A stretch of 64,000 bases of DNA, from positions 6,006 to 70,005 of the forward strand of contig JAEUSF010000002.1 of assembly GCA_016788665.1 (NCBI GenBank), written 5' to 3'. The translations under genes and the position numbers were made by a program. The notes beneath the pieces are model-generated. The model was given only the letters and a program-made list of their open reading frames with translations. It was not told the origin of the DNA and searched no databases. Numbering within the stretch: position 1 is the stretch's first letter; each line of letters opens with the position of its first letter. Shown here piece after piece: positions 1 through 64,000 of the stretch. This DNA is from Candidatus Doudnabacteria bacterium. GTDB lineage: Bacteria; Patescibacteriota; Doudnabacteria; UBA920.

Positions 1-716
1 ACTTTTTCGAGCACCGGCAACACATCTTGCACGGAAGAAATTTTCTTGTCAGTAATTAAAATATAGGAATCTTCCCACACGGCTTCCATGCGCTGAGTGT
101 CGGTTACCATGTAAGGATTCACAAAACCTTTGTCGAAACGCATACCCTTTACCACTTCTTTTTCAAGACCTGTAGTCTGACCTTCTTCTACAGTTATCAC
201 ACCTTCATGCCCCACCTCTTCCATTGCTTCAGCAATTAACCTGCCTACTTCTGGGTCCAAAGAAGAAATGGTTGCAACTTGCTCAATACCCTCTTTGCCT
301 TTTACTTCGGTCTTAATTTTCGACAAAGCTTCTACCACATACCTTACAGCCTTATCCATACCGCGCTTTAAGTCATTGCCGCGGGTCGGATAACGCCTAA
401 GCATTTCAAAACCTTCCTCAACCATTTTCTGAGCAAGTACTGTTGCTGTAGTTGTACCGTCTCCAGCGGCTTCGTTGGTTTTATTTGCAACTTCCTGAAT
501 AAGCGAAGCTCCTACATTTTCAAACTTATCTTCCAGCTCAATATCTTTAGCCACTGTAACACCGTCGTCAGTAATTGTGGGGCTACCAAAACTCTTGCTT
601 AAAATAACTGCTTTGCCGGTGGGACCTAAAGTCACCTTTATAGCATTGGCTGCTTTATCTACTCCGGCCTTTATTGCCTGCTTGGCTTCAAAACCATATT
701 TTATAATTTTGCTCAT
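1..716 (-). CDS. groL: Chaperonin GroEL, N-terminal part; gene continues past the window start
   Basis: Reverse translation gives [12 protein letters not shown]...[11 protein letters not shown]...[20 protein letters not shown], a typical GroEL N-terminus; it lies downstream of groES on the same strand. Confidence 0.9.
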
Positions 717-855
717 AAATCTTATTTTAAACTTTAATATCCGAGTATCAAACTACAAACATAAACAATTTTTAATATCCAAAGCTCAGGACTATCTGAT
801 ATTTTGAATTTGGATTTTTTGGAATTTGTTGTTTGATATTTAGAATTTAATAATC

Positions 856-1161
856 TTATTCTACTAACGCTAAAATATCTGAATCGTCTTTTTCTTTACC
901 TACATACAAAATTTTATATTCAACCTTGATACCAGATTCTTCCACCTCTATTTCATCGCCTGCATATTTTCCAAAAACTACCGTATCCCCAACTTTTAAA
1001 CCCAAAGCAGAAATTTCATCTCCGTTACCCAAAGCCACAATTTTACCTTGTGCCTTTTTTTCTTTATCGGCAGTGTCTGGCAAAACTATCCCGCTTTTAG
1101 TAACCTCTTCCATAGAAGATTGCTTTACCATCACCCTGTTGCCTAAAGGTTTTACATTCAT
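856..1161 (-). CDS. groS: Co-chaperonin GroES
   Basis: MNVKPLGNRVMVK...GDTVVFGKYAG, the GroES/Cpn10 fold signature; immediately upstream of groEL. Confidence 0.9.
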   Translation of the reverse strand: MNVKPLGNRVMVKQSSMEEVTKSGIVLPDTADKEKKAQGKIVALGNGDEISALGLKVGDTVVFGKYAGDEIEVEESGIKVEYKILYVGKEKDDSDILALVE

Positions 1162-1291
1162 ATAAGTCCTTTCTTACCTAGCCACAAAATTACTAATTGA
1201 TACTAAAATACAAAATCTGTTTCATACTTTAGTATTCTATGGTACTTGAGTAGCTATAAAAATTAATTTCCTTACCTATTTTAATATCGTC

Positions 1292-1318
1292 TTATCACTC
1301 TGTCAAGTAGAGTGATAA
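1292..1318. promoter_or_regulatory. CIRCE-like HrcA operator variant (TTATCACTC-N9-GAGTGATAA)
   Basis: Perfect 9-bp inverted repeat with a 9-bp spacer, about 130 bp upstream of the groES start; the consensus is TTAGCACTC-N9-GAGTGCTAA and here the G is replaced by T. Confidence 0.6.
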
Positions 1319-1339
1319 GGTACTTAACACTTCGATGCG

Positions 1340-2107
1340 ATGCTGTATAATACCACTATGAATACATCCTATCAAACTCCAAGCCAGGCTGAAAATTTTA
1401 ATAATTTTCTAGAATCGGCCGACGGCAAATTTCAAAAAGAACTGGTATTCAACCAGGTAACCGCCTCTTTAAAAGACACCTCTTCAAAAGCTAAAATACT
1501 GGACTTGGGCTGCGGCTCAGGCTGGCTAACTAACCAACTAACACTCAAGGGGCACCAAGCAATAGGCTGCGACGCTGGGAAGGCGCAAATTGAATTAGCT
1601 AACAAACTCTACCCTGAAAATAAGTTCTTAGTAGCCGACCTGCAAAAAGCATTACCATTTCCGGAAAATGAATTTGACGTAATTATTACCAGCCTTGTCT
1701 TGTGCGACATAGAAAACCAAGCTGCGGCACTCAATGAAATTTTCAGAATTCTAAAACCAAACGGTAAATTCGTTAACATAATACCAAACCCCTACTATAC
1801 CATGCCCGTAACTGCGTGGAAAAAAGGGTTTTGGGGCAGACTTTTTAAGCAAAAGCCCAGGCCCACACTGTCTCCTTACTTCAGCTTCTTAGACTCGCCG
1901 CGGGAATTTAAGTGGCGTGGTAACATAACGAGGCGCTTTCACACCTTAAGTGAACAAATAAATCACATTCTTATAGCCGGATTTATTTTAACGCGTTTCA
2001 AAGAGCCTAGATCAGAAACCGACACAAACAAATTCAGCCGCCAGTACCAGGTCTACCGATTCCCCCTTTACCTGGTTATTGAAGCAAAAAAACCGTCACC
2101 TGTATGA
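1340..2107 (+). CDS. Class I SAM-dependent methyltransferase
   Basis: LDLGCGSGWLT motif (SAM-binding motif I) and an acidic loop motif ..DVIIT..; followed by hairpin terminator 2093-2118. Confidence 0.7.
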   Translation: MLYNTTMNTSYQTPSQAENFNNFLESADGKFQKELVFNQVTASLKDTSSKAKILDLGCGSGWLTNQLTLKGHQAIGCDAGKAQIELANKLYPENKFLVADLQKALPFPENEFDVIITSLVLCDIENQAAALNEIFRILKPNGKFVNIIPNPYYTMPVTAWKKGFWGRLFKQKPRPTLSPYFSFLDSPREFKWRGNITRRFHTLSEQINHILIAGFILTRFKEPRSETDTNKFSRQYQVYRFPLYLVIEAKKPSPV

Positions 2108-2118
2108 CGGTTTTTTTA
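2093..2118. terminator. Bidirectional rho-independent terminator between convergent genes
   Basis: CCGTCA cctgta TGACGG stem flanked by an A-run and a T-run. Confidence 0.5.
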
Positions 2119-2127
2119 AAATCAAAT

Positions 2128-3048
2128 TTATTTCATGTCTAAAAAAAATTTGTCTAAAAGTTGCACATGCCTGCTTTCAGGATGAAAAGAAAGTTCGTCG
2201 GAAGTTATAAAAGTAAAACGGTCTTGTTTTATGCTCGAAATTTCTACACGTTTTAAAAAATTTTCTAACCACTTTCCAAACCTATTAGTCAATAACTTCT
2301 CTATAAATTTCTGCGCAACTTTTGGAGCCCCATACACAGTTTCTGCTGCCTGAAAATTAGGGAAGAAAAGCCTTATCCAACCAAAGTTATTATTTTGAAA
2401 TTCGGCAACCACCCGCTCACCCACAACTGGCCTAAGCCTTGCGTACTCCATTGCTTTATATAAGTTTTTTTCTCTATCAACAGTTTTTGGTCGGGCAAGA
2501 TAATGGTTTAAACAAAAACGATTTTTAGTTTTTAATTTATAACGTCTTACACCAAAAATTTGAAAGTACAAGGAAACCAAAGTACGAGCAAGCCATATAA
2601 AACCCTTCTCGGTAAATATAAGCAAATCTATATCGGAGTTTTCTTTTTGCTGTCCCAATGCTTGACTGCCACCTATTGCGACGCCTCTGACAAAAGGAAT
2701 AAAATTCAAAAAGTTCAAATACCTCCTAATCATTTTTTCTCTCTTAAACCCATAAAAATAATTCTCAAGTCTTTGCTCTATTATTTTTTCCCGGCCTTTT
2801 AAACAGTAATGCCCATGCTTTTGCTCAACCTGAGACAAAAGTTCAGTCTGTAAACTTATCATAACATCAAACAATTTCGTTTTTGATGAAAAACTTTGAA
2901 TTTCGCCCACTACTTCATGTTGACTATCTATAACCTGCACCAAAAGCTCTTTGTCGCCCAATAAAAATTTGTGCAATTCAAAAAGCGTCAAAGGAGTATC
3001 CTGAAGGTCAAAAAACTTTAAAGTGTTTAAAATACGTTGGTTTAACAT
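2128..3048 (-). CDS. Nucleotidyltransferase-domain protein
   Basis: GGSQALGQQKENSDIDLLIF matches the minimal NTase GS...DxD motif. Confidence 0.5.
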   Translation of the reverse strand: MLNQRILNTLKFFDLQDTPLTLFELHKFLLGDKELLVQVIDSQHEVVGEIQSFSSKTKLFDVMISLQTELLSQVEQKHGHYCLKGREKIIEQRLENYFYGFKREKMIRRYLNFLNFIPFVRGVAIGGSQALGQQKENSDIDLLIFTEKGFIWLARTLVSLYFQIFGVRRYKLKTKNRFCLNHYLARPKTVDREKNLYKAMEYARLRPVVGERVVAEFQNNNFGWIRLFFPNFQAAETVYGAPKVAQKFIEKLLTNRFGKWLENFLKRVEISSIKQDRFTFITSDELSFHPESRHVQLLDKFFLDMK

Positions 3049-3156
3049 AATGCGATACTGATTAACTGATTCAAGCGGACGATACAGATAAAATACTAAT
3101 AGAAAAATCTGTACTATGAATATCGTCGGTATTAAAATCCGTTGATCCGTACCATG

Positions 3157-3396
3157 TTACTGTATTAATCCACTCACCCCACTCAAATTACTAATACTAC
3201 TGACTACCATAGGAATTATTAGGAGCATTGCCAAAAGAGGTAAAACCACCAAAGCGATAGTTATATACAACTGCCACTTCATGTAATTTTTTGTTTTTCG
3301 ACTGTTGTCTAAAATTTCCAGCAACATTTGATCTTGCGTCATCGATGTATTCTGCTCCTTCGAAGTTTCAACGAAGGAGGATTGATTTGTTTCCAT
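3157..3396 (-). CDS. Small membrane protein, hypothetical
   Basis: ORF with one long hydrophobic helix; no recognizable family. Confidence 0.3.
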   Translation of the reverse strand: METNQSSFVETSKEQNTSMTQDQMLLEILDNSRKTKNYMKWQLYITIALVVLPLLAMLLIIPMVVSSISNLSGVSGLIQ

Positions 3397-3510
3397 ATTT
3401 TTTTCTGATCTATAGATTAGTACAGATTTTTAGATAACTACAGGTTCGCACTAAACTAATTTCCAAGCTACCTGAAGGTATCAGTATATCTGTAAAATAC
3501 CTGTTGATCT

Positions 3511-4437
3511 TTATTTCTGACAGCTAGGACAATAGCTGCCCGTCCTACCCCCAACTTTTATCGACTCTATAATTGTACCGCATTTTTTACACTTTCGCCC
3601 CCTCTTGCCATAAACAAAGTGATATTTGCCCATTTGCCCGACACTGCCATCTGTTCTAACAAAATCCCCAACACTTGAACCCTTGGCTTGTATGCCTTTT
3701 AAAAGCACGGGCTTAATGTATTTGTAAATATTACTTAATTCATAATTCTTAATACCTACAGCTTTCCTGTTTGGCCTCACCCTAGCATGGAACAAAATTT
3801 CATCGCTATAAATATTACCGATACCCGCCACCACTTTGTTGTCCATTAAAATTTCTTTTATCTGCCTCCGATTATGTTTTTTCACGGCCGTGAAAAAACA
3901 TAATTCCGTAAAATTTTTATTAAGTGGCTCTGGTCCAAATTCTTGCAGTTCCCTAACCTGGCCCATTTCTTTGTCATGCACCAATTTCATGTATCCAAAC
4001 TTCCTTACATCGTTAAAATATAAAACACTGCCGTCAGTAAACTTAAAAACCACATGCGTGTGCTTAGAAGGCATTTTTACCAGAGGCGCATGAGGCTTGT
4101 TCAAAAGCCTATAAAAACCTTGTGTCCTTTCCTGCAACTTAGCATCTTCAAAAATAAACTGCCCTGTCATTTTCAAATGCACAAGCATACTCCATGACCC
4201 CGACAAATTAAAAATCAAAAGTTTTGCTCTTCTTGTAACCGACACAAATTCTTTTCCCTTAATCGTTCCTATAAACCTCTTTACCTTTTCTACCTCAATT
4301 TGCCGCTTAGGAGACAAAGTTGCAGGTCCTACACCAACCATTTTAGGGGAATTTACAACCACAACTTTAACAAGCCGCCCTTTAAGTTTTTTATTGAGTT
4401 CCCTAACCACTGTTTCGACTTCTGGAAGTTCCGGCAT
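3511..4437 (-). CDS. mutM: Formamidopyrimidine-DNA glycosylase (Fpg/Nei family), with an internal insertion
   Basis: N-terminal MPELPEVE catalytic motif and a C-terminal CxxC...CxxC zinc finger; 308 aa versus about 270 typical. Confidence 0.85.
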   Translation of the reverse strand: MPELPEVETVVRELNKKLKGRLVKVVVVNSPKMVGVGPATLSPKRQIEVEKVKRFIGTIKGKEFVSVTRRAKLLIFNLSGSWSMLVHLKMTGQFIFEDAKLQERTQGFYRLLNKPHAPLVKMPSKHTHVVFKFTDGSVLYFNDVRKFGYMKLVHDKEMGQVRELQEFGPEPLNKNFTELCFFTAVKKHNRRQIKEILMDNKVVAGIGNIYSDEILFHARVRPNRKAVGIKNYELSNIYKYIKPVLLKGIQAKGSSVGDFVRTDGSVGQMGKYHFVYGKRGRKCKKCGTIIESIKVGGRTGSYCPSCQK

Positions 4438-4578
4438 AAAATTTATAAACTTACAAAATAATTCACTTAACTAAGGATCAAACTAAGTTAACTTACAAAC
4501 CCTTACCCAAGCCAACCATGTTATATTTTTTCCACTATTTTATGTTACAATAGTAACATTAACCCGCAAACTGAAAAG

Positions 4579-6093
4579 ATGTCAAACAACTTTTTACTCG
4601 CAATACCCCATAATTTCAGCCAGGAAGACTCCGAAATATTAGGGAGAGCTTTTGAGTTTGCAAAAAAAGCGCACCACGGGCAAAAACGAAAAAGCGGAGA
4701 AGAATATTTCAGCCATTCCCAAGCTGTAGCTGTTATTTTAGGACAAATATTTCCAAACGTTCCAACCCTAACAGCCGCTCTTTTACACGACATCCCCGAA
4801 GACACCCAAATTACGCTAAACAAAATAACTCAGGAATTTGGTTCGGAAGTGGCACATTTAGTAGACGGGGTAACAAAACTTGGCAAAGTTCGCTTCCATG
4901 ACAGTACGGATAAATTTTATGTAGAAAATTTACGCAAACTTTTTATTGCCACTAGCGAAGACATACGTGTGATACTTATAAAACTTGCGGACAGGCTGCA
5001 CAACATGCGAACGCTAGAATTTTTGGCCCATGAAAAGCAACTCAAAATTGCTAAAGAAACTTTAGAAATGTATGCCGCCATTGCGGCACGACTTGGCATA
5101 AGCTCATGGAAAGACGAATTGGAAGACTTGGCCTTTAAAGTAGTCTACCCTAAAGAATATGCCGAAACAAAACAGCTTTTAGATGAAGAATCAAGCAAAC
5201 GGGATCAGAGCATAAAGGACGTAAAAAAACATTTAGAGAGCTCACTTAGAACCGAAGGCGTAAAGTTTTTGGAAATCTCAGGTCGGGTTAAAAGAGTCTA
5301 TTCCCTGTTCAGAAAACTTCAGAAATACAACGGTGACTTAAGTAAAATCTATGATCTTTTCGCTTTACGAATTATAGTTCGTTCTACCGCTGACTGCTAC
5401 ACTGTTTTAGGCTTAGTTCATAGACACTTTCAACCCATGCCTGGTCGCATAAAAGACTATATTTCCACTCCCAAACCAAATGGCTATCAAAGCATTCACA
5501 CCACGGTTTTTGACACATCGGGCCGCATATTCGAATTTCAAATTCGCACAGACCTAATGCACGAAGAAGCCGACAGAGGCATTGCAGCGCATTGGTTTTA
5601 CAGCGAAGAAGGAAAACCAGAAAGCGCCACCGCCTTTAGAGCGCCTTGGGTAAAAGAACTCAGGGCATGGCAAGACGAAACAACAAACGCCCAAGAATTT
5701 TTAGATGCTTTGAAAATAGATTTTTTCCGAGACCGCATTTTTGTTTTTACCCCCAAGGGTGACATAAAAGACTTACCCGTAGGGGCAAGTGTTATAGATT
5801 TTGCTTTCTCTGTTCACACGGACCTGGGCTTTCATATGATGGGAGCAAAAATTAACGGCAAAATGGCCAGTATTTACGATGAGCTTTACAAGGGCGACGT
5901 AATAGAAATTATAAAAAATAAAAACCCTGTAAAAATCTCCCGCGACTGGCTTGAATATGCCCACACATCCAACGCCCGCAACAAAATTAGGCACTACTTA
6001 CAAGAGAATGACAAAGGCATCATGCGACGTATAAAGGAATTAAAGCTCTCCGACTTAAAACCAACCCTACCTACATTTTTCAGAAAAAAATAA
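4579..6093 (+). CDS. rel: Bifunctional (p)ppGpp synthetase/hydrolase Rel (HD + synthetase + TGS; no ACT domain)
   Basis: HD motif AHHGQKRKSGEEYFSH...LLHDIPEDT; synthetase motif GYQSIHTTV; TGS domain at the C-terminus. Confidence 0.85.
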   Translation: MSNNFLLAIPHNFSQEDSEILGRAFEFAKKAHHGQKRKSGEEYFSHSQAVAVILGQIFPNVPTLTAALLHDIPEDTQITLNKITQEFGSEVAHLVDGVTKLGKVRFHDSTDKFYVENLRKLFIATSEDIRVILIKLADRLHNMRTLEFLAHEKQLKIAKETLEMYAAIAARLGISSWKDELEDLAFKVVYPKEYAETKQLLDEESSKRDQSIKDVKKHLESSLRTEGVKFLEISGRVKRVYSLFRKLQKYNGDLSKIYDLFALRIIVRSTADCYTVLGLVHRHFQPMPGRIKDYISTPKPNGYQSIHTTVFDTSGRIFEFQIRTDLMHEEADRGIAAHWFYSEEGKPESATAFRAPWVKELRAWQDETTNAQEFLDALKIDFFRDRIFVFTPKGDIKDLPVGASVIDFAFSVHTDLGFHMMGAKINGKMASIYDELYKGDVIEIIKNKNPVKISRDWLEYAHTSNARNKIRHYLQENDKGIMRRIKELKLSDLKPTLPTFFRKK

Positions 6094-6101
6094 AGTACTA
6101 T

Positions 6102-6136
6102 AAAAACCCGCCCCTTGTATATAAAGGGCGGGTTTT
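6102..6136. terminator. Bidirectional terminator between rel and ndk
   Basis: AAACCCGCCCC ttgtatata AAGGGCGGGTTTT. Confidence 0.6.
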
Positions 6137-6149
6137 CACTACTCACTAC

Positions 6150-6653
6150 TTAGTATGCTATTGTATTTTTCGTATATCCTGGCTTATGCTCGTGTAACTC
6201 TTCCGGAGCAAACCATACTTTTATTTCTTCTACAGCTTCAGCACTGGAACCAGAAGCATGAATAAGGTTATAAACTCCTATGCTCTTACTGTCAGCGTGC
6301 TTAAAAGAGACATGCGAATAATCGCCTCGTATAGTCCCTGGCGCTGCAGACTTAGGCTCTGTTGAACCAACCATCTTCCTAACCAGCTCGACCGCTTCAA
6401 CGCCTTCTAAAGCTATGGCAACAATAGGGCCAGAGCTTATCATTTCTATCATTAAATCTCTAACTTTTTGGCCACGCCGTATTGCCAAATCTTCAGTATA
6501 ATGTTTTTCGGCATGCTCTTTCTTTGGCCAAAGCATTTTTAGTCCGGCAATTTTTAAACCAGCTCGTTCAAAACGATGAATTATCTCCCCTACCAGCCCC
6601 CTGTCTACCGCATCTGGCTTTAACAAAATTAAACTTTTTTCTATAGTTTCCAT
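6150..6653 (-). CDS. ndk: Nucleoside diphosphate kinase
   Basis: ETIEKSLILLKPDAV...NLIHASGS, including the active-site His region. Confidence 0.85.
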   Translation of the reverse strand: METIEKSLILLKPDAVDRGLVGEIIHRFERAGLKIAGLKMLWPKKEHAEKHYTEDLAIRRGQKVRDLMIEMISSGPIVAIALEGVEAVELVRKMVGSTEPKSAAPGTIRGDYSHVSFKHADSKSIGVYNLIHASGSSAEAVEEIKVWFAPEELHEHKPGYTKNTIAY

Positions 6654-6654
6654 G

Positions 6655-6720
6655 TTAGCTTGCAGCTTGTAGCCTGTAGCTTGTAGCCGGACTACCGGCT
6701 ATTACCTACTTCCTACCCGC
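6655..6720. repeat. Tandem degenerate 7–8 bp repeats (CTTGTAGC x3, then CTAC-type heptads) containing the hairpin TAGCCGGACTACCGGCTA
   Basis: Direct reading of the sequence; related to the heptad repeats listed elsewhere. Confidence 0.6.
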
Positions 6721-6727
6721 TGATTGA

Positions 6728-7504
6728 TTATTTAATTATCTTAACACTTGTCATAACAACCGCTTCTTTAGGCCTTCCGTCAGTCGGCCCCATTTGAGGA
6801 ATTATTTCTACTTGCCCAATTTTATCTACCACTTCTATACCAGAAGCAACCTTACCAAAAATAGTATAACTAGCAGGAAGAGGAACATCCCCTAACATTA
6901 TAAAGAATTGACTTGTGTTGGTATTAGGCCCCCTGTTTGCCATAGCTAGCACGCCCTTAACATACCCTTTTTTATATAGTTCAGAAGCAGGATTTACTTC
7001 GTCTGCAAACTCACCGCCAAATGCACTTTCCCCGCCCGCGCCTGTACCAGTCGGATCACCGCCCTGAATAACAAACCCTTTTGCAACACGGTGGAAAGTC
7101 AAGCAATCAAAGTACCCAGCATTAGCAAGCCTCAAGAAATTCTCTACCGTTTTTGGCGCATCCTTTTCATAAAACTCTAAAGTAATTTTTCCAAATCCAG
7201 CAACATCCATCTCTACGGCCCTAGCAGAAATAGAAACTTTTTCACTAGTCAGCTTACTTTGATCAAAATTCCTTTTACATGCCCCTTGGGCATTATCTCC
7301 CGCAACCTGGCCCTCGCTTGAATTTGCAGGAGCAGAAGCAGCCGGTTTTTCTTCACTCATATTTTCATTTCCTTCAGTATAGCTTTCCGTGTTGGCATTA
7401 ATGGGAGCCTCGGACGCCTTATTTTTTGTCCGCATAAAAAACACTGTACCAGCAAACAGAAGAGCTACTATTAATATAACTATGCTTAAAGTTTTATTAG
7501 TCAT
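6728..7504 (-). CDS. Peptidyl-prolyl cis-trans isomerase, cyclophilin type, with N-terminal membrane anchor
   Basis: FHRVAKGFVIQGGDPTGTGAGG cyclophilin signature; N-terminal TM helix. Confidence 0.85.
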   Translation of the reverse strand: MTNKTLSIVILIVALLFAGTVFFMRTKNKASEAPINANTESYTEGNENMSEEKPAASAPANSSEGQVAGDNAQGACKRNFDQSKLTSEKVSISARAVEMDVAGFGKITLEFYEKDAPKTVENFLRLANAGYFDCLTFHRVAKGFVIQGGDPTGTGAGGESAFGGEFADEVNPASELYKKGYVKGVLAMANRGPNTNTSQFFIMLGDVPLPASYTIFGKVASGIEVVDKIGQVEIIPQMGPTDGRPKEAVVMTSVKIIK

Positions 7505-7577
7505 TTTATTAGACTTTTAATTTTGTACTTTCTGGCTTTAGATGTAATAATTTCAAGCCAAAGCCATAAATAAAAGA

Positions 7578-9020
7578 TTACCATACTTCTTCCATGGCTT
7601 CAACTTTTTTTGTTTTTTCTTTTAAATACAAATATATAACGAAAACCAAGCCATAAAGCAACAAAAATGTTAAAGGGCTAATTTGCAATTCCAAGCTCGC
7701 AAACCGCCATGACGTTAAAATCCCTGTAGCCAAAATTATATACTTCAGAAACAGCCCTGCCAGAAAACCAAAGCCCGGTCCAAAAAATGGAGTTACGCTC
7801 AAAAACCCGACCCCCATAACAAACGGAACAAAAGGCAAAACAACCAAGTTGGCCAATACGGCCACCACACTTAAACTGCCGAACTTAAAGAGCAATAACG
7901 GCAAAGTAGCAACAATTGCCGAAAAAGTGGTTAAAAATATATTTTTTACACCTTTTGCTGCGGTCCAAAAATTAGTTAACTTATTTAAAACAGGAACACC
8001 ATAAACAATACCAACTGTAGCCAAGAAGGATAATTGAAAGCCTACATCCCAAACTAAAATTTTTGGGTTTTCAAAAACCATCACAAAAGCAGTAAATAAA
8101 AGCGCAGGAGCTAAGTTATATAACCGACCAGAATTAAAAGCTACGAGCAATAAAAAACCCATTATAGCCGCACGTACGACCGAAGCAGAAGCACCTGTTA
8201 AAACAACAAAGACTAAAATACACATAACGGAAAGCCAAAAAGTCCGCCTACGCCCAATAAACCAAGCCGCGTAAGATAATCCGCCGATTATAATTGAAAT
8301 GTTATAACCCGATACTGCCACAATATGCGACAGCCCGGCTCGCTTAAACATGTCATTTAAACTCTCTGACATACTTCTTTTCGCCCCAATAAGTATACCC
8401 AGCAATAACCCGCTTTCAGGTGCCGCAACATTCTCTTCCACTTTTTTTGAAAAGCTAGATTTTATTTTTAAAATATATTCTTTTACCAGATTTTGCTGGT
8501 GGCTGCGTAATATTAAAATCTTCGGGCGATTAGAAAGAGCGTATATATTTCTCATTTCCAAATAACCTTTATAATCAAAGTCTGAAAAATTTTCCGCTTC
8601 TTCTATTTTTCCATTTACCACCACCTCATCTCCGTAAAAAAACTCCTGCGCCAGGCTTGTGGTAACTAAAATATTTTGTGCGTAATTTTTTGGCCTTATC
8701 GTCAAAAGCTGCTTATCGGCCCTAATATCAGGCTCTTCAAAAACATAACCCTCCAATATTCGCCTACTTCCCAATATATCTGCAAAGCCGTTTTCCACAA
8801 AAGCAGAATTTAGCCTAAACATTCCACTAAGCAAAAAAATAAAGCAAATGCACAAAAAACCAAAAAAACTTTGCTTATAAAAATACAAAACCGCGGCCAA
8901 AGCCGCGGTAAAACCAATCCCAAAATACACATACAAGTCTTCAATCAAAAACAGCGACGCCGTCCAAACTCCCAATAAAAAACTAATCACTATCCAAATA
9001 AATTTTTTACTCTTTGACAT
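7578..9020 (-). CDS. comEC: ComEC/Rec2 competence channel protein (competence domain only)
   Basis: Polytopic membrane protein with the ...LSHIVAVSGYNISII... ComEC motif. Confidence 0.75.
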   Translation of the reverse strand: MSKSKKFIWIVISFLLGVWTASLFLIEDLYVYFGIGFTAALAAVLYFYKQSFFGFLCICFIFLLSGMFRLNSAFVENGFADILGSRRILEGYVFEEPDIRADKQLLTIRPKNYAQNILVTTSLAQEFFYGDEVVVNGKIEEAENFSDFDYKGYLEMRNIYALSNRPKILILRSHQQNLVKEYILKIKSSFSKKVEENVAAPESGLLLGILIGAKRSMSESLNDMFKRAGLSHIVAVSGYNISIIIGGLSYAAWFIGRRRTFWLSVMCILVFVVLTGASASVVRAAIMGFLLLVAFNSGRLYNLAPALLFTAFVMVFENPKILVWDVGFQLSFLATVGIVYGVPVLNKLTNFWTAAKGVKNIFLTTFSAIVATLPLLLFKFGSLSVVAVLANLVVLPFVPFVMGVGFLSVTPFFGPGFGFLAGLFLKYIILATGILTSWRFASLELQISPLTFLLLYGLVFVIYLYLKEKTKKVEAMEEVW

Positions 9021-9234
9021 ACCTTATTTCAAAAACTTTTTGTTTTGATTTTACACCTCTTAGTAAAATAATGTTATAAGCTTTCGTTTTAAAAAATTCT
9101 GCCAAAGCTTTTGTAACCGCGTCATTGGCCCTGCCTTCCAAAGGCTGCTGCCTTACATAAACTTTCAAACCCTTTGCAGTCTGTTCTACCTTTGTTTCTT
9201 TAGCATTTGCTCTAACCTCAACTGTAATTTTCAT
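9007..9234 (-). CDS. DUF167/YggU family protein
   Basis: 75 aa, MKITVEV..ANAKETKV......LKVYV...P..G.AN architecture. Confidence 0.55.
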   Translation of the reverse strand: MKITVEVRANAKETKVEQTAKGLKVYVRQQPLEGRANDAVTKALAEFFKTKAYNIILLRGVKSKQKVFEIRYVKE

Positions 9235-9276
9235 ACGCTTTTTAGTTCTCTAGTTTGAAATTTGTAATTTGAAATT

Positions 9277-9933
9277 TCAATAATCTATCCCTCTCTGCGC
9301 CAATATGCCTTTGTAGTACGGATGCTTTATCATACACATCTCTGTAACCAAATCGCATTTGTCCAAAATTTTGGGAAACTTGTTATGGCCTGTTATAACT
9401 AAATGCTGAAGAGGTGCCTTCAAGTCTATTATATCTAAAATATCCCGCTCTTCAAGCAGCTTGCTTTCCAGGGCTGAAATTATTTCGTCTAAAATTACTA
9501 ACTGATACTTACCGCTGGCTATAACCTCCCGGGCGCGGCCTAAGCCTTCCAAGGCTGCCCTCACGTGAATTTCCTTTTCTTTTTTATCGCCCAAAATACC
9601 CACAAACCCCGCCCCCATCTGCTCATTATCTATACGACCAACTTTGGACGAAGTATTTAAGTTATTTAGAAAATCAATTTCAGAAGAAACCGGCCACTCG
9701 CCTTCTTTTATATTTTCCTTCGAAGCCCCCTTCGCTTTTACAAACTGCAAAATACACACGTTCATACCAGCCCCGGCCGCACGAATTGCCATACCCATAG
9801 CCGCTGTCGTCTTGCCTTTACCGGCCCCTAGGTAACAAATAACCAACCCCTTTGGCTCGTCACTAAAAGTTGTAGGCGTCTTAATTTTTTTAATGGGTGA
9901 TTTTTTGGTTTTTTTGGGCATATGGTTTTGCAA
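9277..9933 (-). CDS. Cob(I)alamin (corrinoid) adenosyltransferase, CobA/CobO/BtuR family
   Basis: GAGKGKTTAAMGMAIRAAGAGMNVCILQFVKA P-loop and a C-terminus ending GIDY as in Salmonella CobA. Confidence 0.8.
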   Translation of the reverse strand: MQNHMPKKTKKSPIKKIKTPTTFSDEPKGLVICYLGAGKGKTTAAMGMAIRAAGAGMNVCILQFVKAKGASKENIKEGEWPVSSEIDFLNNLNTSSKVGRIDNEQMGAGFVGILGDKKEKEIHVRAALEGLGRAREVIASGKYQLVILDEIISALESKLLEERDILDIIDLKAPLQHLVITGHNKFPKILDKCDLVTEMCMIKHPYYKGILAQRGIDY

Positions 9934-9977
9934 TTCTTTTAAATAAAGTTTAATATATTTACTAGAAAGGAGGCTAA

Positions 9978-10232
9978 ATGCCTCATCAAATATGGTGGCT
10001 CATGGGAATCCTAATTGGGCTGGCAGTAGGGTTTTTCATGTTCCTGTTCGGAAAGGAATTCGGCAATTGGGTTTATGCTATAAACCCCGTATCAGCAGCA
10101 ATCCTCTGCCTGATTTGCCTGCTTGCAGGCAGACAACATGGCCTTGCTACGCTTCAAGAAGCGGAGATGTACTCAATTCTGATAGCAGCAGTCGGCAGCA
10201 TTTGCGTACCAATAATACTCACCGATAACTAA
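9978..10232 (+). CDS. Small two-helix membrane protein, hypothetical
   Basis: Hydrophobic 84-aa ORF. Confidence 0.3.
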   Translation: MPHQIWWLMGILIGLAVGFFMFLFGKEFGNWVYAINPVSAAILCLICLLAGRQHGLATLQEAEMYSILIAAVGSICVPIILTDN

Positions 10233-10300
10233 CCCTAGCTTTGGTTAGTTTTTTTATTACCAAAGAGGCCGGCTTTAGTAGCCGGCCTCTTTTAAAATTT

Positions 10301-12988
10301 TTATCCACATTTACTATACCCGCATATTTCGCATTTCATACAACCTTCGGCAAAAATCATCATATTGGCACAAGTAGGACACACAGGAGCATTACCTAAA
10401 TTTGCAATGCTTATGCGCTGGGTCTTTTGAGTAAGCGTTCCGCCATTTAAAGGAACTTGTTTTTGTGACAAGGTTTCAACAACCTTTTCTTGGACTTCTT
10501 CGACCTTAGCCACGACGGGCGAACCACCAAGTTCCTGAATTTTCTGGGAAGGGTCGTTCTCTGGCTGCATTTTCGGCAAAGTTAGCTGCTGCTGTCCACG
10601 CTTGATATGTTTTTCCAAAATTTTTGCCACTGCATCCGGCAAACTAAATACCATACCCTCTTGAGAAAAAGAAACATCCGGCCCGCGTATACCCTTAAGT
10701 TGTGTAATAACTTCTTCTATAGCAATATTAGACCTTAAGGCCAAAGAAATAAGTCTGGTTATGGCTTCGGTCTGGGCACTAAAGAATCCACCCGCCTTCC
10801 CCATTTGTGCAAACACTTCAAATGGTCCATGAGGATCTTCGTTTATAGTAACGTACAAATTTCCGTAAGGCGTATTTATTTTATAGGTTATGCCTAGCAT
10901 AACGTCAGGCCTCTGCCTCGGTGCTATTTTAATTTGCACATTGTCACCAGAAACAGACATAACTTCCTGAATTCGGCTTTCAGTTACAGCCGCTTGTGCT
11001 GCAGCGCTTTTTTTGCTTTCTACCTGTTCTGCGGCGTCTTTGCCAAGCTTTTTATGGTCCGTAGCCAAAATCTGCTCATCCCTGCTGCCGTCCCTATAAA
11101 TAGTTCCGCCCTTACAACCCAAGTCATACATAAGCGTATAAAGCTGCTTAGTCTGTTCTATGCTGTATTCGGAAGGAGCATTAACGGTTTTAGAAATAGC
11201 AGAATCCGTCCATCTTTGCACAGCAGCCTGCACCCTTACATGTTCTTCAGGGGCTAGACTCATGGCAGTGGCAAAATATTTTGGCAACTCAGTCGCTTGG
11301 GGGTTTTTATCTAACCAATCTTGGGCAAGCTTAATTTTTTCCTCATGTACGCCAAGACGAGACTTCCTGTAATACGTCCAAGAAAAGAAAGGTTCAATTC
11401 CGGTTGAAGTACCCACCATAGTGCCTACAGTACCGGTCGGTGCCTGCGTCATAATTGTCACATTTCTTATACCGTATTGCCTGACAAGATCTCTTATATA
11501 TTCAGGCATTTTTTTCATAAACCCGCTTTCCAAAAATCTGGCGGCGTCAAACTTTGAAAAAGCACCCTTTTCCCTTGCCAGCTCAACAGAAGTTTCATAA
11601 GCAGTCACTGCTATAAACTGGTACAGCTTGTCTATAAAATCTACAGCCTCCGGACTTCCATATCTAAGTTTTTTATAAATCAACATTTCGGCAAGACCTA
11701 TAGTACCCATACCAACTCTGCGCTCACTCATTTGCTGGTTTTTGTTCTCTTCAAAGAAATACGGCGTAGCATCAATTACGTTGTCCTGAAATCTAACTGC
11801 GTACTGTACTGTAGTTTTAAGCTCGTCCCATAAAATTTCGCCCGATTCTTTATTTATATGCTTTGCTAAATTCACATGACCCAAATTACATACACCCCAT
11901 GCCGGAAGAGGCTGTTCCCCGCAAGGGTTTGTGCAAGGCAAATGAGAAAAATACCACGAATTAGAAAAGTAATTTGCTCGGTCAATAAAATACATTCCTG
12001 GCTCAGCACTAGACCAGGCGGATTCAATTATATTTGTCCAGACATCTTGCGCCCTTACAGTTTTATGCTTTATAACTTTTCCACCCATTTCTTTCCATTT
12101 TGACATATCTCCATCCCAAAACTGCTCATACAAAGGGTCGTGCGGATCCGGGAAAACCAAATCCCAAGGCCTGTCATTCTTGACCGCTTCCATAAAATCA
12201 TCGGTAATTCCAACGCTAATGTTCGCATTGGTAATTTTACCGGCTTCTTTTTTAGAATTTATAAAATCAACCACATCTGGATGCCACACGTTTAAAATAA
12301 GCATCAACGCGCCTCTTCTTGACCCCCCTTGTTCAATTAAACCGGTAACAAAGCTATACAACGAAGCCCAAGAAACAGAACCTGAAGAACGTCCATTTAC
12401 TCCCTTAACATAAGCGTAGCGTGGCCTTAGTGAAGAAACGTTAATACCAACACCCCCGCCTCTGGACATAATTTCGGCCATTTGCCCCAAAGTATTAAAT
12501 ATTCCATGGCGACTGTCTTTTGGAGATGGTATAACGTAGCAATTATAAAAAGTTAAATTTTGACCGGTACCAGCGCCAGTAAAAATACGCCCAGCTGGTA
12601 CATATTTCCAGTCATCCATAAGTCCGCGAAATTTTACTTCCCATTCCTTTTTCTTTTCCTCTGTTTTTTCAACACTGGCAATATGGCCTGCTATACGCTC
12701 AAACATTTCTTCCGGCTTTGTTTCGAGCGGCTTGTCTATATGCTCTATTGCTCTGTGCTCCAATTGACCGTCACGCATACGCACGTCAACTTCCTTTTTT
12801 TCCAAATCCAAATTTTCTATAATACCAATTTCCCTTTGCCCAGTTTTAGGATTGACCAAAACCACAGCCAAATCACCCACTGCCAAAGTGGTTCGCTTTA
12901 CATCTTTTACCGCATAGCGGTCCAAAAAGATTTTTTCGCCAAGTTCAGATAAGGCATTCTTAGTTCGTGTTTGCAAATTTTCTCTCAT
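10301..12988 (-). CDS. nrdJ: Adenosylcobalamin-dependent (class II) ribonucleotide reductase
   Basis: NPCGEQPLPAWGVCNLGHVNL active-site region and a C-terminal Cys-rich zinc ribbon; 895 aa; adjacent to nrdR and the cobalamin adenosyltransferase. Confidence 0.85.
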   Translation of the reverse strand: MRENLQTRTKNALSELGEKIFLDRYAVKDVKRTTLAVGDLAVVLVNPKTGQREIGIIENLDLEKKEVDVRMRDGQLEHRAIEHIDKPLETKPEEMFERIAGHIASVEKTEEKKKEWEVKFRGLMDDWKYVPAGRIFTGAGTGQNLTFYNCYVIPSPKDSRHGIFNTLGQMAEIMSRGGGVGINVSSLRPRYAYVKGVNGRSSGSVSWASLYSFVTGLIEQGGSRRGALMLILNVWHPDVVDFINSKKEAGKITNANISVGITDDFMEAVKNDRPWDLVFPDPHDPLYEQFWDGDMSKWKEMGGKVIKHKTVRAQDVWTNIIESAWSSAEPGMYFIDRANYFSNSWYFSHLPCTNPCGEQPLPAWGVCNLGHVNLAKHINKESGEILWDELKTTVQYAVRFQDNVIDATPYFFEENKNQQMSERRVGMGTIGLAEMLIYKKLRYGSPEAVDFIDKLYQFIAVTAYETSVELAREKGAFSKFDAARFLESGFMKKMPEYIRDLVRQYGIRNVTIMTQAPTGTVGTMVGTSTGIEPFFSWTYYRKSRLGVHEEKIKLAQDWLDKNPQATELPKYFATAMSLAPEEHVRVQAAVQRWTDSAISKTVNAPSEYSIEQTKQLYTLMYDLGCKGGTIYRDGSRDEQILATDHKKLGKDAAEQVESKKSAAAQAAVTESRIQEVMSVSGDNVQIKIAPRQRPDVMLGITYKINTPYGNLYVTINEDPHGPFEVFAQMGKAGGFFSAQTEAITRLISLALRSNIAIEEVITQLKGIRGPDVSFSQEGMVFSLPDAVAKILEKHIKRGQQQLTLPKMQPENDPSQKIQELGGSPVVAKVEEVQEKVVETLSQKQVPLNGGTLTQKTQRISIANLGNAPVCPTCANMMIFAEGCMKCEICGYSKCG

Positions 12989-13043
12989 ATATTTGTATTT
13001 TTAGTTTATTAGATTCCGATCCTTATCTACCAGATCTTATCCT

Positions 13044-13120
13044 AATCTGCGAATAACTACGGATAAAATAATCTGTAAGCATTCGTAGATCCGGATTGTA
13101 ATATCTGTAAATTCGGATCG
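13044..13120. promoter_or_regulatory. Three imperfect direct repeats (AATCTGYRA...) plus inverted repeat ATCTGCGAAT/ATTCGTAGAT in the nrdR–nrdJ intergenic region; candidate NrdR operator
   Basis: Direct reading; position is upstream of nrdJ; match to the NrdR-box consensus is weak. Confidence 0.3.
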
Positions 13121-13126
13121 GACTTT

Positions 13127-13573
13127 TTATAATTTATTAAGCTCCTCTTTAAACTCTTCCAAGTCCTCAAACTTCCTGTAAACTGCCGCAAACCTTATAT
13201 AAGCAACTTTATCTACTCTCTTTATTTTTTTCATTACTATTTCCCCTATATCACCACTTTTTATCTCGCCATCTTTGGCTTTACGCTGAATTTCTAGCTC
13301 AATTCCCGAAATTAGCTTTTTTACTTCATCATCACTATGAGGCAATTTTTCAAATGCCCGCCTAATACCTCTTTCTAACTTATCTTTGCTAAACAATTCT
13401 TTTTTACCGTCTTTCTTAACAACCGTCATTCCCAAAATTTCTATTTCTTCATAAGTACTAAATCTAAAGCCACATTTTTCGCATTCCCTGCGCCTTCTTA
13501 TAGCGCTACCCTCTTCAACAGGCCTGGAGTCTAAAACCTTAGTATCTTCATTTGTACAATTTATGCATTTCAT
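13127..13573 (-). CDS. nrdR: Transcriptional repressor NrdR
   Basis: MKCINCTNEDTKVLDSRP...CEKCGFRFSTYE zinc ribbon plus ATP-cone. Confidence 0.9.
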   Translation of the reverse strand: MKCINCTNEDTKVLDSRPVEEGSAIRRRRECEKCGFRFSTYEEIEILGMTVVKKDGKKELFSKDKLERGIRRAFEKLPHSDDEVKKLISGIELEIQRKAKDGEIKSGDIGEIVMKKIKRVDKVAYIRFAAVYRKFEDLEEFKEELNKL

Positions 13574-13652
13574 TGAATTTTGTTGGTGTTTTTACCCAGA
13601 AAGGGATTTTAAAGGAGTTTTTATTTCTCTACATCTAGTATATCGCCGCTTT

Positions 13653-13679
13653 TATATAATACTACAGGTAGTATTATAT
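13653..13679. promoter_or_regulatory. Palindrome TATATAATACTA-cagg-TAGTATTATAT, about 80 bp upstream of nrdR
   Basis: 12/11-bp inverted repeat containing TATAAT in both orientations. Confidence 0.35.
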
Positions 13680-13810
13680 GCCTAATTTAAAAAATACTGA
13701 AAAAATCTAGAAATTCTTTTAAGCAACTAAAAGTTATCCCCAAACTTACCACAGTTTTAACCCCACAGCACCCATCGCTGGGTTAAAAAGCCTAATTTTG
13801 AGTAAAATAA

Positions 13811-13834
13811 AACCTTGTTTACAAACAAGGTTTT
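13811..13834. terminator. Rho-independent terminator (AACCTTGTTT aca AAACAAGGTT)
   Basis: 10-bp perfect stem, directly after the stop of the 13838-15142 gene, flanked by A/T runs. Confidence 0.7.
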
Positions 13835-13837
13835 ATT

Positions 13838-15142
13838 TTACTTCATAAAGTCTGCAATCTCTTCCTCAACCAGCGGGGCAGGAAGCCCATAAGCAAGGCT
13901 ATTTAAAAGCTTTATGCTATGAACATTATCGCTCCCCTCTGCTACAGGCGGCAAACTAACGCCCGAAAACGGATTGCTGGTCTTCCCGTCTATAAGAAGC
14001 TTTATGAAAAAATTGTATTTGGGTAAGTCAACAAAATCCTGTTTCTTCAAAGGATAAAACTCTTTGGAAAGACTCTCGGCATCTTCTGCTCCAATTTCAA
14101 AGGCCATTAAAGTCCCCACGTTACCCAATACCGCTTCCTGCATTTTTACAGGCAATTGAGCAAAATACTGGTTGGTTAAATGCACACCCAGCCCGTATTT
14201 TCTTGACTCAGAAAGCATACTAGCAAAAGCATCTGTAACCATATTCTGGAACTCGTCCACATACAAATAAAAGGGGTAACGCTTCTCGGCAGGCACAGCG
14301 CTTCTTTTCAATACCGCTGCCTGTAACTTAGCCACCAAAATTAACCCCAGCATCTGCGCATTCATGTCGCCCAACTTACCCTTTGACAAATCTACCAACA
14401 AAACTTTTTCACCGTCTAAAATTTTCTCAAAACTAAAAGACGACTTCCTTTGCCCAATTATATTGCGCATAAGTCGATTGTTCAAAAAATGTCCGAACTT
14501 GGAAGTGAAGTAGTTTAGCATTTCAGATTTATGGAAGTCTGAAGTACTAGCCATTTGTTTTTGCCAGAAATCCTGCACCATCGGATCTTTTACATACTGT
14601 CTTTTTTTCAATTCAAACCTTTTATCAATAAATAGCTTTGGAATCTCTAACAAGCTACCACCCTCCGGACCGGCCATGACCGTTAAAGCAGCTGACCTAA
14701 GCCAGTGCTCAAACTGAGGACCAATAACACCAGTTTTTTCTGGGTCAAAAATTTTATAAAATATTTCTATAACTTGTGCGACTAAAAAATCCCTCTCCCT
14801 TTCTTCGGAAGCCTCAAGCAAATTCAGCCCAAAAGGATTCTCGGCATCCGAGGGGTCAAAAAGTATAACATTTTCCATATGACTTTTGGGTATTCTTTTT
14901 AAAATCCACGAAATAGACTCTCCGTGCGGATCAATAAAACATACTCCCCGATGGTTTAAAATATCCTGCAAACACATATTCTGAAAAACAGTGGATTTAC
15001 CCACCCCGGTTTTACCCAGCATATACATATGCCGAAGCCTATCCTGATCTTTTAGCAAAATAGGAGTCTCGTTCCCTCTATATATATTTGTTCCAAGTTG
15101 GACGGTCATAAGAAAATTAAAAATGTAAAATGATGAATGCAA
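13838..15142 (-). CDS. P-loop ATPase of the VirD4/TraG/TraD (T4SS coupling protein) superfamily, lacking an N-terminal membrane anchor
   Basis: Walker A LGKTGVGKST followed by FIDPHGE, and a Walker B-like YLYVDEFQN; TraG-D_C-like layout. Confidence 0.45.
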   Translation of the reverse strand: MHSSFYIFNFLMTVQLGTNIYRGNETPILLKDQDRLRHMYMLGKTGVGKSTVFQNMCLQDILNHRGVCFIDPHGESISWILKRIPKSHMENVILFDPSDAENPFGLNLLEASEERERDFLVAQVIEIFYKIFDPEKTGVIGPQFEHWLRSAALTVMAGPEGGSLLEIPKLFIDKRFELKKRQYVKDPMVQDFWQKQMASTSDFHKSEMLNYFTSKFGHFLNNRLMRNIIGQRKSSFSFEKILDGEKVLLVDLSKGKLGDMNAQMLGLILVAKLQAAVLKRSAVPAEKRYPFYLYVDEFQNMVTDAFASMLSESRKYGLGVHLTNQYFAQLPVKMQEAVLGNVGTLMAFEIGAEDAESLSKEFYPLKKQDFVDLPKYNFFIKLLIDGKTSNPFSGVSLPPVAEGSDNVHSIKLLNSLAYGLPAPLVEEEIADFMK

Positions 15143-15197
15143 AATGCAAAATTAATGCAACAATAAATAATTCTGCATTCTCAATTGTAACTTCTGC
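15121..15197. repeat. Heptad-period degenerate tandem repeats (AAAATGA/TGAATGC/AAAATGC...)
   Basis: 7-bp periodicity, direct reading. Confidence 0.5.
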
Positions 15198-15202
15198 ATT
15201 AG

Positions 15203-15511
15203 TCATCTTTCTCCAAAAAACTTCTGGTCAAAAAAGTAGGTGCTTAATACATTTGAATACCGAGCCCGCACAGCATCTTCTGCATTCTGCAAATTTAGTA
15301 ACTTTTCCAAAGTTTTCTTTTCGGTAAGCAACTTTTCCTCCACCTGATGAAAAAGCTTTAGGCTCAACTCATTTTTCAAGCTTGAAAGCTCCAGAAAGCG
15401 TTTTTTGTACAAAGCAGTTACCTGTTCTTGGTCTAAAGCACCCCTTGTGTAAACAACATGGCCTTCCCCTTTTTTATTATCGCTGACAGATTTTATTATT
15501 TCGTTGTTCAT
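15203..15511 (-). CDS. Hypothetical coiled-coil protein; overlaps the downstream Clp-like gene by 4 nt
   Basis: ORF; the overlap suggests translational coupling. Confidence 0.4.
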   Translation of the reverse strand: MNNEIIKSVSDNKKGEGHVVYTRGALDQEQVTALYKKRFLELSSLKNELSLKLFHQVEEKLLTEKKTLEKLLNLQNAEDAVRARYSNVLSTYFFDQKFFGER

Positions 15512-17166
15512 TGAAGTAATTTTTGAGTAATTAAATTTTCACAAACTTCTTCGACAAAACGCTTCACCGGCCTTGCTCCAAAACGAGGATCCGCCATTTG
15601 TTGCAGTTTGGCCTTTAAAGCCTCACGACTGACATTAAACTTTATTTTATGCTCGCTCATTCGCTTCTCGATTTTAGCAATTTCCAAAAGCGCAATATCC
15701 GTAAGGTCTTCTGCGCTCAGAGGCTTGTAAACCAGAATTGCGTCAAACCTATTTATAAATTCCATTCTCAAATACTTTAAAAGAGCGGGTATAATCTTAT
15801 GTTTTAAAAACTCTTCACTATGAACGTCTTCGCCCTGTTCCACTCCCTCTAAAATTTCTTGCACTGCCATATTGGAAGTTGCCACAATTATACCCTGGCT
15901 TAAATCAACCACCTCGCCTCGAGCGGAAGTAATGCGCCCGTCATCTAAGATCTGTAAAAAAATGTCAAAAATTTTACTATGGGCTTTTTCTATTTCATCC
16001 AACAGCAAAAGACTGTACGGATAATTTTTAAAATGGTTGGTAAGCTGCCCGCCCTCTTCATACCCTACATAGCCCGCAGGACTGCCCAAAAGCCTGGACG
16101 TGTCGTGAGGCTGGCTAAATTCCGACATATCTACCCTTAAGAAATTTTTGTCGGAGCCGTACAAATTTTCCGCCAAAATTTTCGCTGTTTCGGTTTTACC
16201 TACGCCTGACGGACCCAAAACCAAAAAGGAGCCGAGCGGCTTATGCTGAGTACGTAACCCCAACGCCGCACGAGTTATAACCGAAGTCATTTTATAAATT
16301 GCATTTTGCTGACCCACCACTTTAGACACCAAAACACTAGGTAAATTTTTAAGCATTTCTTTATCGTCGCTTCCTCTGTTTAAAGGCACCCCTGTTTTCT
16401 CTGTTGCAATTTTTTCCACCAAACTTTTTTCAATAAAGGGCGTTTGTATATTTATGCCTTTTGCCTCTGCCACACATTCGTCTAAAAGCTGAATTGCGCT
16501 TTTTGGCATTTGTCCCAAAACCGGAAAACGCTTGCAAATTTTTAAAATCATTTCCAAAACCCCTGGCTGCAAATCAACCGACTTTGAAAACTTCTCAAAA
16601 TAATTTTTCAAAATATCCAGCTGCTCAGTTTCAGACAGTCCTTCAAGTTTTAAAATCTCAAAATGGCTTAAGAAATGACTTTTGTTTGCTCTAAGCCACT
16701 CCAACTCGTCAGGCTGCATTGTTAAAACCATACTAATATCATCTTTGAAAAACAAAGGCTTGAGTACAGTATTCCAATTCTGCAAAGCCTGCGGGTTTTG
16801 GTATATCATTTCACCAAAGCTGTCCAAGACCACAATTGTGTCTTTAAGGGAATTAAAAGCCTCCTGATAGACCTGCAAAGATGTCGTGGGCAGCTGGCCA
16901 ATCTTTTGCAAAGTTCCAGAATCAAGCATGACCATTTTTTTCTTTAAAAACAAAGGACTAGGTGCGGCTATTTGAGCCCAAGCAAAAACCAACGAAGTCT
17001 TGCCTACGCCGGAAGGTGCGGACAATATGACATTGTGCTGCAAACTTCGAAGCAAAATTCGGCTTAAACGATCACTTTCTTTACCAAAACCAAAAACCTT
17101 AGGCAAACGATTAAATTTGCTTTCCAATCTCAGATCAAAATATCCAATTTTAGAAAATTCTATCAC
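15508..17166 (-). CDS. Compact two-domain AAA+ ATPase of the ClpA/ClpB/ClpC family (short D1, complete D2)
   Basis: D1 Walker A SAPSGVGKTS; D2 GPSGVGKTETAK...LLLLDEIEKAH...SNMA sensor region. Confidence 0.6.
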   Translation of the reverse strand: MIEFSKIGYFDLRLESKFNRLPKVFGFGKESDRLSRILLRSLQHNVILSAPSGVGKTSLVFAWAQIAAPSPLFLKKKMVMLDSGTLQKIGQLPTTSLQVYQEAFNSLKDTIVVLDSFGEMIYQNPQALQNWNTVLKPLFFKDDISMVLTMQPDELEWLRANKSHFLSHFEILKLEGLSETEQLDILKNYFEKFSKSVDLQPGVLEMILKICKRFPVLGQMPKSAIQLLDECVAEAKGINIQTPFIEKSLVEKIATEKTGVPLNRGSDDKEMLKNLPSVLVSKVVGQQNAIYKMTSVITRAALGLRTQHKPLGSFLVLGPSGVGKTETAKILAENLYGSDKNFLRVDMSEFSQPHDTSRLLGSPAGYVGYEEGGQLTNHFKNYPYSLLLLDEIEKAHSKIFDIFLQILDDGRITSARGEVVDLSQGIIVATSNMAVQEILEGVEQGEDVHSEEFLKHKIIPALLKYLRMEFINRFDAILVYKPLSAEDLTDIALLEIAKIEKRMSEHKIKFNVSREALKAKLQQMADPRFGARPVKRFVEEVCENLITQKLLQ

Positions 17167-17238
17167 CTTTTTTTATCCCTTCCATCTTCTTACAATTATT
17201 TTCCCAGCTCCATGTTATAAGCTCCATGTTACATGTTA

Positions 17239-19956
17239 CTACGCCACCATACTAACTGCGGCCGAGCGAGCAGAATCTACTTCTGCTATATCTGCTAAAT
17301 TACCTGCCGTATAGCCCGCTCTCCTTGCACGCCTCAAACCCTCATAAATATTTTTAAGTCGAACATTAGACTCATTTGGCTTTTTTATTTCCGTTACTTG
17401 TTTTGGACGAGGTGCATTTTCTATGTTTATAATTTTTGCTTTTGATCTTGCTGCAAAAAATGCTGGGCGAAACACCGGCTTTGACCTTGTTGCCACTCTA
17501 GGTGTGGCCATTCTCGGTTTAAAAGCCAAAACCACATTTTTAGCTGCTGAAATGTTCGGTCTAGACCTTACAGTTCTCTGAGCCGGCTTAGCTAGCACAA
17601 GCTTACTTAAAAGTTTTAATTCTTGCTTTACAGGAACTATTTTCGACTCATCCAAGCTCTCTTGTCTTGCTTCCCTTATACTTCTAACCCCTTGTCTTTG
17701 TGAATATAAATTACCGACAGGCTTCACAATCCTAGTTTGTACTTTCTGTTCTTTTTGCCTCAGCTGTCCTTCTGGCTTAGCACCCAGAGCTTTAATTGCG
17801 CGAATCTCTTGGCTCAATGTTCTTGCCTCAGGTAATTTTTTAGGCATAAAGACTTCTGTTCTAGATCCTTGTGTTCTTTCAATTCTTTCAGGCAAAATTT
17901 CTTTTGACTTACTTGCAATTTGTGACTTTAAACTCTGAAAAGGTTCAACAACCTTTGCTTCCAATTCTTCCGCCACCAAACTTGGAACTTCTACTAAATT
18001 TTGAATTGCTGATTCTATCTCAGCCAAAGCCGCATCCGGCTGCGCTTCTATAAGCCGCTCCTCTAGGCTAATACCTAGTTCAATATCTTCTACTGCTTTC
18101 TGATTTAACTCCCCGCCTTGAACTTCTTCTTGCTCCGCAGCTTCAACCTGCTTAATTTCTATAGCTTCTGCCGGAACTTCTTTGGCATCCTCTACCAAAG
18201 CAGGCTCTAGCAGCGCTCCTTCCACATCTTCTGTTGGAGCCTCGTTTTGTATTACCCGATTCTCCGCTGCCTCCATAAGGCTTATTTGGACTTCTTCTGC
18301 ATAGGACTCATTATTAACTTCACCCGCTCCCAAAACCGAAGCGTTGGCATCTTCTGTCTTCAAAACAACTCCCGACAGTACCGTTTCGGTCTTTACCAAC
18401 TCTTCTTCGCCGGAGCCTTCTGCTACTGTTTGGATTTCAATAGGCAATATATCTTTCTTTTTAACTTCCAAAGCTGCTTCAAAAATATTATTTTCCTTAG
18501 CTACCAAAACATCTTCCACATTTTCCGCACCATATTTTTTTATATCTTCTTGAGTTACCTCGTTACTACCGAAGTCACTCTCAGCGTTTAATTGCACAAC
18601 CCTCTCTTCTGATGGCAAATTTTCTGCACTTTCTTTTAGGCTTGTAGCCATATCTTCTTCTTGTGTTATAACTTCTTGTTCTGCCAAGTTATTGAAATCC
18701 GCAAACTCTGCCAAAGTAACACGTTCTGAATTCTCCCTCTCTGCCGCCTCGCCGACCAATTCCGCCTTGCCTATATCTCCATCTTCCTGATCACTTAATG
18801 TAATAACGCCTTCTGCCGTGATTTTTAATTTTGTAGGTTCTCTTAGTTTTTCTACACTTGCTTTAGAGGCCGAAACTAAAGCCTGCTCGGTTTTAATTTT
18901 TTGGAAAGCTGGTTCTGCTGGAACTAATGCTTTCACATTTTGCCTTACAGCTTTGCTACCTGGCTTAGCTTCTGCTTTTTGAACTACTTGCATTGCTGCC
19001 ACAGCTACTAACTCAACTTCCCTACCTTCCGCCAAAGTAATACCACTTTCCGCTAAATTCTCGGCTTGGCTTTTTTCTACAACTTGACCTGCTTCAAAAG
19101 CAACAGAGGGCTCAGAAGCAAACAATTCCAAAAAATTCATTTCTTCTACCGGCTTTGTCTCAACGTATATACCTGCTTTCTGCTCAGGTTCTTTAGCAGA
19201 CATAAAATTAACTACACCAAAAGCATTCTGCTCTTTTTCAACCGCTTTACTTTGGGTATTAAATAATCCTTCCCAAAAAGTATCTTTGGCAGCCGCATTT
19301 TGTTCCAAAGCCACAGAACTTGTAAAAAGAGCAGGTGTTATGTCTATAACCGTATCTCCATGCCTATGCGTTAAGTCTTCCGAATCTTCGTCGTCCATAT
19401 CTTCCATAACCTCCTCCAACAAACTTCTGACAATATCTTCTTCTGATGGCTTTGGCTTTAACTCATAGGCCTTAAAACTTATCTGCCCCTTTTCGTCCGC
19501 AAAGTAAACCTCCCTAACCAAATTCCCGGAAAACCTGTCCATATATTCTACGGTAGACCAGCCTTGGCTGAACAACTCTTCAACAATTTGCGAATGCCTA
19601 AGCCCCTCTTCACTCCCCTTAAGGCTTTCGGTCAAAGAAGCCTCCTTACCCTCAGGATCTTTATAATGCCACTCTTTAGACCCGGCCTTTAAAAAATTTC
19701 CACTAGTGGCAGAAAATGTTTCTTGCCAATCTTCACCTTTAGGCGAATTATCTGCCACGACTTGATCTAAGGAACTATACGAAAAAGCATCGGCTTTTTT
19801 TTTGCCTGTCTGATCAGGGTCGTCAACACCATAGGAAACAGGATCGCCTATATGCAAACCTGGATCCGAGTCACCAAACCTTGGGTTGTCTATTGGATTG
19901 AAAGGAATTTCTCCGGACATAAAAACCGCCTCTCCCGAGACGGCAAAAAACACCAA
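17239..19956 (-). CDS. Large acidic low-complexity protein (Glu/Ala/Val-rich) with a basic Arg/Lys-rich C-terminal tail
   Basis: 905-aa ORF with no signal peptide and a very acidic body; the final 200 aa are strongly basic. Confidence 0.5.
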   Translation of the reverse strand: MVFFAVSGEAVFMSGEIPFNPIDNPRFGDSDPGLHIGDPVSYGVDDPDQTGKKKADAFSYSSLDQVVADNSPKGEDWQETFSATSGNFLKAGSKEWHYKDPEGKEASLTESLKGSEEGLRHSQIVEELFSQGWSTVEYMDRFSGNLVREVYFADEKGQISFKAYELKPKPSEEDIVRSLLEEVMEDMDDEDSEDLTHRHGDTVIDITPALFTSSVALEQNAAAKDTFWEGLFNTQSKAVEKEQNAFGVVNFMSAKEPEQKAGIYVETKPVEEMNFLELFASEPSVAFEAGQVVEKSQAENLAESGITLAEGREVELVAVAAMQVVQKAEAKPGSKAVRQNVKALVPAEPAFQKIKTEQALVSASKASVEKLREPTKLKITAEGVITLSDQEDGDIGKAELVGEAAERENSERVTLAEFADFNNLAEQEVITQEEDMATSLKESAENLPSEERVVQLNAESDFGSNEVTQEDIKKYGAENVEDVLVAKENNIFEAALEVKKKDILPIEIQTVAEGSGEEELVKTETVLSGVVLKTEDANASVLGAGEVNNESYAEEVQISLMEAAENRVIQNEAPTEDVEGALLEPALVEDAKEVPAEAIEIKQVEAAEQEEVQGGELNQKAVEDIELGISLEERLIEAQPDAALAEIESAIQNLVEVPSLVAEELEAKVVEPFQSLKSQIASKSKEILPERIERTQGSRTEVFMPKKLPEARTLSQEIRAIKALGAKPEGQLRQKEQKVQTRIVKPVGNLYSQRQGVRSIREARQESLDESKIVPVKQELKLLSKLVLAKPAQRTVRSRPNISAAKNVVLAFKPRMATPRVATRSKPVFRPAFFAARSKAKIINIENAPRPKQVTEIKKPNESNVRLKNIYEGLRRARRAGYTAGNLADIAEVDSARSAAVSMVA

Positions 19957-20410
19957 AGGTTTTTTCCTGCTCGGGAACTTTAAACCTATTTGGCGACCAG
20001 ACTTATACCCACTAAATCCACGAGATCAATTTTAGATCTGCGTATCAGCGAATAATCACTGTTGCGGCACAGTTTCGGAATTTAACCACTATTATTTGTA
20101 ATTTTATATTCAGCTTTCTTCTGCGTACCCCGCCAGCAGGCGAATCCGCGAGATTCTTGCGTTCACAAATTTATAAACGAACCAACGCAAGGCAACCGAA
20201 TACATTTTACTTACACCTCAGTAGTAGTTTTCACCGAATTCCCCAAATAAGCTTTTTTATTTTTAACGTATGAGTATTATATACCCTAAACCCCGTCTGT
20301 CAATTTTTTATGAATTCGCCCATACCCAACCTCAGCACACTTAACAACAATTTTTTAATATCTAACTTAATACTTTTATACTATTCGAACGAATAAAATT
20401 AAAGGTAAGC

Positions 20411-20454
20411 AAAAAACCCAAAATAAAACTCCCGGGGGCACAGCCGGGAGTTTT
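20411..20454 (-). terminator. Rho-independent terminator (CTCCCGGGGGCACAGCCGGGAG plus U-run)
   Basis: GC stem followed on the minus strand by TTTTATTTTGGGTTTTT; just after the stop of the 20482-21048 gene. Confidence 0.7.
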
Positions 20455-20481
20455 AAATTTATTTCGCAATTCTTATTTACA

Positions 20482-21048
20482 CTATTCTATTAGCAACTTA
20501 TATATGCTATCCATTAAACCACCTTCTTCTTTATACTGAGAACTTTGTATACTTGCACCTGCTACCCTACCAGTGTAAGAAGGAGTCTCCAAAGCAGAAT
20601 CTTCAAACCCCAAAGCATAGGCCATGCCGCTCTCCTCGGCTAGCCATGAAATGTTGCTTGCATACACAGCATAAGTTTCCTCCGCAGGCTCCACAATAGT
20701 TGCCTGAACAAACTTACTGTAGTTAACCGCACCATTGTCTATAGCAGCAACAACGTTCTCCATAGAAAATGGATCAGAAAGCTGGGTATAGGTTTGTGAG
20801 AAACTAGCGTCTGACATAGAAACTGCGACCATAAAAGCTAACGAGAACATAGCTGCTCCAAGTAACCCAAAAACTTTGCCCGGAGTTTCTACGTTCAAAG
20901 CATCGTGTAGAAATTGATTCATATTTTTATTTTGGTTTTTGTACAAAGCTTGGTTGTACCCAGAATTTTTGCTGTGCAAAAATCTGTACAAAAAAGAAGT
21001 ATTCGCGCGTCGACTCCTTTTTTTGGCACGAAAAAAACTTTGTTTCAA
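20482..21048 (-). CDS. Hypothetical membrane protein (TTG start in track; true start uncertain)
   Basis: Basic N-terminus then a TM helix VFGLLGAAMFSLAFMVAVSM. Confidence 0.4.
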   Translation of the reverse strand: MKQSFFRAKKRSRRANTSFLYRFLHSKNSGYNQALYKNQNKNMNQFLHDALNVETPGKVFGLLGAAMFSLAFMVAVSMSDASFSQTYTQLSDPFSMENVVAAIDNGAVNYSKFVQATIVEPAEETYAVYASNISWLAEESGMAYALGFEDSALETPSYTGRVAGASIQSSQYKEEGGLMDSIYKLLIE

Positions 21049-21236
21049 ACTTAATTATTGATTTGTTTTTTGTGGCTCTAAAAAATTTTGTTTTAAAGCC
21101 TTTTTTGTTTCAATTCGTACATTCTTTTCGCACACTTGCGAAATCGACCTTTAGAATATTACGTTACATACATTATAGCACAGCTACAGAAAAAAAGCAA
21201 ATGATCTGCAGGACACAAAATTAAAACACTACCGAT

Positions 21237-21290
21237 GCCTACAGAAATCTAATCATATTTAGATTACTATATTTCTGTAGGCATCACGTA
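21237..21290. terminator. Long hairpin (15-bp perfect inverted repeat GATGCCTACAGAAAT) downstream of ftsZ
   Basis: Direct reading; U-rich tract follows on the minus strand. Confidence 0.5.
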
Positions 21291-21317
21291 GTGTATTTTT
21301 TTGTAGTTCTCGTAGTA

Positions 21318-22511
21318 TTATTTCATTTTCTTTCGAATGAACGCAGGGATCTCCAATTCATCTTCAGAGTCACCACTTGTTGCACTTGCCGCGGGTTCAG
21401 TTGGCGGTGTTGCCTGTACCGGACGAGGGTTAAACATTGGCTTCCTTACTTCCAACGGAGGAGGGGGCAAATTTACCGGCGCTGTTTTTGCTTCAGGCAT
21501 AATATGCCGTTTTTCTTCCTGACTCAAAATTGCAATCGGTCTTTTACTTGACTCGTCAAACCCGGTAGCAATAACTGTAATCCTAATTTCATCGCCCATG
21601 TCTTCGTCTATAACGGTACCGAATTTAACTTTCGCATCTGGGTCTATACTCTTGGTTATAACTTTGGCAGCTTCGTCTATTTCAAACATACCCAAATTGG
21701 AACCACCTGTTATGTTAAACAGCACACCTTTAGCTCCGTCTATAGCAAGCTCGAGCAAAGGAGAATTTATGGCCAAGCGCGCGGCTTCCTGAGCTCTGTT
21801 CTCCCCGCTTGCTCTGCCAATTCCCATAAGAGCTGTACCAGCGTCTTGCATTATACTTCGCACGTCGGCAAAATCTGCATTTACAATTCCGTGTGTGGTA
21901 ATTAAATCTGAAATACCTGCGATACCCTGTCTCAATACCTCGTCGACTGTTTTAAAAGCATCTACCAAAGAAGTCTTTTTGTCTATTATCTGAAGTATGC
22001 GGTCGTTCTGAATAGAAATTATTGCATCTACTTTGTCCTTTAAGTTGTCATAGCCCACCTCTGCAACTTCCTTTCTCTTAGACCCTTCAAAAGTAAAAGG
22101 CTTGGTAACCACAGCTACGGTTAAAATTCCTTTATTCTTTGCGAGCTCGGCTACTATTGGAGACGCGCCAGTACCGGTTCCCCCGCCAAGTCCGCAGGTA
22201 ATAAAAACCATATCGGCATTGTCTATAATGTCTTCCAAATCTTCGACGCTTTCTTCTGCAGCCTGACGTCCTAATTCTGGGTTCATTCCGCTACCCAAAC
22301 CTTTAGTAGCGGTTTTACCAATATGAACCTTTTTGTCTGCCTGGTTGTTATGCAAAGCCTGAGAGTCTGTGTTTATAGCCACAAACTCTACGCCTTTTAT
22401 ACCAAGTTCGGACATGCGATTTACAGCATTGGTACCGGACCCGCCAATTCCTAAAACTTTAATTCTGGCAAAACTTTCAATTTTTGGTTTAACTTCCATT
22501 GTTTTTTTCAT
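21318..22511 (-). CDS. ftsZ: Cell division GTPase FtsZ
   Basis: [13 protein letters not shown]...[15 protein letters not shown] tubulin signature. Confidence 0.95.
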
Positions 22512-22784
22512 GATGATCTTTATAAAGAATTATACCCAATAAGTTATGCACTTGCAAACTTTACAGCTTAAATACAAGCCTTTAATGAAAATTTAAAATA
22601 ATAAAAAGCCAGCTTTCAAAGATGCTCGTTTGGTAGCTTGGCTTTTTGTTTTTGCTGTTAAATTTTAACAGAGAAATGTTTTTGCTTTTGTCTAACTATA
22701 ACATACTCATAAAATATTGCAAACTACTTACCAAAAAGGGAGCCTAAGCTTACAGCAAAGACTCCCTTTTAACAACTAACCGTT

Positions 22785-23069
22785 TTAGCTATTTTGAATG
22801 CGGCTTTTTAGCTCGGCTTGTTCCAAAGCTTCGCCAGCGTTAGCGGCTACTTTCTTTAAAGCCTTTAACTCCTCTATGGCCTCGTCCAGAAAAGCGAGCT
22901 CAATTTTATTAAACGTGTTTTCACTCTGCACATGTAGCATGGTTAAATCAAGCAAAATTTTGCCTGCTTCCTTTTCAGAAACATCGGAACTCAAAAAAAC
23001 TTGCAAAACACTTTTTGCCTTTTCTATGTCCCCGTCTTCTAGAGCCTGTTTTAAATCTTGAATTTGCAT
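22785..23069 (-). CDS. Small acidic coiled-coil protein, hypothetical
   Basis: ORF followed by the hairpin terminator AAAGGGAG...CTCCCTTT (22735-22775). Confidence 0.45.
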   Translation of the reverse strand: MQIQDLKQALEDGDIEKAKSVLQVFLSSDVSEKEAGKILLDLTMLHVQSENTFNKIELAFLDEAIEELKALKKVAANAGEALEQAELKSRIQNS

Positions 23070-23070
23070 T

Positions 23071-25176
23071 TTATAATTTTGCCTTATAGGCTTTTAAAAC
23101 TATCGCCAGGGCTTTTTCACCCGGCGAGCCCTTTTTGTAAACATCTATTAAACCTTCCAAAACTTCATTTTTTACTTCAAGATACCTAGGACTCGTCGCC
23201 GTATCCCCCAACGCTCTTTCTATAGACATCATTTGGAGCTTGAGTTTTTCTATAGTCGTACTGCCTTTTTTAAACTCTTTAAAACCTTTCACCATTTCTC
23301 TGGTAGCTACAATCATTACAAGTTCTTTGGCGTCCTTTTCTAACTGGTCATATTCCCTACCCCCTCCATAGTCCTCTCCTGCGTCAAAGTACTCTACTCC
23401 GGAACCGTCACTTTCCTCAAAAGCCGAATCTAAACTTTGCCAAGCTTTTAAAGCCTTTTCTAAAGAAGCATCCGGCTCGGTTAAAACTTTTAGGTTTTGC
23501 CTAAATTCCTTTCTAACTTCTGCTATAACCTGCCTGGTCTCTTCTGCTTCGTTAAATAAATACCTAGTTAAACTTTTGAGCTTTAGCTCCATAGCAGCTT
23601 TTTCCTCAGACGCATTTTGCAACTTTTCAAGCTTCCTTTCCAAGCCCGCTACTTTACCTAGGCTTTCAGAAAATACTGCCTCCGCCTTTTCCATTGCAAC
23701 TTTATGTCTTTGGTCAGGACTCTCTTTCCTAAAACTCTTCCATGCGCTTACAGGACCCTCGTTCCTAAAACTCTTCCATGCTCTTGCCAGCACGTTTTTA
23801 CCAGAAAACTCTTTGGACTGCCTGTATAGCCTTGCGCCCTTCTGAACACTGTTATTTCTATACTCAGTTTCTATTCTATTTCCCACTTTACTTACATTTT
23901 TATACAAGTCCTGAAGACTCCCAAAACCAATGTCGTCCCTATTCGCCAAATCGTTTAAATCTTTAATGCGGCCAATATCGGCCGGGTTCCTTAACACTGT
24001 TGAAATTTCCGCCTTTAGTCTATATGCGTCCTCCAGAGAATTCCAAACGCTTCGGGGACCACTAACTCGAGCAACACCACTAAACCCCCTAAGCGACAAT
24101 TTGCGCACGTCGTCCAATTTTTGATTCAGCTTAGTAACCTCCTCACCACTTTCAGGGTCGGCATAATCAACCTTACTTAACTGTTCGCTAATACCTCTTC
24201 TGTACTCACCCAGCAAATCTTCGGACATGCCTCCGGCCGCATCAATCGCCTCGTCAAAATTTTTCATTATTCCCGCCGCAGCTTCTAAACTGAATTTTTT
24301 TCCGGTATCTAGCTTAGCGACCGCTTCGACTTTATTTTTTGCTGCCTGCAAATAGTTCTGCAGTTCATCTGTGTTCATTCCTGCTTCTGCAAACACCTCG
24401 GCTCTTTTTTCCACCACTTCCAAATACCGCCCATATTGTTCGGCATTTTCCTGTGCCGTTTTTACAGACTCCAAACCAGCTTTTTGCATTTCTGCTTCTA
24501 CTATTTTAAATTCGGCAGAAAATTGCCCCAATGCCTTTTCACCCCTCACTATGGCATTGAAGGCATTATTTTCGGCTTCCAGAGTAGTCTTTCTTTCTTC
24601 CGCGCTTCCTAAACTTTCTTTTGAGTCTATAAGTTTACTTTCCAAACTATCTTCAGGCTCCATGGCTGAAAGCTCTTCCTGCTTAGCTTTTATTGCCAAA
24701 GGCAGCTTTTCATAATCTTCCAAATCCTGATTTATTATTTTAAGCGCCTCTACTCCTTCGTTTTGGACTCTTTCCATTAAGCCCTGCTCCAAACCTTTTA
24801 GCTGTTCAGGCTTTAGCTTTACGCTTGTGTCCTTTAAAATTTTTGCTTGTAAAATTTCCCCAAGCTTTTTACTTGCTTTAGGTATTTCTTTAAAAGCCTC
24901 AAAGCGTTCCTTTACTAATTTTTCATCTGCCTCGTCCATATCTAAAACCTCGGCATCTGGAAAACCAGCCAAAAACTCCGAAAAGCCAGGCGTATTTAGC
25001 GCGGTCTCCATAGAGAAAGCCCCGCTCTCTACAGCAGCGTGCTCAGTTTCGGAAGAATGATTTGTTTTTGTTTCAGCTTTATGGCCATGACCCTTAGACT
25101 GCCTAAACGAAGTTAAGTCTTGGCCAAACTTTGAACCGGTAACCGGCTCGCCATTTATTGCAGTTATATTTACCAT
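23071..25176 (-). CDS. Large coiled-coil protein, hypothetical; contains an internal tandem duplication (AWKSFRNEGPVS/AWKSFRKESP)
   Basis: 701-aa ORF with heptad-rich K/E/L composition; stop abuts the start of the next gene. Confidence 0.5.
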   Translation of the reverse strand: MVNITAINGEPVTGSKFGQDLTSFRQSKGHGHKAETKTNHSSETEHAAVESGAFSMETALNTPGFSEFLAGFPDAEVLDMDEADEKLVKERFEAFKEIPKASKKLGEILQAKILKDTSVKLKPEQLKGLEQGLMERVQNEGVEALKIINQDLEDYEKLPLAIKAKQEELSAMEPEDSLESKLIDSKESLGSAEERKTTLEAENNAFNAIVRGEKALGQFSAEFKIVEAEMQKAGLESVKTAQENAEQYGRYLEVVEKRAEVFAEAGMNTDELQNYLQAAKNKVEAVAKLDTGKKFSLEAAAGIMKNFDEAIDAAGGMSEDLLGEYRRGISEQLSKVDYADPESGEEVTKLNQKLDDVRKLSLRGFSGVARVSGPRSVWNSLEDAYRLKAEISTVLRNPADIGRIKDLNDLANRDDIGFGSLQDLYKNVSKVGNRIETEYRNNSVQKGARLYRQSKEFSGKNVLARAWKSFRNEGPVSAWKSFRKESPDQRHKVAMEKAEAVFSESLGKVAGLERKLEKLQNASEEKAAMELKLKSLTRYLFNEAEETRQVIAEVRKEFRQNLKVLTEPDASLEKALKAWQSLDSAFEESDGSGVEYFDAGEDYGGGREYDQLEKDAKELVMIVATREMVKGFKEFKKGSTTIEKLKLQMMSIERALGDTATSPRYLEVKNEVLEGLIDVYKKGSPGEKALAIVLKAYKAKL

Positions 25177-25278
25177 GTATTTATAATAGTATAAATTTAT
25201 TTTAAATTCAAACCAAATCTAAACAGCTTTTATATAACAAATTAATATGGTATAATTTATACAAATATAAACACATTT

Positions 25279-26799
25279 ATGAAACAAAAAATATATAGTT
25301 CTGTACTAACCTTACTGTTCTTTTTTAATATCTTTGGCATCCTAGGCCAACCAGCAGCGGCACAAACTTTTTGCCAATTTAGCATAACAAGCTTTGAGGC
25401 TCAAAACACTTCGGCCACCGACTATAGCACAGTAAACAAAAACAGCTCGGTAAAAGTTTTTGTTAAAAGCAGCTTTGACCAAGTTTGTGTTAAACCATAC
25501 ACAGTCGTTTACACCTTCCAACTAAAAACCAAGTCTGGCTACACAACAGTACAAACAAAAGAATTTACCCCTCCCATAAATACTTCAACCCATGACTTTA
25601 ATTTCATTTACGACCTAAGTTCTTTTTCGGGCTGGAATAACTTATCGGATAATGCGAAACTTGAATACAGCCTTACTGCTTCTGGAAAGTCAGGAGCTGT
25701 ATCCAGACCCTTTGCAAATACTAATACCTGGGGCAAATTTTTAAATGTTACCGGATCTAGCACCGGTGGGACAACTCCAAGCGGTACCGGCAATCTTTCT
25801 ATGCAGCTTGCTGTAGACAAAGCCGAAGCATTAACCGGCTCTACTTTATATGTAGATATTAAAGTGAACGGAACTGTTACAGACCCGCTAGCGATACAAA
25901 AAAAATATAAAATATTAACCTATGTAAACACAAAATGGGTTGGACAGTTCAGGGACCTTACCTCCACACAACTGACCCAATCAAAAACCCAAGAAATAGT
26001 AGTGAATACAGAAAACGGATTTAAAGCTGGTGCAAATACCATACGGGTAGAAGCATACAACCAAGATACGAACACTCTAATTGCTCAAGCAAGTTTAAAT
26101 ATTTCTATGCCAGGAGCAAGCTCTAACTCTTCTCCTACTGTTAGTGTATCCCCAACAAAATCTTCTTATGCATTAGGTGAGACTATTACTTTGCAGTTTC
26201 AAAATCTTCCCAGTGGAAGAGTTGGAGTAATTACAATAAACAATGCAGTAGACAAAACTCTGCCCCAACAAAATAACTTCCCTATCGAACTTTCGACAAC
26301 TAACGGCTTTAACGATAAAAGCAATAACAACATTTTAATTAAAATTTCCGACAGCTCAGGTGCGCCGGTAACTTTAGACAAAAGTTCGCTAACTATTCCT
26401 ATTGGCATACAAGGTGCGCAGACCAATTCATCAAGTACACCAGGTACAACCGGAGGAATTCCAACTCTTAGTGAAACTTTAGTTAACCCTCTGCCCTGGG
26501 ACGGACTTTTAGAAACTTTCTTAGGTATAACCAAAGGCTTGTTAGCCGGCTTAGCTATTTGGGCAGTTATAGCAATTATAATAGCTGGCTTTAGAATGGT
26601 TCTCGCAGCTGGCAACGAAGAAGCTATAGCTACTGCCAAAAGGTCTATAACTTGGGCTATTTTAGGTTTAGTTGTAGCCATACTTTCTTTTAGCATAGTG
26701 GCCATAGTCCAAAACTTACTCAACGTAAAAATAGAGCAGTACGACCCGCGTCCAGTTACTGGTTACGAACAAACTCAAGAACCAAAAAACTTAAGTTAA
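25279..26799 (+). CDS. Secreted Ser/Thr-rich surface protein with a C-terminal TrbC/VirB2-pilin-like two-helix hydrophobic hairpin
   Basis: Signal peptide MKQKIYSSVLTLLFFFNIFGILGQPAAAQ; C-terminus GLLAGLAIWAVIAIIIAGFRMVLAAGNEEAIATAKRSITWAILGLVVAILSF. Confidence 0.5.
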   Translation: MKQKIYSSVLTLLFFFNIFGILGQPAAAQTFCQFSITSFEAQNTSATDYSTVNKNSSVKVFVKSSFDQVCVKPYTVVYTFQLKTKSGYTTVQTKEFTPPINTSTHDFNFIYDLSSFSGWNNLSDNAKLEYSLTASGKSGAVSRPFANTNTWGKFLNVTGSSTGGTTPSGTGNLSMQLAVDKAEALTGSTLYVDIKVNGTVTDPLAIQKKYKILTYVNTKWVGQFRDLTSTQLTQSKTQEIVVNTENGFKAGANTIRVEAYNQDTNTLIAQASLNISMPGASSNSSPTVSVSPTKSSYALGETITLQFQNLPSGRVGVITINNAVDKTLPQQNNFPIELSTTNGFNDKSNNNILIKISDSSGAPVTLDKSSLTIPIGIQGAQTNSSSTPGTTGGIPTLSETLVNPLPWDGLLETFLGITKGLLAGLAIWAVIAIIIAGFRMVLAAGNEEAIATAKRSITWAILGLVVAILSFSIVAIVQNLLNVKIEQYDPRPVTGYEQTQEPKNLS

Positions 26800-26803
26800 A
26801 AAT

Positions 26804-26880
26804 ACCATTCAAAAAACCATGTTCTACCCTCACCTAACCTCTCCCTGGAAAGGGAGAGGAATAAGAGAGAACATGGTTTT
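26804..26880. repeat. Compound hairpin: 21-bp perfect inverted repeat CCATTCAAAAAACCATGTTCT enclosing inner hairpin CTCTCCCTggaaaGGGAGAG
   Basis: Direct reading; sits exactly at the low-GC/high-GC junction. Confidence 0.7.
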
Positions 26881-26987
26881 TTGAATGGGGGCAAAGCGAA
26901 GTCTGGTTAGACCGCTTTGCCCGAGTTAAGGTGCGCGCGCATTGCTCGTGGGTGCACGAGCCTGCGCCGCCTTCATAGTCAAGTACG

Positions 26988-27656
26988 TCACGGGAGCTTA
27001 CCCTTGGGCCCAAAGGCGAGCCCGTGAGCGTTGCCTTCGGGATAGAACAACACATCGCCCCGAAGCCCATACTCCCCCCAAGCCTTTTTATTTGCGATGT
27101 TGTGTCCGTCCGCAAACATAGGCTTAAGGTTTGGGTCATGCCCTTTCAGGTAGACCCTTTTACCGTCTGGTCCTACGAGGTAAAGCTTTACCTCGTAGTC
27201 GTGCAGCGAGTTCCGGTACGACCGAGGCAGTACCAGAAGAATGGGCTTGTTCGGCTCGCATTTGTCGAGCTGTGTGAGATACCGAATTTCCCCCTCTATC
27301 TGCTCCGCCGGGCACACGTCCCGCAGCGCCAGCTTGGGATCGCCAAACTTAGCTTTGTCGGCCTCCAGCCTCAGGGTTTCTGCCGCGTAGGTTTCGACGG
27401 CCTTTTGCGAGTTGCCTTTTAAGATTTCACTTTTCACACTCTTGGTCCGCTCGGTAAAGCGATCCTGCAGAGCGCTGTTCACGTCCCGCTGGCGGTTTTG
27501 ATGCGCCGGCACCATAGGCACCTGCGAACGAAAATCCCTCCAGACCGTATAGAGACAGTAACCTATTAGCAATGCAATGATAGTTCCACCGATGACAGGC
27601 AACTTATCCTCAAGCCTATCCCAAAACCCTTTCTTATGAACCACTTCCGTCGACAT
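26988..27656 (-). CDS. Island protein E: single-pass membrane protein with C-terminal globular domain, unknown function
   Basis: Start ATG overlaps the stop of the upstream gene (TAATG); TM helix LPVIGGTIIALLIGYCLYTVW; high-GC codon usage. Confidence 0.5.
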   Translation of the reverse strand: MSTEVVHKKGFWDRLEDKLPVIGGTIIALLIGYCLYTVWRDFRSQVPMVPAHQNRQRDVNSALQDRFTERTKSVKSEILKGNSQKAVETYAAETLRLEADKAKFGDPKLALRDVCPAEQIEGEIRYLTQLDKCEPNKPILLVLPRSYRNSLHDYEVKLYLVGPDGKRVYLKGHDPNLKPMFADGHNIANKKAWGEYGLRGDVLFYPEGNAHGLAFGPKGKLP

Positions 27657-28633
27657 TAGTGTCCTCCTCCATGTCCGTGCGAAGTCTTTTTCCCGAGCCG
27701 TCCCAGCATTAGGATGACTAAAATTGCAATTACCGCATACCCGATGTTCAACGGGTCGTCCCAGCTGATGTACCAATCGGGCAACGACAAGCTGAAGTTC
27801 CAGTTTTGGCTAATCATGCCTCGGATCGAGTAAAACCCGACCGCAGCCATGCTGGCCACAATCAGAACCTTGGCGAACCAGTTGTCCGCCCAAGATAGCG
27901 CGACCAAGCTCACAACGACTGTAAGCAGTAGCCACACTATGTGTGGCATCCCAAGTGGTGCCGGTAAAGGCCCTTTCGGCGCTGGTGGCACCTCAGGTCC
28001 TTTTACCATAGTCATCAAGTCTGCGTGAACCCCGTCGGCGGTTTCAAGCCGCGGACGAAGTTTTGCGAGCTCGGTGCGGAGCTGTTTTTCGGTTAGCCTT
28101 CCTGCAGCGTACTGCTGGTAAAGCTTTAACGTTTCCGCTCCGACCTTGTCACCGAACTGCTCTGCAAGGAGTTCGTTGGTAACAAACAGCTTCTTCCGAG
28201 CCGGCAGGTTCGCCGGTTCGGCTTGTGCCGCGGCATTGAGCAATGCCTTTTCTTTGGCGTTGCTTGCCGCGCTTCCAAGCGCGTCGCTCTGTTGGTACAG
28301 AGCAGTAACTATGGCCTTGTCCACTTCGAGCCACAGCTGTGGCACGAGCGAGACAAGCCAGAATAACATAACCTTGGTTGCCCACGACGCCCACGCGTCG
28401 TGGTTGTTACTCAAGACTCGCGCCAGCATGGAAAGCGCGAGCGCGAGCGGCAAACCCTGCTGGACGGCAACAACCGCCCAAGCGCTCTGCGTGTGTCCTA
28501 CGAAGTAGGCACACGCGACCAGCATGAGCAGCAGCACGAGCCACCACTCTTTCAGAATCTGCATAGGGTTAGCACCGGTCCCGGTGGGAGCCGGCGCGGG
28601 GGTCGTTGCGGTCGTGTGAGCGTGTTCGCTCAT
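27656..28633 (-). CDS. Island protein D: polytopic membrane protein, unknown function
   Basis: At least six hydrophobic helices; ends GHGGGH; GC-rich. Confidence 0.5.
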   Translation of the reverse strand: MSEHAHTTATTPAPAPTGTGANPMQILKEWWLVLLLMLVACAYFVGHTQSAWAVVAVQQGLPLALALSMLARVLSNNHDAWASWATKVMLFWLVSLVPQLWLEVDKAIVTALYQQSDALGSAASNAKEKALLNAAAQAEPANLPARKKLFVTNELLAEQFGDKVGAETLKLYQQYAAGRLTEKQLRTELAKLRPRLETADGVHADLMTMVKGPEVPPAPKGPLPAPLGMPHIVWLLLTVVVSLVALSWADNWFAKVLIVASMAAVGFYSIRGMISQNWNFSLSLPDWYISWDDPLNIGYAVIAILVILMLGRLGKKTSHGHGGGH

Positions 28634-28642
28634 GCAAGCCTC

Positions 28643-30145
28643 CTAAAAAAGTGGTTTCAAAAACGGGAAGTACCGCGTTAACACATGGCCGACCAGGTTC
28701 ATAGCTACCTCAACCATGATGTCCTTCTCAATAAACTCCCGCCACGATTCCCGGCCAAGCGGCGCAGGCCTCGCGTGTGGCTTGTGTTCCGCGTGTTCTT
28801 CAACTGGGGGTTTCTCTCCTACGTTTTCACCGTTTTTCTTACGGTATACGACGTAAACTCCTTCATATTTTCGCCGTTCAGCGACAAGCTCTACGGCTTC
28901 CCGCTTGTGGGCGAACCTTCCCTTTGCGGCCGCACTGGCTTGCCCTACCTCATCGGCAAGACAAACCGGAACCCAAAAAATCCAGAACAATATCCAGTAA
29001 AGGAGCCAGAAGCCCACGCGGGCTAAAGGCCGTCCTTCATGTATGGCGCGAAATGGGATAACAATAGCCACCGCTTCGGAAAGCAGCGACGGTTTACCCG
29101 TCTTTTTAGCTTCGGGTTTTAGAGCCGGCAAGCTGTCCGGTTCCTCCGAAAAGGACCCGAGTTGGCTTTCCAGTGCCTTGCGGCGAGCATCCTGCTTTTC
29201 GCGAGGCGATGCCGAATTCTCGACTACCGTCTCTTCCTGCGTGCCGCGAGGGTTAAAGAGCAAGCTCAGCAACCCATACGACATGTAGAGAGAACTCCAA
29301 ACCCCGAGCCAGAAAATCAGGCCTAGGAGTTTGTTGTTGTTCCGCCGCCACTTTTCACCACACCAAGCATAAAAACCCTGCTCTGCATGGTGACCGTGAT
29401 GGCCAGCATGCCCTGCGTGTCCACCATGCTCATGAGCATGGCCATGGAGAACAGCCGCTACGTTCAGGTCGAGCATGTCTGCCCGGTGAACGTATACCGT
29501 TTCCTCGCCGTTAACCTGGAACCTGGAACTAAAAGTTCCTTGTTCCGAGGTTGCAATTCGGGTGCCGCTAAAAACAACGTCGGCCTTACAGCCAACACCG
29601 TCTTCAAACGTCTGCCCTTCCAGGCTCCATGCGTCTTCGGTCCCCGACACGGGGACAAAGCGAGTGTAGAGCGCGTAAACCGGGTCGGAGGACTTTGCAG
29701 CCTTAGGCTTTTCAGCCGTTGGCGGCACTTGTCCGGCCGCAGAACCTGCCGGTTGTTCTTCCGGCAAATCTGCAACGAACTCATCGGCGCCGAGCTTGAC
29801 GCCAACTTTTTTTAGCGCCTCTTTTTTATAGGCGCTTAAGTCAATGCCCGCTACCACCCCTTCTCCGTCTACCACTGAGAGAGTATAAACCTCTCCCCCA
29901 GTCTTGGACGGGTCTGGAATGGAATAAGCGCAAGGATCCGATGCCGGACCAAAGCACAAGGGGAACTCATGCGTCTGTCCCTGTCCGTTCAGGTAATACT
30001 TCACCCGAACGATTAGGGAAGACATTGTTCCCGAAACAAACAACCTTAGGTCCTTTTTTGGACCCTGATGCTGTTGCTGCTGCGGGTTTCCGCCTCCTCC
30101 TCCACCACCACCACCTGTGCGGTTGCGGTTTTGATTATTTCTCAT
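28643..30145 (-). CDS. Island protein C: membrane protein with poly-Gly/Gln N-terminus and a His-rich metal-binding-like segment (HGHAHEHGGHAGHAGHHGHH)
   Basis: Internal Met with GGAGGA SD 9 nt upstream; TM helices after the His-rich segment. Confidence 0.5.
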   Translation of the reverse strand: MRNNQNRNRTGGGGGGGGGNPQQQQHQGPKKDLRLFVSGTMSSLIVRVKYYLNGQGQTHEFPLCFGPASDPCAYSIPDPSKTGGEVYTLSVVDGEGVVAGIDLSAYKKEALKKVGVKLGADEFVADLPEEQPAGSAAGQVPPTAEKPKAAKSSDPVYALYTRFVPVSGTEDAWSLEGQTFEDGVGCKADVVFSGTRIATSEQGTFSSRFQVNGEETVYVHRADMLDLNVAAVLHGHAHEHGGHAGHAGHHGHHAEQGFYAWCGEKWRRNNNKLLGLIFWLGVWSSLYMSYGLLSLLFNPRGTQEETVVENSASPREKQDARRKALESQLGSFSEEPDSLPALKPEAKKTGKPSLLSEAVAIVIPFRAIHEGRPLARVGFWLLYWILFWIFWVPVCLADEVGQASAAAKGRFAHKREAVELVAERRKYEGVYVVYRKKNGENVGEKPPVEEHAEHKPHARPAPLGRESWREFIEKDIMVEVAMNLVGHVLTRYFPFLKPLF

Positions 30146-30563
30146 ACTTGACTTTCCTCCTACGGAAATGTCAAAGATCTCTTCTTGAGCGGTAAGTAAA
30201 CCGGTCTCAAGGATTCCACAAAAGTGGAATATCACCTTACGGTGAGTAAAACCTTGTAAAAGTGGTGCCCAATGTAAAACCCCGCTTTTTAGGGCGGGGC
30301 AAAACATTAGAATTTACAAGGTTTTGCCCACCACAAGCAAAAACATAAAAATATTCAATTATTTAATTTTTTAAACTAGCTAATTGCTGTAAATAAAATA
30401 ATTTTACTTACACCACCCAACTAATTCATGTATTGATTTTTCACTTACTACTTACTACGAGCTACCAGCTACTAGCTAGAAAATGGGGGGAAAGTTTATA
30501 AGCTCTCCCCCGCCTTTGTTATGTGTCTCCCGCCCTGTCCGTAGACAGTTTGGGAGAAAAGCG

Positions 30564-32165
30564 TTACTTCTTCGTGACAGGCAGATTCCAGGTTTGGATC
30601 TCTGCCTGGACTTCCTGCGCCTTGGTGGCCGCGTCGGGGTTGACGAGCGCCGTCTTTGGCGGCGTGTCTTTCCCAAGCAACCTCTTCTTACCCGGCTCCA
30701 CCACAAATGTGGTGTTACCGATTCCGGCAACAGCTTCAGCGAGCTTGACGGTTTCACCCGCCAGCTTGCCAAGACCCTCGCCGACAGGCTTAACCTCTTC
30801 GCGAACAATCTCCTTCACCCGGTCTTCCGACACGCCTTCCGACATGCCGTCAACCTTAGCCTGGAGAGCGTCAACCTTCTTTTGAGCCGCCTCGGCCTTC
30901 GCCTCGAGGAGCTTGTAACGCGTGTCTTCGAAGACCGCTCCCTTCACTCGCTTTTCGCGAGCCTGTTCAATCGCCGCAATAGCTTCCTTGCTCGTCCCCG
31001 CTTTCGAGGACGAAAGGAGCTGGATGAGTTTATTGTAATCCAGACCAAGCTCCTGGGCTTGACCCAACAGATACGACCTGAACAACTTCTCTTCGCCGGC
31101 GTTTCCGCCCACCATCTGCTTAATTGTGACCGCCATGCGGTCACGACTAATCCATTCGCCTGCAGAAACAATTTCCAAGGAAGCTTCCACTTCCTTGCCG
31201 TCGATTTTAACGGTGGGGTAATCACGCTTGGCGCCCGAAGACGCCTTAATCTTGAAACTAAATCCGCCGGGAACCGTTTTGACATCGGTAACAGCAATAT
31301 TGCTGTCCACGACCTCAATCGTCTTCCCGACAACACCTCGGCATACCATGGCGATTTCAGTTCCATCATCCGGAACTGCGTTGTTACGATACTCAGGGTC
31401 ACCGCAAGTGACCTTCGGTCCGGCAGCACGAACATCCGCCACCGCTCCAAACAGGAGCAGCAGAGCTACTGCGTGAGACGCCATGCCCTTTGCGGCACCC
31501 TTGCCCTTGCTCTTAATGAGCGAAAGGCCCATGAAGACAACAAAAATAATAAACGCTCCGATAGCTCCATACTTCAACAAAGAAAGCACGGCGCTCACCT
31601 GCTCAGACAAGTCCTTGACCTGCTTTTGCAGATCCGCGACCTGCTCCTTCCCAGCAGGACCTGCAAAGAGGGCCCGGATCGCATCTGCCCTGGTCTCTAG
31701 GCTTTCCAGCCGAGAGTCCAAGTCGTCCAGGTTGGTCTTCTTCTCAACCACATGGACTGTTATCTCACTCTCCCCCTCAACTTTAGGCTCGGACGAGTCC
31801 GAAACCTTGACCTTGAGGGTTATATCCCCGGCCTTGTCCGGCTCCACCACCAACTTATACTGGTCGGCGTGGTCCCCGACCGCCTCGAGTTTTGCCCCGA
31901 CGGAATCGGGGTCAACCGACGCGGACAATGTTGCCGTGTAGGGGGCCTTACCCCCCTTGATCGCAACGGTGACCGACGCCGGGCCACGGCTGGCCTCGAG
32001 TGTCCCGAACTCGGGGACGCTGACGGTGAGACCACCAACCGCCGGAGCAGCGGGCGCCTCCTTCGAAGCGCCAGCAGCCTTACGGCTACGCTGGGCAAAC
32101 ATTTTGTCAGTCGAGCCCGCGAGAAACGCGAGCGTTAGAAGCAGAGAAAAAACAAAACGGGACAT
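30564..32165 (-). CDS. Island protein B: large secreted/membrane protein, unknown function
   Basis: AAGGAG SD then MSRFVFSLLLTLAFLAGS signal peptide; internal TM helix; Ala/Val/Lys-rich. Confidence 0.5.
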   Translation of the reverse strand: MSRFVFSLLLTLAFLAGSTDKMFAQRSRKAAGASKEAPAAPAVGGLTVSVPEFGTLEASRGPASVTVAIKGGKAPYTATLSASVDPDSVGAKLEAVGDHADQYKLVVEPDKAGDITLKVKVSDSSEPKVEGESEITVHVVEKKTNLDDLDSRLESLETRADAIRALFAGPAGKEQVADLQKQVKDLSEQVSAVLSLLKYGAIGAFIIFVVFMGLSLIKSKGKGAAKGMASHAVALLLLFGAVADVRAAGPKVTCGDPEYRNNAVPDDGTEIAMVCRGVVGKTIEVVDSNIAVTDVKTVPGGFSFKIKASSGAKRDYPTVKIDGKEVEASLEIVSAGEWISRDRMAVTIKQMVGGNAGEEKLFRSYLLGQAQELGLDYNKLIQLLSSSKAGTSKEAIAAIEQAREKRVKGAVFEDTRYKLLEAKAEAAQKKVDALQAKVDGMSEGVSEDRVKEIVREEVKPVGEGLGKLAGETVKLAEAVAGIGNTTFVVEPGKKRLLGKDTPPKTALVNPDAATKAQEVQAEIQTWNLPVTKK

Positions 32166-32732
32166 GGACCACTCCTTGTGAACTTGAACAGAATTCAGAG
32201 GGGACGCCTCTGGCTTTGGGACAAATGGCGTCCTCTGCAAAAAAGTTTCAAGCACGCAATTTTACAGCCGACACTTAGTCAAATGTAAAGTGCGCTAAAA
32301 TAAAAACCTTTTTGCAAAGGACCACCACCTTCCACCTAACATCCGCAAAATCTGCAGCTATCTGCGTATCTGCGAATTGTAACGCTTTTAATCCTCCTAA
32401 TAAATTTATTTAATGTACAAGCCCGAATAGAAATTCCAGGCTCATATCTTTAGCTAAAACAAGCCAATTAGCTAAAAATATGAACCAAGCTATATATAGT
32501 ATTAAATTGACATATAATTATACTAGATTTGACCTAAAAAGTCAATATTTAGTCTGTTTATTGCTCATATTTAAAGCAAAAAAAATTTTCACTCCCTATT
32601 TTATAGCCGAAAACAGGCCATGGATGCATATACACCCATGGCCAAAATGCCTTAAAAGGCTAGTTGTACAAGGAGAGTGGCTTTTGCCTTTTTTGAGTAG
32701 AAAGGCATGTTCGCACGCAGATACTAAAATCT

Positions 32733-33590
32733 TTAGGTTTCGGGAGGGGGTTCTTCTGGAGATACTACGTTTCTTGTGGGCTTGTTTGCCCTAACGGTCT
32801 CCTCCCCACTATACCCGCTTGGAGGCTGTTTGCGCCGCGCCTTTTTATACCAAGGCCCAAACTCTTCTTCACCGTACCCGGTCTCGTTAAACTGCCTATA
32901 CTTGTAAGTCCACTGAAGCCTGCCGCTCCGCCAAAGCCAAACTATCATTCCAATCGTGCTCAGCAAGAGCAAAATTCCCAAAAGCCAAACGGTATTTCCA
33001 CGGCTCCACCGCACATTTTCAAACGGCTTCTTCCAGAGAGGCGGACGCTTTGGGGCAATAGGTTTTTTTACCACACCCGAACCCGCCAAAGACTCCAGCC
33101 GGGAAATTTCGGTCCTCTGGGCTATAACCTCTTTGCCCAAAGTACCTAGCTGTGCTCTTAAAGAAGCAACTTCTGCTTCCAAAGCATCAACCTTCCGCTC
33201 AAGCCCCCGCATTTTAAGCCCGCCGTCTTCTTCCGGCTTAACCAAGCCCGCCGTTCTGCCTCTTATGTTTCTTCCAGAAGCAGAAGAATGGCGCGCAAAG
33301 GCACCAAGCTCCTTCAAAAGCAGTTTGGCGGTTAAGCTCTGGCTTGGCTTTGCGTCTTTGGGCAAAAGAAAAAACTTGTTATGCAGTTTGCGGTAAAGTT
33401 TCGGGTCAAGCACACGCCCGTTTTCATCCTGCAAGGCATAAAGCAAATAAACGCTCTTGCCCGCCCGATTTAAATCCGCCATGGGTCCGTACTTGCTTGC
33501 TGCTATCCGCTCGACGTTGTGAGCAAAAACCTGAAACACGCACACCAAAAGTCCCAACACTGCACACCGCACTGTCCTTGTAACTAACAC
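32733..33590 (-). CDS. Island protein A: signal-peptide protein with coiled-coil and C-proximal TM helix (GTG start)
   Basis: AGGAGG SD 9 nt before GTG; MLVTRTVRCAVLGLLVCVFQVFA signal peptide. Confidence 0.5.
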   Translation of the reverse strand: MLVTRTVRCAVLGLLVCVFQVFAHNVERIAASKYGPMADLNRAGKSVYLLYALQDENGRVLDPKLYRKLHNKFFLLPKDAKPSQSLTAKLLLKELGAFARHSSASGRNIRGRTAGLVKPEEDGGLKMRGLERKVDALEAEVASLRAQLGTLGKEVIAQRTEISRLESLAGSGVVKKPIAPKRPPLWKKPFENVRWSRGNTVWLLGILLLLSTIGMIVWLWRSGRLQWTYKYRQFNETGYGEEEFGPWYKKARRKQPPSGYSGEETVRANKPTRNVVSPEEPPPET

Positions 33591-33724
33591 TTTTACTTGC
33601 CTCCTTAGAATTTTTAAAGCCTCATTTTTTGCGGCCTTAGGCTTTGACGCATTATTTAAAATGCGTCAAAACCAAAAACAGCCAACTTTCAAATTAGAGA
33701 GTAAGCCCAAAACCTTGAATATAA

Positions 33725-33750
33725 ATTAAAACCACTCTATTTTTAGAGTG
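33725..33750 (-). terminator. Rho-independent terminator after ftsA (ACCACTCTA ttttt TAGAGTGGT)
   Basis: 9-bp perfect stem followed on the minus strand by TTTAATTTATATT. Confidence 0.65.
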
Positions 33751-33767
33751 GTCTTAAAGAAAAAACA

Positions 33768-35015
33768 TTATGGCAATAAAGATTTAAGCCAACGCTTGGC
33801 TTTTTCTAGTGCGGGATTTTTCAAAAAAGCACCCAAGGAATTTTCAAGTCTTCCACTCGAAACAGTTCCATACTTTTGGCCCCACAAAACTAACCCCACC
33901 GCTGTAGCAAAAGCAGGTTCGCTAACCCTGTCTATAACCGTTTCTACGTTTTGACTAACGCCCAAAGCCGAAGGAAGGCGCAAATGCTTTTTGGCAAAGT
34001 CTACCACCCCGGGCAAATGGCTACCCCCGCCCGTTAAAACTATACCCGCTGGCAATTTCCCGTCTCTATTTATGCGTTTTAATTCCGCAATAACACGGTC
34101 GAAAATTTCTTCCAGCCGGGCTTCAATTATTTCCACAACCAAACCTCTTAAAGTGGTCTGCTGTTCAGACTGGTCTATTTGGTTTAAGAAGATTTCTTCG
34201 TTTTTATCTATAGCCTTTATATCGCAGTGCCCATACAACAGCTTTACCTTTTCTGCCGTTTCAATACTTGTCCTAAGCCCTATGGCAATGTCGTTGGTCA
34301 TATGCTGGCTGCCAATTGGGATAATTGAAGTATGCATTAAATCACCCTCTTCGTATACAGAAACTGCCGTAGTACCCGCGCCCAAATCTACCACACAGAC
34401 CCCCAAGTCTTTTTGTCTTTTACTTAAAACGCTTTCGGAAGCCGCTAAAACGCCCAGAACCAGCTCATTTATTTCCAAGCCCGCCTGCATAACGCAACGG
34501 CTTAAGTTTTTTATAAATGGGCTACCCGCCTGCACAATTATACTTTCGACTTCTAAACGAATACCACTCATACCAGCCGGATCTTTTATACCACTCTGGC
34601 CGTCTAGAGTAAAACTTTTTGGAAAAACGTGTAAAACTTCTCGGTTAGAAGGTATAGATATTGCCTGGCTGGCATCTACCACCCTAACAATATCTGCTTC
34701 GGTAATTTCGCCATCAGCTCTAGAAACTGCTATGACCCCATGGGAATTCTGGGACGTAACATGACTGCCTGAAACAGAAATATTTGCCGAATCAACTGGC
34801 ACACCTGTCATTCTCTCCACCCGTTCCAAAGCAGTAGAAATACAAGAAACCGCCTCCTCAATGTCCACCACCACACCTTTCCTCAGACCAGCCGAAGGAA
34901 CCTCGGCCGCACCTATAATTTGCACACTCAAACCGTCAGGCTTCACTTTGCCCTGAACAGCCCTAATATGACTAGTGCCTATGTCGAGACCTGTAATGTA
35001 TGATTCTTTTGCCAT
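33768..35015 (-). CDS. ftsA: Cell division protein FtsA
   Basis: Actin-like ATPase, ITGLDIGTSHIRAV...; 415 aa. Confidence 0.85.
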   Translation of the reverse strand: MAKESYITGLDIGTSHIRAVQGKVKPDGLSVQIIGAAEVPSAGLRKGVVVDIEEAVSCISTALERVERMTGVPVDSANISVSGSHVTSQNSHGVIAVSRADGEITEADIVRVVDASQAISIPSNREVLHVFPKSFTLDGQSGIKDPAGMSGIRLEVESIIVQAGSPFIKNLSRCVMQAGLEINELVLGVLAASESVLSKRQKDLGVCVVDLGAGTTAVSVYEEGDLMHTSIIPIGSQHMTNDIAIGLRTSIETAEKVKLLYGHCDIKAIDKNEEIFLNQIDQSEQQTTLRGLVVEIIEARLEEIFDRVIAELKRINRDGKLPAGIVLTGGGSHLPGVVDFAKKHLRLPSALGVSQNVETVIDRVSEPAFATAVGLVLWGQKYGTVSSGRLENSLGAFLKNPALEKAKRWLKSLLP

Positions 35016-35046
35016 TCAAAAGATGGAATTAGGAAGTAAGAATTAT
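35005..35046. repeat. Heptad repeat leader (GGAATTA GGAAGTA AGAATTA TGAAGTA) abutting the ftsA start; near-identical to the 45672-45704 element before topA
   Basis: Direct comparison: TTACTTCATAATTCTTACTTCNTAATTCCAT is shared. Confidence 0.7.
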
Positions 35047-35078
35047 GAAGTAAAAATTTACAACATAAACTCACAAAT

Positions 35079-35522
35079 TTATTTTAGTTTTTCTTTCAGT
35101 ACCTTTGCCAAGCTTGCACCGTCGGCATTATTGCCCGCCTTTGCCTTTAAAACTCCCATGGCTTTTCCAAAGTCAGCCGCGATAAAGCCACCTTCCGCAA
35201 TAACAGCGTCAGCTATTTTGCCCAATTCTTCTTCAGACATTTGGGGTGGTAAAAATTTAGACAAAATTTCCGCTTCTGCTAGCTCTTTGTCCTTTGCTTC
35301 CACATTCCCACCCTTTTCAAAGCCCTGCGCCGCTTCTTTACGTTTTTTTATTTCTGAACGGACCAAAGCCAAAATTTCATCTTCCCCCAAATCTTCAACC
35401 ATTTTAGAAACCTTCTCATTTTGAATACGGGTTTTTAAACCGCGTAAAACGCCCACCGCCACTGAATCCTTGGCCTTCATGGCAGTTATCATATCTTTTT
35501 CTATTTGTTGTAATGAAATCAT
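35079..35522 (-). CDS. GatB/YqeY domain protein
   Basis: MISLQQIEKDMITAMKAKD... family N-terminus (internal Met chosen); downstream of rpsU as in many bacteria. Confidence 0.7.
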   Translation of the reverse strand: MISLQQIEKDMITAMKAKDSVAVGVLRGLKTRIQNEKVSKMVEDLGEDEILALVRSEIKKRKEAAQGFEKGGNVEAKDKELAEAEILSKFLPPQMSEEELGKIADAVIAEGGFIAADFGKAMGVLKAKAGNNADGASLAKVLKEKLK

Positions 35523-35539
35523 GTTTATAATTTCAAATC

Positions 35540-35600
35540 TCAAATTACAAACTTCATCCGCCATTGGAGGATGAAATTTGATATTTGGAATTTGTTATTT
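35540..35600. repeat. Imperfect 26-bp-arm inverted repeat built from heptads (GAAATTT GATATTT GGAATTT GTTATTT)
   Basis: 21 of 26 arm positions pair; lies between rpsU and yqeY. Confidence 0.55.
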
Positions 35601-35850
35601 ATCTTCTGCCAAACCTTCTGGTCGGCACTATTAGCTTACCTTGTTTTTTAAGCTCTTCTTTTTCTGCTTTAATTTGGGCTCTTCGGCGCGCAGCGACTCT
35701 TTGTAAATTACGGGACTTAGTGCTCTGGAAAAAACGAGTTTTTCTGGCACGAATAAGCACGCCGCTCTGCTGGATTTTGCGGTTAAATCTTCTTAACAAG
35801 CTGTCGAACGATTCGTTGTCTTTACGTTTTACTTCTACCAATCTACTCAC
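35599..35850 (-). CDS. rpsU: 30S ribosomal protein S21
   Basis: MSRLVEVKRKDNESFDSLLRRFNRKIQQSGVL... Confidence 0.8.
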   Translation of the reverse strand: MSRLVEVKRKDNESFDSLLRRFNRKIQQSGVLIRARKTRFFQSTKSRNLQRVAARRRAQIKAEKEELKKQGKLIVPTRRFGRR

Positions 35851-35954
35851 ACTCCTTTCAAAAGTGAGGAACAGGTTTAGAACAAATTCCTAAATACAAT
35901 TCCCGGTAGGTTAAAAATCTTCAATTATTATAAAATAATTTTAGTTTTTGGTCA

Positions 35955-36062
35955 AATATGCTTACTGGAGTTAGGAATTTGGAAGTAGGAATTAAAAACA
36001 CCTTCATAATATGAAGGTGTTTAGTACGAACTCCTAACTCCTAACTCCTAATTCCAACTTCT
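35955..36062. repeat. Compound element: perfect hairpin AACACCTTCAtaatatGAAGGTGTT flanked by (GGAGTTA)n/(AACTCCT)x3 heptad arrays in inverted orientation
   Basis: Direct reading. Confidence 0.65.
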
Positions 36063-36073
36063 TGACTCCAAGC

Positions 36074-36409
36074 CTATTCTGGCAGCTTCTTTCCTCCCAG
36101 CAAGTGCAAGTGCAAGTGCGGAATAACCATACCCCCGTCGCGTCCGACATTAAATATTAACTTATAACCCGTCTCCCCAACCCCGAATTTCTCTGCCATT
36201 TCCTTAGCTGCAAAAACCAGTTTTCCCATAAGCAGCTCGTCTTCCGGCTTTGTGTGATGCACGGAAACAATATGTTTTTTAGGTATGGCCAACAAATGCA
36301 CAGGGGCTTTGGGTAAAATATCGCGTATAACAATCAGGTCATCATTTTCCAGCAACACCGGCGCTTCAATAGTTTTATTTACAATATTACAAAATACACA
36401 ATCTTCCAT
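36074..36409 (-). CDS. HIT-family nucleotide hydrolase
   Basis: Histidine triad HLHLHLL. Confidence 0.8.
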   Translation of the reverse strand: MEDCVFCNIVNKTIEAPVLLENDDLIVIRDILPKAPVHLLAIPKKHIVSVHHTKPEDELLMGKLVFAAKEMAEKFGVGETGYKLIFNVGRDGGMVIPHLHLHLLGGKKLPE

Positions 36410-36461
36410 TTTTTTGCTTACCAGCTGACCTGCTTATAAGCTTGTCAGCTATTAATTTTGC

Positions 36462-37760
36462 TTAACGACCAAGTCTTTTTTTAACCTCTTCTACTATTTT
36501 ATCATAAGAAATTATTTCCTGCATGCCGCTTTTTACATCACGCAGTATAACCATTTCTTCCACCGCCTCTTTCTGACCAATTATCAAAGCTATTGGAGCC
36601 TTTTGCGCCTCGGCAGCTTTCAGTTGATTCTTTACTCCCACATGGCCAAAGTTGTCATACACTACCACCTTGCTCATAGTCAGATCACGGAACAATTTTA
36701 ACGCACGCTTAGCCGCCAATTCCCCCAAAGGAACCAAAAAAACTTCAGACAAATTTTCCTGTTCAATTAGCACACTTGTCGAAACCACCAAACGCTTTAA
36801 AACCAACAAGCTGCCAACAAAGCCAAAACAACAATAGTTTTTTCCACACAAATTCTGAATTAAGTCGTCGTGATATCCGCCTTCACCCAAAATTACAGTT
36901 TTATCTTCAACTTTATATTTAATAGCAAAATTTGTCCTGCTGTGACCAGCCGCTCCGGCATAAAGCGGGTTTAACTGGTAAGCTATGCCTAGTTCATCTA
37001 AGGCTTCCAAAATATTTGTAAAGTGCTTATTAGAATCTTCGCTTAAAAAGTCCAAAACCGTAGGCGCTTCCGACACAACCGCTCGGCAGTCCAACCTGTC
37101 ACAACGAAGCACATTAAGCGGCCTATTTTGTAAATGCACATGACAAGCGTCACACAAATCCAGCTTCCTATTCTGCAAAAATTCACCCAAACTTTCCTGA
37201 TAAACCTTCTGGCAATTTGCATCACCAATATTGTTTATTTCCAAAATAGCTTCGTTAAGCCCTAAAGATCTTAAAAGCTCCCACACAGAAGCAATGACTT
37301 GCGCTTCTGCTAAATGTCCAAAATTCCCAAAAATCTCCATACCAAATTCCAAATCCTGCTCAACTATACCCTGGTTATGGTCTAACTTGCTAACAAAACC
37401 GCTATAATGGAATTTCTGAAAACTACCCTGTTCAAATAGCTTATGCTCATAGTAGGCTCTGAGCAAGGAAGGCAGAATACCACTCCTAACGGCAATATTT
37501 TGGCTCTGAGAAAGCGAACAGACCTGTTTAAACCTGTGAGGCCTTTCCCTATAAAACTGCTCGTATAATCTCAGCTCTTCCAATACTGGCAACTCTGCTT
37601 TAGAAAAGCCATATATATTGCACACTCTTTGAAATTTTCTCAGTATAGCATCATCTAGCGGGTCAGAGCCTGCTAAAATATCTGCCGAACCAGGCAAACT
37701 ACCCACTTTTTTTGGTACATATGCAGATGCTGTGCTGAAATTTTTTTTCGGTCTACCCAT
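36462..37760 (-). CDS. Class II aminoacyl-tRNA synthetase-like protein, divergent histidyl-tRNA synthetase family, with a HisRS/ThrRS-type anticodon-binding domain
   Basis: C-terminal ...PIALIIGQKEAVEEMVILRDVKSG... HGTP-anticodon-like domain; N-terminal catalytic motifs are degenerate. Confidence 0.45.
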   Translation of the reverse strand: MGRPKKNFSTASAYVPKKVGSLPGSADILAGSDPLDDAILRKFQRVCNIYGFSKAELPVLEELRLYEQFYRERPHRFKQVCSLSQSQNIAVRSGILPSLLRAYYEHKLFEQGSFQKFHYSGFVSKLDHNQGIVEQDLEFGMEIFGNFGHLAEAQVIASVWELLRSLGLNEAILEINNIGDANCQKVYQESLGEFLQNRKLDLCDACHVHLQNRPLNVLRCDRLDCRAVVSEAPTVLDFLSEDSNKHFTNILEALDELGIAYQLNPLYAGAAGHSRTNFAIKYKVEDKTVILGEGGYHDDLIQNLCGKNYCCFGFVGSLLVLKRLVVSTSVLIEQENLSEVFLVPLGELAAKRALKLFRDLTMSKVVVYDNFGHVGVKNQLKAAEAQKAPIALIIGQKEAVEEMVILRDVKSGMQEIISYDKIVEEVKKRLGR

Positions 37761-37860
37761 AGTTGTTTTTTAATCCTCAAAAAGAGGCCTTTTGAAGCTT
37801 AATCCTTTAACATTAAACTCTTAAAATTCTTTAATAGCGAAAATAAATAATAAGAGCTGA

Positions 37861-38604
37861 TTAATATGTAGCGCCTCTAATAATACCAAAATCCTCTACG
37901 GGCAAAACCCTCAAAAAGACCCTACCAACAATATCTTCTTTGGGCAAAACTCCCCACACCCTTGAATCGGACGAAGCGGGACGATTGTCGCCGAGCACAA
38001 AATACTCTTCACTGCCCAAAGTCAGTTTTCCATTTTTTCCAATAATACCTTGTGTCTGCAAATTCTCGGGCAAATAAGACTCATCGAGTTTGTAACCGTC
38101 TGGATGTTCTTGGTTATAAATAAATACTCCACCTTGAAATACCTGCACGGTTTCACCCGGCAAGGCAATTACTCTTTTTACAAAATATTGGCTCGTATCC
38201 TTCGGGTACTTAAAAACCAAAACCTCTCCCCTTTTAGGTTCTTCGCCTTTTTTTAAGTTTATCGAACCCACTTTCCAGTTCGAATAAGTAAATCTGTCTA
38301 CTACCAGGTAATCCTTGTCATGAAAACTTGGATACATAGAAGACCCAGACACAACAAACGGCTCTGCAACAAAAAGCCTAAAAGGTGCGGTTATTAAAAA
38401 AGCAATAAGAAATATTTTGAACAAATCCCAAAAAAAACCCGCTACCGAAGTGCCTGACTCGGGCGGGACAGACCCCCCAGATCCAGATGTTGATGAAATT
38501 TTTGTATTTGTTTCTTGGGAGTTCATATTTTTTATTAAATAAAGATACCTAATTTTAACAATATTTCCAGCGTAGTCAAGAGCCAGACTGCAAAAAAACC
38601 ACAA
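37861..38604 (-). CDS. lepB: Signal peptidase I (S26)
   Basis: SGSSMYPSF catalytic Ser box; ...VLGDNR...SDSR box. Confidence 0.8.
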   Translation of the reverse strand: MWFFCSLALDYAGNIVKIRYLYLIKNMNSQETNTKISSTSGSGGSVPPESGTSVAGFFWDLFKIFLIAFLITAPFRLFVAEPFVVSGSSMYPSFHDKDYLVVDRFTYSNWKVGSINLKKGEEPKRGEVLVFKYPKDTSQYFVKRVIALPGETVQVFQGGVFIYNQEHPDGYKLDESYLPENLQTQGIIGKNGKLTLGSEEYFVLGDNRPASSDSRVWGVLPKEDIVGRVFLRVLPVEDFGIIRGATY

Positions 38605-38750
38605 TTTTTCTTTTTCCGGTTAATGAATGGTTGCAAATACAACAATTACCGACGGCTTGTTATTAAAAAAACACCTTAAAACGCAATCTTGAGCTGTGCT
38701 TAGTTGTTATAGAGCAACCATTCAACATTGCCCTCAACGCAGTAAAGAAA

Positions 38751-38827
38751 TGGTGGACCCGACTGGGCTCGAACCAGTGACCTCGCCGATGTGAACGGCG
38801 CGCTCTAACCAACTGAGCTACGGATCC
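38751..38827 (-). tRNA. tRNA-Val (anticodon CAC), CCA encoded
   Basis: Manual cloverleaf: acceptor GGATCCG/CGGGTCC, D arm GCTC-AGTTGGTTA-GAGC, anticodon loop TTCACAT, T arm ACTGG-TTCGAGC-CCAGT. Confidence 0.8.
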
Positions 38828-39038
38828 GTTTATTTTATATAGACTCAAAAGATCTTCAAGTACATACCGCTCATTTGACTCCGGATTACCGAATTTTTTC
38901 AGACCGAATATAAAACAGTCTCATTTTAACAGGGTAGTCACAAACAGAGTTTTTATATTATAATAACAGGGCGCTACTTAATCAAGATATTGCATTTACA
39001 AGCTCGCTCTCAATATCGCAACACACTAAACTTAAACC

Positions 39039-40448
39039 ATGCCGCCCTTAGATTCCATACAAAAAAATAAAAAGTTTTCCTCCCCTCTAATACAATCGGC
39101 TTTCGCAGCACCAATAAAAAAACCTAAGCCGCAAAAAAACCGATTTTTAAAGTGGATGACACTTTTTGTTATTGCCACCGCTTTCTTTTTAGGTGGAACC
39201 CTTCTGCTTAAAGCCTACGGCCTCAGTGAAAAAATATTTGTCGGCAAAACCTTTACCTTTTGGGGACAAGTCAAGCAAATAGTTTCAGGCGACGAACAAA
39301 AACTCGTAGGCGAAGACTTGGGCCAAATCAATATTCTACTGCTGGGCGTGGGAGGCGAAGGGCACGAAGGGCCTTACTTAACCGACACAATGATGCTTGC
39401 ACAAATCCGGCCAGATATTGGCACTGTAAGCCTGACATCCATCCCTCGTGACTACCAAGTCACCCTGCCAGAAAACTTTGGAAAGCAAAAAATAAATGCC
39501 GCTTTCGCCCTAGGCTATGGCGGCAAAGAAATAAAAAACTTTGAAAAAGGTGGTGACTGGGCAAGGCAACAAGTTGAAAAATTGTCAGGCCTAAACATCC
39601 CCTACTTCGCTTTAGTAGATTTTTCCGGCTTTGAAAAAGCAATCGACGAAGTAGGAGGTATTCAAGTTGATGTTGAAAAAACATTTACCGATTCCGAATT
39701 CCCAAATAATTCACTAGGTTATTTACCCCCACAAACTTTCAAAGCAGGTCTCCAACAAATGGACGGAAAAACCGCTCTCATTTTTGCCCGCTCCAGACAC
39801 GGCAACAACGACGAAGGATCTGACTTTGCTAGAAGCAAACGACAAAAGAAAATAATTGAAAGCTTTAAAGAAAAAACATTGAGCTTAAACCTCATAAGTG
39901 ACTCTGGGACCATAAACAAACTAATTGAAGTTTTTGCTAACCACTTCCACACAAATCTTTCGCCTGCAGAAATTTTTAGACTTTATAAACTTAGCAAAGA
40001 AGGTAAATTAAATTCCATACTATCTTCCAGCTTAGACCCGGAAACCAAGTTGGTATGCGACGGTAAGGACCCAGATACAGGCGCATACATAATATTCCCC
40101 TGTTTCGGAAAAAATATTTCTGACATACAAACCTTTTTTAAAAACAGTTTTTCTGCAGGCCGGGTATCGGCCGAGGGGGCCAAAATTTGGCTGGGCAATT
40201 CTACCACAGACACAAAAAAATATGACCAGGCATACAAACAACTCACAGAGGCCGGAGCTATAGTTTACCAGGTGGGTTACAGTAAAGATTTTTTGCCCAA
40301 AACGGTAGTGTTTCAAGCTAATAAAAAACCCGCGACCGTGGAATTTATACTTAATATTTTAAATGCAAAGGAAGCAACCATCCCACCCAAAGACATGAAC
40401 ATCGACCCCGAAAAAGTTGATATTGTGGTAATATTGGGAGAGAACTAA
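39039..40448 (+). CDS. LytR/CpsA/Psr (LCP) family cell-envelope phosphotransferase
   Basis: N-terminal TM; ...INILLLGVGGEGHEG...TDTMMLAQI...SIPRD... LCP core. Confidence 0.75.
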   Translation: MPPLDSIQKNKKFSSPLIQSAFAAPIKKPKPQKNRFLKWMTLFVIATAFFLGGTLLLKAYGLSEKIFVGKTFTFWGQVKQIVSGDEQKLVGEDLGQINILLLGVGGEGHEGPYLTDTMMLAQIRPDIGTVSLTSIPRDYQVTLPENFGKQKINAAFALGYGGKEIKNFEKGGDWARQQVEKLSGLNIPYFALVDFSGFEKAIDEVGGIQVDVEKTFTDSEFPNNSLGYLPPQTFKAGLQQMDGKTALIFARSRHGNNDEGSDFARSKRQKKIIESFKEKTLSLNLISDSGTINKLIEVFANHFHTNLSPAEIFRLYKLSKEGKLNSILSSSLDPETKLVCDGKDPDTGAYIIFPCFGKNISDIQTFFKNSFSAGRVSAEGAKIWLGNSTTDTKKYDQAYKQLTEAGAIVYQVGYSKDFLPKTVVFQANKKPATVEFILNILNAKEATIPPKDMNIDPEKVDIVVILGEN

Positions 40449-40453
40449 ATTAT

Positions 40454-41839
40454 ATGAAAAACACCAAACCAATTGTGGCAATAGTAGGTCCCCCAAATGC
40501 TGGCAAGTCCACCTTGCTAAACAAAATCGCAGGCGGGCAAATAGCCGTAACCAGCGAAGTGGCTGGTACTACGCGCGACAGGCAATACACCGAAGTTTTA
40601 TGGAACGGACGGGCTTTTACCCTGGTGGACACAGCGGGACTTGACCTGGGCGCAGAGGGCGAACTGGAAACCAATGTGCAGAAACAAATTGAAAAGGCTG
40701 TAAAAGAAGCCGATCTGTTGGTTATGGTTGTCGACAGCAAGGAACCCGCAACAGCTCTTGACCATAAAGTTTTAACCACCTTTAGAAAACTTAAAACCAA
40801 AAAACTGCTGGCCATTAATAAAGTTGACTCCCCTAAAAGGCTAGAATCTTCCATAGAAACCTTCAAGCGTTTTGGCATAAAACCTGTTTATGCGGTTTCG
40901 GCCGTAACTGGCAGAGGCATTGGCGATTTGTTAGATGCAATTTTAGAACTTATCCCCGCTTCCACCGAAACCGACGAGCAAACAAACAAAGGCATAGCAG
41001 TGTCTATTGTAGGCAAGCCAAACGTTGGCAAATCCAGTCTTTTTAACAACATACTAAAAGACGAACGTGCTGTAGTTTCGGCCATACCAGGCACTACCAG
41101 AACAGCAATAGACGACCATATTGTAATAGACGGAACAGATTTTACTTTTATAGATACTGCGGGTCTAAAGAAAAAAGATCATCGTCAGTCAAAACCTGAT
41201 GTATTTTCTACTTTTCAAACCTTTAAAGCCATACGCCGCTCTGATGTATGTCTGCTGGTTATAGACGCCACGGAAGAAATAACCGTGCAGGACCAGCGCA
41301 TTGCCCGGGAAATATTGGACATGCAAAAAGGATGTGTAATTATTTTAAGTAAAATAGACAAATTTTCTCAGTCTGAAAAAAAGCTTGAAATTACCAAGCG
41401 CGCAGCCAGAGACGGAAAAAACCAATCCGACAACGAGTATGGAAATTTACAGGACTATGTCAGTCACCACTTTCCTTTCTTATGGATGTGCCCGGTATTC
41501 TTCGTTTCTTCCTTCACGGACGAAGGTATTACGGAAGCCCTAAAGGCAGTTAAGCCTATTTATGAAAAAAGAAACAAAGTTATAGACAACCAGACGCTGA
41601 GCGAATTTTTAGCCAGTAAATTAAAGACCAACCCTCCCAAACTCCTGCGCGACCAAAAACCGCCCAAAGTCTTCTCCTTAAAACAACTTGATTCCAACCC
41701 TCCGACTTTTGAGCTTCTAGTCAACCACCCCGCCGCAATATCATTGCAGTTCAGAAAATTCTTAGAAAATTCTATGATTAAAGAACTCGATTTCTGGGGA
41801 ACCCCAATAAAACTACACTTAAAGAAAAAAATTGGATAA
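40454..41839 (+). CDS. der: Ribosome biogenesis GTPase Der (EngA)
   Basis: Two tandem GTPase domains (GPPNAGKST and GKPNVGKSS) plus a KH-like C-terminus. Confidence 0.9.
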   Translation: MKNTKPIVAIVGPPNAGKSTLLNKIAGGQIAVTSEVAGTTRDRQYTEVLWNGRAFTLVDTAGLDLGAEGELETNVQKQIEKAVKEADLLVMVVDSKEPATALDHKVLTTFRKLKTKKLLAINKVDSPKRLESSIETFKRFGIKPVYAVSAVTGRGIGDLLDAILELIPASTETDEQTNKGIAVSIVGKPNVGKSSLFNNILKDERAVVSAIPGTTRTAIDDHIVIDGTDFTFIDTAGLKKKDHRQSKPDVFSTFQTFKAIRRSDVCLLVIDATEEITVQDQRIAREILDMQKGCVIILSKIDKFSQSEKKLEITKRAARDGKNQSDNEYGNLQDYVSHHFPFLWMCPVFFVSSFTDEGITEALKAVKPIYEKRNKVIDNQTLSEFLASKLKTNPPKLLRDQKPPKVFSLKQLDSNPPTFELLVNHPAAISLQFRKFLENSMIKELDFWGTPIKLHLKKKIG

Positions 41840-41968
41840 ATAAAAAGCCCCAAGATTTGCTAAATGCAAACCATGGGGCTTTTTTGTAAACCAACCCAAA
41901 ACCACCTACTACAAACGAAGTCATACAGTACGTACGGACTCCCCTTGTTGTTATGCTATAATACGAAC

Positions 41969-42541
41969 ATGAAAATTATAGTTGGCCTAGGCAATCCGGG
42001 AAAAAAATACGAGCTCACCCGTCACAACGTCGGATGGAAGGCTTTGGAATACATAATTTCAAATTTCAAACCAGCCCGAACTGTCGGTCATGGCGGGTTT
42101 CAAATTTCAAAATCTGAAAATAAATTTAATTCCGAAATAGCAGAAGATACAACCGGCGATGTTAAAATTATTTTTGTAAAACCGCAAACGTTTATGAACC
42201 TCTCGGGTTCGGCAGTAAGCGAAATTATAAATTATTATAAGATAAATACTCAAAACGACCTACTTGTAATTCACGACGAAATAGACCTCCCATTGGGCTC
42301 TATAAAGTTTACCAAGTCTTCTTCTGCTGCCGGGCACAACGGAGTCAAGAATATAATAGAAAATTTGGGTACACAAAACTTTTGCAGAATCCGGATAGGC
42401 ATAGAGTCCCGCAGCTCACGCGAACAAATCCCCACCGATGCATTTGTTTTACAAAATTTCAGCGAAGAAGACTTAAAAAAACTTAGCAACGATGTATTCC
42501 CCAAAACCCAAACCGAAATTGAAAAATTTTTAAGCTTATAA
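41969..42541 (+). CDS. pth: Peptidyl-tRNA hydrolase
   Basis: MKIIVGLGNPGKKYELTRHNVGW; terminator hairpin 42544-42575. Confidence 0.85.
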   Translation: MKIIVGLGNPGKKYELTRHNVGWKALEYIISNFKPARTVGHGGFQISKSENKFNSEIAEDTTGDVKIIFVKPQTFMNLSGSAVSEIINYYKINTQNDLLVIHDEIDLPLGSIKFTKSSSAAGHNGVKNIIENLGTQNFCRIRIGIESRSSREQIPTDAFVLQNFSEEDLKKLSNDVFPKTQTEIEKFLSL

Positions 42542-42576
42542 AACCACAATCCTTTAAAAGATCGTGGTTTTATTTT

Positions 42577-42611
42577 GAAATTTGATATTTGGCATTTGTA
42601 ATTTGATTCGC
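42577..42611. repeat. Heptad repeat element (GAAATTT GATATTT GGCATTT GTAATTT), near-identical to the one at 35567-35594
   Basis: 23 of 24 nt identity with the 35571 copy. Confidence 0.65.
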
Positions 42612-42878
42612 AAAAAAATGCCAACTACTTAAATAAAAGACCTAAAAAAAACTTTAGGCCTTAACTTAAGTAGTTGTGTATATTACCCTACCTGCAAGTG
42701 AGAGCATAATAGCAAACGCTACCAGTACTCTACTTGATGCTATGAGCAAGTGTTAGGAGGGATGTCACCTGCTTTCGCAACTTGCAAATAGGGAAATAAA
42801 CACAAACACACATAACTAATTTTCCTGATAAAACATTATATACCTTTTTAAGGTAATTGTCAAGCCTAAATACCAATT

Positions 42879-44003
42879 TTGCTTTTATTTATGCGGCAAA
42901 ATACAAAAAATTCACAAAATGCCCTATTTTTACACGGCCTAAACCTAATGCCAGAACTAGGCCCTGCGAGGCTAGTTAAACTTTCCTCAACATTTAGTGA
43001 ATACGAAAAAATTTACGGGTCCAAAGAAGAAGAATTAATCGCAGCCGGCTTTGAACAAACATTGGCGAAAAAAATTTTAAACCACCTAAAAACCATAAAC
43101 CTAGAGGAGGAAGCCGAAAAACTTTTTAACGCCAACGTTTCTCTGCTTACCCCCGAACACAACAACTACCCAAAGCTTCTACGGGAAATACCAAAATTTC
43201 CGCCCTTACTCTACACAAAAGGACACATGAACACCGAAGAAGAATTGTGCATTGCGGTTGTCGGAACACGACAACTTACTAACTATGGACGAGCAATCAT
43301 ACCCGACTTAATAGGTCCTATTGTAGAAAAAGGCATTACTATAGTTTCCGGTCTTGCGTTTGGAGTAGATGCCGAAGCTCACAAACAATCAATTTCAAAA
43401 CAAAAGCGAACAATCGCCGTTTTAGGTGGCGGGCTAGACAACTCAAGTATTTACCCAAAACATCACCAATTTTTGGCTCAGCAAATTTTAGACTCCAATG
43501 GTGCCCTCATAAGCGAGTATCCATTGGGCACCCCTAACTTTAAACAAAATTTTGTTGCTCGCAATCGTATAATTTCGGGCCTGAGTGTAGCTACAATAGT
43601 GATTGAATGCAGCTTAGACAGCGGAAGCCTTATAACTGCTAATCATGCTTTGGAACAAAACCGTCAGGTATTTGCCGTACCAGGACCTATTTACGCACCC
43701 ATGTCCAAAGGCCCTAACAACCTAATTAAAATGGGAGCAAAGCCCATAACCTTAGCATCCGACATTTTTGAAGAACTCAACTTGGAAAATTTGGAGCAGG
43801 AAAAAGAAAACGCTACAATTTTTGGAGACACACCCACTGAAACATGCATATTAAAACTTTTATCTAAAGAACCGGTCAATATAAATTCCATAATAAAAAT
43901 TTCTGGACTCTCACCCTCGGAAACAACCTCTGCACTAACATTTTTAGAAATTAAGGGAAAAGTTAAAAACTTGGGCGGACAGCAGTATATACTATCCCGA
44001 TAA
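42879..44003 (+). CDS. dprA: DNA processing protein DprA/Smf
   Basis: ...VVGTRQLTNYG...SGLAFGVDAEAHK... Rossmann-like DprA core. Confidence 0.85.
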   Translation: MLLFMRQNTKNSQNALFLHGLNLMPELGPARLVKLSSTFSEYEKIYGSKEEELIAAGFEQTLAKKILNHLKTINLEEEAEKLFNANVSLLTPEHNNYPKLLREIPKFPPLLYTKGHMNTEEELCIAVVGTRQLTNYGRAIIPDLIGPIVEKGITIVSGLAFGVDAEAHKQSISKQKRTIAVLGGGLDNSSIYPKHHQFLAQQILDSNGALISEYPLGTPNFKQNFVARNRIISGLSVATIVIECSLDSGSLITANHALEQNRQVFAVPGPIYAPMSKGPNNLIKMGAKPITLASDIFEELNLENLEQEKENATIFGDTPTETCILKLLSKEPVNINSIIKISGLSPSETTSALTFLEIKGKVKNLGGQQYILSR

Positions 44004-44035
44004 CACGCCAAATGCGATTGTGGTAAAATAAATCC

Positions 44036-45268
44036 ATGAATAAATACCATAAAATAATTTTAGCAATTTTATTTACCCTTGCCGTGCTTTTAGGCTTGGC
44101 TCAAAGGGAGCAAGACCCTTACATAAAAGATTCCGCCCTGAACTTTAAATCCGATTCCGAAACAGGCTCTGCGCTTTACAAATATATTAAATCCGCTGAA
44201 GACTTAGCTCAAAAAAAACAACCTTCCATAAAAAACGACCTTGATTTCTTGGCCGTTGGCGACATCATGCTTTCACGGAACGTTGCCGGAACTATAAAAA
44301 AATCCGGTGACCCGCTTCTCCCTTTTTCAGGCATGAAAGAAATTTTGAACTCCACTGACTTTAATTTTGGCAATTTGGAGTCTCCAATCTCAGGCAGCAA
44401 CGCTTTTAACAACACGGGTTCTTTGGTCTTTAACGCACCCACAACTTATACCACGGGTTTATATAAATATAATTTTCAAGTTTTAAGCCTGGCAAACAAC
44501 CATGCTCTGGACCAAGGCGAAAAAGGTTTGTTTCATACTTTAGATTTTTTAAAAGAAAAAGGAGTTAAGACAGCAGGAGCAGGAAAAAATTTAGAAGCAG
44601 CTTGGCAGCCAGCTGTTGTTGAAAAAAACGGGATTAAAATTTGTTTTGTTGCAGCTTCTTATTCTTCGGTTAATGACAACGGAAAGGCGGTTAATGATTT
44701 TGTCGCCCGAATTCAAGACATTAAAAGTCTTAAATCCTCTATTGTAAATATTAAATCTAATTGCGACTTTGTTGTTGCAACCATGCATGGGGGCACAGAA
44801 TACATTACAAAACCTAACCAAACCCAAATTGATTTTGCACACGCCGCAATAGACGCTGGAGCAGACATGGTTATAGGCCACCACCCTCACTGGATACAAA
44901 CCATAGAACGCTATTGTCCCAATAGCGCAACCATATCGGACCCCCCATCTCCCTTTAGGGGAGAAGGGGCGGGGGATGAGGGTAACAATCCATGCCCCAC
45001 CCCAAAACTAATTTTCTACTCACTTGGCAACTTTATTTTTGACCAAATGTGGAGCCAAGAAACACGCGAAGGCCTGGCGTTAAAAATTAAGGTGTCAAAA
45101 ATAAAAAATCAAAATGAACTCCAAGGACCCAAGGTTGCAGCTGTTTTAGAGTCGGTAGAATTAATACCGGTCATAATAGATAATTACTCAACCCCGAGAC
45201 CTGCAAATGCGGAAGAAGCAAAAAAAGTCTTAGCCAAAATTGGCGAAACAAAAAATATATTAAAATAA
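44036..45268 (+). CDS. CapA/PgsA-type metallophosphatase family protein with an in-frame low-complexity insertion
   Basis: LAVGDIML..., HGGTEY, GHHPHW motifs; about 25 aa of GC-rich inserted segment at 44925-45000. Confidence 0.6.
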   Translation: MNKYHKIILAILFTLAVLLGLAQREQDPYIKDSALNFKSDSETGSALYKYIKSAEDLAQKKQPSIKNDLDFLAVGDIMLSRNVAGTIKKSGDPLLPFSGMKEILNSTDFNFGNLESPISGSNAFNNTGSLVFNAPTTYTTGLYKYNFQVLSLANNHALDQGEKGLFHTLDFLKEKGVKTAGAGKNLEAAWQPAVVEKNGIKICFVAASYSSVNDNGKAVNDFVARIQDIKSLKSSIVNIKSNCDFVVATMHGGTEYITKPNQTQIDFAHAAIDAGADMVIGHHPHWIQTIERYCPNSATISDPPSPFRGEGAGDEGNNPCPTPKLIFYSLGNFIFDQMWSQETREGLALKIKVSKIKNQNELQGPKVAAVLESVELIPVIIDNYSTPRPANAEEAKKVLAKIGETKNILK

Positions 45269-45661
45269 AAAAGGCTTCCTTACAAAGCCTGCAAATTCAG
45301 AAGCTTACCACTTCAACAAACGCGTCCAACACCACAACGACGCCCTCAGGGTGACGTGCTGCCAAAGCAATTAGAAAGGCTAAGCCTAGAAGAAGACCTA
45401 GACTGAGCAAGAAATCCCTGCTCATTAAATATTCCTTCATCTTTCCCCCTAATTATACTCTACGAGTGAGGTAATAATGCGTGCCCAGATTTTATCACAC
45501 ACCCAAACAAAAAAACTCACCAAGCCCAACAACACACCTGCCACGGCCTTGTCATGGAAAAATTATAACAAATAATAGTGTTCTGTAAATATTTTATACA
45601 AAAATTTTGTCGGGTGTTTGACAAATATTTACCGAATCAGTAGAATCACTTTTGTACTTGT

Positions 45662-45704
45662 TGAAAATTCTTACTTCATAATTCTTACTTCATAATTCCA
45701 TTCC
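45662..45704 (+). repeat. Heptad repeat leader (AAAATTC TTACTTC ATAATTC TTACTTC ATAATTC) abutting the topA start
   Basis: Perfect 14-bp tandem duplication; shared with the ftsA leader. Confidence 0.7.
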
Positions 45705-48011
45705 ATGTCCAAACCTCTAATAATAGTAGAATCCCCAACCAAAGCTAAAACCATTAGCCGTTTTTTAAGCGGGCAGTACCAGGTAGAAGCCAGTATGGGC
45801 CATGTGCGAGATTTACCCAAAAGCAAAATTTCAATCGACGTAAAAAATAATTTTGAACCGACATACGTTATTCCCCCTAAAGCCAAAGAAATAGTGGCAA
45901 AGCTCAGGAAAGATGCAAAAAATGCCCCCTCTATAATATTGGCAACTGATGAAGACCGCGAAGGCGAAGCTATTTCATGGCACCTTGTTCAAGCTTTGGA
46001 CTTGGGCGATGAGGCCGAGATTGCAAAGGGCAAGGAAGACAGACGCATAAAGCGTATAGTTTTTCACGAAATAACCAAACCTGCTATAGAAGCAGCTTTA
46101 AAAAACCCACGCGACTTAGATTTAAATTTGGTAGACGCTCAGCAAGCCAGGCGAGTACTGGACAGATTGGTAGGCTACGAACTCTCCCCTTTTCTTTGGC
46201 GTAAAATTCGCTACGGCCTTAGCGCCGGGCGTGTTCAGTCTGTTGCAGTTCGGTTAGTTGTAGAACGAGAACGTGAGATTCAAAATTTCAAAACAGAAGA
46301 ATACTGGAGCATAGAAGCTAAGTTGTCTAAAAAAGAAAATGATGCGAAAATCTTTACTGCAAAACTGCATGCAATTGGCGAAAAAACTGTTGGAAAAATG
46401 GACCTCAAGAACGAGCTTGAGGCAAAAAAAATTACTGCCGACTTAGAGGGCGCCACTTACACAGTAAAAGACATTCAACAAAAAGAGGTAAAACGTAATC
46501 CAGCTGCTCCATTTACAACCTCCACACTTCAGCAAGAAGCTGCTAGAAAACTAGGCTTCAGTGCCAAACAAACCATGATGGTTGCTCAAAGGCTATATGA
46601 GGGTGTTGAACTAGGCGAAGAAGGTCACCAGGGTCTTATTACTTACATGCGTACAGACAGTTTAAATTTAGCCGCTTCAGCTATGGAAGCTATTAAGTCG
46701 CTGGTAACGGAAGAATTTGGAAAAGAGTACGCTTTAAGCGAACCCCGCCACTTTACCAACAAAAGCAAAGGCGCACAGGAAGCCCATGAAGCCATTCGTC
46801 CTACAGACGTCATGCGAAAGCCTGAGGACGTAAAAAAGTATTTGGATAGCAGCCAATTTAGGGTATATAGCCTTATATGGAAACGCACTGTTGCCTGCCA
46901 AATGGCTCCAGCTGTTTTAGAACAAACCGCAGTAGATATTCTGGCTACCAGCCACAATCTACCAGCTACAAGCTATGTCTTCCGTGCTAACGGACAGACA
47001 ATAAAGTTTGACGGGTTTATAAGAGCTTACACAGAAGGCCAAGACGAAAAAGCGGAAGACGAAATTGAAGGCGTATTACCCGAACTTTCTTTGGAAGAAA
47101 TATTAAAGCTACACGAACTCTCCCCTCTCCAGCATTTCACCGAACCACCCGCCCGATATAGCGACGCTACGCTAATAAAAGCTCTAGAGGCACACGGCGT
47201 AGGACGCCCTTCGACTTATGCACCCACCCTTTCTACCATCCAAGAACGTGGCTATGTTACCAAAGAAGAAAAAAAATATAAGCCCACTGAAGAAGGTTTT
47301 TTGGTCAACGACATGCTAGTAGAAAACTTTCCTGAAATCGTAGACATTAACTTCACTTCTCATATAGAAGAAGGTTTTGACGACATCGCCGAAGGCAAAA
47401 TAAAGTGGGTAGAGCTAATGAAAGAATTCTATGAGCCTTTCAAGCAACATTTAAAAGAAAAAGAAGCATCGGTACAAAAGGAAATTATAATTTCCGAAAC
47501 TCCGTGCCCGCACTGCGGAAAAATGATGCATATAAAATTCGGCCGTATGGGAAAATTCTTAGCTTGCCCGGAAGAAGGCAGTAAAGTAACCTTGCCAATG
47601 CCGGAAGAGGCCGCACAAATAAAAGCACTCGAAGAAAAAACAAAAGGCGAAAGATGCCCAATTTGCGCAGGGCCCATGGACGTAAAGCGAGGCAGATTCG
47701 GTTTTTTCCTTGGCTGCGCAAACTATCCGAAATGTAAAGGCATAAGCAAAATTTGGGACAAAACTGGCTTTAAATGCCCTAATTGCAAAACCGGTGACAT
47801 TGTTGCAAGAAAATCACGCGGGCGCGGAAAACCTTTTTGGGCTTGTAACCGCTTCCCCGACTGCAACTTTATAATGAACAAGGCCCCTGAATCCGAATCG
47901 GATCTTGAGGCAGCCTTAAAACACTGGAAGGAAAACCCACCCAAACCAAGAAAACAATATAAAAAATCCCAGGAAGCGGGATCCGGCTCCTCGGGAAAAA
48001 AAACAGAATAG
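45705..48011 (+). CDS. topA: DNA topoisomerase I with C-terminal zinc-ribbon repeats
   Basis: TOPRIM IIVESPTKAK...; multiple CxxC...CxxC ribbons at the C-terminus. Confidence 0.9.
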   Translation: MSKPLIIVESPTKAKTISRFLSGQYQVEASMGHVRDLPKSKISIDVKNNFEPTYVIPPKAKEIVAKLRKDAKNAPSIILATDEDREGEAISWHLVQALDLGDEAEIAKGKEDRRIKRIVFHEITKPAIEAALKNPRDLDLNLVDAQQARRVLDRLVGYELSPFLWRKIRYGLSAGRVQSVAVRLVVEREREIQNFKTEEYWSIEAKLSKKENDAKIFTAKLHAIGEKTVGKMDLKNELEAKKITADLEGATYTVKDIQQKEVKRNPAAPFTTSTLQQEAARKLGFSAKQTMMVAQRLYEGVELGEEGHQGLITYMRTDSLNLAASAMEAIKSLVTEEFGKEYALSEPRHFTNKSKGAQEAHEAIRPTDVMRKPEDVKKYLDSSQFRVYSLIWKRTVACQMAPAVLEQTAVDILATSHNLPATSYVFRANGQTIKFDGFIRAYTEGQDEKAEDEIEGVLPELSLEEILKLHELSPLQHFTEPPARYSDATLIKALEAHGVGRPSTYAPTLSTIQERGYVTKEEKKYKPTEEGFLVNDMLVENFPEIVDINFTSHIEEGFDDIAEGKIKWVELMKEFYEPFKQHLKEKEASVQKEIIISETPCPHCGKMMHIKFGRMGKFLACPEEGSKVTLPMPEEAAQIKALEEKTKGERCPICAGPMDVKRGRFGFFLGCANYPKCKGISKIWDKTGFKCPNCKTGDIVARKSRGRGKPFWACNRFPDCNFIMNKAPESESDLEAALKHWKENPPKPRKQYKKSQEAGSGSSGKKTE

Positions 48012-48040
48012 TATAATAATAGATCACCTTTTAAAGATGT

Positions 48041-48078
48041 TAAAGATGGGAGTCTTCTGGAAGACTCCCATCTTTTTT
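48041..48078 (+). terminator. Rho-independent terminator after topA
   Basis: AAAGATGGGAGTCTTC tgg AAGACTCCCATCTTT followed by TTTTTTT. Confidence 0.7.
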
Positions 48079-48083
48079 TAAAC

Positions 48084-48123
48084 CCGAAAAAAAAGATCAT
48101 CTTTGCGCGATGCAAAGGTGATC
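48084..48123 (-). terminator. Rho-independent terminator (minus strand)
   Basis: AGATCATCTTTGC gcgat GCAAAGGTGATCT with T8 on the minus strand. Confidence 0.55.
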
Positions 48124-48168
48124 TTTGTTACATTAAAAGGCAATAAAACCCAAGCTTTTATAAAACAG

Positions 48169-48366
48169 CTAATTCTTTATGGAGTAAGAAGATCCTAATG
48201 GAGCCAAGGCATCTATTTCAACCTGAGTTTTATATTGTTCTATATAAATTAATACAAAAGCAGCAATCGCCAAAGCCACAACCAAAAACAAAGTCCAGTG
48301 CAAATGCTTCCGAGGATGAGTGTCTATATACTGGGGAAATGGTTTTTTATTTGTTTGTTGAACCAT
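48169..48366 (-). CDS. Small single-TM protein, hypothetical
   Basis: 65-aa ORF with a hydrophobic helix, upstream of the minus-strand terminator. Confidence 0.3.
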   Translation of the reverse strand: MVQQTNKKPFPQYIDTHPRKHLHWTLFLVVALAIAAFVLIYIEQYKTQVEIDALAPLGSSYSIKN

Positions 48367-48439
48367 TGGTTTTTAGACAATTAATTATTACTAAATATAT
48401 TATATCAAAAATTATACATTTACCAAACGGTTAAAGCAG

Positions 48440-49678
48440 CTAGTCATTGCGACCAAATATTTTAACTTGAAAAGCTACATAATAGGCTGCCCTCACCCAT
48501 CCGTAAAAGTTGCTTAAATACCTCATGTGAGCAAGCGCTCTTATAAAATAAGCAAGCTGACCTTTAATATAAAAACCATTATAGTCCATAATCGCCCACC
48601 TGCCTCCCAAAGTAACAATAAACCCATGAGATTTTGGCTCAAAAACTTTGGGTTGCTTATTTTCCATAATTGAAGGCAAGGCCTCTGCTAAATATTCGGC
48701 TTGCTCAATGGCATCTTGAGCACTTTGAGGCACTGGCCTTCCGTCCTTTTGCAATACCCCGGCCAAGTCACCAACCGAAAAAACATTTGAATAATTCCGT
48801 AGCTGTAAAAACTGGTTTACTTTAAAGCGCCCTTTGCTGTCCAATTCCACGGGCAATGTAACGCTTAGGCTCCTTGCCCTAACACCCACAGTCCAGATTA
48901 AACAATCATATGCTATTTTTTCTCCTGACATAAGCTCTACAAACTGCTGGCTTACGCTGGCTATTCTTCCGGAAAACATAACCCTCACACCTATTTCCTG
49001 AAGCCTCATAAAGGCATCGCGGCTCAAATTCTTTGAAAACCCTGGTATTAGAGCACCGGCGGCCTCAACTACCAAAATTTCAACTTTTTCCGGCGGATAA
49101 TTATATTTCCAGCACAAAATATTTTTCAATTTGTTCAACTCACCCGCGACCTCACAGCCGGTATAACCTCCACCTGCAACCACAAACCTTAAATTCTTTT
49201 TCGTCATGTCCTGCGTATGAGCCTGGAAAGCAAACTCTATTCTGTTTCTTAACCTAAGAGCGTCTTCAAAAGTTTTTAGAGGTACGCCAAAGTCCAAAGC
49301 CCCCTGAACTCCAAGATCATCTGCCACCGAACCAGCCGCCAAAACTAAATAATCATAAGCCAAGTTTTTACCAGCCAACTGTAAATTGCAACTTCGCAAG
49401 TCAGCGCTTTTTACCTCTGCCTGAACAAAGCTTACGCCTATTTTATCCAAAATTTCTTTCACTGGAAGGGTTATGCTTTTTTGCAACTGTTTAGTGGTGA
49501 CAAACTCTTCTTCTGAAGTCGCCGCTTCATACAAGTCAAAAGTTAAAAGCTGATAGTCCCGCTTATCTACTACAGTAATTGCAATATCTTTACGATTTTT
49601 AAATTTTTGTTTCAGTTTCACCGCCGACAAAAGCCCTCCGTAGCCAGCACCCACAATGACGATATGTTTATTTGACAT
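48440..49678 (-). CDS. FAD-dependent NAD(P)H dehydrogenase/oxidoreductase (NDH-2 family)
   Basis: N-terminal IVIVGAGYGG FAD Rossmann motif and a second GGGYTG NAD Rossmann motif. Confidence 0.7.
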   Translation of the reverse strand: MSNKHIVIVGAGYGGLLSAVKLKQKFKNRKDIAITVVDKRDYQLLTFDLYEAATSEEEFVTTKQLQKSITLPVKEILDKIGVSFVQAEVKSADLRSCNLQLAGKNLAYDYLVLAAGSVADDLGVQGALDFGVPLKTFEDALRLRNRIEFAFQAHTQDMTKKNLRFVVAGGGYTGCEVAGELNKLKNILCWKYNYPPEKVEILVVEAAGALIPGFSKNLSRDAFMRLQEIGVRVMFSGRIASVSQQFVELMSGEKIAYDCLIWTVGVRARSLSVTLPVELDSKGRFKVNQFLQLRNYSNVFSVGDLAGVLQKDGRPVPQSAQDAIEQAEYLAEALPSIMENKQPKVFEPKSHGFIVTLGGRWAIMDYNGFYIKGQLAYFIRALAHMRYLSNFYGWVRAAYYVAFQVKIFGRND

Positions 49679-49802
49679 GTTTGTCTTCTAAAAAATTCCT
49701 ATATCTCATATTATAGCACGTTAAAAGGCTACCAAATTACGAAAATTATCGAACTACAATATTTTAATTTTTGTATATTCGCGCACTTCGTAATTTTGTA
49801 GC

Positions 49803-51062
49803 CTATTCATACCTCATAGCTTCAACAGGATCTAATTTAGAGGCTGCTCTAGCCGGCAAAACTCCAAAAATCATACCTATGCTTGCCGACACCCCAAACC
49901 CAATTGCAATTGAGTACAAAGGCACGGAAAAAGTCCATGCCAAATTTGCTGACTTAGCTATTAAAGAAACAATCCACCCAAGGAAAGCACCCGCCAAAAT
50001 TCCCATTATCCCTCCCAAAACTGTTACTAAAACCGACTCTATTAGAAACTCATTTAAAATATCGTTTTCTTTTGCACCAAGCGCCTTTTTGAGCCCTATC
50101 TCAGACGTTCTTTCAGTTACTACAACATACATAATGTTCATAATACCCACACCGCCCACAATGAGGGCAATTGCAGCTATGGCTATTAGCAAGATTGTTA
50201 TACCATTAAATATTGTATTAAAAGTATTTAAAGCATCTGCCTGAGTCTGAACAAAAAAATCATCTTTGTCGGGATTATCTGCGTCTATGTTGTGGTTATG
50301 CCTCATAACCAACCGAATATCTTCCGCTGTCGCTGCTGCCAAATCCTGATCCTTAACTTCGACTATAGCAAAAAGCAGATAATCTATACCCAAAAGTTTT
50401 TTCTGGGCTGTATTTATAGGCATGTAAATTACACTGTCTTCATTTCCGCCCAGCCCTCCCCTTGGTTCATAAACGCCAATCACCTGAAAATTCAATTCAC
50501 CTATTCTGACCAGCTTGTCTAGAGGGTTTTCGTCCCTAAACAAATCTTCCGCTAACTGGCTGCCCAAAATAATTACCTGCGCCCCGCCCGTATCTTCCGC
50601 CATGCTGTAAAAACGGCCCTTGGAAAGCTTGCCTTTATCTATGTCAAAACGAGAAGATGAAGCACCGTACACAATGACATTTTTGGCCGTATTTTGGTAA
50701 GAAGTAACCTTTTGCCCCACCACCATACCGTACGCATTTTTTACGTTTGGCAACCTTTTTATATCTTCGACATCGCGGTTTTTAAAGCTGGTTATAGCGA
50801 CCGGTGAACGGGCACGACTCTGGTCGTTACTCGCGGCACCCGCTCCTCTATTTTTTGTTGTTGGCGGTACACGAGTCTCTACAAAAAGGGTATTTGTGCC
50901 AAAAGCTTCCAACTGGGAATTAATTAAACTTCTAAAACCTTCCCCTGCTGACAACACTAAAATAACCGTTGCAATACCAATTACAATACCCAAAGTGGTA
51001 AGCATGGTCCTAACCGGATTTGAACGCAGAGCTTTTATAGATTGTATGAAAGCAGTAAACAT
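49803..51062 (-). CDS. ABC transporter permease, MacB/FtsX family
   Basis: N-terminal TM, large periplasmic domain, C-terminal FtsX 3-TM bundle. Confidence 0.8.
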   Translation of the reverse strand: MFTAFIQSIKALRSNPVRTMLTTLGIVIGIATVILVLSAGEGFRSLINSQLEAFGTNTLFVETRVPPTTKNRGAGAASNDQSRARSPVAITSFKNRDVEDIKRLPNVKNAYGMVVGQKVTSYQNTAKNVIVYGASSSRFDIDKGKLSKGRFYSMAEDTGGAQVIILGSQLAEDLFRDENPLDKLVRIGELNFQVIGVYEPRGGLGGNEDSVIYMPINTAQKKLLGIDYLLFAIVEVKDQDLAAATAEDIRLVMRHNHNIDADNPDKDDFFVQTQADALNTFNTIFNGITILLIAIAAIALIVGGVGIMNIMYVVVTERTSEIGLKKALGAKENDILNEFLIESVLVTVLGGIMGILAGAFLGWIVSLIAKSANLAWTFSVPLYSIAIGFGVSASIGMIFGVLPARAASKLDPVEAMRYE

Positions 51063-51160
51063 AAAATTTCAAATACCAAATTACAAATTTCAAATAAATA
51101 TTAAACTCTCTAATTTCCAATTTCTAAGTAATGCATTATATTTGAAATTTGAAATTATTA
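51063..51160. repeat. Heptad-period degenerate tandem repeats (AAATTTC AAATACC AAATTAC AAATTTC ...)
   Basis: About 14 consecutive heptads between the two permease genes. Confidence 0.65.
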
Positions 51161-52420
51161 TTCGTATCTCAACGCTTCTATAGGGTTCAGTTTTGAAGCT
51201 TTGTATGCGGGATACAATCCAAAAATAACTCCAGTTAATATAGAGACTCCGACAGCGAGTAAAATCGAATTAATAGATATATAGAAAGACCAGTCGTAAC
51301 CCAACGCTCCCATAAGCAGCGAAATTAAATAAGCCACCACCGCCCCAACAACTATACCAATTACGCCTCCCAAAAAGGTCAACGACCCGGCTTCAAGCAA
51401 AAACTGGTTTCTTATGGCTCCATTGCCAGCCCCAACAGCCTTTCTGAGCCCTATCTCCCGGGTTCTTTCCGCAACTGTAACCATCATGATATTCAAAATT
51501 CCTATTCCGCCTACCACCAAAGCCACCGCAGCCATGGAAGTTAAAAATATTTTCAACGCATTGGTTATAGTGGTAAGAATATTGGCCGCATCGGCAATGC
51601 TTCGAACGGTAAAGTCGGCGTCTACATCTTTTTTAATTCTGTGTCTCTCCATTAACACAACTTTTATGTCGTCGCGCGTACCACTTACGTTCTCCGCCTT
51701 ATCAACTTTTACATTTATTGCCTGTAAATGCCGTATACCCAAAAGCTGCTTTTGCCCAATGTCTAAAGGCATGAATATTTGGTCGTCCATATTTTGGAAA
51801 AAAGCACTCCCTCTTTCTGCCACCACTCCAATTACCCTAAGAGGAATTCCTATACTATCCCCCACCCTTACCTTTATAACTTGTCCTATTGGGTCTGCGC
51901 CACTTTGACCAAATAATTCTTCGGCAACATATGAGCCGAGGACAACCACGTTGTCATTACCCTCACCCTCCCTTTGGTCAAAAAACCTGCCCGCCTCAAA
52001 CTCTATTGTCGTAACCTGCGGATATGTATGTTCTGTACCGGTAAAATAAGTGTCGAGCTCCTGATTCTGCCAAGAGACAGAAACGCTTCCCTGCACAGCT
52101 GCTGTAACAGCAGCTGCGTTAGGAACGCGCGAACTATCGCGTATAGCATCAGCATCTTCTTTAGTTAAGGTAGTTACTACAATACCAAACACTTGTGAAG
52201 GAGGCCCCTGCTCGTCACTCTTTCCCGGCTGTACTGACAACAAATTGGAGCCCAATTTAGTAACTTGTCCAACGACTAAAACCTGTGCTCCGGCACCCAA
52301 TGCCATTATTACAATAACACCAGCCACGCCAATAACAATACCCAGTATGGTTAAAAACGACCTACCTTTGCGAGCCAAAAGAGTACGGAACACTAATTTT
52401 ATTGTGGCTAAAAAATTCAT
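51158..52420 (-). CDS. ABC transporter permease, MacB/FtsX family (paralog)
   Basis: Same architecture as 49803-51062. Confidence 0.8.
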   Translation of the reverse strand: MNFLATIKLVFRTLLARKGRSFLTILGIVIGVAGVIVIMALGAGAQVLVVGQVTKLGSNLLSVQPGKSDEQGPPSQVFGIVVTTLTKEDADAIRDSSRVPNAAAVTAAVQGSVSVSWQNQELDTYFTGTEHTYPQVTTIEFEAGRFFDQREGEGNDNVVVLGSYVAEELFGQSGADPIGQVIKVRVGDSIGIPLRVIGVVAERGSAFFQNMDDQIFMPLDIGQKQLLGIRHLQAINVKVDKAENVSGTRDDIKVVLMERHRIKKDVDADFTVRSIADAANILTTITNALKIFLTSMAAVALVVGGIGILNIMMVTVAERTREIGLRKAVGAGNGAIRNQFLLEAGSLTFLGGVIGIVVGAVVAYLISLLMGALGYDWSFYISINSILLAVGVSILTGVIFGLYPAYKASKLNPIEALRYE

Positions 52421-52479
52421 TTAGTCTAAAGTGAGTGCTAAGAAATCAGTATTAAGATTAGCAAATTTATTTCATAATT

Positions 52480-53196
52480 CTATTTAACCAGCTCTCTATC
52501 ATCACTGGCTATTGTTCTATTTTTTACCTTTTCGTCGCTTACCAAAAGCCCATCTTTCAAACGTATAATTCTTTTTGCGTGATTGGCCGTGTCCATTTCA
52601 TGAGTAACCAAAATTATAGTTCTGCCTTCATTATTAAGTCTTTGCAAAATACCCATAACAGCATTACCGCTCTTACTATCTAAGTTACCGGTTGGTTCGT
52701 CCGCAAAAATTACTGCCGGATCACAAACTAAAGCCCGAGCTATGGCAACACGCTGTTTTTCACCACCGGAAATTTGATTGGTATAAAATTCTAATCTATG
52801 TCCCAGCCCCACTGCTTCCAAAGCAGCTTTAGCCAACTTGTCATGATCTTTCTTCTTACTATATATAAGTGGAAGCTTTACGTTGTCTAAAACTGTAGTT
52901 CGAGCAAGCAAATTAAAAGCTTGAAACACAAAACCTATGCGTTCATTTCTAAGCTCGGCCAAATACTCATCTTCAAAACTTTTTGTGTCTTGCCCCTCAA
53001 AAAAGTACTCACCTCCGGTTAGCCTGTCTAAAAAACTTAAAATATGCATTAAGGTGGATTTACCGCTACCGGAAGGGCCCATAATTGCCACAAACTCTCC
53101 TTTTTCAACATTAAAAGTCATGCCGTGCAAAACCTGCGTAACGACGTCTTCGTTTATATAGTCTTTCTTTAAATCTTTGATTTGAATTAAACTCAT
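52480..53196 (-). CDS. ABC transporter ATP-binding protein (MacB/LolD-like)
   Basis: Walker [13 protein letters not shown] signature LSGGEKQR, Walker B IIFADEPT. Confidence 0.9.
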
Positions 53197-53262
53197 TAAG
53201 TTAAAATATAATATGTAAATATACCCGTATTATAGCTTAAAATCACTAATTTGCCCAAAAAA

Positions 53263-53290
53263 ACCGGAGTAAATATACTCCGGTCGCTAA
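53263..53290 (-). terminator. Rho-independent terminator (CCGGAGTA tatt TACTCCGG plus T7)
   Basis: 8-bp perfect palindrome with a T-run on the minus strand. Confidence 0.7.
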
Positions 53291-53320
53291 AGTAGTACTA
53301 CGTGCCCGCTTTAGCTCGGG

Positions 53321-53362
53321 CTAAATCCACGGCAAGCTATCCATATCCCAAGCAACGTTCAT
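53321..53362 (-). CDS. 13-codon mini-ORF MNVAWDMDSLPWI with a strong SD (AAGGAGGT, 6-nt spacer)
   Basis: Direct reading; below the ORF-track cutoff; followed by hairpin GCCCGAGCTAAAGCGGGC and the terminator. Confidence 0.3.
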   Translation of the reverse strand: MNVAWDMDSLPWI

Positions 53363-53401
53363 GGGAAACCTCCTTTCTTATCACTCTTCGGCCAATAACC
53401 A

Positions 53402-53578
53402 TTACGATACCGAGTCCGATTTCCCATCCAACTGCTGAATAGGACCGATAATTTTTGACTTCGCAGCAAAATACTGCATAGTTGCTTGCTGGATAGTAAA
53501 GCCACACTTTCGGCAAATTAGCCTGTCACCAGACTCTTGCAGTTGCACGTCCTGACAATTGACGCACACACCTTCCAT
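53402..53578 (-). CDS. Small zinc-ribbon protein, 58 aa (CxxC-x13-CxxC); unannotated
   Basis: AGGGGG SD 6 nt upstream of ATG; MEGVCVNCQDVQLQESGDRLICRKCGF...; coordinates may be off by 1. Confidence 0.45.
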   Translation of the reverse strand: MEGVCVNCQDVQLQESGDRLICRKCGFTIQQATMQYFAAKSKIIGPIQQLDGKSDSVS

Positions 53579-53611
53579 TTGTCACCCCCTGCCAAGATTT
53601 ATCACAAACAA

Positions 53612-53642
53612 AAACTCCCGGGGCTTGAGCCCTGGGAGTTTA
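53612..53642 (-). terminator. Rho-independent terminator (ACTCCCGGGGCTTGAGCCCTGGGAGT), sequence-related to the one at 20428
   Basis: Stem followed on the minus strand by TTTTTGTTTGTG. Confidence 0.6.
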
Positions 53643-53775
53643 AAGTCAAGCCGTTTGCTTAACTCAAAATTTCCAGCCTCAAGCGCCTGGGGGTAAAATA
53701 AAACCAAAAATTTTGAGTCAAATTATTCATTTCCGTAATTATAGCAATTATATTCACTCTGTCAAACTCGCTATC

Positions 53776-55011
53776 TTACATACCCTGCTCTTCCTTGGGC
53801 ACAACCACAGAATAAATAGTCGGCATGGCCAAATTCATACTTTCCTTTAAAGTCATTTTTTCAGCCCTCAAAGAAAATTCCTGGTACAAATCTTTACCTT
53901 TTAAATATAAATCCATAGCAGAAACTAAGCCCTCAAACACCAAAGTGCTTTCACCAAAATTCTTTGTTGGAACAGGCTTCACTTTTAAAGCCAACTCTTT
54001 TTCACCCATTTCTTCGAGCATACTTATAAACTTGCTTTTAACATTACTTAACCAAGTTGTCTGAGTAAAACCACCCACACACGCAAAACCAGTCAATAAA
54101 AAGACTACAAAATACAAAGGACTAGAAGGATAAATTTTTCTTGCCTTAAGTAAACCAATTATATCTTCCGGCAAAACCTTTAAAGGCTCTCTACGACCTT
54201 TTGCATCTATACCCCAAAACATATATGTATGTTCTTCATGTAAATATTTTTTCCACAAAGACTGGCCCTTTTCCGAAAAAACTAACCTAGTCAAAATATG
54301 ATTAGGATTTTTAAAAACCTCCAACAAATAATCGGCTGCCACACTTTCAACGGGCAAAAAAATAGTTTTGGGAGCTGAGGGAAAAACTTTCTGCCAAAAT
54401 ACATTACTTGCCTTGCAGGCCTGGAGAGAAAAACTTAACAAGTCAGTATCTACTAAAAAAGCTTCGGCGAACCTTCTTCCCAATTCCCCATGCTTTTCTT
54501 TAAATTTTTTTATATCTTCCGCTTTTTTTGAAGGGGCGTAAAAAACCGGCTGGGTTTTTAGCCTGTCTGGGAAAAACGAAAAGCGCCTCTGCTCACTATT
54601 TTCGTGAAATATAACCGAACCAGACCAAGACGAAGTATTGTTTAGCGACACACTTTCGCAAGAAAACAACACCGCAAATTCATGGGTATTAAAGTGCAAA
54701 GTATAAATAACATCGGCGTTCAAAAAAATAGGATGCCCCCACAAACCCAAATGCCCGACAGTAGAAACCAAAGGGTTGGCCCGCAATTGCTCAATGCATT
54801 TTTTTGCAAGATCGGGCCCATACAAATTCTGTAGCCATTTTTCAACAATTTTCAAAAACACAGCATCGGGTTCAGCCTTTGAAAGCTCCCAGCCTTCCTG
54901 TATATATTTTTTTAAGGACCAGTCGCCAAAATTTTCTTCTATTTCTCTTAATACTGGTCTTTTATTGAACACCGCCTCCCTCATACGGTCTAGATTTCGA
55001 GAGTCTGTCAT
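53776..55011 (-). CDS. Hypothetical protein
   Basis: 411-aa ORF; no recognizable motifs. Confidence 0.5.
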   Translation of the reverse strand: MTDSRNLDRMREAVFNKRPVLREIEENFGDWSLKKYIQEGWELSKAEPDAVFLKIVEKWLQNLYGPDLAKKCIEQLRANPLVSTVGHLGLWGHPIFLNADVIYTLHFNTHEFAVLFSCESVSLNNTSSWSGSVIFHENSEQRRFSFFPDRLKTQPVFYAPSKKAEDIKKFKEKHGELGRRFAEAFLVDTDLLSFSLQACKASNVFWQKVFPSAPKTIFLPVESVAADYLLEVFKNPNHILTRLVFSEKGQSLWKKYLHEEHTYMFWGIDAKGRREPLKVLPEDIIGLLKARKIYPSSPLYFVVFLLTGFACVGGFTQTTWLSNVKSKFISMLEEMGEKELALKVKPVPTKNFGESTLVFEGLVSAMDLYLKGKDLYQEFSLRAEKMTLKESMNLAMPTIYSVVVPKEEQGM

Positions 55012-55481
55012 AAGGAATAATATTATAGAACAAAGACTTTGGGCTGTGTAGATATTAAGGCAAGTTTAATAATTTTGGCTATAAATAAGCACACAAAATA
55101 CAAAGCCATTTGCAAAGGGCCGTCCTATTTTAAGAGGACAGCCATTTGCTTAAGTCACGTTTTATCTGTCGGCTTCGATCAAGCCGCCAAGACAAAATTA
55201 ATATCCCAAACTGTGGAATTTTAATTTTGGTGGGTTCGGTGGGTATCCTTTTTCCCCCGAACTTTCCACCACTCGCAAGCTCGTGGTACCGGAAAGCTCT
55301 CCTCCAAAAGCCGGCAAAAATCATTGGTTAGTGGGGATCGGTCACCTCACGCTACTCTCCTCATCCCTTCGGGAATCGTCGAGTGACGCTGCGGCGACCC
55401 CCGCCACTATTGAAAGCTGCGCTCGCTCGCTTTCAATTCCCGCCTAAAGGCGGGACCATTCCTTTTCGATCCCCTACCACC

Positions 55482-55518
55482 AAAAGAAGTCATGCAATTG
55501 AATTGCATGACTTCTTTT
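55482..55518 (-). terminator. Perfect 18-bp-arm palindrome immediately 3' of tRNA-Lys (AAAAGAAGTCATGCAATT g AATTGCATGACTTCTTTT)
   Basis: Direct reading; followed by TTTTGG on the minus strand. Confidence 0.6.
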
Positions 55519-55593
55519 GGTGGGTTCGGTGGGGATCGAACCCACGACAAACGGCTTAAAAGGCCGCTGCTCTACCAACTGAGCTACGAACCC
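55518..55593 (-). tRNA. tRNA-Lys (anticodon TTT), CCA encoded
   Basis: Manual cloverleaf: acceptor GGGTTCG/CGAACCC, D arm GCTC-AGTTGGTA-GAGC, anticodon loop CTTTTAA, T arm GTGGG-TTCGATC-CCCAC. Confidence 0.8.
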
Positions 55594-55687
55594 ACATATA
55601 TGTATTTCCTAGCTATTTTACATAATTATAGCTTTTTTAGCAAGAGTTAAGCGTTGTCCACAAATAATTTGGTAAATAAATTAAATT

Positions 55688-56185
55688 ATGGTATATTTAT
55701 ATAAAAGTATGTTACAAAAATATAAAAATAAAAATTCTGGCTTTACCTTAATAGAAATTTTAGTAGTTGTTGCAATTATTGCGCTTTTAAGTTCCATAGC
55801 TCTCATAGGCCTTATGTCGGCCAGGGAAAAATCCCGAAACGTTAAAAGACTAGGGGACATGACCCAAATGAATACGGCTTTAGAATTATATAATGCACAA
55901 AATAAAGGCTACCCTCCTTCTGTTAACGGAGTACCGCAAGGCATGACACCTACATTCCTAACAGGATTACCCCGCTCCCCTATTCCTCCCGACGGATTTT
56001 GTGACATTACCAGCAATCCTGCAGGCCTTCCATCTAACGATTATTATTACACTCCCACGGGAACCTCAAGTCTTATAAACGGTGTAACTGTATGGTCAGA
56101 CTACATTTATTACTTTTGTCTAGGCGGCCAAACCGGCAACTTTGGCCCTGGGCTTAGAATACTTACACCAAAAGGTGTCAGATAA
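55688..56185 (+). CDS. Type IV pilin-like protein (prepilin-type N-terminal cleavage/methylation domain)
   Basis: KNSGFTLIEILVVVAIIALLSSIAL class III signal; terminator 56190-56232. Confidence 0.75.
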   Translation: MVYLYKSMLQKYKNKNSGFTLIEILVVVAIIALLSSIALIGLMSAREKSRNVKRLGDMTQMNTALELYNAQNKGYPPSVNGVPQGMTPTFLTGLPRSPIPPDGFCDITSNPAGLPSNDYYYTPTGTSSLINGVTVWSDYIYYFCLGGQTGNFGPGLRILTPKGVR

Positions 56186-56189
56186 ACTT

Positions 56190-56232
56190 CATCTAAAACC
56201 GCCTTCTTCTAATTTAGGAGGCGGTTTTTTGA
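56190..56232 (+). terminator. Rho-independent terminator after the pilin gene
   Basis: AAACCGCCT ...loop... AGGCGGTTTTTT. Confidence 0.65.
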
Positions 56233-56285
56233 CAAAATCGGCAAATAGCTTAAACTACCTATAAATAATTATTTTCCTTAAATAT

Positions 56286-56651
56286 ATGAAAAATAAGCAA
56301 AATCTAGTTATAAGCGCAGTTATAGTAGTTGCTTTAATAGCAGCTTGGCAATTAGGTAAAACCCCAACCACAAGCACCAGGCAAAATAATCAGTCAGATA
56401 AAAATATAGAGCAAACAAATTCTGCTTCTGAAAAATCAGACCCCAAAGAAAACAATAACAAAAAAACTTGGACAGGAAGCTTAAAAGCTTCTGACAACCT
56501 AAGTAAGGGCGTGTATATATTAAACGTCGAAGGCAAAAATATTTATATAAAAACCAGCAGAGACTACTCCTCCCTTTTAGACAAACAAGTTATGGTTACC
56601 TACGAAGGAACCCTAGAGAGCTTTAAACTAGGCGACATAACAGCAAAGTAA
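56286..56651 (+). CDS. Small secreted/anchored protein, hypothetical
   Basis: N-terminal TM or signal sequence; Asn/Lys-rich. Confidence 0.4.
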   Translation: MKNKQNLVISAVIVVALIAAWQLGKTPTTSTRQNNQSDKNIEQTNSASEKSDPKENNNKKTWTGSLKASDNLSKGVYILNVEGKNIYIKTSRDYSSLLDKQVMVTYEGTLESFKLGDITAK

Positions 56652-56695
56652 CTTAAAAAGACTAGGGTATTATATATTTTTGGGAATTTAGCATT

Positions 56696-57583
56696 TTGCA
56701 GCCTACAATGTTATTAGAATCTTTTAAAACAAACTGGGATTTTGAACTTCTCGATACAGGCGACGGTTACCGCCTTGAAAAATGGGGAGACGTGATTTTA
56801 ACGCGGCCTGACCCACAAATAATATGGCCCAAAAGCTTACCCGAGGAAGAATGGCAAAAATCCTGGGCAATTTTCAAGGCAGGGGGAAAAGACGAAAAAG
56901 GTCAGTGGGAAATAAAAAAAACCCTTCCTAAGCCTTGGCATATAAAATTTCAAAACGTTAAATTACTCCCCAAGCTTTCCCCGTTTAAACATACCGGTAT
57001 TTTTGCCGAACAGGCGGCACAATGGGAATGGATGCTCAAGCAAATTTCAAACCCTCTCCCAAAGCCAAAAATACTAAATTTGTTTGCATACACCGGCGGC
57101 GCCACTATGGTTTTAGCAAAAGCAGGCTGCCAAGTAACACACGTAGACGCGTCTAAGCCCTCCATAACCTGGGCAAATGAAAATTACACTTTAAATAACC
57201 TACCAAAGGACTCGGTAAGATGGATGCTAGACGACGCGGTCAAGTTCGTTAAACGTGAACTGAAACGCGGAGCGAGCTACGACGGCATTATTATGGATCC
57301 TCCAGCTTTTGGGCATTCCCCTTCCGGCAAAACTTGGAAATTTAACAACGATATTCCAGGCTTGCTAACCGACTGCATAAACCTGCTTACTCCAAGTGCC
57401 CTATTCTTGCTTATAAATGCATACGCCACCAACTCGTCCGCCCTTGCATTACAAAACTTACTGGAAGACAAAATAAAAAACCGACCCGGAAAGGTCGAGT
57501 TTGGTGAATTGTGTTTAGAACAAAAATCTAGCCGCAAAATATCTACGGGAATATTTACCCGCTGGTCTGCGGAAGGAAAATAA
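56696..57583 (+). CDS. Class I SAM-dependent methyltransferase (RlmI/RlmK-like rRNA methyltransferase C-terminal module)
   Basis: LNLFAYTGGATMVLAKAG...THVDAS... and IIMDPPAFG motif. Confidence 0.6.
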   Translation: MQPTMLLESFKTNWDFELLDTGDGYRLEKWGDVILTRPDPQIIWPKSLPEEEWQKSWAIFKAGGKDEKGQWEIKKTLPKPWHIKFQNVKLLPKLSPFKHTGIFAEQAAQWEWMLKQISNPLPKPKILNLFAYTGGATMVLAKAGCQVTHVDASKPSITWANENYTLNNLPKDSVRWMLDDAVKFVKRELKRGASYDGIIMDPPAFGHSPSGKTWKFNNDIPGLLTDCINLLTPSALFLLINAYATNSSALALQNLLEDKIKNRPGKVEFGELCLEQKSSRKISTGIFTRWSAEGK

Positions 57584-57646
57584 CAAAGTTAAATTATTTC
57601 AAACCTCGTACCCTAATCAAGAATTCATAATTCCAGCTTTTTGGTT

Positions 57647-58027
57647 CTATTTTGACGGCTCTAAATACGACATAGCATGATTATAAATTTCGTCCAAGCT
57701 CAAAGCCCCTTTAGCCAAAAACTCTTTAACTCCTTTTTGTAAAAAAGCTTCCCTTAAATCCGGTTTGTCCAAGTTAGTTAAAATTACCACAGGCACGTCA
57801 GCCAAACCAGGCTGGCCTTTTAAATATTCCAAAATTTGCATACTGCCATCTTCAGTGGTCAATAGTAAATCTAACAATACTAGTTCAGGAGTAAAACTCT
57901 TTAAAATTTCTAGTGTTTCTTCTGCGGTACGGGCTGTCTTTACCGAAACATCGAAACTCGAAAAACGTTTTTCCAAAGTATTTAAAATTAGCTTATCGTC
58001 GTCTACTATTAAAATTGAATGCTTCAT
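57647..58027 (-). CDS. Stand-alone response regulator receiver domain (CheY-like)
   Basis: ILIVDDD...LVLLDLLL...T....K REC motifs; internal Met chosen as start. Confidence 0.7.
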   Translation of the reverse strand: MKHSILIVDDDKLILNTLEKRFSSFDVSVKTARTAEETLEILKSFTPELVLLDLLLTTEDGSMQILEYLKGQPGLADVPVVILTNLDKPDLREAFLQKGVKEFLAKGALSLDEIYNHAMSYLEPSK

Positions 58028-58031
58028 AAAT

Positions 58032-58571
58032 TTATATTTCCGAGCTATCACCTACAAATTTTCCCAGGGCTACCAAATATACAACTGGCAAAACCAGCCA
58101 AACAAAGGCAGATGAAGGATGTAAAAATATAGTTCTAATAAGCAAACTAAAGCTTTCTTGCACACCTGCAGGCAAGAGACCCAAGACTATGTTTATAAGC
58201 AGCCCAACCTGCAAAAATGCAAAAAATAATCCAAAGAACATGGAACTCATATGCCTGTGATCAGCCGAAGTTTTAAAAACAAACCTACCCAAAAGTAAAA
58301 ACAAGACCAGAAAAATAGCAACAAAAGCAGACAACTGCTGAAGAGAAGCTAAAGCGCTAGGTAATCTTTGAGAAAAAGTTTCAGCTAAAAACGGTGCCTC
58401 CAAAACCAACAATTTTGCCATATAAACCGATATTAATATGTTTATTATCCTTCCGCGCCCCGCCGCAAAAGCATAAAAAACGCTAGCCAAAACCCAGGCA
58501 CCTAAAATAAACAAATCCCAAGTTGGGGTTTGCCAATTAAAACTCTTAACTAAATTCAAAATTTCTGACAA
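58032..58571 (-). CDS. CvpA-like small polytopic membrane protein
   Basis: Four hydrophobic helices; N-terminus resembles the CvpA family. Confidence 0.35.
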   Translation of the reverse strand: MSEILNLVKSFNWQTPTWDLFILGAWVLASVFYAFAAGRGRIINILISVYMAKLLVLEAPFLAETFSQRLPSALASLQQLSAFVAIFLVLFLLLGRFVFKTSADHRHMSSMFFGLFFAFLQVGLLINIVLGLLPAGVQESFSLLIRTIFLHPSSAFVWLVLPVVYLVALGKFVGDSSEI

Positions 58572-58648
58572 AATTTTATTTTAATGGACTTTTAAGCTAA
58601 CTGTATTATACCATAAAATCCTTAAAATAAAAACAAAAATTAAACAGT

Positions 58649-59803
58649 CTATAGATTACCCTTTATGCTTTCCCAAAAACCTTTGTCTACTTCCACTACC
58701 TCACCCCTTTCGTCTGCAAGTTTTTTTAGGAGCTCCTTCTCTTTCTTAGAAAGCTTTTGAGGTACGATAACGCGCGCAGTCAATAACAAGTCACCTCTTC
58801 GTTCGGCATTTACATAAGGCACGCCTTTTTCCTTTACCTTAAACACTGTTGCACTCTGCGTTCCTGAAGGCACCTTAAGCTCAATATCACCATCTAAAGT
58901 TTTAACCAATATTTTTGCCCCCAACGCGGCTTGGGTAAAACTTATTGGGAGATCCTTATGCAAATTAAATCCGTCTCGAGTAAATTCTTTACTAGGTTTT
59001 ACATTTATGAACAAATACAAATCTCCTGGGCTCGACCCTCTATATCCAGCCTCCCCCTCCCCCATTACTCTAACCCTCTGTCCGTTATCTATTCCAGCAG
59101 GAATTTTAACCGAAATTGTTTTATCTTGTCGCTTTAAACCATTGCCTCCGCAAGCCTGACACGCTATTTCAGGAACCTTTCCAGTACCTTCGCATCTTTC
59201 ACAAACAGTTCTGGATTGTACGGTTCCAAAAATAGTCCTACGCGCTGCCACTACTTGACCCGAACCTTTACAAATAGCACACGTAATAAGCTTGCTTCCT
59301 TCAGAAGCCCCCGACCCTTCACATACTATACATGTATCCTTTTTTTCCAATGTAACAGTTTTTTCCACACCAAAAACAGCTTCCTCAAACGCAATACTTA
59401 AAGACATTTCTAAATCTATTCCACGATTCCTGCGCGAAGTAGCCTCTTGCCTTCCACCAAAAAAATCACTAAAAATATCGCCCAAGTCATCGCCAAACCC
59501 CCACGAACCGCTTCCACCGCTAAAATCAAAACCTTCAAATGGACTTTGTCCATTTGAAGCACGCGCCTGAGAGGCTGCTTCCCAGTTGCTGCCATACGTA
59601 TCGTAGGCCTTCCTTTTCTGGTCATCTCCCAATACCTGATACGCTTCATTTATCTCTTTAAATTTATCTGCGTTACCATTGCCCTTGTCAGGATGAAACT
59701 CATGGGCCTTTTTTCTAAAAGCTCGCTTAATTTCCTCCTGAGAAGCACCTTTGGGGACCCCTAAACTTTGATAAAAATCTTTTGTCATATGGTAAGACGC
59801 CAA
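58649..59803 (-). CDS. dnaJ: Chaperone DnaJ
   Basis: J-domain HPD motif (FHPDKG), G/F region, four CxxCxGxG zinc-finger repeats. Confidence 0.9.
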   Translation of the reverse strand: MASYHMTKDFYQSLGVPKGASQEEIKRAFRKKAHEFHPDKGNGNADKFKEINEAYQVLGDDQKRKAYDTYGSNWEAASQARASNGQSPFEGFDFSGGSGSWGFGDDLGDIFSDFFGGRQEATSRRNRGIDLEMSLSIAFEEAVFGVEKTVTLEKKDTCIVCEGSGASEGSKLITCAICKGSGQVVAARRTIFGTVQSRTVCERCEGTGKVPEIACQACGGNGLKRQDKTISVKIPAGIDNGQRVRVMGEGEAGYRGSSPGDLYLFINVKPSKEFTRDGFNLHKDLPISFTQAALGAKILVKTLDGDIELKVPSGTQSATVFKVKEKGVPYVNAERRGDLLLTARVIVPQKLSKKEKELLKKLADERGEVVEVDKGFWESIKGNL

Positions 59804-59871
59804 TATACAAACCTTACGCGAATGATGCGAATACCAGCGACATTCGCATGAATTTATAATTTTGCGTCGCT

Positions 59872-60201
59872 TTATTTAAAATCTATTTTATGGTCTGGTC
59901 TAACTTCCAATTGAATAGTCCCAAACTCTTCCTCATACTTTTTTAAGTTTTCTTCCATCGCCCTCAACATCCTTTTAAAATGAGACGGCGACAAAACTAT
60001 GCGGGCAGAAAGACTTCCTGCTGGCGGAACAACGGTAAAGAAATCTATAACAAACTCTTCGCCAGTATGAACGATTTGCGCCTGATTAGCATATATACCT
60101 TTTAAAGACTCGGGACTAGCCTGAACAGGGATACTTTTTTGCTCTGAATTTTGCATTTTATTTTCCTTATTAATTACCCTACTACTTAAACATACCTGCA
60201 A
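59872..60201 (-). CDS. DUF3467-like small protein, hypothetical
   Basis: ORF; true start probably the internal MQNSEQK. Confidence 0.4.
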   Translation of the reverse strand: MQVCLSSRVINKENKMQNSEQKSIPVQASPESLKGIYANQAQIVHTGEEFVIDFFTVVPPAGSLSARIVLSPSHFKRMLRAMEENLKKYEEEFGTIQLEVRPDHKIDFK

Positions 60202-60919
60202 TTACACCAGCCTGTTCAATTTCAGAATCACAATAAGCCGAAGGAAGTACGCTAGCATTAAATAAAACAGCTCGCCCTGGTTTTTGAACATCTGACTGCA
60301 TAATACAATTGGCATTTTTATGCTCAGTCAAACCAATCTGCAACCCAAATTGGTTAAGCATTGCTCCTGCCATATACTCCCTAAGCGCTTGTCTATATTC
60401 CGCGGTTAACTCCTTCAAAACCTTGTCGGAAACCAATATCCCGAAATCCTTAAACGCCTTTGCCGGACCTTCTGCCGAGCCTTCAAAATCACCTGCATAA
60501 ATAACAAACAAACTACCTTGATTGTAGCGCTTATGTCTCCTATATTTGGAAGATAACTCGTCCAACTGGCTCGCATTTACAAATTTGCTATCAAAAGTAT
60601 CGACATTTACTAGAATAGTTTTTTTACCGGTTATCCTTTCGACCTCCAAAACAAACTTTCTTAATGCTTCTTCATTTGCTTCAAAACCACGAGCAACTAA
60701 GACCTCCACCACAATGGAGTCTGTGGAAAAATATTGACCACGAGCATCACCCACATTATCTAAACCAAGACTCCAGCGCCAAAAGTCAGACTTGCCCAAA
60801 CTGTACCGGTTTGTCTGGTTAAAATAACTACCCTTTGGCCCCATGGCTTCGTAGCGCAAATATCCGAACGTACTACCAATAACCAGTATTATAAGCAGAG
60901 CAAAAATTTTGTAGGACAT
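60182..60919 (-). CDS. Membrane-anchored hypothetical protein
   Basis: N-terminal TM helix; 245 aa. Confidence 0.45.
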   Translation of the reverse strand: MSYKIFALLIILVIGSTFGYLRYEAMGPKGSYFNQTNRYSLGKSDFWRWSLGLDNVGDARGQYFSTDSIVVEVLVARGFEANEEALRKFVLEVERITGKKTILVNVDTFDSKFVNASQLDELSSKYRRHKRYNQGSLFVIYAGDFEGSAEGPAKAFKDFGILVSDKVLKELTAEYRQALREYMAGAMLNQFGLQIGLTEHKNANCIMQSDVQKPGRAVLFNASVLPSAYCDSEIEQAGVIAGMFK

Positions 60920-61002
60920 ATAGTGAGTAACGCGTTTCCCAATTCAAAATATTGAATTTTAAAATTGAGGTTTTATTTTAATTTCAATTTTATATTTGGC
61001 GC

Positions 61003-62886
61003 CTACTTAACTTCTTTATATTCAGCGTCCACTGCCCCCTGCTGACCTGCCTGGGGGGTATCCCCACCGTTTGGAGCCTGGCTGCTTTCGCCCTGTGGCT
61101 GCTCGGAAACTTTTTCTGCGCCTGCCTGTGAATACATAGCCGCGCCGACTTTCTGAATAGCGGAAGATAATTCGTCCATAGCTTTCTTTATTGCCTCAAT
61201 ATCCTCTTTATCTTTTACATCTTTTAAAGCTTTAATTTTTTCTTCTACCAAAGCCTTGTCTTCAGCTTTAGCTTTATCACCAGCATCCTTTATAGTCTTT
61301 TCAGAAACGGCTATTAAGGTATCTGCCTGATTTCGAGTATCAACAGTTTCTTTTCTTTTTCTGTCTTCTTCCGCATGTGCCTCTGCCTCTTTTTTCATTC
61401 TTTCAATCTCATCCTTATTTAAATTAGAAGAGCCTTGAATAGTGATTTTATTTTCCTTACTAGTTGCTTTATCTTTTGCCTTTACAGTCAAAATGCCGTT
61501 AGCGTCTATATCAAAAGTAACTTCTACTTGGGGAACCCCTCTAGGAGCTGGTGGTATACCATCGAGTATAAAATGTCCTAAAGACTTATTATCCTTAGCG
61601 AACTCACGCTCACCCTGCAGCACATGAACTTCAACCGAAGTTTGATTGTCCGCAGCTGTAGAAAACACCTGGGACTTTGAAGTCGGTATAGTTGTATTTC
61701 TGTCTATTAAAGCCGTGCGAACTCCACCCAAAGTTTCAAGACCTAGGGTTAAAGGAGTAACATCTAATAACAAAATTTCCTTGCCCTGGACATCTCCGCC
61801 CAAAATTCCAGCCTGTACAGCCGCACCTTTAGCAACAGCTTCCATGGGATCCACCCCACGTTCAATCTGCTTGCCTATAAACTCTTCTACAAACTTTTGC
61901 ACGGCAGGCATCCGGGTAGGTCCGCCTATTAGAATAATTTTATCTATATTTTGAGGAGTAAGTTTTGCATCTGACAAGGCCTGCGTTACAGGTGCCCGCA
62001 TTCTTTCTACAATAGGCTTAACCAACTCTTCCAACTTTGCCCGAGTAATTTTAGTTTGCAAATGTTTAGGACCGGAAGCGTCTGCAGTAATAAACGGCAA
62101 ATTAAGATCAGTCTCCATAGTGGTAGAAAGTTCTATTTTAGCCTTTTCCGCAGATTCCCTTACGCGATTCATCGCCATTTTATCGGAAGTAATATCTACA
62201 CCATTCTGAGTTTTAAATTCTGTTGTTATAAAATTAATTAAAGCAGCATCCATATCCTTACCACCCAACTGAGTGTCACCACTGGTGGACAGCACTTCAA
62301 AAGTCGCCTGGCCATCATGCTCGCCAAAGTCCATTATGGTTACATCCAAAGTTCCCCCACCAAGGTCAAAAACTAAAATCTTTTGATCCTTACCAGTTTT
62401 ATCGAGGCCATAGGCAAAAGCCGCAGCTGTCGGCTCATTTATAACACGCACAACTTCAAGACCGGCTATTTCACCTGCGTTTTTTGTTGCCTGTCTTTGT
62501 GTATCATCGAAATAAGCCGGAACAGTTATAACAGCCTTAGCAACAGGTTCTCCTAAAAAACTTTCCGCATCTTTTTTTATTTTCTGCAAAATGAAAGCGG
62601 AAATCTGCTCCGGACTGTACTCTTTACCGTTTATGTTATAACGGAAATTTGTACCCATTTTACGCTTCGCTTCGTAAATCGTTCCCTCTGGGTTTGTAAT
62701 TGCTTGGCGCCTAGCCGGCTCACCAACCAAAAGCTGCCCTTCTTTGGTAAAGGCCACATACGAAGGAAATGCCTTACCACCTAGAGAAGTTCCTTCAGCA
62801 GCCGGAATCATAACCGGACTTGCTCCCTGCATAACAGAAGCGGCGCTATTACTTGTACCTAAATCTATTCCAATAATTTTTGCCAT
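61003..62886 (-). CDS. dnaK: Chaperone DnaK (Hsp70)
   Basis: [10 protein letters not shown]..., DLGGGTLDV, ...[11 protein letters not shown] signatures. Confidence 0.95.
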
Positions 62887-63012
62887 AAAATTTTCCTTTT
62901 ACAGACCAATGAATTTACACGAATCTACAGATTCTATTTTTCATAGGTCTAATTAAAATCAATTTGTATACTTATAGTTATTAATTTAAATTTTAAACTC
63001 CATGAGGTTACT

Positions 63013-63306
63013 TTATAATTCTTCCACTTCCATTTCCCTAAACTCGTTTAAAGACTTTCCTATTATATTTTTACTTGAAAGCATTTTTTTAAAAACTACA
63101 AATTCACTTTCGTACTTCTCGTCCAATCTCACAAAAACATTGCCTTCGCTATTATCAGCCTGTCTTTCGACGTGCAAAATTATTTTGCGTTTATTTAAAA
63201 TTTTACTGGTTATAATACAATCGTCATAACTGAGCACTTTTATGCTCTTTGGCTTATCTTCCCATTCCATTATCTCTCCCACCAAAAACATATCTTTCAC
63301 TTTCAT
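63013..63306 (-). CDS. Hypothetical protein between grpE and dnaK
   Basis: 97-aa ORF. Confidence 0.4.
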   Translation of the reverse strand: MKVKDMFLVGEIMEWEDKPKSIKVLSYDDCIITSKILNKRKIILHVERQADNSEGNVFVRLDEKYESEFVVFKKMLSSKNIIGKSLNEFREMEVEEL

Positions 63307-63372
63307 AACGTTTCCCTTTAAGTCCGTCTCGTTCCCGTAAAGGCGGAAGATTAATTAAAAAATTTTACTAAT

Positions 63373-63912
63373 TTATTCACCACTTTCAATAGTCTTCTTG
63401 AATATTGTTACTTGCGTTGGCCTTATAACTTTTCCGTTCAACTCAAACCCTGTCTGCATCTCCTCCGCAATCATTCCATCTGCTTCACCTTCAATTTCCT
63501 TTATAGCCTCGTGAAAATGCGGGTCAAACTTTTTACCAACTGCTTCAATTTTCTTAACACCCAGTTCGCCCAACGCCTGGTCAAGCTGCATAAGAATTCC
63601 TTTTATTCCCACCTGCCAATTCTCATAAGCCTTACTAAACTCTTTTGTTTCCTCACTGCCCACCGTCCACTGCCCACTAACAACCGGTATATGCTTTAAA
63701 GCTTTAGCCAAAGTATCCAGGGTCGGAAGCAATTTTACTACCGTGACCTCTTTAGCAAACTCCAACATTTCCCTATTTTCCCTTTCCTTTTGCTTTTTAT
63801 AGTTCTCAAAATCCGCCTGTGCCCGGCGCCAACCATTCATGGCTTTTTCAAGCTCATCCTTTAAATTCTTTTGATCTGAACCTTCTTCATTTTGCTGTTC
63901 TTCGTCGGACAT
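63373..63912 (-). CDS. grpE: Nucleotide exchange factor GrpE
   Basis: Coiled-coil N-terminus and GrpE C-terminal beta domain; positioned upstream of dnaK. Confidence 0.8.
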   Translation of the reverse strand: MSDEEQQNEEGSDQKNLKDELEKAMNGWRRAQADFENYKKQKERENREMLEFAKEVTVVKLLPTLDTLAKALKHIPVVSGQWTVGSEETKEFSKAYENWQVGIKGILMQLDQALGELGVKKIEAVGKKFDPHFHEAIKEIEGEADGMIAEEMQTGFELNGKVIRPTQVTIFKKTIESGE

Positions 63913-63920
63913 ATGTCGAA

Positions 63921-63990
63921 ATTTAAATATTAAATATTAAAATGACAATTCCAAATTAAAATTCTTAATTTTACTTTGTCATTTTCAGCT
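63921..63990. repeat. Heptad repeats (AAATATT x2 ...) containing the inverted repeat AAAATGACAA-N27-TTGTCATTTT upstream of grpE
   Basis: Direct reading; this is not a CIRCE. Confidence 0.5.
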
Positions 63991-64000
63991 TTGACCCGCC

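Follow-up and report, generated by a model that had tools for sequence, protein, structure and literature searches.

The window (the whole 64,000-nucleotide stretch of DNA analysed here) carries four co-directional genes on its minus strand, encoding in order an acidic 893-aa protein, a Clp-like 552-aa ATPase, a small 102-aa protein and a T4CP-like 423-aa ATPase (Table 1). All four had been recognised in the earlier note; they are present where it placed them, and the identities it gave to the proteins were upheld. The acidic and Clp-like genes are separated by 72 nt, the Clp-like and small genes share the 4-nt overlap reported before (15508-15511, ATGA), and 93 nt separate the small gene from the ATG start of the ATPase gene (60 nt if a TTG start is used). 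Two lengths were revised. The ATPase, previously read as 434 aa from the TTG at 15142, probably starts at the ATG at 15109, as in NCBI record MBL8029844. The acidic protein, previously 905 aa, starts at the ATG at 19920; the TTG at 19956 lies within a terminator hairpin.

Table 1. Features of the operon and its leader, listed in the direction of transcription.
Feature	Position	Strand	Evidence or remark
Sigma-70-type promoter (TTGACA, 16 nt, TATAAT)	20276..20303	-	12/12 consensus match
Putative cobalamin (AdoCbl-type) riboswitch leader	19921..20269	-	Folding, alignment to relatives, covariance model
Candidate P1 of leader	20243-20252 paired with 19985-19993	-	
B12-box core of leader	20057-20073	-	
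Aptamer match	19978-20109	-	Covariance model
Anti-terminator candidate UCCCGAG	19970-19976	-	
Terminator hairpin, then T-run	19926-19944, then 19921-19925	-	
Acidic 893-aa protein	17239..19920	-	
N-domain of acidic protein	19441-19788	-	About aa 45-160; uncharacterised
Acidic low-aromatic region	17881-19440	-	aa 161-680
Basic region	17281-17880	-	aa 681-880
C-terminal tail RSAAVSMVA	17242-17268	-	
Compact ClpB-type double-AAA+ ATPase, 552 aa	15508..17166	-	AAA_2 1.8e-51; ClpB_D2-small
Small protein, 102 aa	15203..15511	-	4-nt overlap with Clp-like gene
Soluble TrwB/VirD4-fold (T4CP-like) P-loop ATPase, 423 aa	13838..15109	-	

Gene order in relatives was the point on which the earlier note had made its proposal depend. 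Of 83 related CPR loci, 68 keep this order (L001, L003 and L004 have the identical order), and because the flanks of these loci are unrelated, the arrangement is not due to chance. The 68 loci span Doudna-, Magasanik-, Pace-, Nomura-, Kaiser- and Parcubacteria-type genomes, and conservation is confined to the operon genes, with median identity dropping from 66% for the ATPase to 43% for the Clp-like protein, 28% for the small protein and 21% for the acidic protein. The four genes are a self-contained operon, widespread over Candidate Phyla Radiation (CPR) lineages; our literature search found no description of such an operon.

The operon promoter comes shortly after the terminator (20424-20455) of the gene before it and is followed by a leader with a minimum free energy of -111 kcal/mol (z = -5.2). 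The Rfam AdoCbl model gave only 21.4 bits on this leader against a gathering score of 50; the window copy is divergent and holds an insertion of ~125 nt. It can be aligned with Rfam-validated riboswitches at the equivalent position in relatives, and a covariance model, R1, scored it at 75.8 bits (E 8e-18), the window being one of the four sequences from which R1 was built. In 14 of the 21 loci tested, a cobalamin-clan match at the Rfam gathering level immediately preceded the acidic gene. The covariance model detected the element in 43 of 53 loci; it was without exception on the same strand as the operon, at a median of 56 nt before the start of the acidic gene, and no riboswitch was found when the model was run on the paralogue loci. 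Compensatory changes occurred at 15 of the 20 base pairs, the covariation score was 0.485 compared with 0.141 in shuffles, and a terminator hairpin with T-run followed the aptamer in 40/43 loci. From the orthologues we infer that the window leader works as a cobalamin riboswitch. If the OFF-switch logic of the canonical design is assumed, adenosylcobalamin would turn the operon off, and scarcity of B12 would turn it on. This element over the operon had been missed in the earlier note.

The B12 context of the window includes an AdoCbl-dependent class II ribonucleotide reductase (RNR; TIGR02504, 582 bits against a cutoff of 400), NrdJ, which is the only evident B12 enzyme there, and a CobA/BtuR-type adenosyltransferase. 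The organism depends on scavenged B12. Known cobalamin riboswitch regulons (btuB/btuFCD, metE, alternative RNRs) likewise combine an aptamer of Rfam clan CL00101 with a following intrinsic terminator; unlike theirs, the genes of this operon are not transporters, biosynthetic enzymes or isozymes, and the literature on such regulons that we searched held no comparable ATPase machine. None of the four proteins shows a recognisable tie to corrinoids, and no B12 gene recurs beside the operon. The operon is absent from S. epibionticum, whose RNRs are of class I and class III only and which has no corrinoid adenosyltransferase; the phyletic link between operon and class II RNR is a comparison of one genome with one.

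The T4CP-like ATPase matched the Pfam families TrwB_AAD_bind, TraG-D_C and DUF87. Its AF2 model (pLDDT 87.6, pTM 0.88) was compared with known structures by Foldseek, as the earlier note had proposed, and TrwB ranked first (E 5e-12, TM about 0.6), followed by HerA, Cag-beta, VirB4 and DotL. As in T4CPs such as TrwB, VirD4, Cag-beta and DotL, the P-loop domain of the ATPase is of the FtsK/HerA type and carries an all-alpha insertion, at about aa 100-232. The protein differs from them in lacking a TM domain, neighbouring VirB4/MPF genes and a relaxase; the absence of any hydrophobic or TM segment agrees with the earlier description of a protein without a membrane anchor. Moreover, the ATPase is only about 14% identical to TrwB, in contrast to 55-74% over 67 operon loci, its all-alpha domain shows almost no variation instead of being the variable part, and its gene is invariably accompanied by one for a Clp-like ATPase, under the B12 riboswitch.

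The Clp-like protein aligned to ClpA residues 176-720 and to ClpB D1+D2, in line with the earlier reading of a shortened unfoldase without N-domain and M-domain. Like class I Hsp100/Clp proteins (ClpB, ClpV, N-domain-less ClpA), it has the two-ring D1-D2 architecture, and its D2 is canonical across the family (n=66), with Walker A and B, a GYVGY pore loop, sensor motifs and a D2-small domain. Unlike in that class, D1 is degenerate family-wide, with 'DD/DS' in Walker B, no catalytic Glu and no pore Tyr, and the ClpP-docking VGF/IGF tripeptide is absent, the ClpC VGF loop aligning to EQG. Judged from these motifs, D2 is the sole canonical motor ring and the protein is unable to dock ClpP; neither the degenerate D1 nor the missing loop had been remarked on before. 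A further difference is that at least one relative, L001, has another Clp-type gene besides this one, encoding a full-length Clp ATPase with Clp_N and lying within 10 kb. The small protein was predicted by AF2, from its single sequence, to form one long alpha-helix (residues 28-99, pLDDT 83), consistent with the coiled-coil protein described previously. An ORF occupies its position in about 60 loci, and part of the family conserves a C-terminal YF(E/D)QKF motif.

The acidic protein had no match in Pfam, NCBIfam, PHROG or PDB. Its N-domain family is always N-terminal, on proteins of 600-900 aa. It had been called extremely acidic, which applies to the central 520 aa (net charge -71, pI 4.2) but not to the whole protein (pI 4.7, 18% D+E); the basic C-terminal part was confirmed (last ~210 aa, pI 11.3). 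Acidic proteins ended in Ala-Ala-COOH in 34/51 and 20/24 cases, compared with 9 of 736 other genes (1.2%). These ends (...GITLRRAA, ELAA, SLAA, KIAA) are hydrophobic-Ala-Ala, often preceded by basic residues; the window's own protein ends M-V-A, not A-A. The tail is kept despite fast evolution of the rest of the protein, only about 21% identical, and this lends support to the earlier suggestion that the protein is the cargo, or client, of the machine. Such ends resemble the ssrA tag and other C-terminal degrons of ClpX/ClpA (L-A-A; MuA C-terminus), and could represent a simple ClpXP degron giving fast turnover. In contrast to those systems, the tail here belongs to the coding sequence of one dedicated protein adjoining its putative unfoldase, the operon unfoldase has no protease partner, and the single CPR tmRNA tag examined ends ...PALA.

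We tentatively favour, with a little less than even confidence, a cytoplasmic threading machine induced by B12 starvation, with the acidic protein as its dedicated client. The two ATPases would form hexameric rings and, with the helical small protein as adaptor, act on the acidic protein; the D2 pore would engage its ssrA-like C-terminal tail, and the client would be threaded or remodelled rather than degraded. In the T4CP-like ring, the all-alpha domain, which hardly varies, might serve as the receptor or as a second motor. As such a machine would be made when the corrinoid needed by the class II RNR is short, its output, if this reading is true, most likely helps the cell to acquire corrinoids or deoxynucleotides, possibly at the interface with its host. 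By general analogy, it recalls the cytoplasmic apparatus of type VII secretion, which comprises the FtsK-like ATPase EccC, the AAA+ protein EccA and ~100-aa substrates recognised by a C-terminal tail: in each, an ATPase of the FtsK/HerA superfamily stands beside an AAA+ ATPase and a small helical protein, and the substrate carries a C-terminal signal. Homology between the two is confined to the P-loop, the operon lacks membrane components, and its small protein is predicted to be a single helix that has no WXG motif.

It is common for B12 riboswitches to govern proteins that replace a B12 enzyme without needing B12, alternative RNRs included, and this known pattern would also suit a DNA-handling backup for deoxynucleotides, in which lack of AdoCbl disables the class II RNR and the FtsK/HerA-superfamily ATPase translocates DNA that comes, for instance, from import or recycling. 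In that case, the basic C-terminal region would bind DNA and the acidic region would be a nucleic-acid mimic or regulator, as the bipartite charge pattern might suggest. The top structural matches, TrwB and HerA, are DNA translocases, and NrdJ, NrdR, ComEC and DprA are encoded in the window. However, the operon has no nuclease, recognisable DNA-binding domain or competence gene, a Clp-type protein unfoldase is left unexplained, and ComEC was dispensable in S. epibionticum according to a review (PMC12857230); we consider this proposal, charge-based roles included, decidedly unlikely. Export through a T4SS, along the lines of the earlier note's model, is unlikely as well, if slightly less so. 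Here, the soluble T4CP-like ATPase would recruit the acidic protein by its C-terminal signal, the Clp-like ATPase would unfold it, and a Patescibacterial T4SS encoded elsewhere would export it, possibly as an effector for a cell starved of its host or of B12. T4SS substrates need unfolding and carry C-terminal, often basic, signals (PMC12857230), and in the acidic protein a conserved C-terminus follows a basic region. The T4CP fold of the ATPase, with its all-alpha domain, also speaks for this reading. The TM-less T4CP TraJ of pIP501, anchored by TraI, offers a precedent from the monoderm class that CPR T4SSs resemble (PMC12102498), and CPR T4SS clusters mostly have no T4CP nearby. The pilin-like gene at 25279-26799, 5 kb away, does carry a real T4SS_pilin domain, but it is not a conserved neighbour, leaving its earlier assignment to the same theme unsupported. 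Nor was the wider T4SS link borne out: no T4SS gene recurs beside the operon in the 68 loci, and no VirB4 or VirB6 was found within the window. The four genes encode no membrane component, the membrane-anchored ATPase paralogue belongs to another cluster, one that has neither a Clp-like nor an acidic gene, and B12 control would need further assumptions.

The strong D2 match to ClpB, ClpC and ClpA might also indicate ordinary proteostasis, with a minimal ClpB/ClpA-type chaperone and functionally unrelated neighbours. We regard this as very improbable given the strict linkage in 68 loci despite unrelated flanks, the 4-nt overlap and shared, putatively riboswitch-controlled promoter, the full-length Clp ATPase of L001, and the absence of the N-domain, M-domain and ClpP loop needed for known functions. 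Anti-phage defence built on HerA-like and ClpB-like ATPases is scarcely credible; it would draw on weak PADLOC matches of the ATPase (mad8 at 1e-12, and HerA models) and of the Clp-like D2 (PDC-M37B, DolB). No nuclease or other effector domain is present, and the operon appears to be controlled by a metabolite riboswitch. Of 3,035 Patescibacteria genomes, 2,918 have T4CP homologues, short and long forms pooled, and, unlike patchy defence islands, the operon ATPase keeps its 55-74% identity across classes, which indicates vertical inheritance under strong constraint.

All four minus-strand ORFs that the earlier note had described from the sequence alone were found at the locus, and the 4-nt overlap between the small gene and the Clp-like gene proved to be an ATGA; the remaining intergenic gaps of the operon are 72 nt and 93 nt (60 nt if a TTG start is used). 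Two gene starts were corrected. The ATPase probably begins at an ATG that yields 423 aa, in agreement with the NCBI record MBL8029844, and the acidic protein begins at an ATG that yields 893 aa, the upstream TTG falling within a terminator hairpin. The source is a Candidatus Doudnabacteria MAG with a 151-kb contig, and the surroundings of the operon in the window are chromosomal housekeeping genes (NrdR, RNR, FtsZ, FtsA, ComEC, EngA, TopA, and DnaK). The operon, together with its riboswitch and the gene of a 188-aa membrane protein, separates ftsZ from nrdR-nrdJ; in S. epibionticum, ftsZ and nrdR are neighbours (SEML1_0175/0176). No terminator was predicted in the 265-nt gap between the ATPase gene and nrdR, so read-through from the ATPase gene into nrdR-nrdJ is possible.

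Coordinates of the features in the window and in related CPR loci (L numbers)
Feature	Sequence	Position	Strand	Remark
nrdR	window	13127-13573		
Short-form ATPase gene	window	13838-15109	-	start ATG 15109
Overlap of small and Clp-like genes	window	15508-15511	-	
Start of acidic gene	window	19920	-	ATG
Terminator hairpin	window	19926-19944		followed by T5
Candidate P1 of riboswitch	window	20243-20252 paired with 19985-19993		
Apparent insertion in riboswitch	window	20109-20243	-	~125 nt
GGGGAAUUCGGUGAAAAC element	window	20244-20227		
Promoter	window	20303-20276		sigma-70-type
ftsZ	window	21318-22511		
94-aa and 701-aa ORFs	window	22785-25176	-	co-directional
Gene of 506-aa secreted protein	window	25279-26799	+	
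GC-rich island	window	26900-33600		
ftsA	window	33768-35015		
PaaX_M-like gene	L031	4725-5216		
PaaX_M-like gene	L003	4070-4591		
tmRNA gene	L029	16278-16670	-	Rfam 104.9 bits
Group I intron match	L003	16227-16532	+	Rfam 72.8 bits
Long-paralogue cluster (L067-L084)	L070	8780-16209		example
Member: TM-anchored T4CP-like protein				~850 aa
Member: further protein				~170 aa
Member: Sigma70_r4 + HARE-HTH protein				~345 aa
Member: second T4CP-like protein				~1,040 aa

Homologues of the ATPase fell into more than 7,000 clusters, the best-scoring 120 of which were 65-75% identical and came from many lineages of the Candidate Phyla Radiation (CPR, Patescibacteria). The same four-gene order was present in three distant genomes with different flanks, and a locus scan with one genome per species gave 80 loci. 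In 68 loci, a total that counts the window and the three genomes just mentioned, the ATPase gene has the Clp-like gene directly upstream, with a small ORF in the intervening space, and farther upstream an acidic protein of 500-1,134 aa is encoded; the operon is conserved across many CPR lineages. Clustering of all neighbours showed that the operon genes are the only conserved ones, and a search for recurrent B12-related neighbours of the operon found none. Median identity to the window drops along the operon, from 66% for the ATPase through 43% for the Clp-like protein and 28% for the small protein to 21% for the acidic protein, and within the Clp-like protein it is 54% for the second AAA+ ring (D2) and 32% for the first (D1). 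Across lineages, the ATPase is 55-74% identical. At one of the three earlier loci, a group I intron match lies ~6 kb downstream of the operon.

The ATPase contains the FtsK/HerA-type nucleotide-binding domain (NBD) of type IV coupling proteins (T4CPs): its Pfam matches (TrwB_AAD_bind, TraG-D_C, and DUF87) are weak, yet over the cut-offs, and Walker A GKTGVGKS and Walker B YVDEF are invariant among 30 sequences of the family. A confident AlphaFold (AF2) model (pLDDT 87.6, pTM 0.88) displayed a P-loop core, with an all-alpha insertion in the NBD, where residues ~100-232 are modelled as helices only between strands 81-84 and 236-240. Within the family, this all-alpha domain hardly varies, and the modelled layout is the one known from T4CPs, whose NBD likewise carries an inserted all-alpha domain. 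When the model was compared with the PDB by Foldseek, TrwBdeltaN70 ranked first (E 5e-12, TM ~0.6 over the full length), followed by HerA, Cag-beta, VirB4, and DotL, bearing out the coupling-protein-like identity proposed earlier. T4CPs of the VirD4/TraG/TrwB kind possess an N-terminal transmembrane (TM) anchor, whereas no hydrophobic segment was found in the short-form ATPase, the N-terminus of which is a beta-strand in the AF2 model.

The Clp-like protein (552 aa) aligns with ClpA residues 176-720 and with D1 and D2 of ClpB. Its N-terminus corresponds to ClpA residue 176 or ClpB residue 164, and there is no room for an M-domain because the AAA lid ends at residue 254 and D2 begins at ~309. 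These alignments agree with the earlier description of a shortened Clp protein devoid of the N-domain and middle domain and set it apart from the ClpB/Hsp104 disaggregases, which have an N-domain and a coiled-coil M-domain. D2 is canonical, with Walker A/B, a GYVGY pore loop, sensor 2, and D2-small (Pfam AAA_2, 1.8e-51; ClpB_D2-small, 4e-13), and its motifs show a conservation of at least 90% across 66 sequences. In D1, the catalytic Walker B Glu and the pore-loop Tyr are absent across 66 family members: Walker B is VVLDSF in the window, against a family consensus of IDDF, and the ClpB pore loop KYRGEF is aligned to QKIGQL. Class I Hsp100 proteins contain two active AAA+ rings, a description that suits D2 of the Clp-like protein but not D1. 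Unlike the protease subunits ClpA, ClpC, and ClpX, the protein has no ClpP-docking loop; the docking VGF of ClpC is aligned to E-Q-G in a loop that is 4 residues shorter and of ClpB length, and the family consensus holds no hydrophobic docking tripeptide (IGF/IGL/VGF). Since the docking tripeptide is missing, D1 is degenerate, and D2 is canonical, the Clp-like protein is, judged from its sequence, a protease-independent protein of the unfoldase type with one motor ring rather than the 'Clp protease subunit' of its annotation.

The small protein was predicted to form a single helix at residues 28-99, and its C-terminal motif YF(E/D)QKF is conserved in part of the family. The acidic protein comprises an N-domain of ~110 aa, an aromatic-poor acidic region of 520 aa with a net charge of -71, a basic region of 210 aa with a pI of 11.3, and a short conserved C-terminal tail; no tandem repeats were found in its gene. 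Profile searches of Pfam and the PDB revealed no convincing relatives of the N-domain, the family of which was gathered by an exhaustive HMMER scan; two word-index homologue searches were nearly empty because the family is too divergent for a word index. Neither the acidic and small proteins nor the neighbouring 188-, 94-, and 701-aa ORFs matched Pfam, NCBIfam, PADLOC, or PHROGs.

The loci supplied 51 acidic proteins with a length of 380 aa or more; 34 of them terminate in Ala-Ala and 42 in a final Ala, the tail consensus being L-N-G-I-T-L/M-R/K-R-A-A. An independent set from the HMMER scan displayed the Ala-Ala end in 20/24 proteins (ELAA, SLAA, ALAA, KIAA, and RLAA), and 9 of 736 other genes of the same loci (1.2%) have such an end; as the acidic proteins share phylogeny, the tiny binomial P-values for Ala-Ala exaggerate their independence. 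The motif is kept although the remainder of the protein has diverged to ~20% identity. In the window, the tail reads ...SAAVSMVA, with S-M-V-A as the final residues. The nonpolar-Ala-Ala-COOH tail of the family may be a putative C-terminal degron of the ssrA type. One locus, L029, carries a tmRNA gene, whose tag was predicted by ARAGORN as ANLYTRMKTAMANAFAPSFVPALA with a Leu-Ala end; the acidic protein of the same genome ends in ...EVAFA.

A perfect match to a sigma-70-type promoter precedes the acidic gene by approximately 350 nt, and the leader folds far more strongly than its shuffles (z = -5.2). Against Rfam AdoCbl, the window leader scored 21.4 bits (gathering score 50), a low score due to insertions in this leader; in 14 of the 21 tested relatives, Rfam cobalamin-clan models (CL00101) reached gathering at exactly the orthologous position. 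The window leader can be aligned with these Rfam-level copies, with which it has in common an invariant B12-box core, an AAGUC.GGUCGC element, and the expression-platform element UCCCGAG...CUCGGGAGAGG; the core, ACUGUGCCGCAAC.GU, also shows no variation in the alignment with validated members. Four copies, including that of the window, were used to build a covariance model, which found the element in 43 of the 53 loci whose sequence includes the upstream region, always on the operon strand and with a median distance of 56 nt to the downstream gene, and gave on the long-paralogue loci only one marginal match (L084, E ~1, opposite strand). Compensatory changes were observed in 15 of 20 base pairs, controls scoring far lower, in an alignment that was model-fitted, which favours structure. 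A terminator lies 3' of the aptamer in 40/43 loci, and in the window it is directly followed by the ATG of the acidic gene. The operon is predicted to be controlled by a cobalamin-class riboswitch with a terminator. By analogy with the canonical riboswitch design, AdoCbl would repress the operon.

The window riboswitch seems to hold an insertion that forms its own long hairpin (MFE), and a GGGGAAUUCGGUGAAAAC element is situated a long way 5' of the B12 box; element and insertion may represent a partial duplication. At 13 of 68 loci, a PaaX_M-like gene (~165 aa) in the same orientation as the riboswitch immediately precedes it, and may encode an additional regulator.

Among the window's genes are those of an AdoCbl-dependent class II RNR (TIGR02504, above the cut-off) and of a CobA/BtuR-type adenosyltransferase. 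In a single-genome comparison, S. epibionticum, from which the short-form operon is absent, was found to possess class I and class III RNRs and no corrinoid adenosyltransferase. Both ATPases would assemble as hexameric rings, the D2 pore would engage the C-terminus of the acidic protein, and the T4CP-like ring, with its nearly invariant all-alpha domain, would act as a receptor or second motor. Control of the operon by B12 would speak for a function in acquiring corrinoids or deoxynucleotides when the cell is starved. A further reading, which we consider rather unlikely, is a new kind of soluble two-motor machine, in which a T4CP-type ring stacked on or coupled to a ClpB-type ring through a long-helix adaptor would thread a dedicated, C-terminally tagged polyanionic protein, deployed only upon starvation for host-derived B12, with cobalamin serving as a proxy of host supply. 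Such a machine might bring the acidic protein to or through the envelope, thereby gaining host corrinoids or deoxynucleotides.

The secretion model of the earlier note, a T4SS-type unfold-and-translocate machine with the acidic protein as cargo, is possible: TraJ of pIP501 is a T4CP without a TM segment, and a T4CP is usually absent from CPR T4SS clusters. However, synteny at the 68 loci lends this model no support. Pfam detected no VirB4/MPF genes or relaxase within the 64-kb window, and none is a conserved operon neighbour at the 68 loci; in a literature count, only 148 of 5,713 CPR T4CP homologues are near virB4. At its C-terminus, the 506-aa secreted protein carries a T4SS_pilin domain (PF18895, 29.8 bits, above the cut-off), and it weakly matches Mbov_0395 pilin-like, but a conserved linkage to the operon was rejected from the neighbours of the 68 loci, as no such pilin-like gene was found adjoining the operon in other genomes. 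A prophage or defence-island origin was likewise rejected after PADLOC and PHROGs scans. PADLOC matches to anti-phage defence systems were only partial (P-loop and D2), and the patchy distribution of such systems is contradicted by an ATPase 55-74% identical across lineages and by near-universal T4CP homologues, found in 2,918 of 3,035 Patescibacteria genomes with short and long forms pooled.

A long paralogue of the ATPase occurs at ~15 loci; it has an N-terminal TM helix and an extra region of ~380 aa, its ATPase domain is 55% identical to the short form, and it never adjoins a Clp-like gene. The second ATPase beside it, which looked like VirB4, proved to be another T4CP-like protein, and the N-terminal extension of the long paralogue is unrelated to the Clp-like, small, or acidic proteins. 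In S. epibionticum, the long forms are the only ones: SEML1_0142 was scored as essential, whereas SEML1_0293, beside a sigma-like gene, is non-essential, in Tn-seq data that come only from this species without the operon. By its length and the adjacent sigma/HARE-HTH gene, the long-paralogue cluster, conserved in CPR genomes, appears to correspond to SEML1_0293/0294; it possibly corresponds to the essential SEML1_0142.

T4CP homologues have been reported in ~96% of Patescibacteria genomes, mostly distant from any T4SS, and the field has gone no further than that they may be 'exapted for other functions' (PMC12102498). A count of the orphan T4CPs, with exaptation as the suggested explanation, was given by Quinonero-Coronel et al. 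(2025), who do not mention Clp-like partners. Within the searched literature, we found no description of the operon or its riboswitch control in Patescibacteria/Parcubacteria, and both are undescribed to that extent. With the operon, the short soluble orphan T4CPs are given three partners that are conserved, a candidate client whose tail is recognisable, and B12 as a putative controlling ligand, and the open question on orphan T4CPs becomes directly testable by experiment. The operon would be the first link of corrinoid status with an ATP-driven protein machine and would put the T4CP fold to a new use, outside secretion systems; it would also mark B12 as a key commodity in the way these ultra-small bacteria depend on their hosts.

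Elsewhere in the window, the 94-aa and 701-aa ORFs between ftsZ and the pilin-like gene are coiled-coil-rich and acidic; they match no family, and the operon has no relatives of them nearby in other genomes. The pilin-like gene is separated from ftsA by a GC-rich island (GC 0.48-0.56 vs 0.39 elsewhere), the ORFs of which encode membrane, coiled-coil, Gly/Gln-rich, and His-rich proteins that match neither Pfam nor PHROGs. Because this island precedes ftsA, ftsA and ftsZ are ~11 kb apart; the island was possibly acquired horizontally.

Follow-up and report, generated by a model that had tools for sequence, protein, structure and literature searches.

Terminators that are common to two convergent genes are reported to be under stronger constraint in Bacillus cereus (PMC5381666), and small inversions of hairpin segments of 4-50 bp, flanked by inverted repeats and turned around with no dedicated enzyme, are described from plastid non-coding DNA (Kelchner & Wendel 1996; PMC12371153). 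The locus considered here resembles both in part. It is a compound hairpin of 84 nt within a 64-kb stretch of DNA (the window, that is, the whole stretch that was analysed; ~40% GC) from a CPR/Patescibacteria MAG, and it is probably a bidirectional intrinsic (Rho-independent) terminator of unusual length. Its predicted function is an ordinary one in an extreme form; the hairpin is extreme by degree, and is of the same kind as the other terminators of the window. The loop of the hairpin lies in the opposite orientation in a related genome, which looks like a passive hairpin-loop inversion and not like the work of a dedicated switch.

Gene context and composition

The gene order of the region is ftsZ (21318-22511, minus strand), a 701-aa gene (minus strand), a 506-aa gene (25279-26799, plus strand), the hairpins, five minus-strand ORFs, and ftsA (33768-35015, minus strand); the surrounding genes are housekeeping genes (hisS, signal peptidase, engA, pth, dprA, and topA). 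The 506-aa product is a secreted protein with a C-terminal T4SS_pilin domain (Pfam PF18895, E = 6.5e-07, above the curated cut-off) and is identical to JNN11_01245 from a Candidatus Doudnabacteria MAG; on the NCBI record the proteins of the region are JNN11_01245/01250/01255 of Candidatus Doudnabacteria bacterium. The stop codon of this gene (TAA, 26797-26799) is separated by 5 nt from the left arm of the hairpin, which begins at 26805, in agreement with the distance given by an earlier, sequence-only reading of the window. On its other side the hairpin is located 99 nt past the stop (26988) of a 222-aa gene on the minus strand (26988-27656); the hairpin is therefore found at a convergent gene junction, one of few in the window.

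The 222-aa gene is the last gene of a GC-rich minus-strand cluster, the five ORFs of which (222, 325, 554, 563, and 285 aa) occupy 26.9-33.6 kb and, judged by sequence, look like membrane or secreted proteins. The 222-aa protein has an N-terminal transmembrane segment and no Pfam or PHROG match; of the seven ORFs between 23071 and 33590, the five of the cluster among them, only the 506-aa one has an above-cut-off Pfam match (T4SS_pilin), and none has a PHROG match. The GC-island junction that had been placed at the hairpin is a real step in composition, from ~40% GC to the left of the hairpin to about 50-60% from ~26900 to ~33590. The cluster is present at the equivalent locus on three contigs from other species (L032, L022, and L020), and no recent insertion bounded by the hairpin can therefore account for it; it is old, fast-evolving, and of odd composition. 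Its proteins are 30%, 74%, 68%, and 61% identical to those of L032, as against 96% for FtsZ. A homologue search with the 222-aa protein returns only the protein itself; orthologues with 24-30% identity occupy the equivalent position in L032, L022, and L020. The nature of this cluster between ftsA and ftsZ is perhaps worthier of attention than the hairpin.

Architecture and folding of the compound hairpin

The compound hairpin is built on a perfect inverted repeat with 21-bp arms (CCATTCAAAAAACCATGTTCT; 26805-26825 on the plus strand and 26868-26888 on the minus strand) that encloses a further perfect hairpin, as had been recognized from the letters alone; the extent of 26804-26880 first assigned to it omits the last 8 nt of the right arm, and the true span is 26805-26888. 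The arm occurs exactly twice in the 64-kb window, also when 3 mismatches are allowed, and dinucleotide shuffles of the window give no arm match even at 3 mismatches. The left arm consists of an outer CCATTC (26805-26810), an A6 tract (26811-26816), and the core stem CCATGTTCT (26817-26825); the right arm consists of the core stem AGAACATGG (26868-26876), a T6 tract (26877-26882) that mirrors the A6 tract, and an outer GAATGG (26883-26888).

Between the arms is a spacer, or loop, of 42 nt (26826-26867) that encloses the inner hairpin CCTCTCCCT-GGAA-AGGGAGAGG (26838-26859), which is perfect and has a folding energy of -16.9 kcal/mol; the sequence-only reading had found this hairpin and made it one pair too short, as the stem has 9 bp and the loop is GGAA. 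The pattern TCTCCCT-N(2-8)-AGGGAGA is unique to 26840-26857. A likeness that had been seen to a hairpin within capA (44949-44966) is a chance resemblance; that hairpin is a 6-bp stem (TCTCCC-TTTAG-GGGAGA) within the PGA_cap coding region and does not match the pattern. A second hairpin, GGGCAAAGCG-N14-CGCTTTGCCC, adjoins the right arm with zero gap and has an energy of -20.4 kcal/mol on either strand; it too had been noticed, and its position is 26889-26922 rather than 26892-26925.

The folding of the compound hairpin is far beyond chance. As RNA the 93-nt element has an energy of -50.9 kcal/mol on the plus strand (z = -10.2) and of -56.1 kcal/mol on the minus strand (z = -10.4), the latter being the fold by which the sequence-only reading had proposed to judge a terminator; as single-stranded DNA the plus strand has an energy of -32.3 kcal/mol (z = -11.2). 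The core hairpin (26817-26876), taken without the A/T tracts, has energies of -30.7 (plus) and -36.5 (minus) kcal/mol, and the z-scores of the core and full hairpin RNA on both strands are all between -5.9 and -10.4. The 141 nt that hold both hairpins reach -72.9 (plus) and -77.6 (minus) kcal/mol as RNA. The 130 nt 3' of all 52 ORFs of the window were also folded; none of the other stretches is as low in energy as the one that follows the pilin gene, and the median of the 52 is -27.4 kcal/mol.

Gene 3' ends of the window commonly have long palindromic hairpins with A/U tracts, some of them nested. The ftsZ gene is followed by a hairpin with arms at 21234-21256 and 21263-21285, then UUUUAAUUUU; L032 has another, shorter hairpin in its place, an instance of terminator turnover elsewhere between these genomes. 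The HIT gene is followed by an inner terminator hairpin inside a long outer stem (about 35960-36060), and topA by a hairpin at 48042-48075 plus a second one. Perfect palindromes are found at 13801-13842, 20424-20455, and 55477-55523, and a further 3'-end palindromic terminator with A/T tracts at 33726-33757. A repeat family was considered for the hairpin region and two other long nested hairpins within or close to the GC-rich cluster (H1, 26800-26892; H2, 30230-30342; H3, 32225-32327) and was rejected, as the local alignments are no better than those of shuffles. H2 is a strongly conserved structured leader, which may also merit more attention than the compound hairpin.

Predicted termination on both strands

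The compound hairpin is predicted to serve as the terminator of two convergent units, the pilin-domain gene on the plus strand and the GC-rich membrane-protein operon on the minus strand. Of the functions that had been proposed from the sequence, the bidirectional terminator is the one that gains support: from the anatomy of the hairpin, from its convergent position, and from equivalent hairpins in four relatives. Due to the layout of the arms (outer 6 bp, A6 or T6, 9-bp core), either transcript ends in a stem followed by U residues; on either strand the core hairpin RNA is composed of CCAUGUUCU, 42 nt, and AGAACAUGG, and continues directly into UUUUUU. A stem-loop with a direct U tract is present on both strands, together with a mirrored A-tract, convergent stop codons, and the hairpins of the relatives, all as expected of such a terminator.

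The nested 9-bp GGAA/UUCC hairpin stabilizes the core hairpin on either strand. In the proposed mechanism polymerase would pause on the U tract, and invasion of the RNA:DNA hybrid by the hairpin would release the transcript. As the A/U tracts and the outer 6 bp pair, the freed 3' end may then zip up to a helix of ~38 bp, which might also shield both mRNAs from 3' exonucleases. The second hairpin (26889-26922) may be a back-up or stabilizer for the minus-strand operon, and the 42-nt interior may be the elaborated loop of an ancestral simple terminator.

Some features of the hairpin count against a terminator. The geometry is atypical, with a core hairpin of 60 nt and a branched or bulged interior; a simple terminator scan permits loops of 3-8 nt only, and it is because of this limit that the compound hairpin is not flagged. 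The perfect 21-bp repeat and the outer pairs beyond the A/T tracts exceed the needs of a terminator. The plus strand has no U tract after the complete hairpin; a plus-strand transcript would need to be released at the internal U6, ahead of pairing by the outer 12 bp. In favour of a terminator, the minus-strand RNA has another U-rich tail (UAUUUUUAAC) beyond the complete hairpin; this tail (UAUUUUUA, 26797-26804, minus strand) is 3' of the complete hairpin and overlaps the pilin stop codon on the plus strand.

If the terminator reading is correct, little changes in the general view of such loci; this CPR lineage would use very long, sometimes nested, symmetric intrinsic terminators, and a sharp GC step could match an ordinary operon end and need not be the boundary of a mobile element.

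The locus in related genomes

A collection of species-representative genomes (596 Gb) was scanned with the 21-mer of the arm, which gives 5 loci on genome contigs. The sole orthologous locus is L001 (full contig L032), from a Saccharibacteria-labelled MAG; L002-L005 are chance single-arm matches inside unrelated sequence. A 19-mer scan of metagenome contigs gives 13 single-arm matches, the best of which (L017, L006, and L009) have neither a partner arm nor flanking similarity; viral contigs hold no match to the arm or the inner hairpin, and the phage and plasmid collections, searched in distant mode, hold no match either. The search for copies of the arm therefore ends at the orthologous locus of the relative, and the arm is otherwise unique within the window and these collections; the sequence-only reading had named uniqueness as half of what would overturn it.

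L032 is a close relative by its FtsZ, which is 96% identical in protein and ~85% identical in DNA. Its arms match those of the window at 21/21 (9456-9476) and 20/21 (9542-9562) positions, 41/42 in all, and the surrounding DNA is ~88-90% identical; this conservation of the arms relative to their surroundings fits the extra constraint reported for the terminators of convergent genes. Further syntenic contigs (L020, L022, L021, L023, and L031) were found via homologues of the pilin protein. In four of these (L020, L022, L021, and L023) a hairpin with A-tract, stem, and T-tract is found at the equivalent spot, and the stem sequences are unrelated: past the pilin stop, L020 has TTTAAAAAGCTCATC-7-GATGAGCTTTTTAAA and L022 has TTTAAAACACCCGTTC-4-GAACGGGTGTTTTAAA, and L021 and L023 have AAATACAAATTCAAAA(C/T)CCCCTATCAATTGATAGGGG. 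Both L021 and L023 have a conserved left flank (AAATAC.AATTCAAAA), and the flanking tract ATTCAAAA is recognizably kept in them. L031, which is more distant, has different genes at the locus and the hairpin is absent.

A hairpin whose A/T tracts remain constant as its stem sequence changes is expected of a terminator with a freely turning-over stem; the pattern is hard to square with either a mobile element or a recombination site of defined sequence. L022 also has a 98-nt insert, flanked by a 16-bp duplication, that adjoins the equivalent terminator.

The second hairpin is found in 2/2 of the contigs that read past the first one (L020, GGCGAAGG..CCTTCGCC; L022, GGCGAAGGAAG..CTTTCCTTCGCC), and L032 has it as AGGCAAAGC..GCTTTGCC; L021 and L023 stop inside the first hairpin. 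A homologue search with the 325-aa protein adds one 1.8-kb Logan contig, L033, which stops within the second hairpin, short of the compound one. The structure of the second hairpin is kept via compensatory change of an A-T pair to G-C (in L022), a change judged by eye, as the second hairpin is poorly aligned in the automatic four-sequence RNAalifold alignment (26884-27000, minus strand).

A possible structured 3' untranslated region

The segment beyond the second hairpin (26926-26976, minus strand) is a candidate 16-codon ORF (MKAAQARAPTSNARAP, then stop) or a structured 3' UTR; it ends 3 nt before the second hairpin and encloses the hairpin CTCGTG-GGTG-CACGAG (26945-26960, plus coordinates). 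From 26923 to 26990 the window and L032 are identical at 61/68 positions (88%), as compared to 30% for the neighbouring 222-aa protein. In-frame equivalents that end in Pro-stop are present in L032, L033, L020, and L022; the conserved segment beside the second hairpin may encode a tiny ORF of this kind.

Termination could be secondary to another role of the RNA, which might be a 3'-derived small RNA or a structured element of the 3' UTR; the duplex of ~38 bp, the second hairpin, and 26926-26990 would then work together as a module for RNA processing or stability, for example as a substrate of RNase III or as a 3'-UTR sRNA. Such a role would be compatible with the terminator reading and is considered unlikely. 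It would agree with the conservation of the region, as 26460-26990 shares 84% identity with L032 (90% over the final 300 nt of the pilin gene and 89% over hairpin 2), with the survival of the second hairpin structure through sequence change in L020 and L022, and with the greater stability of the minus-strand RNA via G-U pairs (-56.1 vs -50.9 kcal/mol). However, no Rfam family matches: none reaches the gathering threshold, and a permissive search gives only generic matches to long hairpins (plant miRNA precursors), which score 21-30 bits where the thresholds are 90-230. In L020, L022, and L021 the first hairpin has an unrelated stem and interior, which a sequence-specific RNA would not tolerate, and the spacer is found in either orientation, so that its single-strand sequence is not conserved.

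Orientation of the loop

The spacer of L032 is 65 nt in length, as compared to 42 nt in the window, and aligns to the window spacer after reverse complementation, with a score of 44 flipped vs 24.5 direct. The 7-mers that adjoin the arms are swapped and reverse-complemented (ACCCTCA...ATAAGAG in the window, CTCTTAT...TGAGGGT in L032); an extra 24-nt insert in L032 brings the perfect hairpin CCCCGGAC-TTG-GTCCGGGG. Both orientations of the spacer are known from assembled MAGs of two species, one each. The usual assemblers end with k-mers longer than a 21-bp repeat, and an assembly artefact is therefore unlikely. The equivalent hairpin of L032 has energies of -57.0 and -60.3 kcal/mol; both orientations of the spacer give similar hairpin energies.

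Passive recombination or template switching between the arms is the event that would have flipped the spacer, and the same process would also help to keep the arms identical. The flip between two species is a neat bacterial case of hairpin-loop inversion, which is known mainly from plastid DNA, and the flipped loop is a caution for alignment-based analysis of intergenic DNA. The interior may also flip reversibly in living populations, by hairpin recombination or through an unrecognised enzyme, although this is very doubtful; if it did so within a population, the hairpin would be a new regulatory device. A true flip could make a 'flip-flop terminator', in which orientation tunes read-through or 3'-end stability for the pilin gene vs the operon.

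A programmed invertible DNA switch (inverton), in which a recombinase would flip a 42-65-nt segment and so alter whether transcription of the pilin gene and the operon terminates or reads through, is highly unlikely. Perfect inverted repeats of 21 bp have the typical length for invertons, and two related genomes hold the spacer in opposite orientations between arms that are 41/42 identical; the orientations differ between species only, however, and one historical event suffices to explain them. A scan of ORFs between 13.8 and 51 kb finds no recombinase, invertase, or integrase domain, and there is no promoter-like site within the spacer or the whole of 26805-26888. The known invertible segments that are driven by recombinases are far longer than 42 nt. 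The two orientations have similar hairpin energies, and the hairpin loops of plastids flip without dedicated enzymes (PMC12371153).

Mobile elements and DNA-level sites

The sequence-only reading had also considered the remnant of a miniature inverted-repeat element (MITE) and an attachment or recombination site; these, an intact MITE, and the boundary of a horizontally acquired GC-rich island are together very improbable. An 84-bp unit with perfect 21-bp arms has the look of terminal inverted repeats, its position is exactly at the GC step (~40% to ~55%), and the insert of L022 with its 16-bp duplication indicates that small insertions do occur at this spot. However, the unit is single-copy in the 64-kb window and has no sequence relation to other long hairpins there; in the genome collection the only true match of the arm is the orthologous locus of a relative's MAG. 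The flanks, AAATA and GGGCA (...TAAAAATA and GGGCAAAG...), show no target-site duplication; a MITE remnant is not supported on either count. The far end of the island has no matching repeat, as the repeats within 26000-33500 are at chance level (at most 17 nt, with at least 88% identity), and the nearest tRNA genes, at 38751 and 55518, are not close to the hairpin. With no far-end direct repeat, no nearby tRNA, and no integrase in the ORFs scanned between 13.8 and 51 kb, an attachment site is not supported either, and the cluster is syntenic in three species. Relatives that lack the island and hold an empty site had been suggested as a check; L032, L022, and L020 all carry the cluster at the equivalent locus, and it has diverged along with them. 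An integron attC site was rejected on sequence grounds: the minus strand of the spacer has one GTTAGGT (GTTRRRY-like) and lacks an RYYYAAC partner, and there is no integrase.

A DNA-level palindrome or cruciform bound by protein, such as an operator or, between ftsA and ftsZ, a site for replication or segregation, is extremely unlikely: the perfect dyad symmetry, the predicted folding of the single-stranded DNA (-32.3 kcal/mol, z = -11.2), and the slightly better conservation of the arms than of their surroundings would suit it, but the arm sequence is lost in L020, L022, and L021, where only the architecture of the A/T-tract hairpin persists, the window has no second copy, and the hairpin is located at gene 3' ends and not at a promoter.

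Comparison with known systems

The compound hairpin is like MITEs and REP-type extragenic palindromes in that it is a short palindromic intergenic unit at gene 3' ends; unlike these, it is single-copy in the searched window, has no target-site duplication, and is dissimilar to the other hairpins of the window. With invertons such as fimS and the invertible promoters of Bacteroides it shares inverted repeats of ~20 bp and a segment found in both orientations, whereas the orientations here differ between species only and the segment is 42-65 nt in length, promoter-free, and has no recombinase gene nearby. The small inversions of plastids are closer: in both, a short hairpin-flanked segment is found in opposite orientations in related genomes and no dedicated recombinase is invoked. 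The present case differs in that it is on a bacterial (CPR) chromosome, inside the predicted terminator of convergent genes, and is known from two genomes.

Compared with the usual bidirectional terminators the unit is long, at 84 nt, with ~38 bp on the minus strand; it has a structured interior of 42 nt where terminators usually have a loop of 3-8 nt, and six extra perfect pairs outside the A/T tracts. In its other features it agrees with bidirectional intrinsic terminators, as it is composed of an A-tract, a GC-containing stem-loop, and a T-tract, both transcripts have a hairpin followed by a U-run, and it lies a few nt past a stop codon between convergent genes. As is reported for the shared terminators of B. 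cereus (PMC5381666), the stems of the hairpin are better conserved than their surroundings.

The GC-rich cluster

The GC-rich cluster occupies about 26900-33590 on the minus strand and places five ORFs (222, 325, 554, 563 and 285 aa) in the interval between ftsA and ftsZ; its GC content is 50-60% compared with about 40%. The sequences of the five products suggest membrane or secreted proteins; a match to a Pfam or PHROG family was seen for none of them. In L032, the relative's contig carrying the orthologous locus, the cluster is found in synteny, as it is in L022 and L020, two contigs found through pilin homologues. It has evolved far faster than the core genes, with amino acid identities of 30-74% versus 96% for FtsZ.

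The junction end of the cluster

The segment at 26926-26990 (minus strand), which runs from the 222-aa gene to the second junction hairpin, shares 88% identity with L032, while the adjoining protein shares 30%. Judged by sequence, this segment could encode a candidate 16-codon ORF, MKAAQARAPTSNARAP*, from 26976 to 26926 on the minus strand, and a coding role and an RNA role are alike possible for it. In-frame counterparts with a Pro-stop end are found in L032 and in L033, a 1.8-kb Logan contig recovered with the 325-aa protein (both MKATQPRAPTSNARAP*), in L020 (MKTHLPRQPARSVRSP*), and in L022, where the counterpart is 31 aa long and ends in PKQSRDP*. A small hairpin, CTCGTG-GGTG-CACGAG, lies within the same segment at 26945-26960.

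Immediately next to the equivalent terminator, L022 carries a small insertion or duplication at about 4367-4480: there are two copies of that terminator's left half (CAAATTTAAAACACCC), one on each side of an insert of ~98 nt that has a hairpin of its own (ATCCCGGAAATTTTA...TAAAATTATCCGGGAT). Three independent Logan contigs end inside the junction hairpins (L021 at 11156, L023 at 1693 and L033 at 1789). The junction palindromes probably break short-read assemblies, and therefore fewer relatives are open to comparison.

Other palindromes and inverted repeats

Very long or nested palindromes of the terminator type are also seen at further 3' ends in the window. One at 21227-21294 lies 3' of ftsZ; a nested one at about 35960-36060, 3' of a HIT-family gene, has a long outer stem of repeated GGAGTTA units around an inner terminator. 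Two others are perfect: a 23-bp palindrome at 55477-55523 that overlaps the CCA end of tRNA-Lys, and a 20-bp palindrome at 13801-13842, 3' of a 434-aa TraG/TrwB-like gene. Two further inverted repeats, with spacers of about 42 nt, sit in AT-rich intergenic DNA between FtsX/MacB-type permease genes; that at 49718-49812 (21-nt arms at 90%) folds at -25.9 / -29.9 kcal/mol, and that at 51060-51160 (18-nt arms at 94%) folds weakly, its region having a 95-nt match at 75% to 6173-6265 of L031, another contig found through pilin homologues.

Hairpins before the 563-aa and 554-aa genes

H3, the third long nested hairpin, lies at 32225-32327 (minus strand) and, in folding of the window sequence, is strongly strand-asymmetric (-47.6 kcal/mol minus versus -31.8 plus). 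Upstream of it is a near-consensus promoter-like site (TTGACT-17-TATAAT, 32545-32517, minus strand), and downstream of it the 563-aa gene begins with a signal peptide.

H2, a long nested hairpin at 30230-30342 (minus strand), has counterparts at ~12866-12975 in L032 and ~9430-9535 in L022. It is upstream of the ATG near 30142, which is preceded by GGAGGAAAG and is probably where the 554-aa gene really begins. H2 is 100% identical to its L032 counterpart, against 77-84% for the flanking coding DNA. Compensatory changes (CCTTGTAAA/TTTACAAGG to CCTCGTAAA/TTTACGAGG) and G-U-compatible changes preserve the pairing in L022, which has another GC-rich hairpin in place of the window's inner hairpin. 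The minus (sense) strand folds more stably than the plus strand (-49.8 versus -40.5 kcal/mol). A comparison with Rfam gave no family match; H2 has the appearance of a conserved leader, attenuator or regulatory RNA.

Follow-up and report, generated by a model that had tools for sequence, protein, structure and literature searches.

A GC-rich segment in the ftsA-ftsZ gap of a Candidatus Doudnabacteria genome, probably one version of a position-fixed, hypervariable envelope-cassette locus

In the stretch of DNA analysed here (the window, 64,000 nucleotides of a Candidatus Doudnabacteria genome), 11.2 kb separate ftsA from ftsZ, and within this gap the segment from 26885 to 33597 stands out by its GC content and third-position GC (GC3). 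The GC content rises abruptly near 26.85-26.90 kb and drops again near 33.60 kb, averaging 52.5% between 26.9 and 33.6 kb compared to 40.0% in the remaining window. A reading made beforehand from the sequence alone (the sequence-only reading) had placed these jumps correctly at 26885 and 33597 but overestimated the GC content of the segment at 58-60%: by gene it ranges from 51 to 57%, and 58-59% is reached by some 500-bp windows only. The segment carries five genes, A to E, all pointing in one direction on the minus strand; the plus-strand open reading frames (ORFs) that overlie them, such as that at 30483-31700, are shadows. All five are preceded by a Shine-Dalgarno (SD) sequence, GGAGG for A, B, C and E and AAGGAG for D, and signal or transmembrane (TM) segments are predicted in all five products. 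The inspection of ORFs, SD and TM segments thus bore out the initial description of five co-directional membrane or secreted proteins with GGAGG-type SDs. The host ORFs differ sharply: among about 40, none has a GGAGG and two have a 4-mer SD. Codon usage is GC-rich, as had been surmised, with a GC3 of 0.53-0.66 in island genes against 0.30-0.45 (about 0.38) in host ORFs, and is uncorrelated with that of the host (r = -0.15). The AT-rich spacer said to split the island into two blocks does exist, accompanied by a second one. The two spacers, at 30.15-30.56 kb and 32.17-32.73 kb, are host-like in their AT-richness (GC 0.21-0.22 between D and C), and the island therefore comprises three transcription units, E, D and C-B-A, with a terminator-like hairpin on each. 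The heptad repeats reported in the D-to-C spacer were also found, as about five tandem copies that extend over 30443-30478 only (Tandem Repeats Finder), not over 30310-30480.

The flanks are conserved and had been identified correctly. On the right, ftsA (33768-35015, minus strand) bears that name at NCBI and is 67-94% identical in relatives; on the left, ftsZ (21318-22511, minus strand) encodes a protein 80-81% identical to Pfam-annotated FtsZ of two of these genomes (L027 and L030). Besides the island, the gap contains three genes of native GC. Two of them encode soluble proteins of 94 and 701 residues (22785-25176, minus strand), the larger being 30% identical to L001_686. The third, on the plus strand (25279-26799), is T4SS-pilin-like (PF18895, 29.8 bits versus a gathering cut-off of 26.6); it belongs to the variable gap and has tblastn homologues in L001, L004 and L033. 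Hairpins occupy 26805-26922, where the pilin gene and gene A converge: a perfect 21-bp inverted repeat (26805-26825/26868-26888, repeat I2) and the pair GGCAAAGCG...CGCTTTGCC (26890-26921). The 21-bp repeat, previously noted as marking the left edge, is present, but is probably no boundary repeat of the island; these hairpins are likely to form a bidirectional terminator serving the pilin gene and gene A. At the right edge, the anticipated ftsA terminator is represented by a hairpin at 33726-33757 (minus strand), and the palindrome TGACGCATT-N6-AATGCGTCA (repeat I6) lies upstream of E at 33645-33668 rather than at 33649-33672. The latter might be an operator or a hairpin.

Gene A (26988-27656) encodes a protein of 222 residues with a predicted N-terminal TM anchor (residues 21-39) and an extracytoplasmic domain; it is deposited at NCBI as MBL8029853 and is the sole member of its 90% cluster. 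Gene B (27656-28633; 325 residues) is predicted to specify a polytopic membrane protein that ends in HGHGGGH; the codons of this tail double as the SD of gene A. A TAATG stop/start overlap at 27654-27658 joins B and A, which agrees with the translational coupling perceived earlier at 27656. Neither protein gave a match in family searches. Gene C (28643-30145) encodes 500 residues from an SD-preceded ATG at 30145, the annotated version having 554 residues from 30307. Its product has the Gly/Gln-rich N-terminus and the His cluster HGHAHEHGGHAGHAGHHGHH that had been pointed out, as well as a beta-rich region and TM helices; the His cluster is the sole ground on which one might think of metal handling. 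The AlphaFold model of C is uninformative (pLDDT 44), and a search of 5.8 billion proteins, valid for C alone among A, B, C and E, returned only the protein itself. Gene E (32733-33590; 285 residues) combines, by prediction, a signal peptide, an ectodomain, a leucine-zipper-like coiled coil, a TM helix and a cytoplasmic tail, and the family search yielded only sub-threshold coiled-coil matches. As had been said of the island as a whole, its membrane and secreted proteins are without recognisable catalytic domains, and PADLOC matched no defence model to A-E or their neighbours. No relative of A, B, C or E could be detected in 15 syntenic loci; gene D is the only direct tie between the cassettes of the window and the clade-wide locus described below.

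Gene D (30564-32165) encodes 533 residues from an SD-preceded ATG (563 from 32255 as annotated). The protein is composed of a signal peptide, a PKD/Ig-like domain, a coiled coil, a TM hairpin, a second Ig-like domain and a conserved helical domain, in which the family alignment reveals the motif EKLFRSYLLGxAQxxGxD...LLxSxKxGTSK. Pfam PKD and TIG are matched below threshold only, and in single members of the family. In the AF2 model, however, the Ig-like domains (residues 47-140 and 253-333) reach a pLDDT of about 80, and Foldseek relates the D domains to the Ig domains of cadherin, PKD, SbsC and filamin (E about 1e-4 to 1e-5). D is thus a predicted surface protein with Ig-like domains of beta-sandwich fold. 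Its family is small, with about 15 relatives (1.84 billion representative proteins yielded 17 non-self matches at E<=1e-3), and endemic to the ftsA-ftsZ locus of the clade: in 10 of the 10 genomes with readable context, D lies between ftsA and ftsZ, the sole exception to this location being a family member at a contig end (L029). Its orientation relative to the two flanking genes is the same in all 10 assemblies. D proteins of different genomes are 27-35% identical regardless of FtsA identity.

The conservation of the D unit extends to its control region. A promoter-like site at 32517-32545 (minus strand), TTGACT-17-TATAAT, has 11 of 12 consensus matches; in nine relatives, promoters of this kind, closely followed by a GGTCA motif, precede GC-rich cassettes. 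The site is followed by a long, structured leader (32166-32516, minus strand; inverted-repeat pairs I9 and I4) that is conserved across genomes and shows covariation at two levels. Within the leader, 32304-32322 pairs with 32230-32248 in a helix, P2, that has compensatory changes in 10 of 16 pairs, is matched in none of 500 shuffles, and is 93.8% paired, a percentage inflated by the choice of helix segments by eye, which leaves the compensatory changes unaffected. A second pairing (I4) links a 5' arm within 32360-32389 (minus strand), AGGAGGATTAAAAGCGTTAC, to a complementary 3' arm at 30557-30586 (minus strand), GTAACGCTTTT..., that overlaps the D stop codon. This pair is kept, as a 12-20-bp inverted repeat around leader and ORF, in nine other genomes, where the arms covary, with eight compensatory pairs (0/500 shuffles). 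Rfam 15 gave no relevant match at E<=1 between 20000 and 37000, which includes the D and C leaders. Terminator-like hairpins on the minus strand follow D (30486-30511) and E (32616-32643). In the leader of the C-B-A unit (30146-30365, minus strand), a terminator-like hairpin at 30279-30300 is nested in a 25-nt inverted repeat (30236-30260/30313-30337, I3) and is possibly an attenuator.

GC-rich cassettes between ftsA and ftsZ are not peculiar to this genome; they are also found in L001-L004, L024, L025, L027, L030, L033, L035 and L036. In L001-L004, whose FtsA is 69-84% identical to that of the window, a GC-rich stretch with SD-led genes of GC 0.48-0.65 begins directly downstream of ftsA, and the low-GC genes interleaved in these gaps are without SD; L024, L025, L027, L033, L035 and L036 likewise have GC-rich, SD-led gap genes. 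Wherever the sequence of a relative continues beyond ftsA (FtsA 67-91% identical), the gap contains GC-rich, SD-led genes, mostly for membrane proteins, and GC3 of the cassettes across the clade is 0.5-0.8. Signal or TM segments are predicted in 19 of 22 GC-rich gap proteins and in none of 10 low-GC non-pilin gap proteins. In more distant Doudnabacteria and CPR genomes (L005-L007, L009, L010, L022), ftsA and ftsZ are adjacent, as the sequence-only reading had assumed to be the normal state. The turnover of cassettes within the clade can be total: L001 and L002, with 91% identical FtsA, have no island gene in common, and the window genome and L002 (FtsA 83-84%) share only D, at 29% identity.

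Taken together, we regard the segment as probably the form taken in this genome by an envelope-cassette locus that is hypervariable, fixed in position and of the replacement type, and that lies between ftsA and ftsZ in one subclade of the ultra-small Candidatus Doudnabacteria (CPR/Patescibacteria). Its cassettes form a class apart from housekeeping genes, GC-rich, SD-led and equipped with a near-consensus promoter and, in the case of D-type genes, a structured leader. Their content changes wholesale between closely related genomes, the probable source being a pool common to the clade. From the pattern of turnover, the conserved flanks, the presence of comEC and dprA, and a divergence of D uncoupled from that of FtsA, we infer that cassettes are probably exchanged when DNA that has been taken up undergoes homologous recombination with the ftsA and ftsZ flanks. 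The most likely benefit would be diversification of the cell envelope, in connection with host attachment and/or phage evasion, while the D leader would provide post-transcriptional control or stabilise the mRNA.

The same features could be envisioned as the decayed remnant, or "moron"-like cargo, of a prophage or ICE/T4SS island of these bacteria whose GC content and SD usage are its own and for which this site is a recurrent target. Autonomous units with a promoter and terminator each, and an atypical composition, would suit such an origin, as would the T4SS-pilin-like neighbour, which also matches an ICE pilin-like family below threshold, a weakly TrwB/VirD4-like protein at 13838-15142, and the DDE transposase and AbiEii fragments in the L033 gap. 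We nevertheless consider it unlikely. The searches revealed no gene for an integrase, a relaxase, replication, a capsid or a tail; there was no significant match in PHROG and none in 50,697 phage records, 72,556 plasmid records or IMG/VR. The pilin gene has native GC, and the D family, save for the contig-end case, is never seen outside the ftsA-ftsZ gap.

The inverted repeat around D invites a different scenario, in which it acts on DNA as a pair of sites for a recombinase encoded elsewhere, and inversion or exchange of the cassette behind a fixed promoter results in phase or antigenic variation. The 12-20-bp repeat flanks leader and ORF in 10 genomes with co-varying arms, the promoter lies outside it, and cassette content does turn over. 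Yet the uniform orientation of D in 10 of 10 assemblies and the lack of any integrase or recombinase Pfam match in ORFs scanned across the 64 kb make this distinctly doubtful. Furthermore, both arms lie within the predicted transcript, and the strong covariation of the second, purely intra-leader helix points to structure at the RNA level.

The sequence-only reading had favored a recent import, in one or two insertions undergoing amelioration, from a high-GC donor not belonging to the clade, for example an actinobacterial host. The sharp contrast with the host in GC, GC3 and SD usage, the uncorrelated codon usage and the absence of relatives of A, B, C and E from sister genomes fit such an event. 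The comparison with relatives speaks against it: the same anomaly of composition and SD usage is found at the same position in all of them, down to an FtsA identity of 67%. As to the donor, the relatives of D among 1.84 billion proteins are confined to the locus of this clade, none of 5.8 billion proteins is homologous to C, and the promoter and leader of D are conserved within the clade. There is no integrase, att-type direct repeat or adjacent tRNA (the nearest is 5 kb away), and the repeats at the edges are inverted terminator hairpins. The evidence thus does not support a single import from a high-GC host, and we deem an outside origin improbable.

Location inside the division cluster raises the question of whether these might be housekeeping genes of the divisome or envelope that are specific to the lineage, have their proper place beside ftsA and ftsZ and simply evolve fast. 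The TM-plus-coiled-coil layouts of E and D loosely resemble FtsB, FtsL and DivIC (sub-threshold DivIC match, E = 0.52), and the L036 gap contains a weakly tubulin-like gene. This is very improbable, however, given that such genes are absent from Doudnabacteria in which ftsA and ftsZ are adjacent, that their content is unshared even at 91% FtsA identity, and that their composition and translation signals are unlike those of all housekeeping genes. Lastly, the sequence is a MAG with abrupt GC steps at both edges, but a high-GC fragment of another organism joined into the contig by faulty assembly or binning would require two mis-joins around host-like AT-rich spacers, and is so unlikely as to be nearly negligible because at least 10 independent assemblies (ENA, NCBI, JGI, Logan) show D, its promoter and its leader in these same surroundings.

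Several known systems bear a resemblance to this locus. DNA inversion switches, such as the Bacteroides Mpi/Tsr invertons and the Mycoplasma vsa locus, likewise have short inverted repeats bracketing a segment beside a fixed promoter in a variable surface-protein locus. Here, in contrast, the repeats bracket the gene and not the promoter, no recombinase is nearby and none of 10 assemblies has the inverted orientation. The arrangement also resembles mRNAs in which the 5' and 3' untranslated regions base-pair, for instance icaR of S. aureus and hbs of B. subtilis, and the processing stalks of rRNA operons. As there, a leader segment of D is complementary to the 3' end of its own transcript, with compensatory changes, and the 3' arm is C-rich (CUCCC/ACCCC) opposite GGAGG/GGGGU in the 5' arm. 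However, the leader GGAGG in the window is not the SD of D, whose start codon lies about 220 nt downstream, and the pairing, predicted from sequence, would span about 1.8 kb.

Classical genomic islands and phage morons share with this locus an anomalous GC content and codon usage and the organisation in autonomous promoter-gene-terminator units between core genes. They differ from it in their integrase, tRNA target, direct repeats and donor outside the clade, and in that their anomaly is lineage-specific; here it is conserved at one site across a clade. The parallel that our reading follows is with replacement-type flexible genomic islands, the position-fixed, strain-variable surface-structure loci exemplified by the O-antigen and glycosylation islands of marine bacteria and enterics. 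Common to both are a fixed position between core genes, non-homologous content in close relatives, products predicted to be exposed at the envelope, an atypical composition and the absence of mobility genes from the island. Some properties set the present locus apart: its GC content deviates upward where theirs deviates downward, its cassettes encode orphan membrane and Ig-like proteins instead of glycosyltransferases, and these are SD-led in an SD-less host, with a dedicated promoter and leader in common. Moreover, the pattern is not limited to strains but spans divergence at the genus or family level.

In the Candidatus Doudnabacteria MAG that is the source of the window (W; 151-kb contig, NCBI locus tags JNN11_01240-01270), ftsA (33768-35015) and ftsZ (21318-22511) are separated by a gap of 11.2 kb, which includes three genes of native GC content and, at 26885-33597, an island with a GC content of 52.5% against 40.0% in the rest of the window. 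The GC steps are sharp (~26.85-26.90 kb and ~33.60 kb), and inside the island GC drops in two AT-rich troughs, to 0.21 at 30.3-30.4 kb and to 0.22 at 32.45-32.55 kb. A sequence-only reading had described a high-GC island of five genes here, and that description largely stands; it set the GC level too high, recognized a single AT-rich spacer where there are two, misplaced a palindrome (actually at 33645-33668), gave the heptad repeats too great an extent (actually 30443-30478), and left out the three native-GC genes of the gap.

The five genes lie on the minus strand: A (26988-27656), B (27656-28633), C (28643-30145, annotated to 30307), D (30564-32165, annotated to 32255) and E (32733-33590). 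Their GC3 is 0.53-0.66, compared with 0.30-0.45 in host ORFs, and the long plus-strand ORFs over the island are shadows. A structured-RNA gene as the source of the high GC is excluded by ORFs of up to ~500 codons, Shine-Dalgarno (SD) sites and a conserved protein family, which identify the segment as coding. GGAGG precedes A, B, C and E, and AAGGAG precedes D; the TAA of B overlaps the ATG of A, whose ribosome-binding site is formed by the codons of the C-terminal HGHGGGH of B. Among the ~40 host ORFs of the window, GGAGG precedes the first start in none and a 4-mer in two; SD motifs are restricted here to the GC-rich genes, or cassettes. In several host genes TATAAT lies merely ~10-20 nt ahead of the ATG (e.g., upstream of 22511, 25176 and 35015), which suggests that host mRNAs of this organism are mostly leaderless or short-leadered. 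Consensus scans divide the island into three transcription units, E, D and C-B-A. Terminator-like hairpins follow E (32616-32643) and D (30486-30511), a promoter-like site, TTGACT-17-TATAAT, precedes D (32517-32545), and the hairpins ending C-B-A (26805-26922) also serve a convergent pilin-like gene.

All five proteins have predicted signal or transmembrane (TM) segments. None has a match above noise in Pfam, NCBIfam, PHROGs or PADLOC, a tblastn match among 50,697 phage or 72,556 plasmid records, or a close relative in IMG/VR; for the D family, metagenomes and IMG/VR were searched with a hand-made degenerate DNA pattern. The sole match of C among 5.8 billion proteins was itself, and its AlphaFold model from the single sequence was unusable (pLDDT 44). 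No counterpart of A, B, C or E was detectable at any of the 15 loci compared. Pairwise Smith-Waterman comparisons with shuffles against the position-equivalent proteins of relatives likewise gave nothing significant, apart from weak signals of C (z 3-4.6), which are probably compositional, and a match between two cassette proteins of relatives, L004_366 and L001_525 (z = 5.6). His-rich stretches recur in cassette proteins: the tail of B (27656-27680), a cluster at residues ~259-278 of C, the C termini of L001_525 (...AHAHH; L001 15610-17187) and L004_366 (...AAHH; L004 17730-18830), and a His/Asp-rich loop in the D-family member P0023. The cluster in C could bind metal.

D has relatives. A phmmer search of 1.84 billion representatives returned 17 non-self hits at E<=1e-3, and about a dozen family members can be aligned. 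They share a signal peptide ending ...AQ, an Ig-like domain bearing two Cys, a coiled coil with a TM hairpin, an optional PKD-like domain (GGKAPYT) and a helical domain with the motif (D/E)xLFRSFLLGxAQxYGxD-x6-LLxSxKxGTSKEAVxxIExAR. There is no sequence match to the family in Pfam or PDB. Modeled by AlphaFold from the family alignment, D shows two beta-sandwich domains and a helical domain at pLDDT ~80, within an overall model of mean pLDDT 64.5 and pTM 0.27; Foldseek retrieved only generic Ig-like, cadherin, PKD and S-layer SbsC domains. The D-family proteins are a previously undescribed family. The D homologues of relatives are always SD-led and of 57-66% GC (GC3 0.64-0.81), compared with ~40% or ~50-55% GC for the respective host genes.

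Relatives gathered by an FtsA scan, with one genome per GTDB species, show that the position of the island is conserved. In more distant Doudnabacteria (L005-L007) and other CPR (L009, L010, L022), ftsZ directly follows ftsA. In the closest relatives with downstream sequence (FtsA identity to W 84% in L001, 83% in L002, 69% in L003 and L004), ftsA is followed by several kb at GC 0.49-0.69 over a background of 0.35-0.45, with SD-led ORFs of GC 0.48-0.65 and interspersed ORFs of GC 0.35-0.42 lacking SD. TM or signal segments occur in 19 of 22 GC-rich proteins versus none of the 10 low-GC non-pilin proteins of the gap. A D homologue lies between ftsA and ftsZ in L024, L025, L026, L027/L028, L033 (an 868-kb contig), L035 and L036, and also in the metagenome match L030, within the conserved neighborhood HisRS-HIT-S21-YqeY-FtsA ... 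FtsZ-NrdR-RNR. The sole D-like gene without ftsA context, in L029, sits at a contig edge in a different neighborhood. On the same contig (2178-4908) a reverse transcriptase gene adjoins a GC-rich 313-aa protein, an arrangement resembling a diversity-generating retroelement.

What occupies this fixed position changes rapidly. L001 and L002, whose FtsA proteins are 91% identical, share none of their island genes; D is all that W and L002 have in common, at 29% identity; and D identities of 27-35% do not track FtsA identities of 67-84%. A second GC-rich, SD-led family, absent from W, lies just downstream of D-type genes in four relatives (L002_384, L002 10661-11815; L003_317, L003 17013-17966; L033_331, L033 12027-13022; L036_298, L036 11618-12514); its members, which match one another at E down to 1e-67, combine a signal peptide with a domain that contains Cys and a TM helix at the C terminus. 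Contigs break within or beside the island in L008, L026, L029 and L030, consistent with population heterogeneity there. AbiEii fragments and a DDE transposase in the gap of L033 (2729-8204) indicate that it takes other types of insertion as well. In L036 the gap also encodes, ahead of the D homologue, a protein of 615 aa (7392-9239) that weakly matches the Tubulin/FtsZ family and is possibly a divergent FtsZ paralogue. Between ftsZ and nrdR, W has an extra 188-aa ORF, a 905-aa orphan, a ClpB-like AAA+ protein and a weakly TrwB/VirD4-like one (13838-21048), where only one to three short ORFs intervene in L024, L027 and L036; this interval is possibly a second variable region. Directly upstream of ftsA stand short, genome-specific tandem repeats of 7-14 nt, in W (35026-35058; GAATTAGGAAGTAA x2.4), L001 (ACCAACT x2), L026, L033 (AAACGCT x2) and L035 (TTCGTAC x2), and the heptads inside the island (30443-30478) are like them.

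The data fit a position-fixed, replacement-type variable locus for envelope proteins. As to why its genes are GC-rich, one could envision a circulating pool of higher GC content that supplies cassettes, each swapped out before amelioration, a possibility raised by the higher-GC members of the clade, in which the GC content of cassettes exceeds that of ftsA and ftsZ only slightly. Another possible cause is that a recombination hotspot here undergoes GC-biased gene conversion. Codon usage is uninformative on a common source, since the RSCU correlation among islands (r = 0.61-0.69) is hardly above that between islands and any high-GC genome (r = 0.48-0.66). The presence of comEC and dprA in the window makes it plausible that cassettes would be replaced through the flanks of the locus after DNA uptake. 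Rather than marking foreign origin, the SD sites may be functionally required by mRNAs that are structured, GC-rich and leadered. An assembly chimera is very unlikely, and the one-off import from a high-GC host or partner proposed in the sequence-only reading is ruled out by the data. Mutagenesis by a diversity-generating retroelement was dropped: the window contains no reverse transcriptase, and the anomaly covers whole genes. From a protein architecture of Ig-like domains and TM segments, the variability, a T4SS-pilin-like neighbor and the giant low-GC proteins that also accompany cassettes in relatives, we infer that the variable locus probably diversifies the cell surface, to attach to hosts and/or evade phages.

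A distinctive property of the D-type genes is the non-coding region of 440-840 nt ahead of them. Each such region has a near-consensus promoter, TTGAC(A/T)-N17-TATAAT, often reading TGCTATAAT and followed after 4-6 nt by GGTCA; promoters of this type also stand ahead of other GC-rich cassettes (L001_281, L004_315, L004_273, L003_542). Downstream of it, a long leader displays two long-range complementarities. Promoter and leader occupy 32166-32545 in W, with a partner segment at the stop codon (30557-30586), and L002 8618-8894, L024 9529-10001, L026 1465-1840, L027 9392-10001, L033 ~9696-10001, L035 ~1359-1642 and L036 ~9423-10001 in relatives. The first complementarity, helix P2 (repeat pair I9; W 32304-32322 with 32230-32248), lies within the leader: among nine genomes, 93.8% of cells are paired and compensatory changes affect 10 of 16 pairs, a value reached in none of 500 shuffles, and slid registers are 40-47% paired. 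The second joins a 5' arm, GGAGGA/GGGGTAA...RRR(A/G)CGTTA(C/T), to a complement at the stop codon ~1.5-1.8 kb downstream, GTAACG(C/T)TTT...(A/U)CCCC (repeat pair I4; W 32360-32389 and 30557-30586). Every one of the 10 genomes with sequence at both ends has it, and 8 of its 15 pairs show compensatory change (0/500 shuffles), as in L035, where CGTTA has become CATTA in both arms. Covariation was counted on anchored mini-helices whose segments were chosen and anchored by eye, which biases the percentage paired and affects the compensatory substitutions less; RNAalifold on automatically aligned leaders, where variable inserts break the alignment, found no consensus. The leader, which has no match in Rfam, is a candidate for a new cis-regulatory RNA or for an element pairing the ends of the mRNA.

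Since P2 lies within the leader and covaries abundantly, we favor a role of the 5'-3' complementarity at the RNA level too, possibly in mRNA end protection, RNase III processing or translational control. At the DNA level, the arms could possibly be inversion or cassette-boundary sites; however, they have one orientation in all assemblies, and no recombinase is encoded within the 64-kb window. In the C-B-A leader (30146-30365), a terminator-like hairpin (30279-30300), nested in a 25-nt, 84%-complementary inverted repeat (30236-30260/30313-30337), resembles an attenuator or a riboswitch expression platform. This structure lies where the 554-aa annotation of C places its N-terminal extension, and so speaks for the ATG at 30145 as the genuine start. 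In L025, the promoter-D interval holds on the opposite strand (~880-975) a sequence ending ...GGTTCGATTCCCGCCAGGTCCACCACCA that resembles the 3' part of a tRNA or tmRNA; ARAGORN made no call on it.

It is tempting to speculate further, though we think it improbable, that the gap is an expression site dedicated to surface-protein cassettes from a pool shared across the clade. These would be bounded by the covarying inverted repeats, driven by the conserved promoter and leader, and exchanged or inverted; their persistently high GC would stem from very frequent recombination (GC-biased gene conversion) or from a gene pool that replicates separately. If true, ultra-small episymbiotic bacteria would have a new system of antigenic variation or cassettes, and a new class of structured leader closing the mRNA 5'-3'.

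CPR/Patescibacteria are believed to spend their lives attached to host cells and, to our knowledge, the molecules at this interface are almost unknown. A fixed chromosomal site where orphan envelope proteins are maintained, and quickly exchanged, throughout a clade would supply concrete candidates for host or phage interaction, and the gap could serve as a marker locus for strain tracking. The combination of promoter and leader, covarying helix and 5'-3' complementarity adds a candidate cis-regulatory RNA. More generally, an island of anomalous GC is not necessarily a recent horizontal acquisition, the anomaly in GC and initiation mode being stable here over deep divergence; this raises the question of what keeps two gene classes in a ~1 Mb genome.

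Genomic islands have been reported in Patescibacteria in general, amounting to up to 13% of the genome (PMC12455944). Our full-text literature searches returned nothing on a variable ftsA-ftsZ locus, the SD/GC dichotomy or the D-type leader. Among known concepts, the locus comes closest to the flexible genomic island with genes for surface structures between conserved core genes. Three properties of the variable locus described here are unusual in this respect: its GC content deviates upward; its cassettes have SD sites and a long leader, in contrast to the SD-less host genes; and GC content and initiation mode are kept down to 67% FtsA identity, although individual cassettes are short-lived.

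Follow-up and report, generated by a model that had tools for sequence, protein, structure and literature searches.

The stretch singled out by the original prediction lies between two co-oriented genes of a 64-kb window (the whole stretch of DNA that was analysed), both of which encode MacB/FtsX permeases with MacB_PCD and FtsX domains (permease 1 and permease 2; Table 1). Judged by sequence similarity, the host genome is Doudnabacteria-like Patescibacteria (CPR), and its closest relatives are Patescibacteria/Doudnabacteria-type MAGs. The spacer is an imperfect palindrome with heptad arms at 51129-51157 (AAUUUCA type in the mRNA) and 51063-51105 (UUUGNAA type); because these arms are complementary runs of 7-nt units, one long A/U-rich hairpin is possible on the polycistronic mRNA. 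The arm pair 51079-51096/51139-51156 is 94% complementary, with an alternative register at 51065-51081/51140-51156, and the predicted RNA fold is a single hairpin that begins at the stop codon and ends 2 nt short of the AUG, with 1 nt unpaired at the start of the spacer. Thermodynamically this hairpin is unremarkable, 14 of 200 shuffled sequences folding equally well, and an Rfam search of the spacer returned no family (sole noise match, E=0.85).

The original prediction placed this spacer among twelve sites of a genome-wide family of intergenic repeats with strict 7-bp phasing. Genes and spacers were called with a greedy ORF map, a simple heuristic that leaves 8.9 kb of the window intergenic, and self-matches were compared with 300 order-3 Markov simulations. 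Intergenic DNA exhibited a self-match excess at lags 7, 14 and 21 (z=5.9, 6.1 and 3.7, respectively) and only weak values at lags 10 and 11 (z=1.5 and 1.1), in agreement with a phasing of 7 bp rather than the helical 10-11 bp; coding sequence showed period 3 only, with no period-7 signal. A sliding scan (21 comparisons, threshold 16 matches, lags 4-15) detected 10 arrays at lag 7 (8 of them intergenic), 9 at lag 14 and 0-2 at each remaining lag, and TRF reported 14 arrays with at least 2.8 copies, 11 of which have period 7. Ten or eleven of the twelve sites were recovered by TRF or the lag-7 scan. Low complexity arising by chance in AT-rich spacers, or an error of assembly, would suit the flagged spacer itself, which is very A/T-rich and has a low TRF score (2.4 copies only), but is hardly credible for the arrays at large: the Markov simulations fail to give lags 7, 14 and 21, comparable arrays arise only at 7 and its multiple 14 among lags 4-15, GC-containing units (GTAGCTT, AACTCCT) are also present, and the architecture is repeated in dozens of independent assemblies. 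AT-rich low complexity alone, the explanation that the original prediction had set against its own, is thus rejected.

Our sample consists of the window plus about 0.5 Mb of related loci, the relatives being MAGs with unreliable taxon labels, and it is to this scope that the term "genome-wide" narrows. Per 10 kb there are 1.7 period-7 arrays in the window and 1.0 in close relatives, against 0.13 in CPR loci further removed and 0.06 in loci from outside CPR. Strict 7-bp phasing holds in the present genome but not across its close relatives, where units of 7, 8, 9 and 10 nt make up 53, 26, 30 and 8 arrays, respectively. Intergenic DNA exceeds coding DNA 12.7-fold in array density, the number of arrays per kb is 1.39 in co-directional, 0.61 in convergent and 0.41 in divergent spacers, and 34% of arrays stop no more than 10 nt from a facing start codon compared to 17% upon random placement; a metagene profile aligned on starts and stops diluted the lag-7 matches too far to be read. 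The 64 kb alone use at least five unit vocabularies that are unrelated to one another, and relatives add many more, with two to five copies per family in the window (F1 family at 5 loci, F2 family at 3). On inspection, F1 units keep positions 1 and 4-7 constant and vary at positions 2-3.

Table 1 Heptad-repeat elements of the window, with tandem-repeat detection and predicted RNA folds (energies in kcal/mol)
Element	Position	Strand	Description	Tandem-repeat detection	Predicted fold
groES-groEL spacer	717-855	-	spacer-spanning hairpin; 805-850 is the 5' arm, G-poor in mRNA; inverted repeat 734-759/825-850	805-850 drifts in phase; TRF period there 9/15	-22.5; z=-2.06; 6/200 shuffles as good
cyclophilin-ndk spacer hairpin	6654-6727	-	GCUACAA-type heptads adjoin ndk AUG; Pfam NDK, Pro_isomerase	TRF 6656-6687, period 7, x4.6	-29.7; z=-4.2 to -5.1
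F1-family array (TTTGAAA type, + strand)	9238-9281	-	directly 3' of cobalamin adenosyltransferase-like stop (gene 9277-9933, Pfam)	TRF 9254-9277, x3.4; lag-7 scan 9247-9288	
spacer upstream of TraG/TrwB-like gene (ATG at 15109)	15110-15202	-	AAAATGC heptads and complementary GCAGAAx arm	TRF 15120-15152, x4.7, and 15161-15200	-21.4; z=-2.9 (15120-15210)
two adjoining heptad arrays (ACTTACT, then AGCTACN)	30436-30478	-	GC-rich island spacer	TRF 30443-30458 and 30455-30478; lag-7 scan at least 17/21	
yqeY-ftsA spacer	35016-35078	-	small hairpin, then G-free 14-nt-unit array (ACUUCAU AAUUCUU ...) ending 8 nt before ftsA AUG	TRF 35026-35058	
rpsU-yqeY spacer hairpin	35523-35609	-	F1-family heptad arms		-25.8; z=-3.8
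HIT-gene 3' element	35955-36073	-	terminator-like core hairpin (about 35997-36021), AACACCTTCAtaatatGAAGGTGTT, with heptad arms: GGAGUUA 5', UAAUUCC/UACUUCC 3'	TRF 36029-36059, x4.6	-48.2; z=-7.0
unpaired F1-family array	42574-42611	+	adjoins terminator-like hairpin (42538-42573) of peptidyl-tRNA hydrolase gene		
topA 5' leader	45662-45704	+	perfect (AATTCTTACTTCAT)x2.4, no G, ends 4 nt before AUG	TRF 45666-45698, 100% matches	MFE 0; 200/200 shuffles fold at least as well
flagged element	51063-51157	-	95 nt, entire spacer between permease 1 (51158-52420) and permease 2 (49803-51062)	TRF 51140-51156	-14.2; z about -1.2 to -1.6
grpE leader	63913-63992	-	hairpin 63932-63992, then (AAUAUUU)x3.4 adjoining AUG; inverted repeat	TRF 63919-63941	

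The loci listed by the original prediction are real, but several had been mis-delimited because gene starts were not known to it. The groEL start is placed at 716; in the long ORF the YqeY Pfam match covers only residue 19 onwards, and this puts the real yqeY start at 35522; and rpsU (PF01165), absent from the earlier list, lies at 35610-35841. The near-identical pair of F1 copies, GAAATTTGATATTTGG[A/C]ATTTGT, does exist at 35573 (35573-35595) and 42577, with 22 of 23 nt identical, and its coordinates had been quoted 2-3 nt off. At 35005-35046 and 45662-45704 the true unit is 14 nt, and the array upstream of the ftsA gene has 27 of 28 nt, in phase, in common with the topA leader. The imperfect inverted repeat described around a core hairpin at 35955-36062 was confirmed, and directly after this element follows the rpsU promoter, TTGACC-17-TATAAT (35955-35927, 11/12 matches). 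An inverted layout had been noted for "several" sites; it is in fact the main architecture, and the location in presumably transcribed spacers had been overlooked. We also considered the GC-rich island around 30436-30478 as an rRNA operon, a candidate ruled out by an Rfam search of the window that gave two tRNAs only and no rRNA.

A partner test that admitted units with one mismatch proved too permissive in AT-rich DNA, and was replaced by an ungapped-alignment test with two composition controls. This test assigned an inverted partner no more than 150 nt away to 46 of 148 arrays, compared to 2 and 10 in the controls. Five window folds (717-855, 6654-6727, 15120-15210, 35523-35609 and 35955-36073) reach z of -2 to -7, and of 25 co-directional spacers, 15 have a fold with z<-2. 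On these models, most arrays are arms of small hairpin-forming spacer elements in presumably transcribed gaps. A subset, besides the hairpin arms, is made up of G-poor, unstructured 5' leaders abutting AUGs; direct copies end a few nt from the start codons of topA, ftsA, grpE, ndk and permease 2.

Our preferred reading, at a probability of roughly 0.55, is that small palindromic elements, dispersed over the spacers of a Doudnabacteria-like CPR clade, are built from the heptad arrays, and that they combine slippage-tuned arms with mobile-like spread and use at the RNA level. Such elements would fill transcribed non-coding gaps (stop-start junctions within operons, 5' leaders and 3' ends), would spread between loci and genomes as miniature mobile or IVS/REPIN-like DNA or via gene conversion, and would shift in arm length through replication slippage, in steps of about 7 nt. 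The host would tolerate them, and probably use them, at the level of RNA: the hairpin base may join the upstream stop codon to the downstream AUG, a terminating ribosome would melt this base, and the stop-start adjacency would preserve translational coupling in a Shine-Dalgarno (SD)-poor organism. Long stems are likely sites of double-strand-RNase (RNase III type) processing or of stability control, comparable to rRNA IVS, and unpaired G-poor copies would give structure-free leaders beside the AUG. Co-transcription, RNA processing and coupling by the elements are what we infer.

Signals acting at the DNA level, such as promoter UP-like elements, curved DNA, terminators or replication-related sites, would agree with the copies that adjoin terminator-like hairpins (35955-36073 and 42538-42611) and the rpsU promoter, and with hairpins that could extrude as cruciforms. 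We consider such signals very unlikely, since array density is lowest in divergent (promoter-bearing) spacers, 10-11 nt periodicity is absent, a consensus scan of 34900-36500 gave no intrinsic-terminator-like sites, and the topA array sits 3' of a conserved -35/-10 pair (45618-45646) and should therefore be transcribed. Furthermore, folding slightly favours the sense over the antisense strand (better in 21 and 10, respectively, of 35 paired spacers; p=0.047), a weak asymmetry. A promoter reading of the heptads themselves (TTGAAA ... TATTT) was discarded, as neither the spacing nor the other unit families fit.

Alternatively, a trans-acting protein (such as an S1, cold-shock-domain or CsrA-like protein) could bind the arrays as single-stranded RNA or DNA, reading them in steps of about 7 nt within a post-transcriptional regulon, a version of the heptad-recognizing factor of the original prediction. 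Unit vocabularies common to loci within the genome agree with this, as do the third of arrays within 10 nt of a facing start, the G-poor unstructured arrays adjoining the topA, ftsA and grpE AUGs, and the scarcity of SD-like motifs, present in 9 of 55 genes and at none of the listed repeat-abutted starts. Similarly, such a regulon, with a role in translation, has been proposed for the TAACTGA heptamers of marine Beggiatoaceae (MacGregor 2015, PMC4679880), and for TTTTGAA repeats close to start codons a regulatory role is inferred in a Nostoc preprint (10.1101/2022.06.06.494920). However, the presence of at least five unrelated units in 64 kb, with more in relatives, the unit length of 7, 8, 9 or 10 across sister genomes, and the many arrays that are paired in stems and so present the sequences of both strands all weaken the case for a single recognizing factor. 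Family swaps at one junction in close relatives are likewise ill-suited to a conserved regulon, and we regard this explanation as unlikely.

Comparison of the same junctions in relatives bears on how the elements arise. The gap between permease 1 and permease 2 measures 2-22 nt in distant relatives and 61-174 nt in the close clade, where the spacers (n=16; z<-2 in 11, range -0.5 to -7.9) mostly form a single hairpin over most of their length, with unit periods of 7-11 and sequences that differ by genome; the junction between the ATPase gene and permease 1 follows the same pattern. At topA, six genomes have differing G-poor repeat leaders behind a conserved promoter, and distant genomes have short leaders. 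Among related contigs, several loci of one genome carry the same element family, as +/- pairs. Arms in L006, L010 and L016 are identical at 57-60 of 62 nt (92-97%) at a third-codon identity of only 0.41-0.46; L009 and L010, with 94% identical protein, nevertheless have different elements; and L001 and L013 (74% identical) have one element in common that is replaced in the window (90% identical to L001). In these sequence comparisons the elements behave like dispersed families whose distribution conflicts with host relatedness, although the conserved arms could instead reflect strong purifying selection, not transfer.

The original prediction had also offered a lineage-specific slippage microsatellite class. 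In its neutral form, a lineage-specific slippage bias to about 7-nt units under weak selection, with neither role nor mobility, would explain perfect young arrays (the topA array, (TTAGAAC)x4.3 in L006 and a 9-mer x12.4 in L016), the depletion of arrays in coding DNA, and the differing unit number in a homologous spacer, as between ATPase and permease 1, where L001 exceeds the window by 46 nt, additional heptads among them. Heptameric SSRs are, moreover, reported to be over-represented in many bacteria, for which a polymerase footprint has been suggested (PMC4692102). Lineage-specific densities and copy-number changes between relatives uphold this part of the claim, but slippage alone is insufficient, given inverted partners far above controls, arms that are 92-97% identical despite saturated synonymous sites, families at several loci and the conflict with host relatedness. 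The lack of constraint proper to a slippage SSR class is not seen either: the same 28-nt or 23-nt sequence recurs at unrelated loci, F1 units vary at two positions only, and divergent spacers are about 3.4 times poorer in arrays per kb than co-directional ones, both being non-coding. A purely neutral origin is accordingly improbable.

Exact-protein look-ups and a metagenome scan yielded no same-species contigs (best identity 71%), and no insertion or copy-number polymorphism was seen directly. As to signatures of mobility, we found no transposase (none among ~30 proteins scanned), no target-site duplication and no other such mark. An origin of the units from target-site duplications was rejected, as it predicts direct repeats, not inverted arms.

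Heptanucleotide repeats were reportedly described by Mazel et al. in 1990 as the STRR (short tandemly repeated repetitive) sequences of heterocystous cyanobacteria, in which one heptamer occupies about 100 loci per genome; we know of no association of STRR with IVS-type loop ORFs. The window arrays resemble STRR and the Nostoc GGGGA(C/T)T and TTTTGAA repeats in that their 7-nt units stand in tandem and keep to non-coding DNA, fall into several families, also form inverted pairs with stem-loop potential and lie close to start codons, and in that length and sequence change rapidly between related strains. They differ in their host, which is CPR and not a heterocystous cyanobacterium, and in a unit length that drifts to 8-10 nt in sister genomes. 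By analogy, the repeats are best regarded as a cousin of the cyanobacterial heptamer repeats that appears to have spread in one CPR lineage. A cyanobacterial STRR identity, considered on the basis of 40% GC and heptamers, was ruled out by the Patescibacteria relatives and by the absence of STRR units: neither these (CCCCAGT, TTGGTCA, CAACAGT) nor the Nostoc or Xanthomonas units occur in tandem in the window. For Calothrix PCC7601, "three tandemly repetitive heptanucleotides" are mentioned, as cited in PMC4692102. The repeat TAACTGA of marine Beggiatoaceae is present in two to six heptamer copies, mostly a few nt upstream of start codons, with a patchy phylogenetic distribution that suggests horizontal spread (PMC4679880). 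A subset of direct copies near starts and the rarity of SD-like motifs are common to our arrays; Beggiatoaceae, however, have one fixed heptamer in almost only direct repeats, against many families and about a third inverted pairs here, and TAACTGA occurs in the window as five single copies with no tandem pair.

Like REP/REPIN/BIME sequences (Bertels and Rainey 2011, PMC3116915), the elements are imperfect palindromes or inverted doublets that form families in transcribed extragenic space, and they may be likened to REP/REPIN copies, many per genome, that act as miniature mobile DNA. REP arms, unlike those here, have no internal tandem repeats, and REPINs depend on a RAYT transposase. REP hairpins between cistrons can set relative mRNA stability, to which the spacer hairpins here may be compared; Newbury et al. 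reportedly linked REP-type hairpins to mRNA stabilisation in 1987.

Intergenic heptamer repeats, known from cyanobacteria since 1990 and later from Beggiatoaceae and Xanthomonas, have to our knowledge no accepted origin or function. The phenomenon now appears in a very different, genome-reduced lineage (CPR), in which non-coding DNA is scarce, making it unlikely that the repeats are carried for nothing; a literature search for such repeats in Patescibacteria found no report. Orthologous junctions can be compared across dozens of genomes, and a descriptive oddity becomes a set of testable hypotheses on mobility, on processing by double-strand RNases and on how translation could be coupled in the absence of Shine-Dalgarno motifs. 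In practical terms, the elements inflate spacers, confuse start-codon calling and could act as strain markers in CPR metagenomics.

A concrete link between heptamer repeats and IVS-type hairpins with small loop ORFs comes from the relatives, in which five loop ORFs and one remnant all lie between inverted arms, and ORF-less copies have the same arms. The ORFs are of two types, PF05635/TIGR02436 four-helix-bundle IVS proteins and TIGR04256 GxxExxY nuclease-like proteins; stem-loops with inverted arms and a PF05635 loop ORF occur in L027, L009, L005 and L010, with a remnant in L004. The window holds no IVP or GxxExxY gene, and its element copies are ORF-less. In rRNA, IVS are hairpins cut by RNase III for which horizontal transfer is presumed, and rRNA insertions of CPR bacteria can contain IVP ORFs (bioRxiv 10.1101/2024.02.27.582315). 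The elements here have in common with 23S rRNA IVS a stem-loop of about 90-500 nt, inverted arms, a loop that is empty or holds a four-helix-bundle IVS-protein ORF, and a sporadic, apparently horizontally acquired distribution, but they lie between protein-coding genes and not in rRNA helices, and their arms are tandem-unit arrays. A more specific proposal, which we advance tentatively and with considerable doubt, is that the elements are a hitherto undescribed class of miniature mobile "IVS-like" hairpin cassettes of CPR that home into mRNA stop-start junctions and leaders, not rRNA. Loop proteins of autonomous copies (Avd/IVP-like four-helix-bundle, GxxExxY PD-(D/E)XK) would then drive or guide mobility or bind the arms, the 7-10-nt units would serve as iterated recognition or register units, and ORF-less copies, those of the window included, would be non-autonomous derivatives. 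Were this so, cyanobacterial and Beggiatoaceae heptamer repeats might share a basis; both groups are probably also rich in IVP-like four-helix-bundle and GxxExxY families. L014 carries a nested element copy, and among the arm duplexes of ORF-bearing copies the sense strand is the more stable in three of five, via G-U pairs.

Self-similarity of the window's intergenic DNA (8.9 kb, from a simple non-overlapping ORF map) was compared at lags 1–30 with 300 order-3 Markov simulations, and exceeded them at lags 7 (z=5.9), 14 (z=6.1) and 21 (z=3.7), but not at lags matching the helical repeat (z=1.5 at lag 10, z=1.1 at lag 11). Coding DNA of the window displayed the codon period alone, with no period-7 signal. 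A sliding scan (21 comparisons, ≥16 matches, lags 4 to 15) returned ten arrays at lag 7, eight of them intergenic, and 0–2 at each other lag with the exception of lag 14 (nine); likewise, period 7 accounted for 11 of the 14 arrays with at least 2.8 copies detected by TRF. Because the period-7 excess goes beyond AT-rich low complexity, the original prediction of an intergenic heptad-repeat family stands: 10 or 11 of its 12 sites were recovered, the two copies it described as near-identical match at 22 of 23 nt, and the hairpin core it placed at 35955-36062 is present. These statistics, together with recurrence in independent assemblies, exclude chance or artefact as the source of the arrays, across 64 kb of this genome and MAG fragments of its relatives with heuristic gene calls.

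To find relatives, we took the permease adjoining the flagged site, the spacer between two MacB/FtsX permease genes (permease 1 and permease 2), and scanned a single genome from each species with it. The closest were Patescibacteria MAGs (90%, then 78–60% amino-acid identity) under varying labels (Doudnabacteria, 'Saccharibacteria', Falkowbacteria and others), which ruled out a cyanobacterial host, our first thought given the STRR repeats of heterocystous cyanobacteria. The genome is Shine-Dalgarno-poor, with GGAG, GAGG or AGGA at -18 to -4 in 9 of 55 genes versus 4 of 55 in a control window. Hexamers resembling a -10 element are frequently close to start codons, and the spacing of TATAAT-like hexamers (10–40 nt from the start codon at many genes) suggests mRNAs that are short or near-leaderless. 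Gene starts were corrected for groEL (716), yqeY (35522) and the TraG-like gene (15109), and rpsU, too short to pass the length threshold of the ORF lists, was recognized with its own promoter at 35955-35927; a 102-aa ORF antisense to it (35585-35893, plus strand) is probably spurious. Once gene boundaries were corrected, all of the predicted sites fell in transcribed-looking gaps.

The window arrays take two forms. In the paired form, complementary runs of units lie on either side of a loop, and the fold is one hairpin occupying the entire spacer. The flagged spacer is of this kind: its arms (51079-51096 / 51139-51156) are 94% complementary, with an alternative pairing register shifted by one unit, and when it folds, 1 nt stays unpaired beside the stop codon and 2 nt ahead of the AUG. 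Its energy is unexceptional because the sequence is nearly pure A/U, and this copy is thermodynamically among the weakest elements. In the unpaired form, the sense strand of the array has little G and runs up to the AUG; the topA and ftsA leaders, belonging to unrelated genes on opposite strands, are identical at 27 of 28 nt in phase and in sense orientation in both. The units of the window fall into at least five vocabularies (TTTGNAA, TAATTCC/TACTTCC, GCTTGTA, AAAATGC and AAATATT).

Repeat elements, rpsU and related loop-ORF elements, with coordinates in the window or in numbered loci of related genomes
Feature	Source	Position	Strand	Details
groES-groEL spacer hairpin	window	717-855		z -2.1
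cyclophilin-ndk spacer hairpin	window	6654-6727		z -4.2
Hairpin upstream of TraG-like gene	window	15120-15210		z -2.9
rpsU-yqeY spacer hairpin	window	35523-35609		z -3.8
HIT 3' element hairpin	window	35955-36073		z -7.0
Flagged permease 1-permease 2 hairpin	window	51063-51157		z -1.2 to -1.6
topA leader, unpaired array	window	45662-45704		MFE 0; 200/200 shuffles fold at least as well
ftsA leader, unpaired array	window	35026-35058
grpE leader, unpaired array	window			G-poor in sense
rpsU, ribosomal protein S21 (PF01165)	window	35610-35841	-	TTG start, clear AGGAG
Loop-ORF element	L027	11126-11548
Loop-ORF element	L009	9510-10000
Loop-ORF element	L010	9525-10000
Loop-ORF element	L010	65-481
Loop-ORF element	L005	about 400-880
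Loop-ORF remnant	L004	11270-11536		35 aa

TRF counts in the close clade (0.5 Mb; 53 period-7, 26 period-8 and 30 period-9 arrays) and in more distant CPR (317 kb; 4, 6 and 3, respectively) indicate that the arrays are clade-specific and their exact period genome-specific. Pooling window and close loci (n=148 arrays), intergenic DNA had 12.7-fold the array density of coding DNA, and the number of arrays per kb reached 1.39 in co-directional, 0.61 in convergent and 0.41 in divergent spacers. A strong inverted partner lay within 150 nt of 46 of the 148 arrays, versus 2 and 10 in two composition controls.

We regard orthologous junctions as the most telling evidence. The permease 1-permease 2 gap measures 2–22 nt in distant relatives, often as an overlapping TAATG, versus 61–174 nt in the close clade (16 members), where most of the spacers form one hairpin over most of their length (z<-2 in 11 of 16; range -0.5 to -7.9), with arms of 7–11-nt units whose sequences vary from genome to genome. 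The ATPase-permease 1 junction follows the same pattern. Between permease 1 and permease 2, L009 (11270-12176) and L010 (11270-12140) have an inserted gene (192–234 aa) that lacks repeat arms and a family assignment. The conserved promoter upstream of topA (TTGACA-N17-TAnAAT) leads into differing G-poor repeat leaders in the window, L009, L010, L006, L007 and L023, and into a short leader in distant relatives; being downstream of this promoter, the topA arrays lie inside the 5' UTR. DNA-level signals fit poorly with such a location and with the scarcity of arrays in divergent spacers.

The elements behave as dispersed families rather than local microsatellites. ATPase-permease 1 arms of L006, L010 and L016 are identical at 57–60 of 62 nt, while their permeases are 74–77% identical and flanking third-codon positions 41–46%. 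L009 and L010 share 94% protein identity yet carry different families at this junction, as do L016 and L014 (91%) and L006 and L005 (91%). Conversely, L001 and L013 (74%) have in common an element between the permease genes that differs from that of the window, 90% identical to L001. Family distribution thus conflicts with host relatedness. A given family can also turn up, in +/- pairs, at several places in one contig, and one composite spacer (L014 5489-5646) nests a hairpin of AATTTCC / TTGGAAATT units in the loop of a hairpin of TTAGAATAA-type units. Slippage appears to operate on the arrays too: the ATPase-permease 1 spacers of the window and L001 are homologous at both ends, L001 being 46 nt longer with extra heptads, and the 3' arm of the L016 permease 1-permease 2 spacer (11327-11438) is a perfect 9-mer array (AATCTTGTC, 12.4 copies) that looks like a very recent expansion. 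Purely neutral slippage explains part of the picture, accounting for copy-number change and perfect arrays, but leaves unexplained the inverted pairing, the conserved arms and dispersed copies, and the co-directional spacer bias.

Five hairpins in relatives, plus one decayed remnant, carry a small ORF in the loop between housekeeping genes, and inverted unit arrays flank all six. Four of the five ORFs encode four-helix-bundle '23S rRNA intervening-sequence proteins' (PF05635/TIGR02436) and the fifth a GxxExxY PD-(D/E)XK-family protein (TIGR04256/PF13366); other genomes have ORF-less hairpins with matching arms at a junction where relatives carry a loop ORF. We infer that the elements originated as miniature mobile or IVS/REPIN-like DNA, or as gene-conversion copies, with arms that would lengthen or shorten through slippage in steps of ~7 nt, and that cells tolerate them, and probably make use of them, at the RNA level. 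A hairpin from stop codon to AUG would hold stop and start adjacent; a terminating ribosome could then open its base, preserving the tight coupling that relatives get from overlapping stop/start codons, in an organism that seldom uses Shine-Dalgarno sequences. Unpaired G-poor copies would yield structure-free leaders. A reading at the RNA level draws modest support from better folding of sense than antisense (21 versus 10 of 35 paired spacers, p=0.047) and from G-U pairs favouring the sense strand in three of the five ORF-bearing elements. Stems of 20–35 bp are natural substrates for double-strand-specific RNases. The one home known for the loop ORF family is the rRNA IVS, which RNase III excises and which is believed to move horizontally (10.1101/2024.02.27.582315).

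Cyanobacterial STRR and other Nostoc heptamers, Xanthomonas GGGAATC repeats (PMC4692102) and Beggiatoaceae TAACTGA repeats are the same kind of phenomenon as the window arrays; REP/REPIN elements (PMC3116915) resemble them in architecture, and rRNA IVS resemble the relatives' elements in their loop ORFs. The elements belong to none of these classes, as the defining unit sequences are absent, the host differs and there is no rRNA context. A heptad-reading protein, proposed for the TAACTGA repeats (PMC4679880), fits partly: it agrees with array proximity to start codons and with vocabularies within a genome, but sits badly with the number of vocabularies, with units that differ in length and with family replacement at a given junction. 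The literature searched yielded no reports of such elements in Patescibacteria.

Elsewhere in the window, a GC-rich island (26000-33600; GC 0.45–0.56 versus 0.36–0.44 elsewhere) was rejected as an rRNA operon, and its long ORFs (27656-28633, 28643-30307, 30564-32255 and 32733-33590) matched no Pfam family. Its boundary spacer (26800-27023) folds very strongly indeed (-112 kcal/mol, z=-9.8) and contains perfect 21-nt inverted repeats (26805-26825 / 26868-26888). Scattered DNA-uptake/transfer genes (7581-9020, 13841-15109, 25279-26799 and 42879-44000) encode a ComEC-like competence protein, a TraG/TrwB-like coupling protein, a T4SS-pilin-domain protein and DprA. A 701-aa ORF (23071-25176) contains two copies, 91% identical, of a 36-bp unit (23715-23785), and a perfect 23-nt palindrome (55477-55523; arms 55477-55499 / 55501-55523) shares 6 nt with the 3' end of tRNA-Lys (55518-55593, minus strand).
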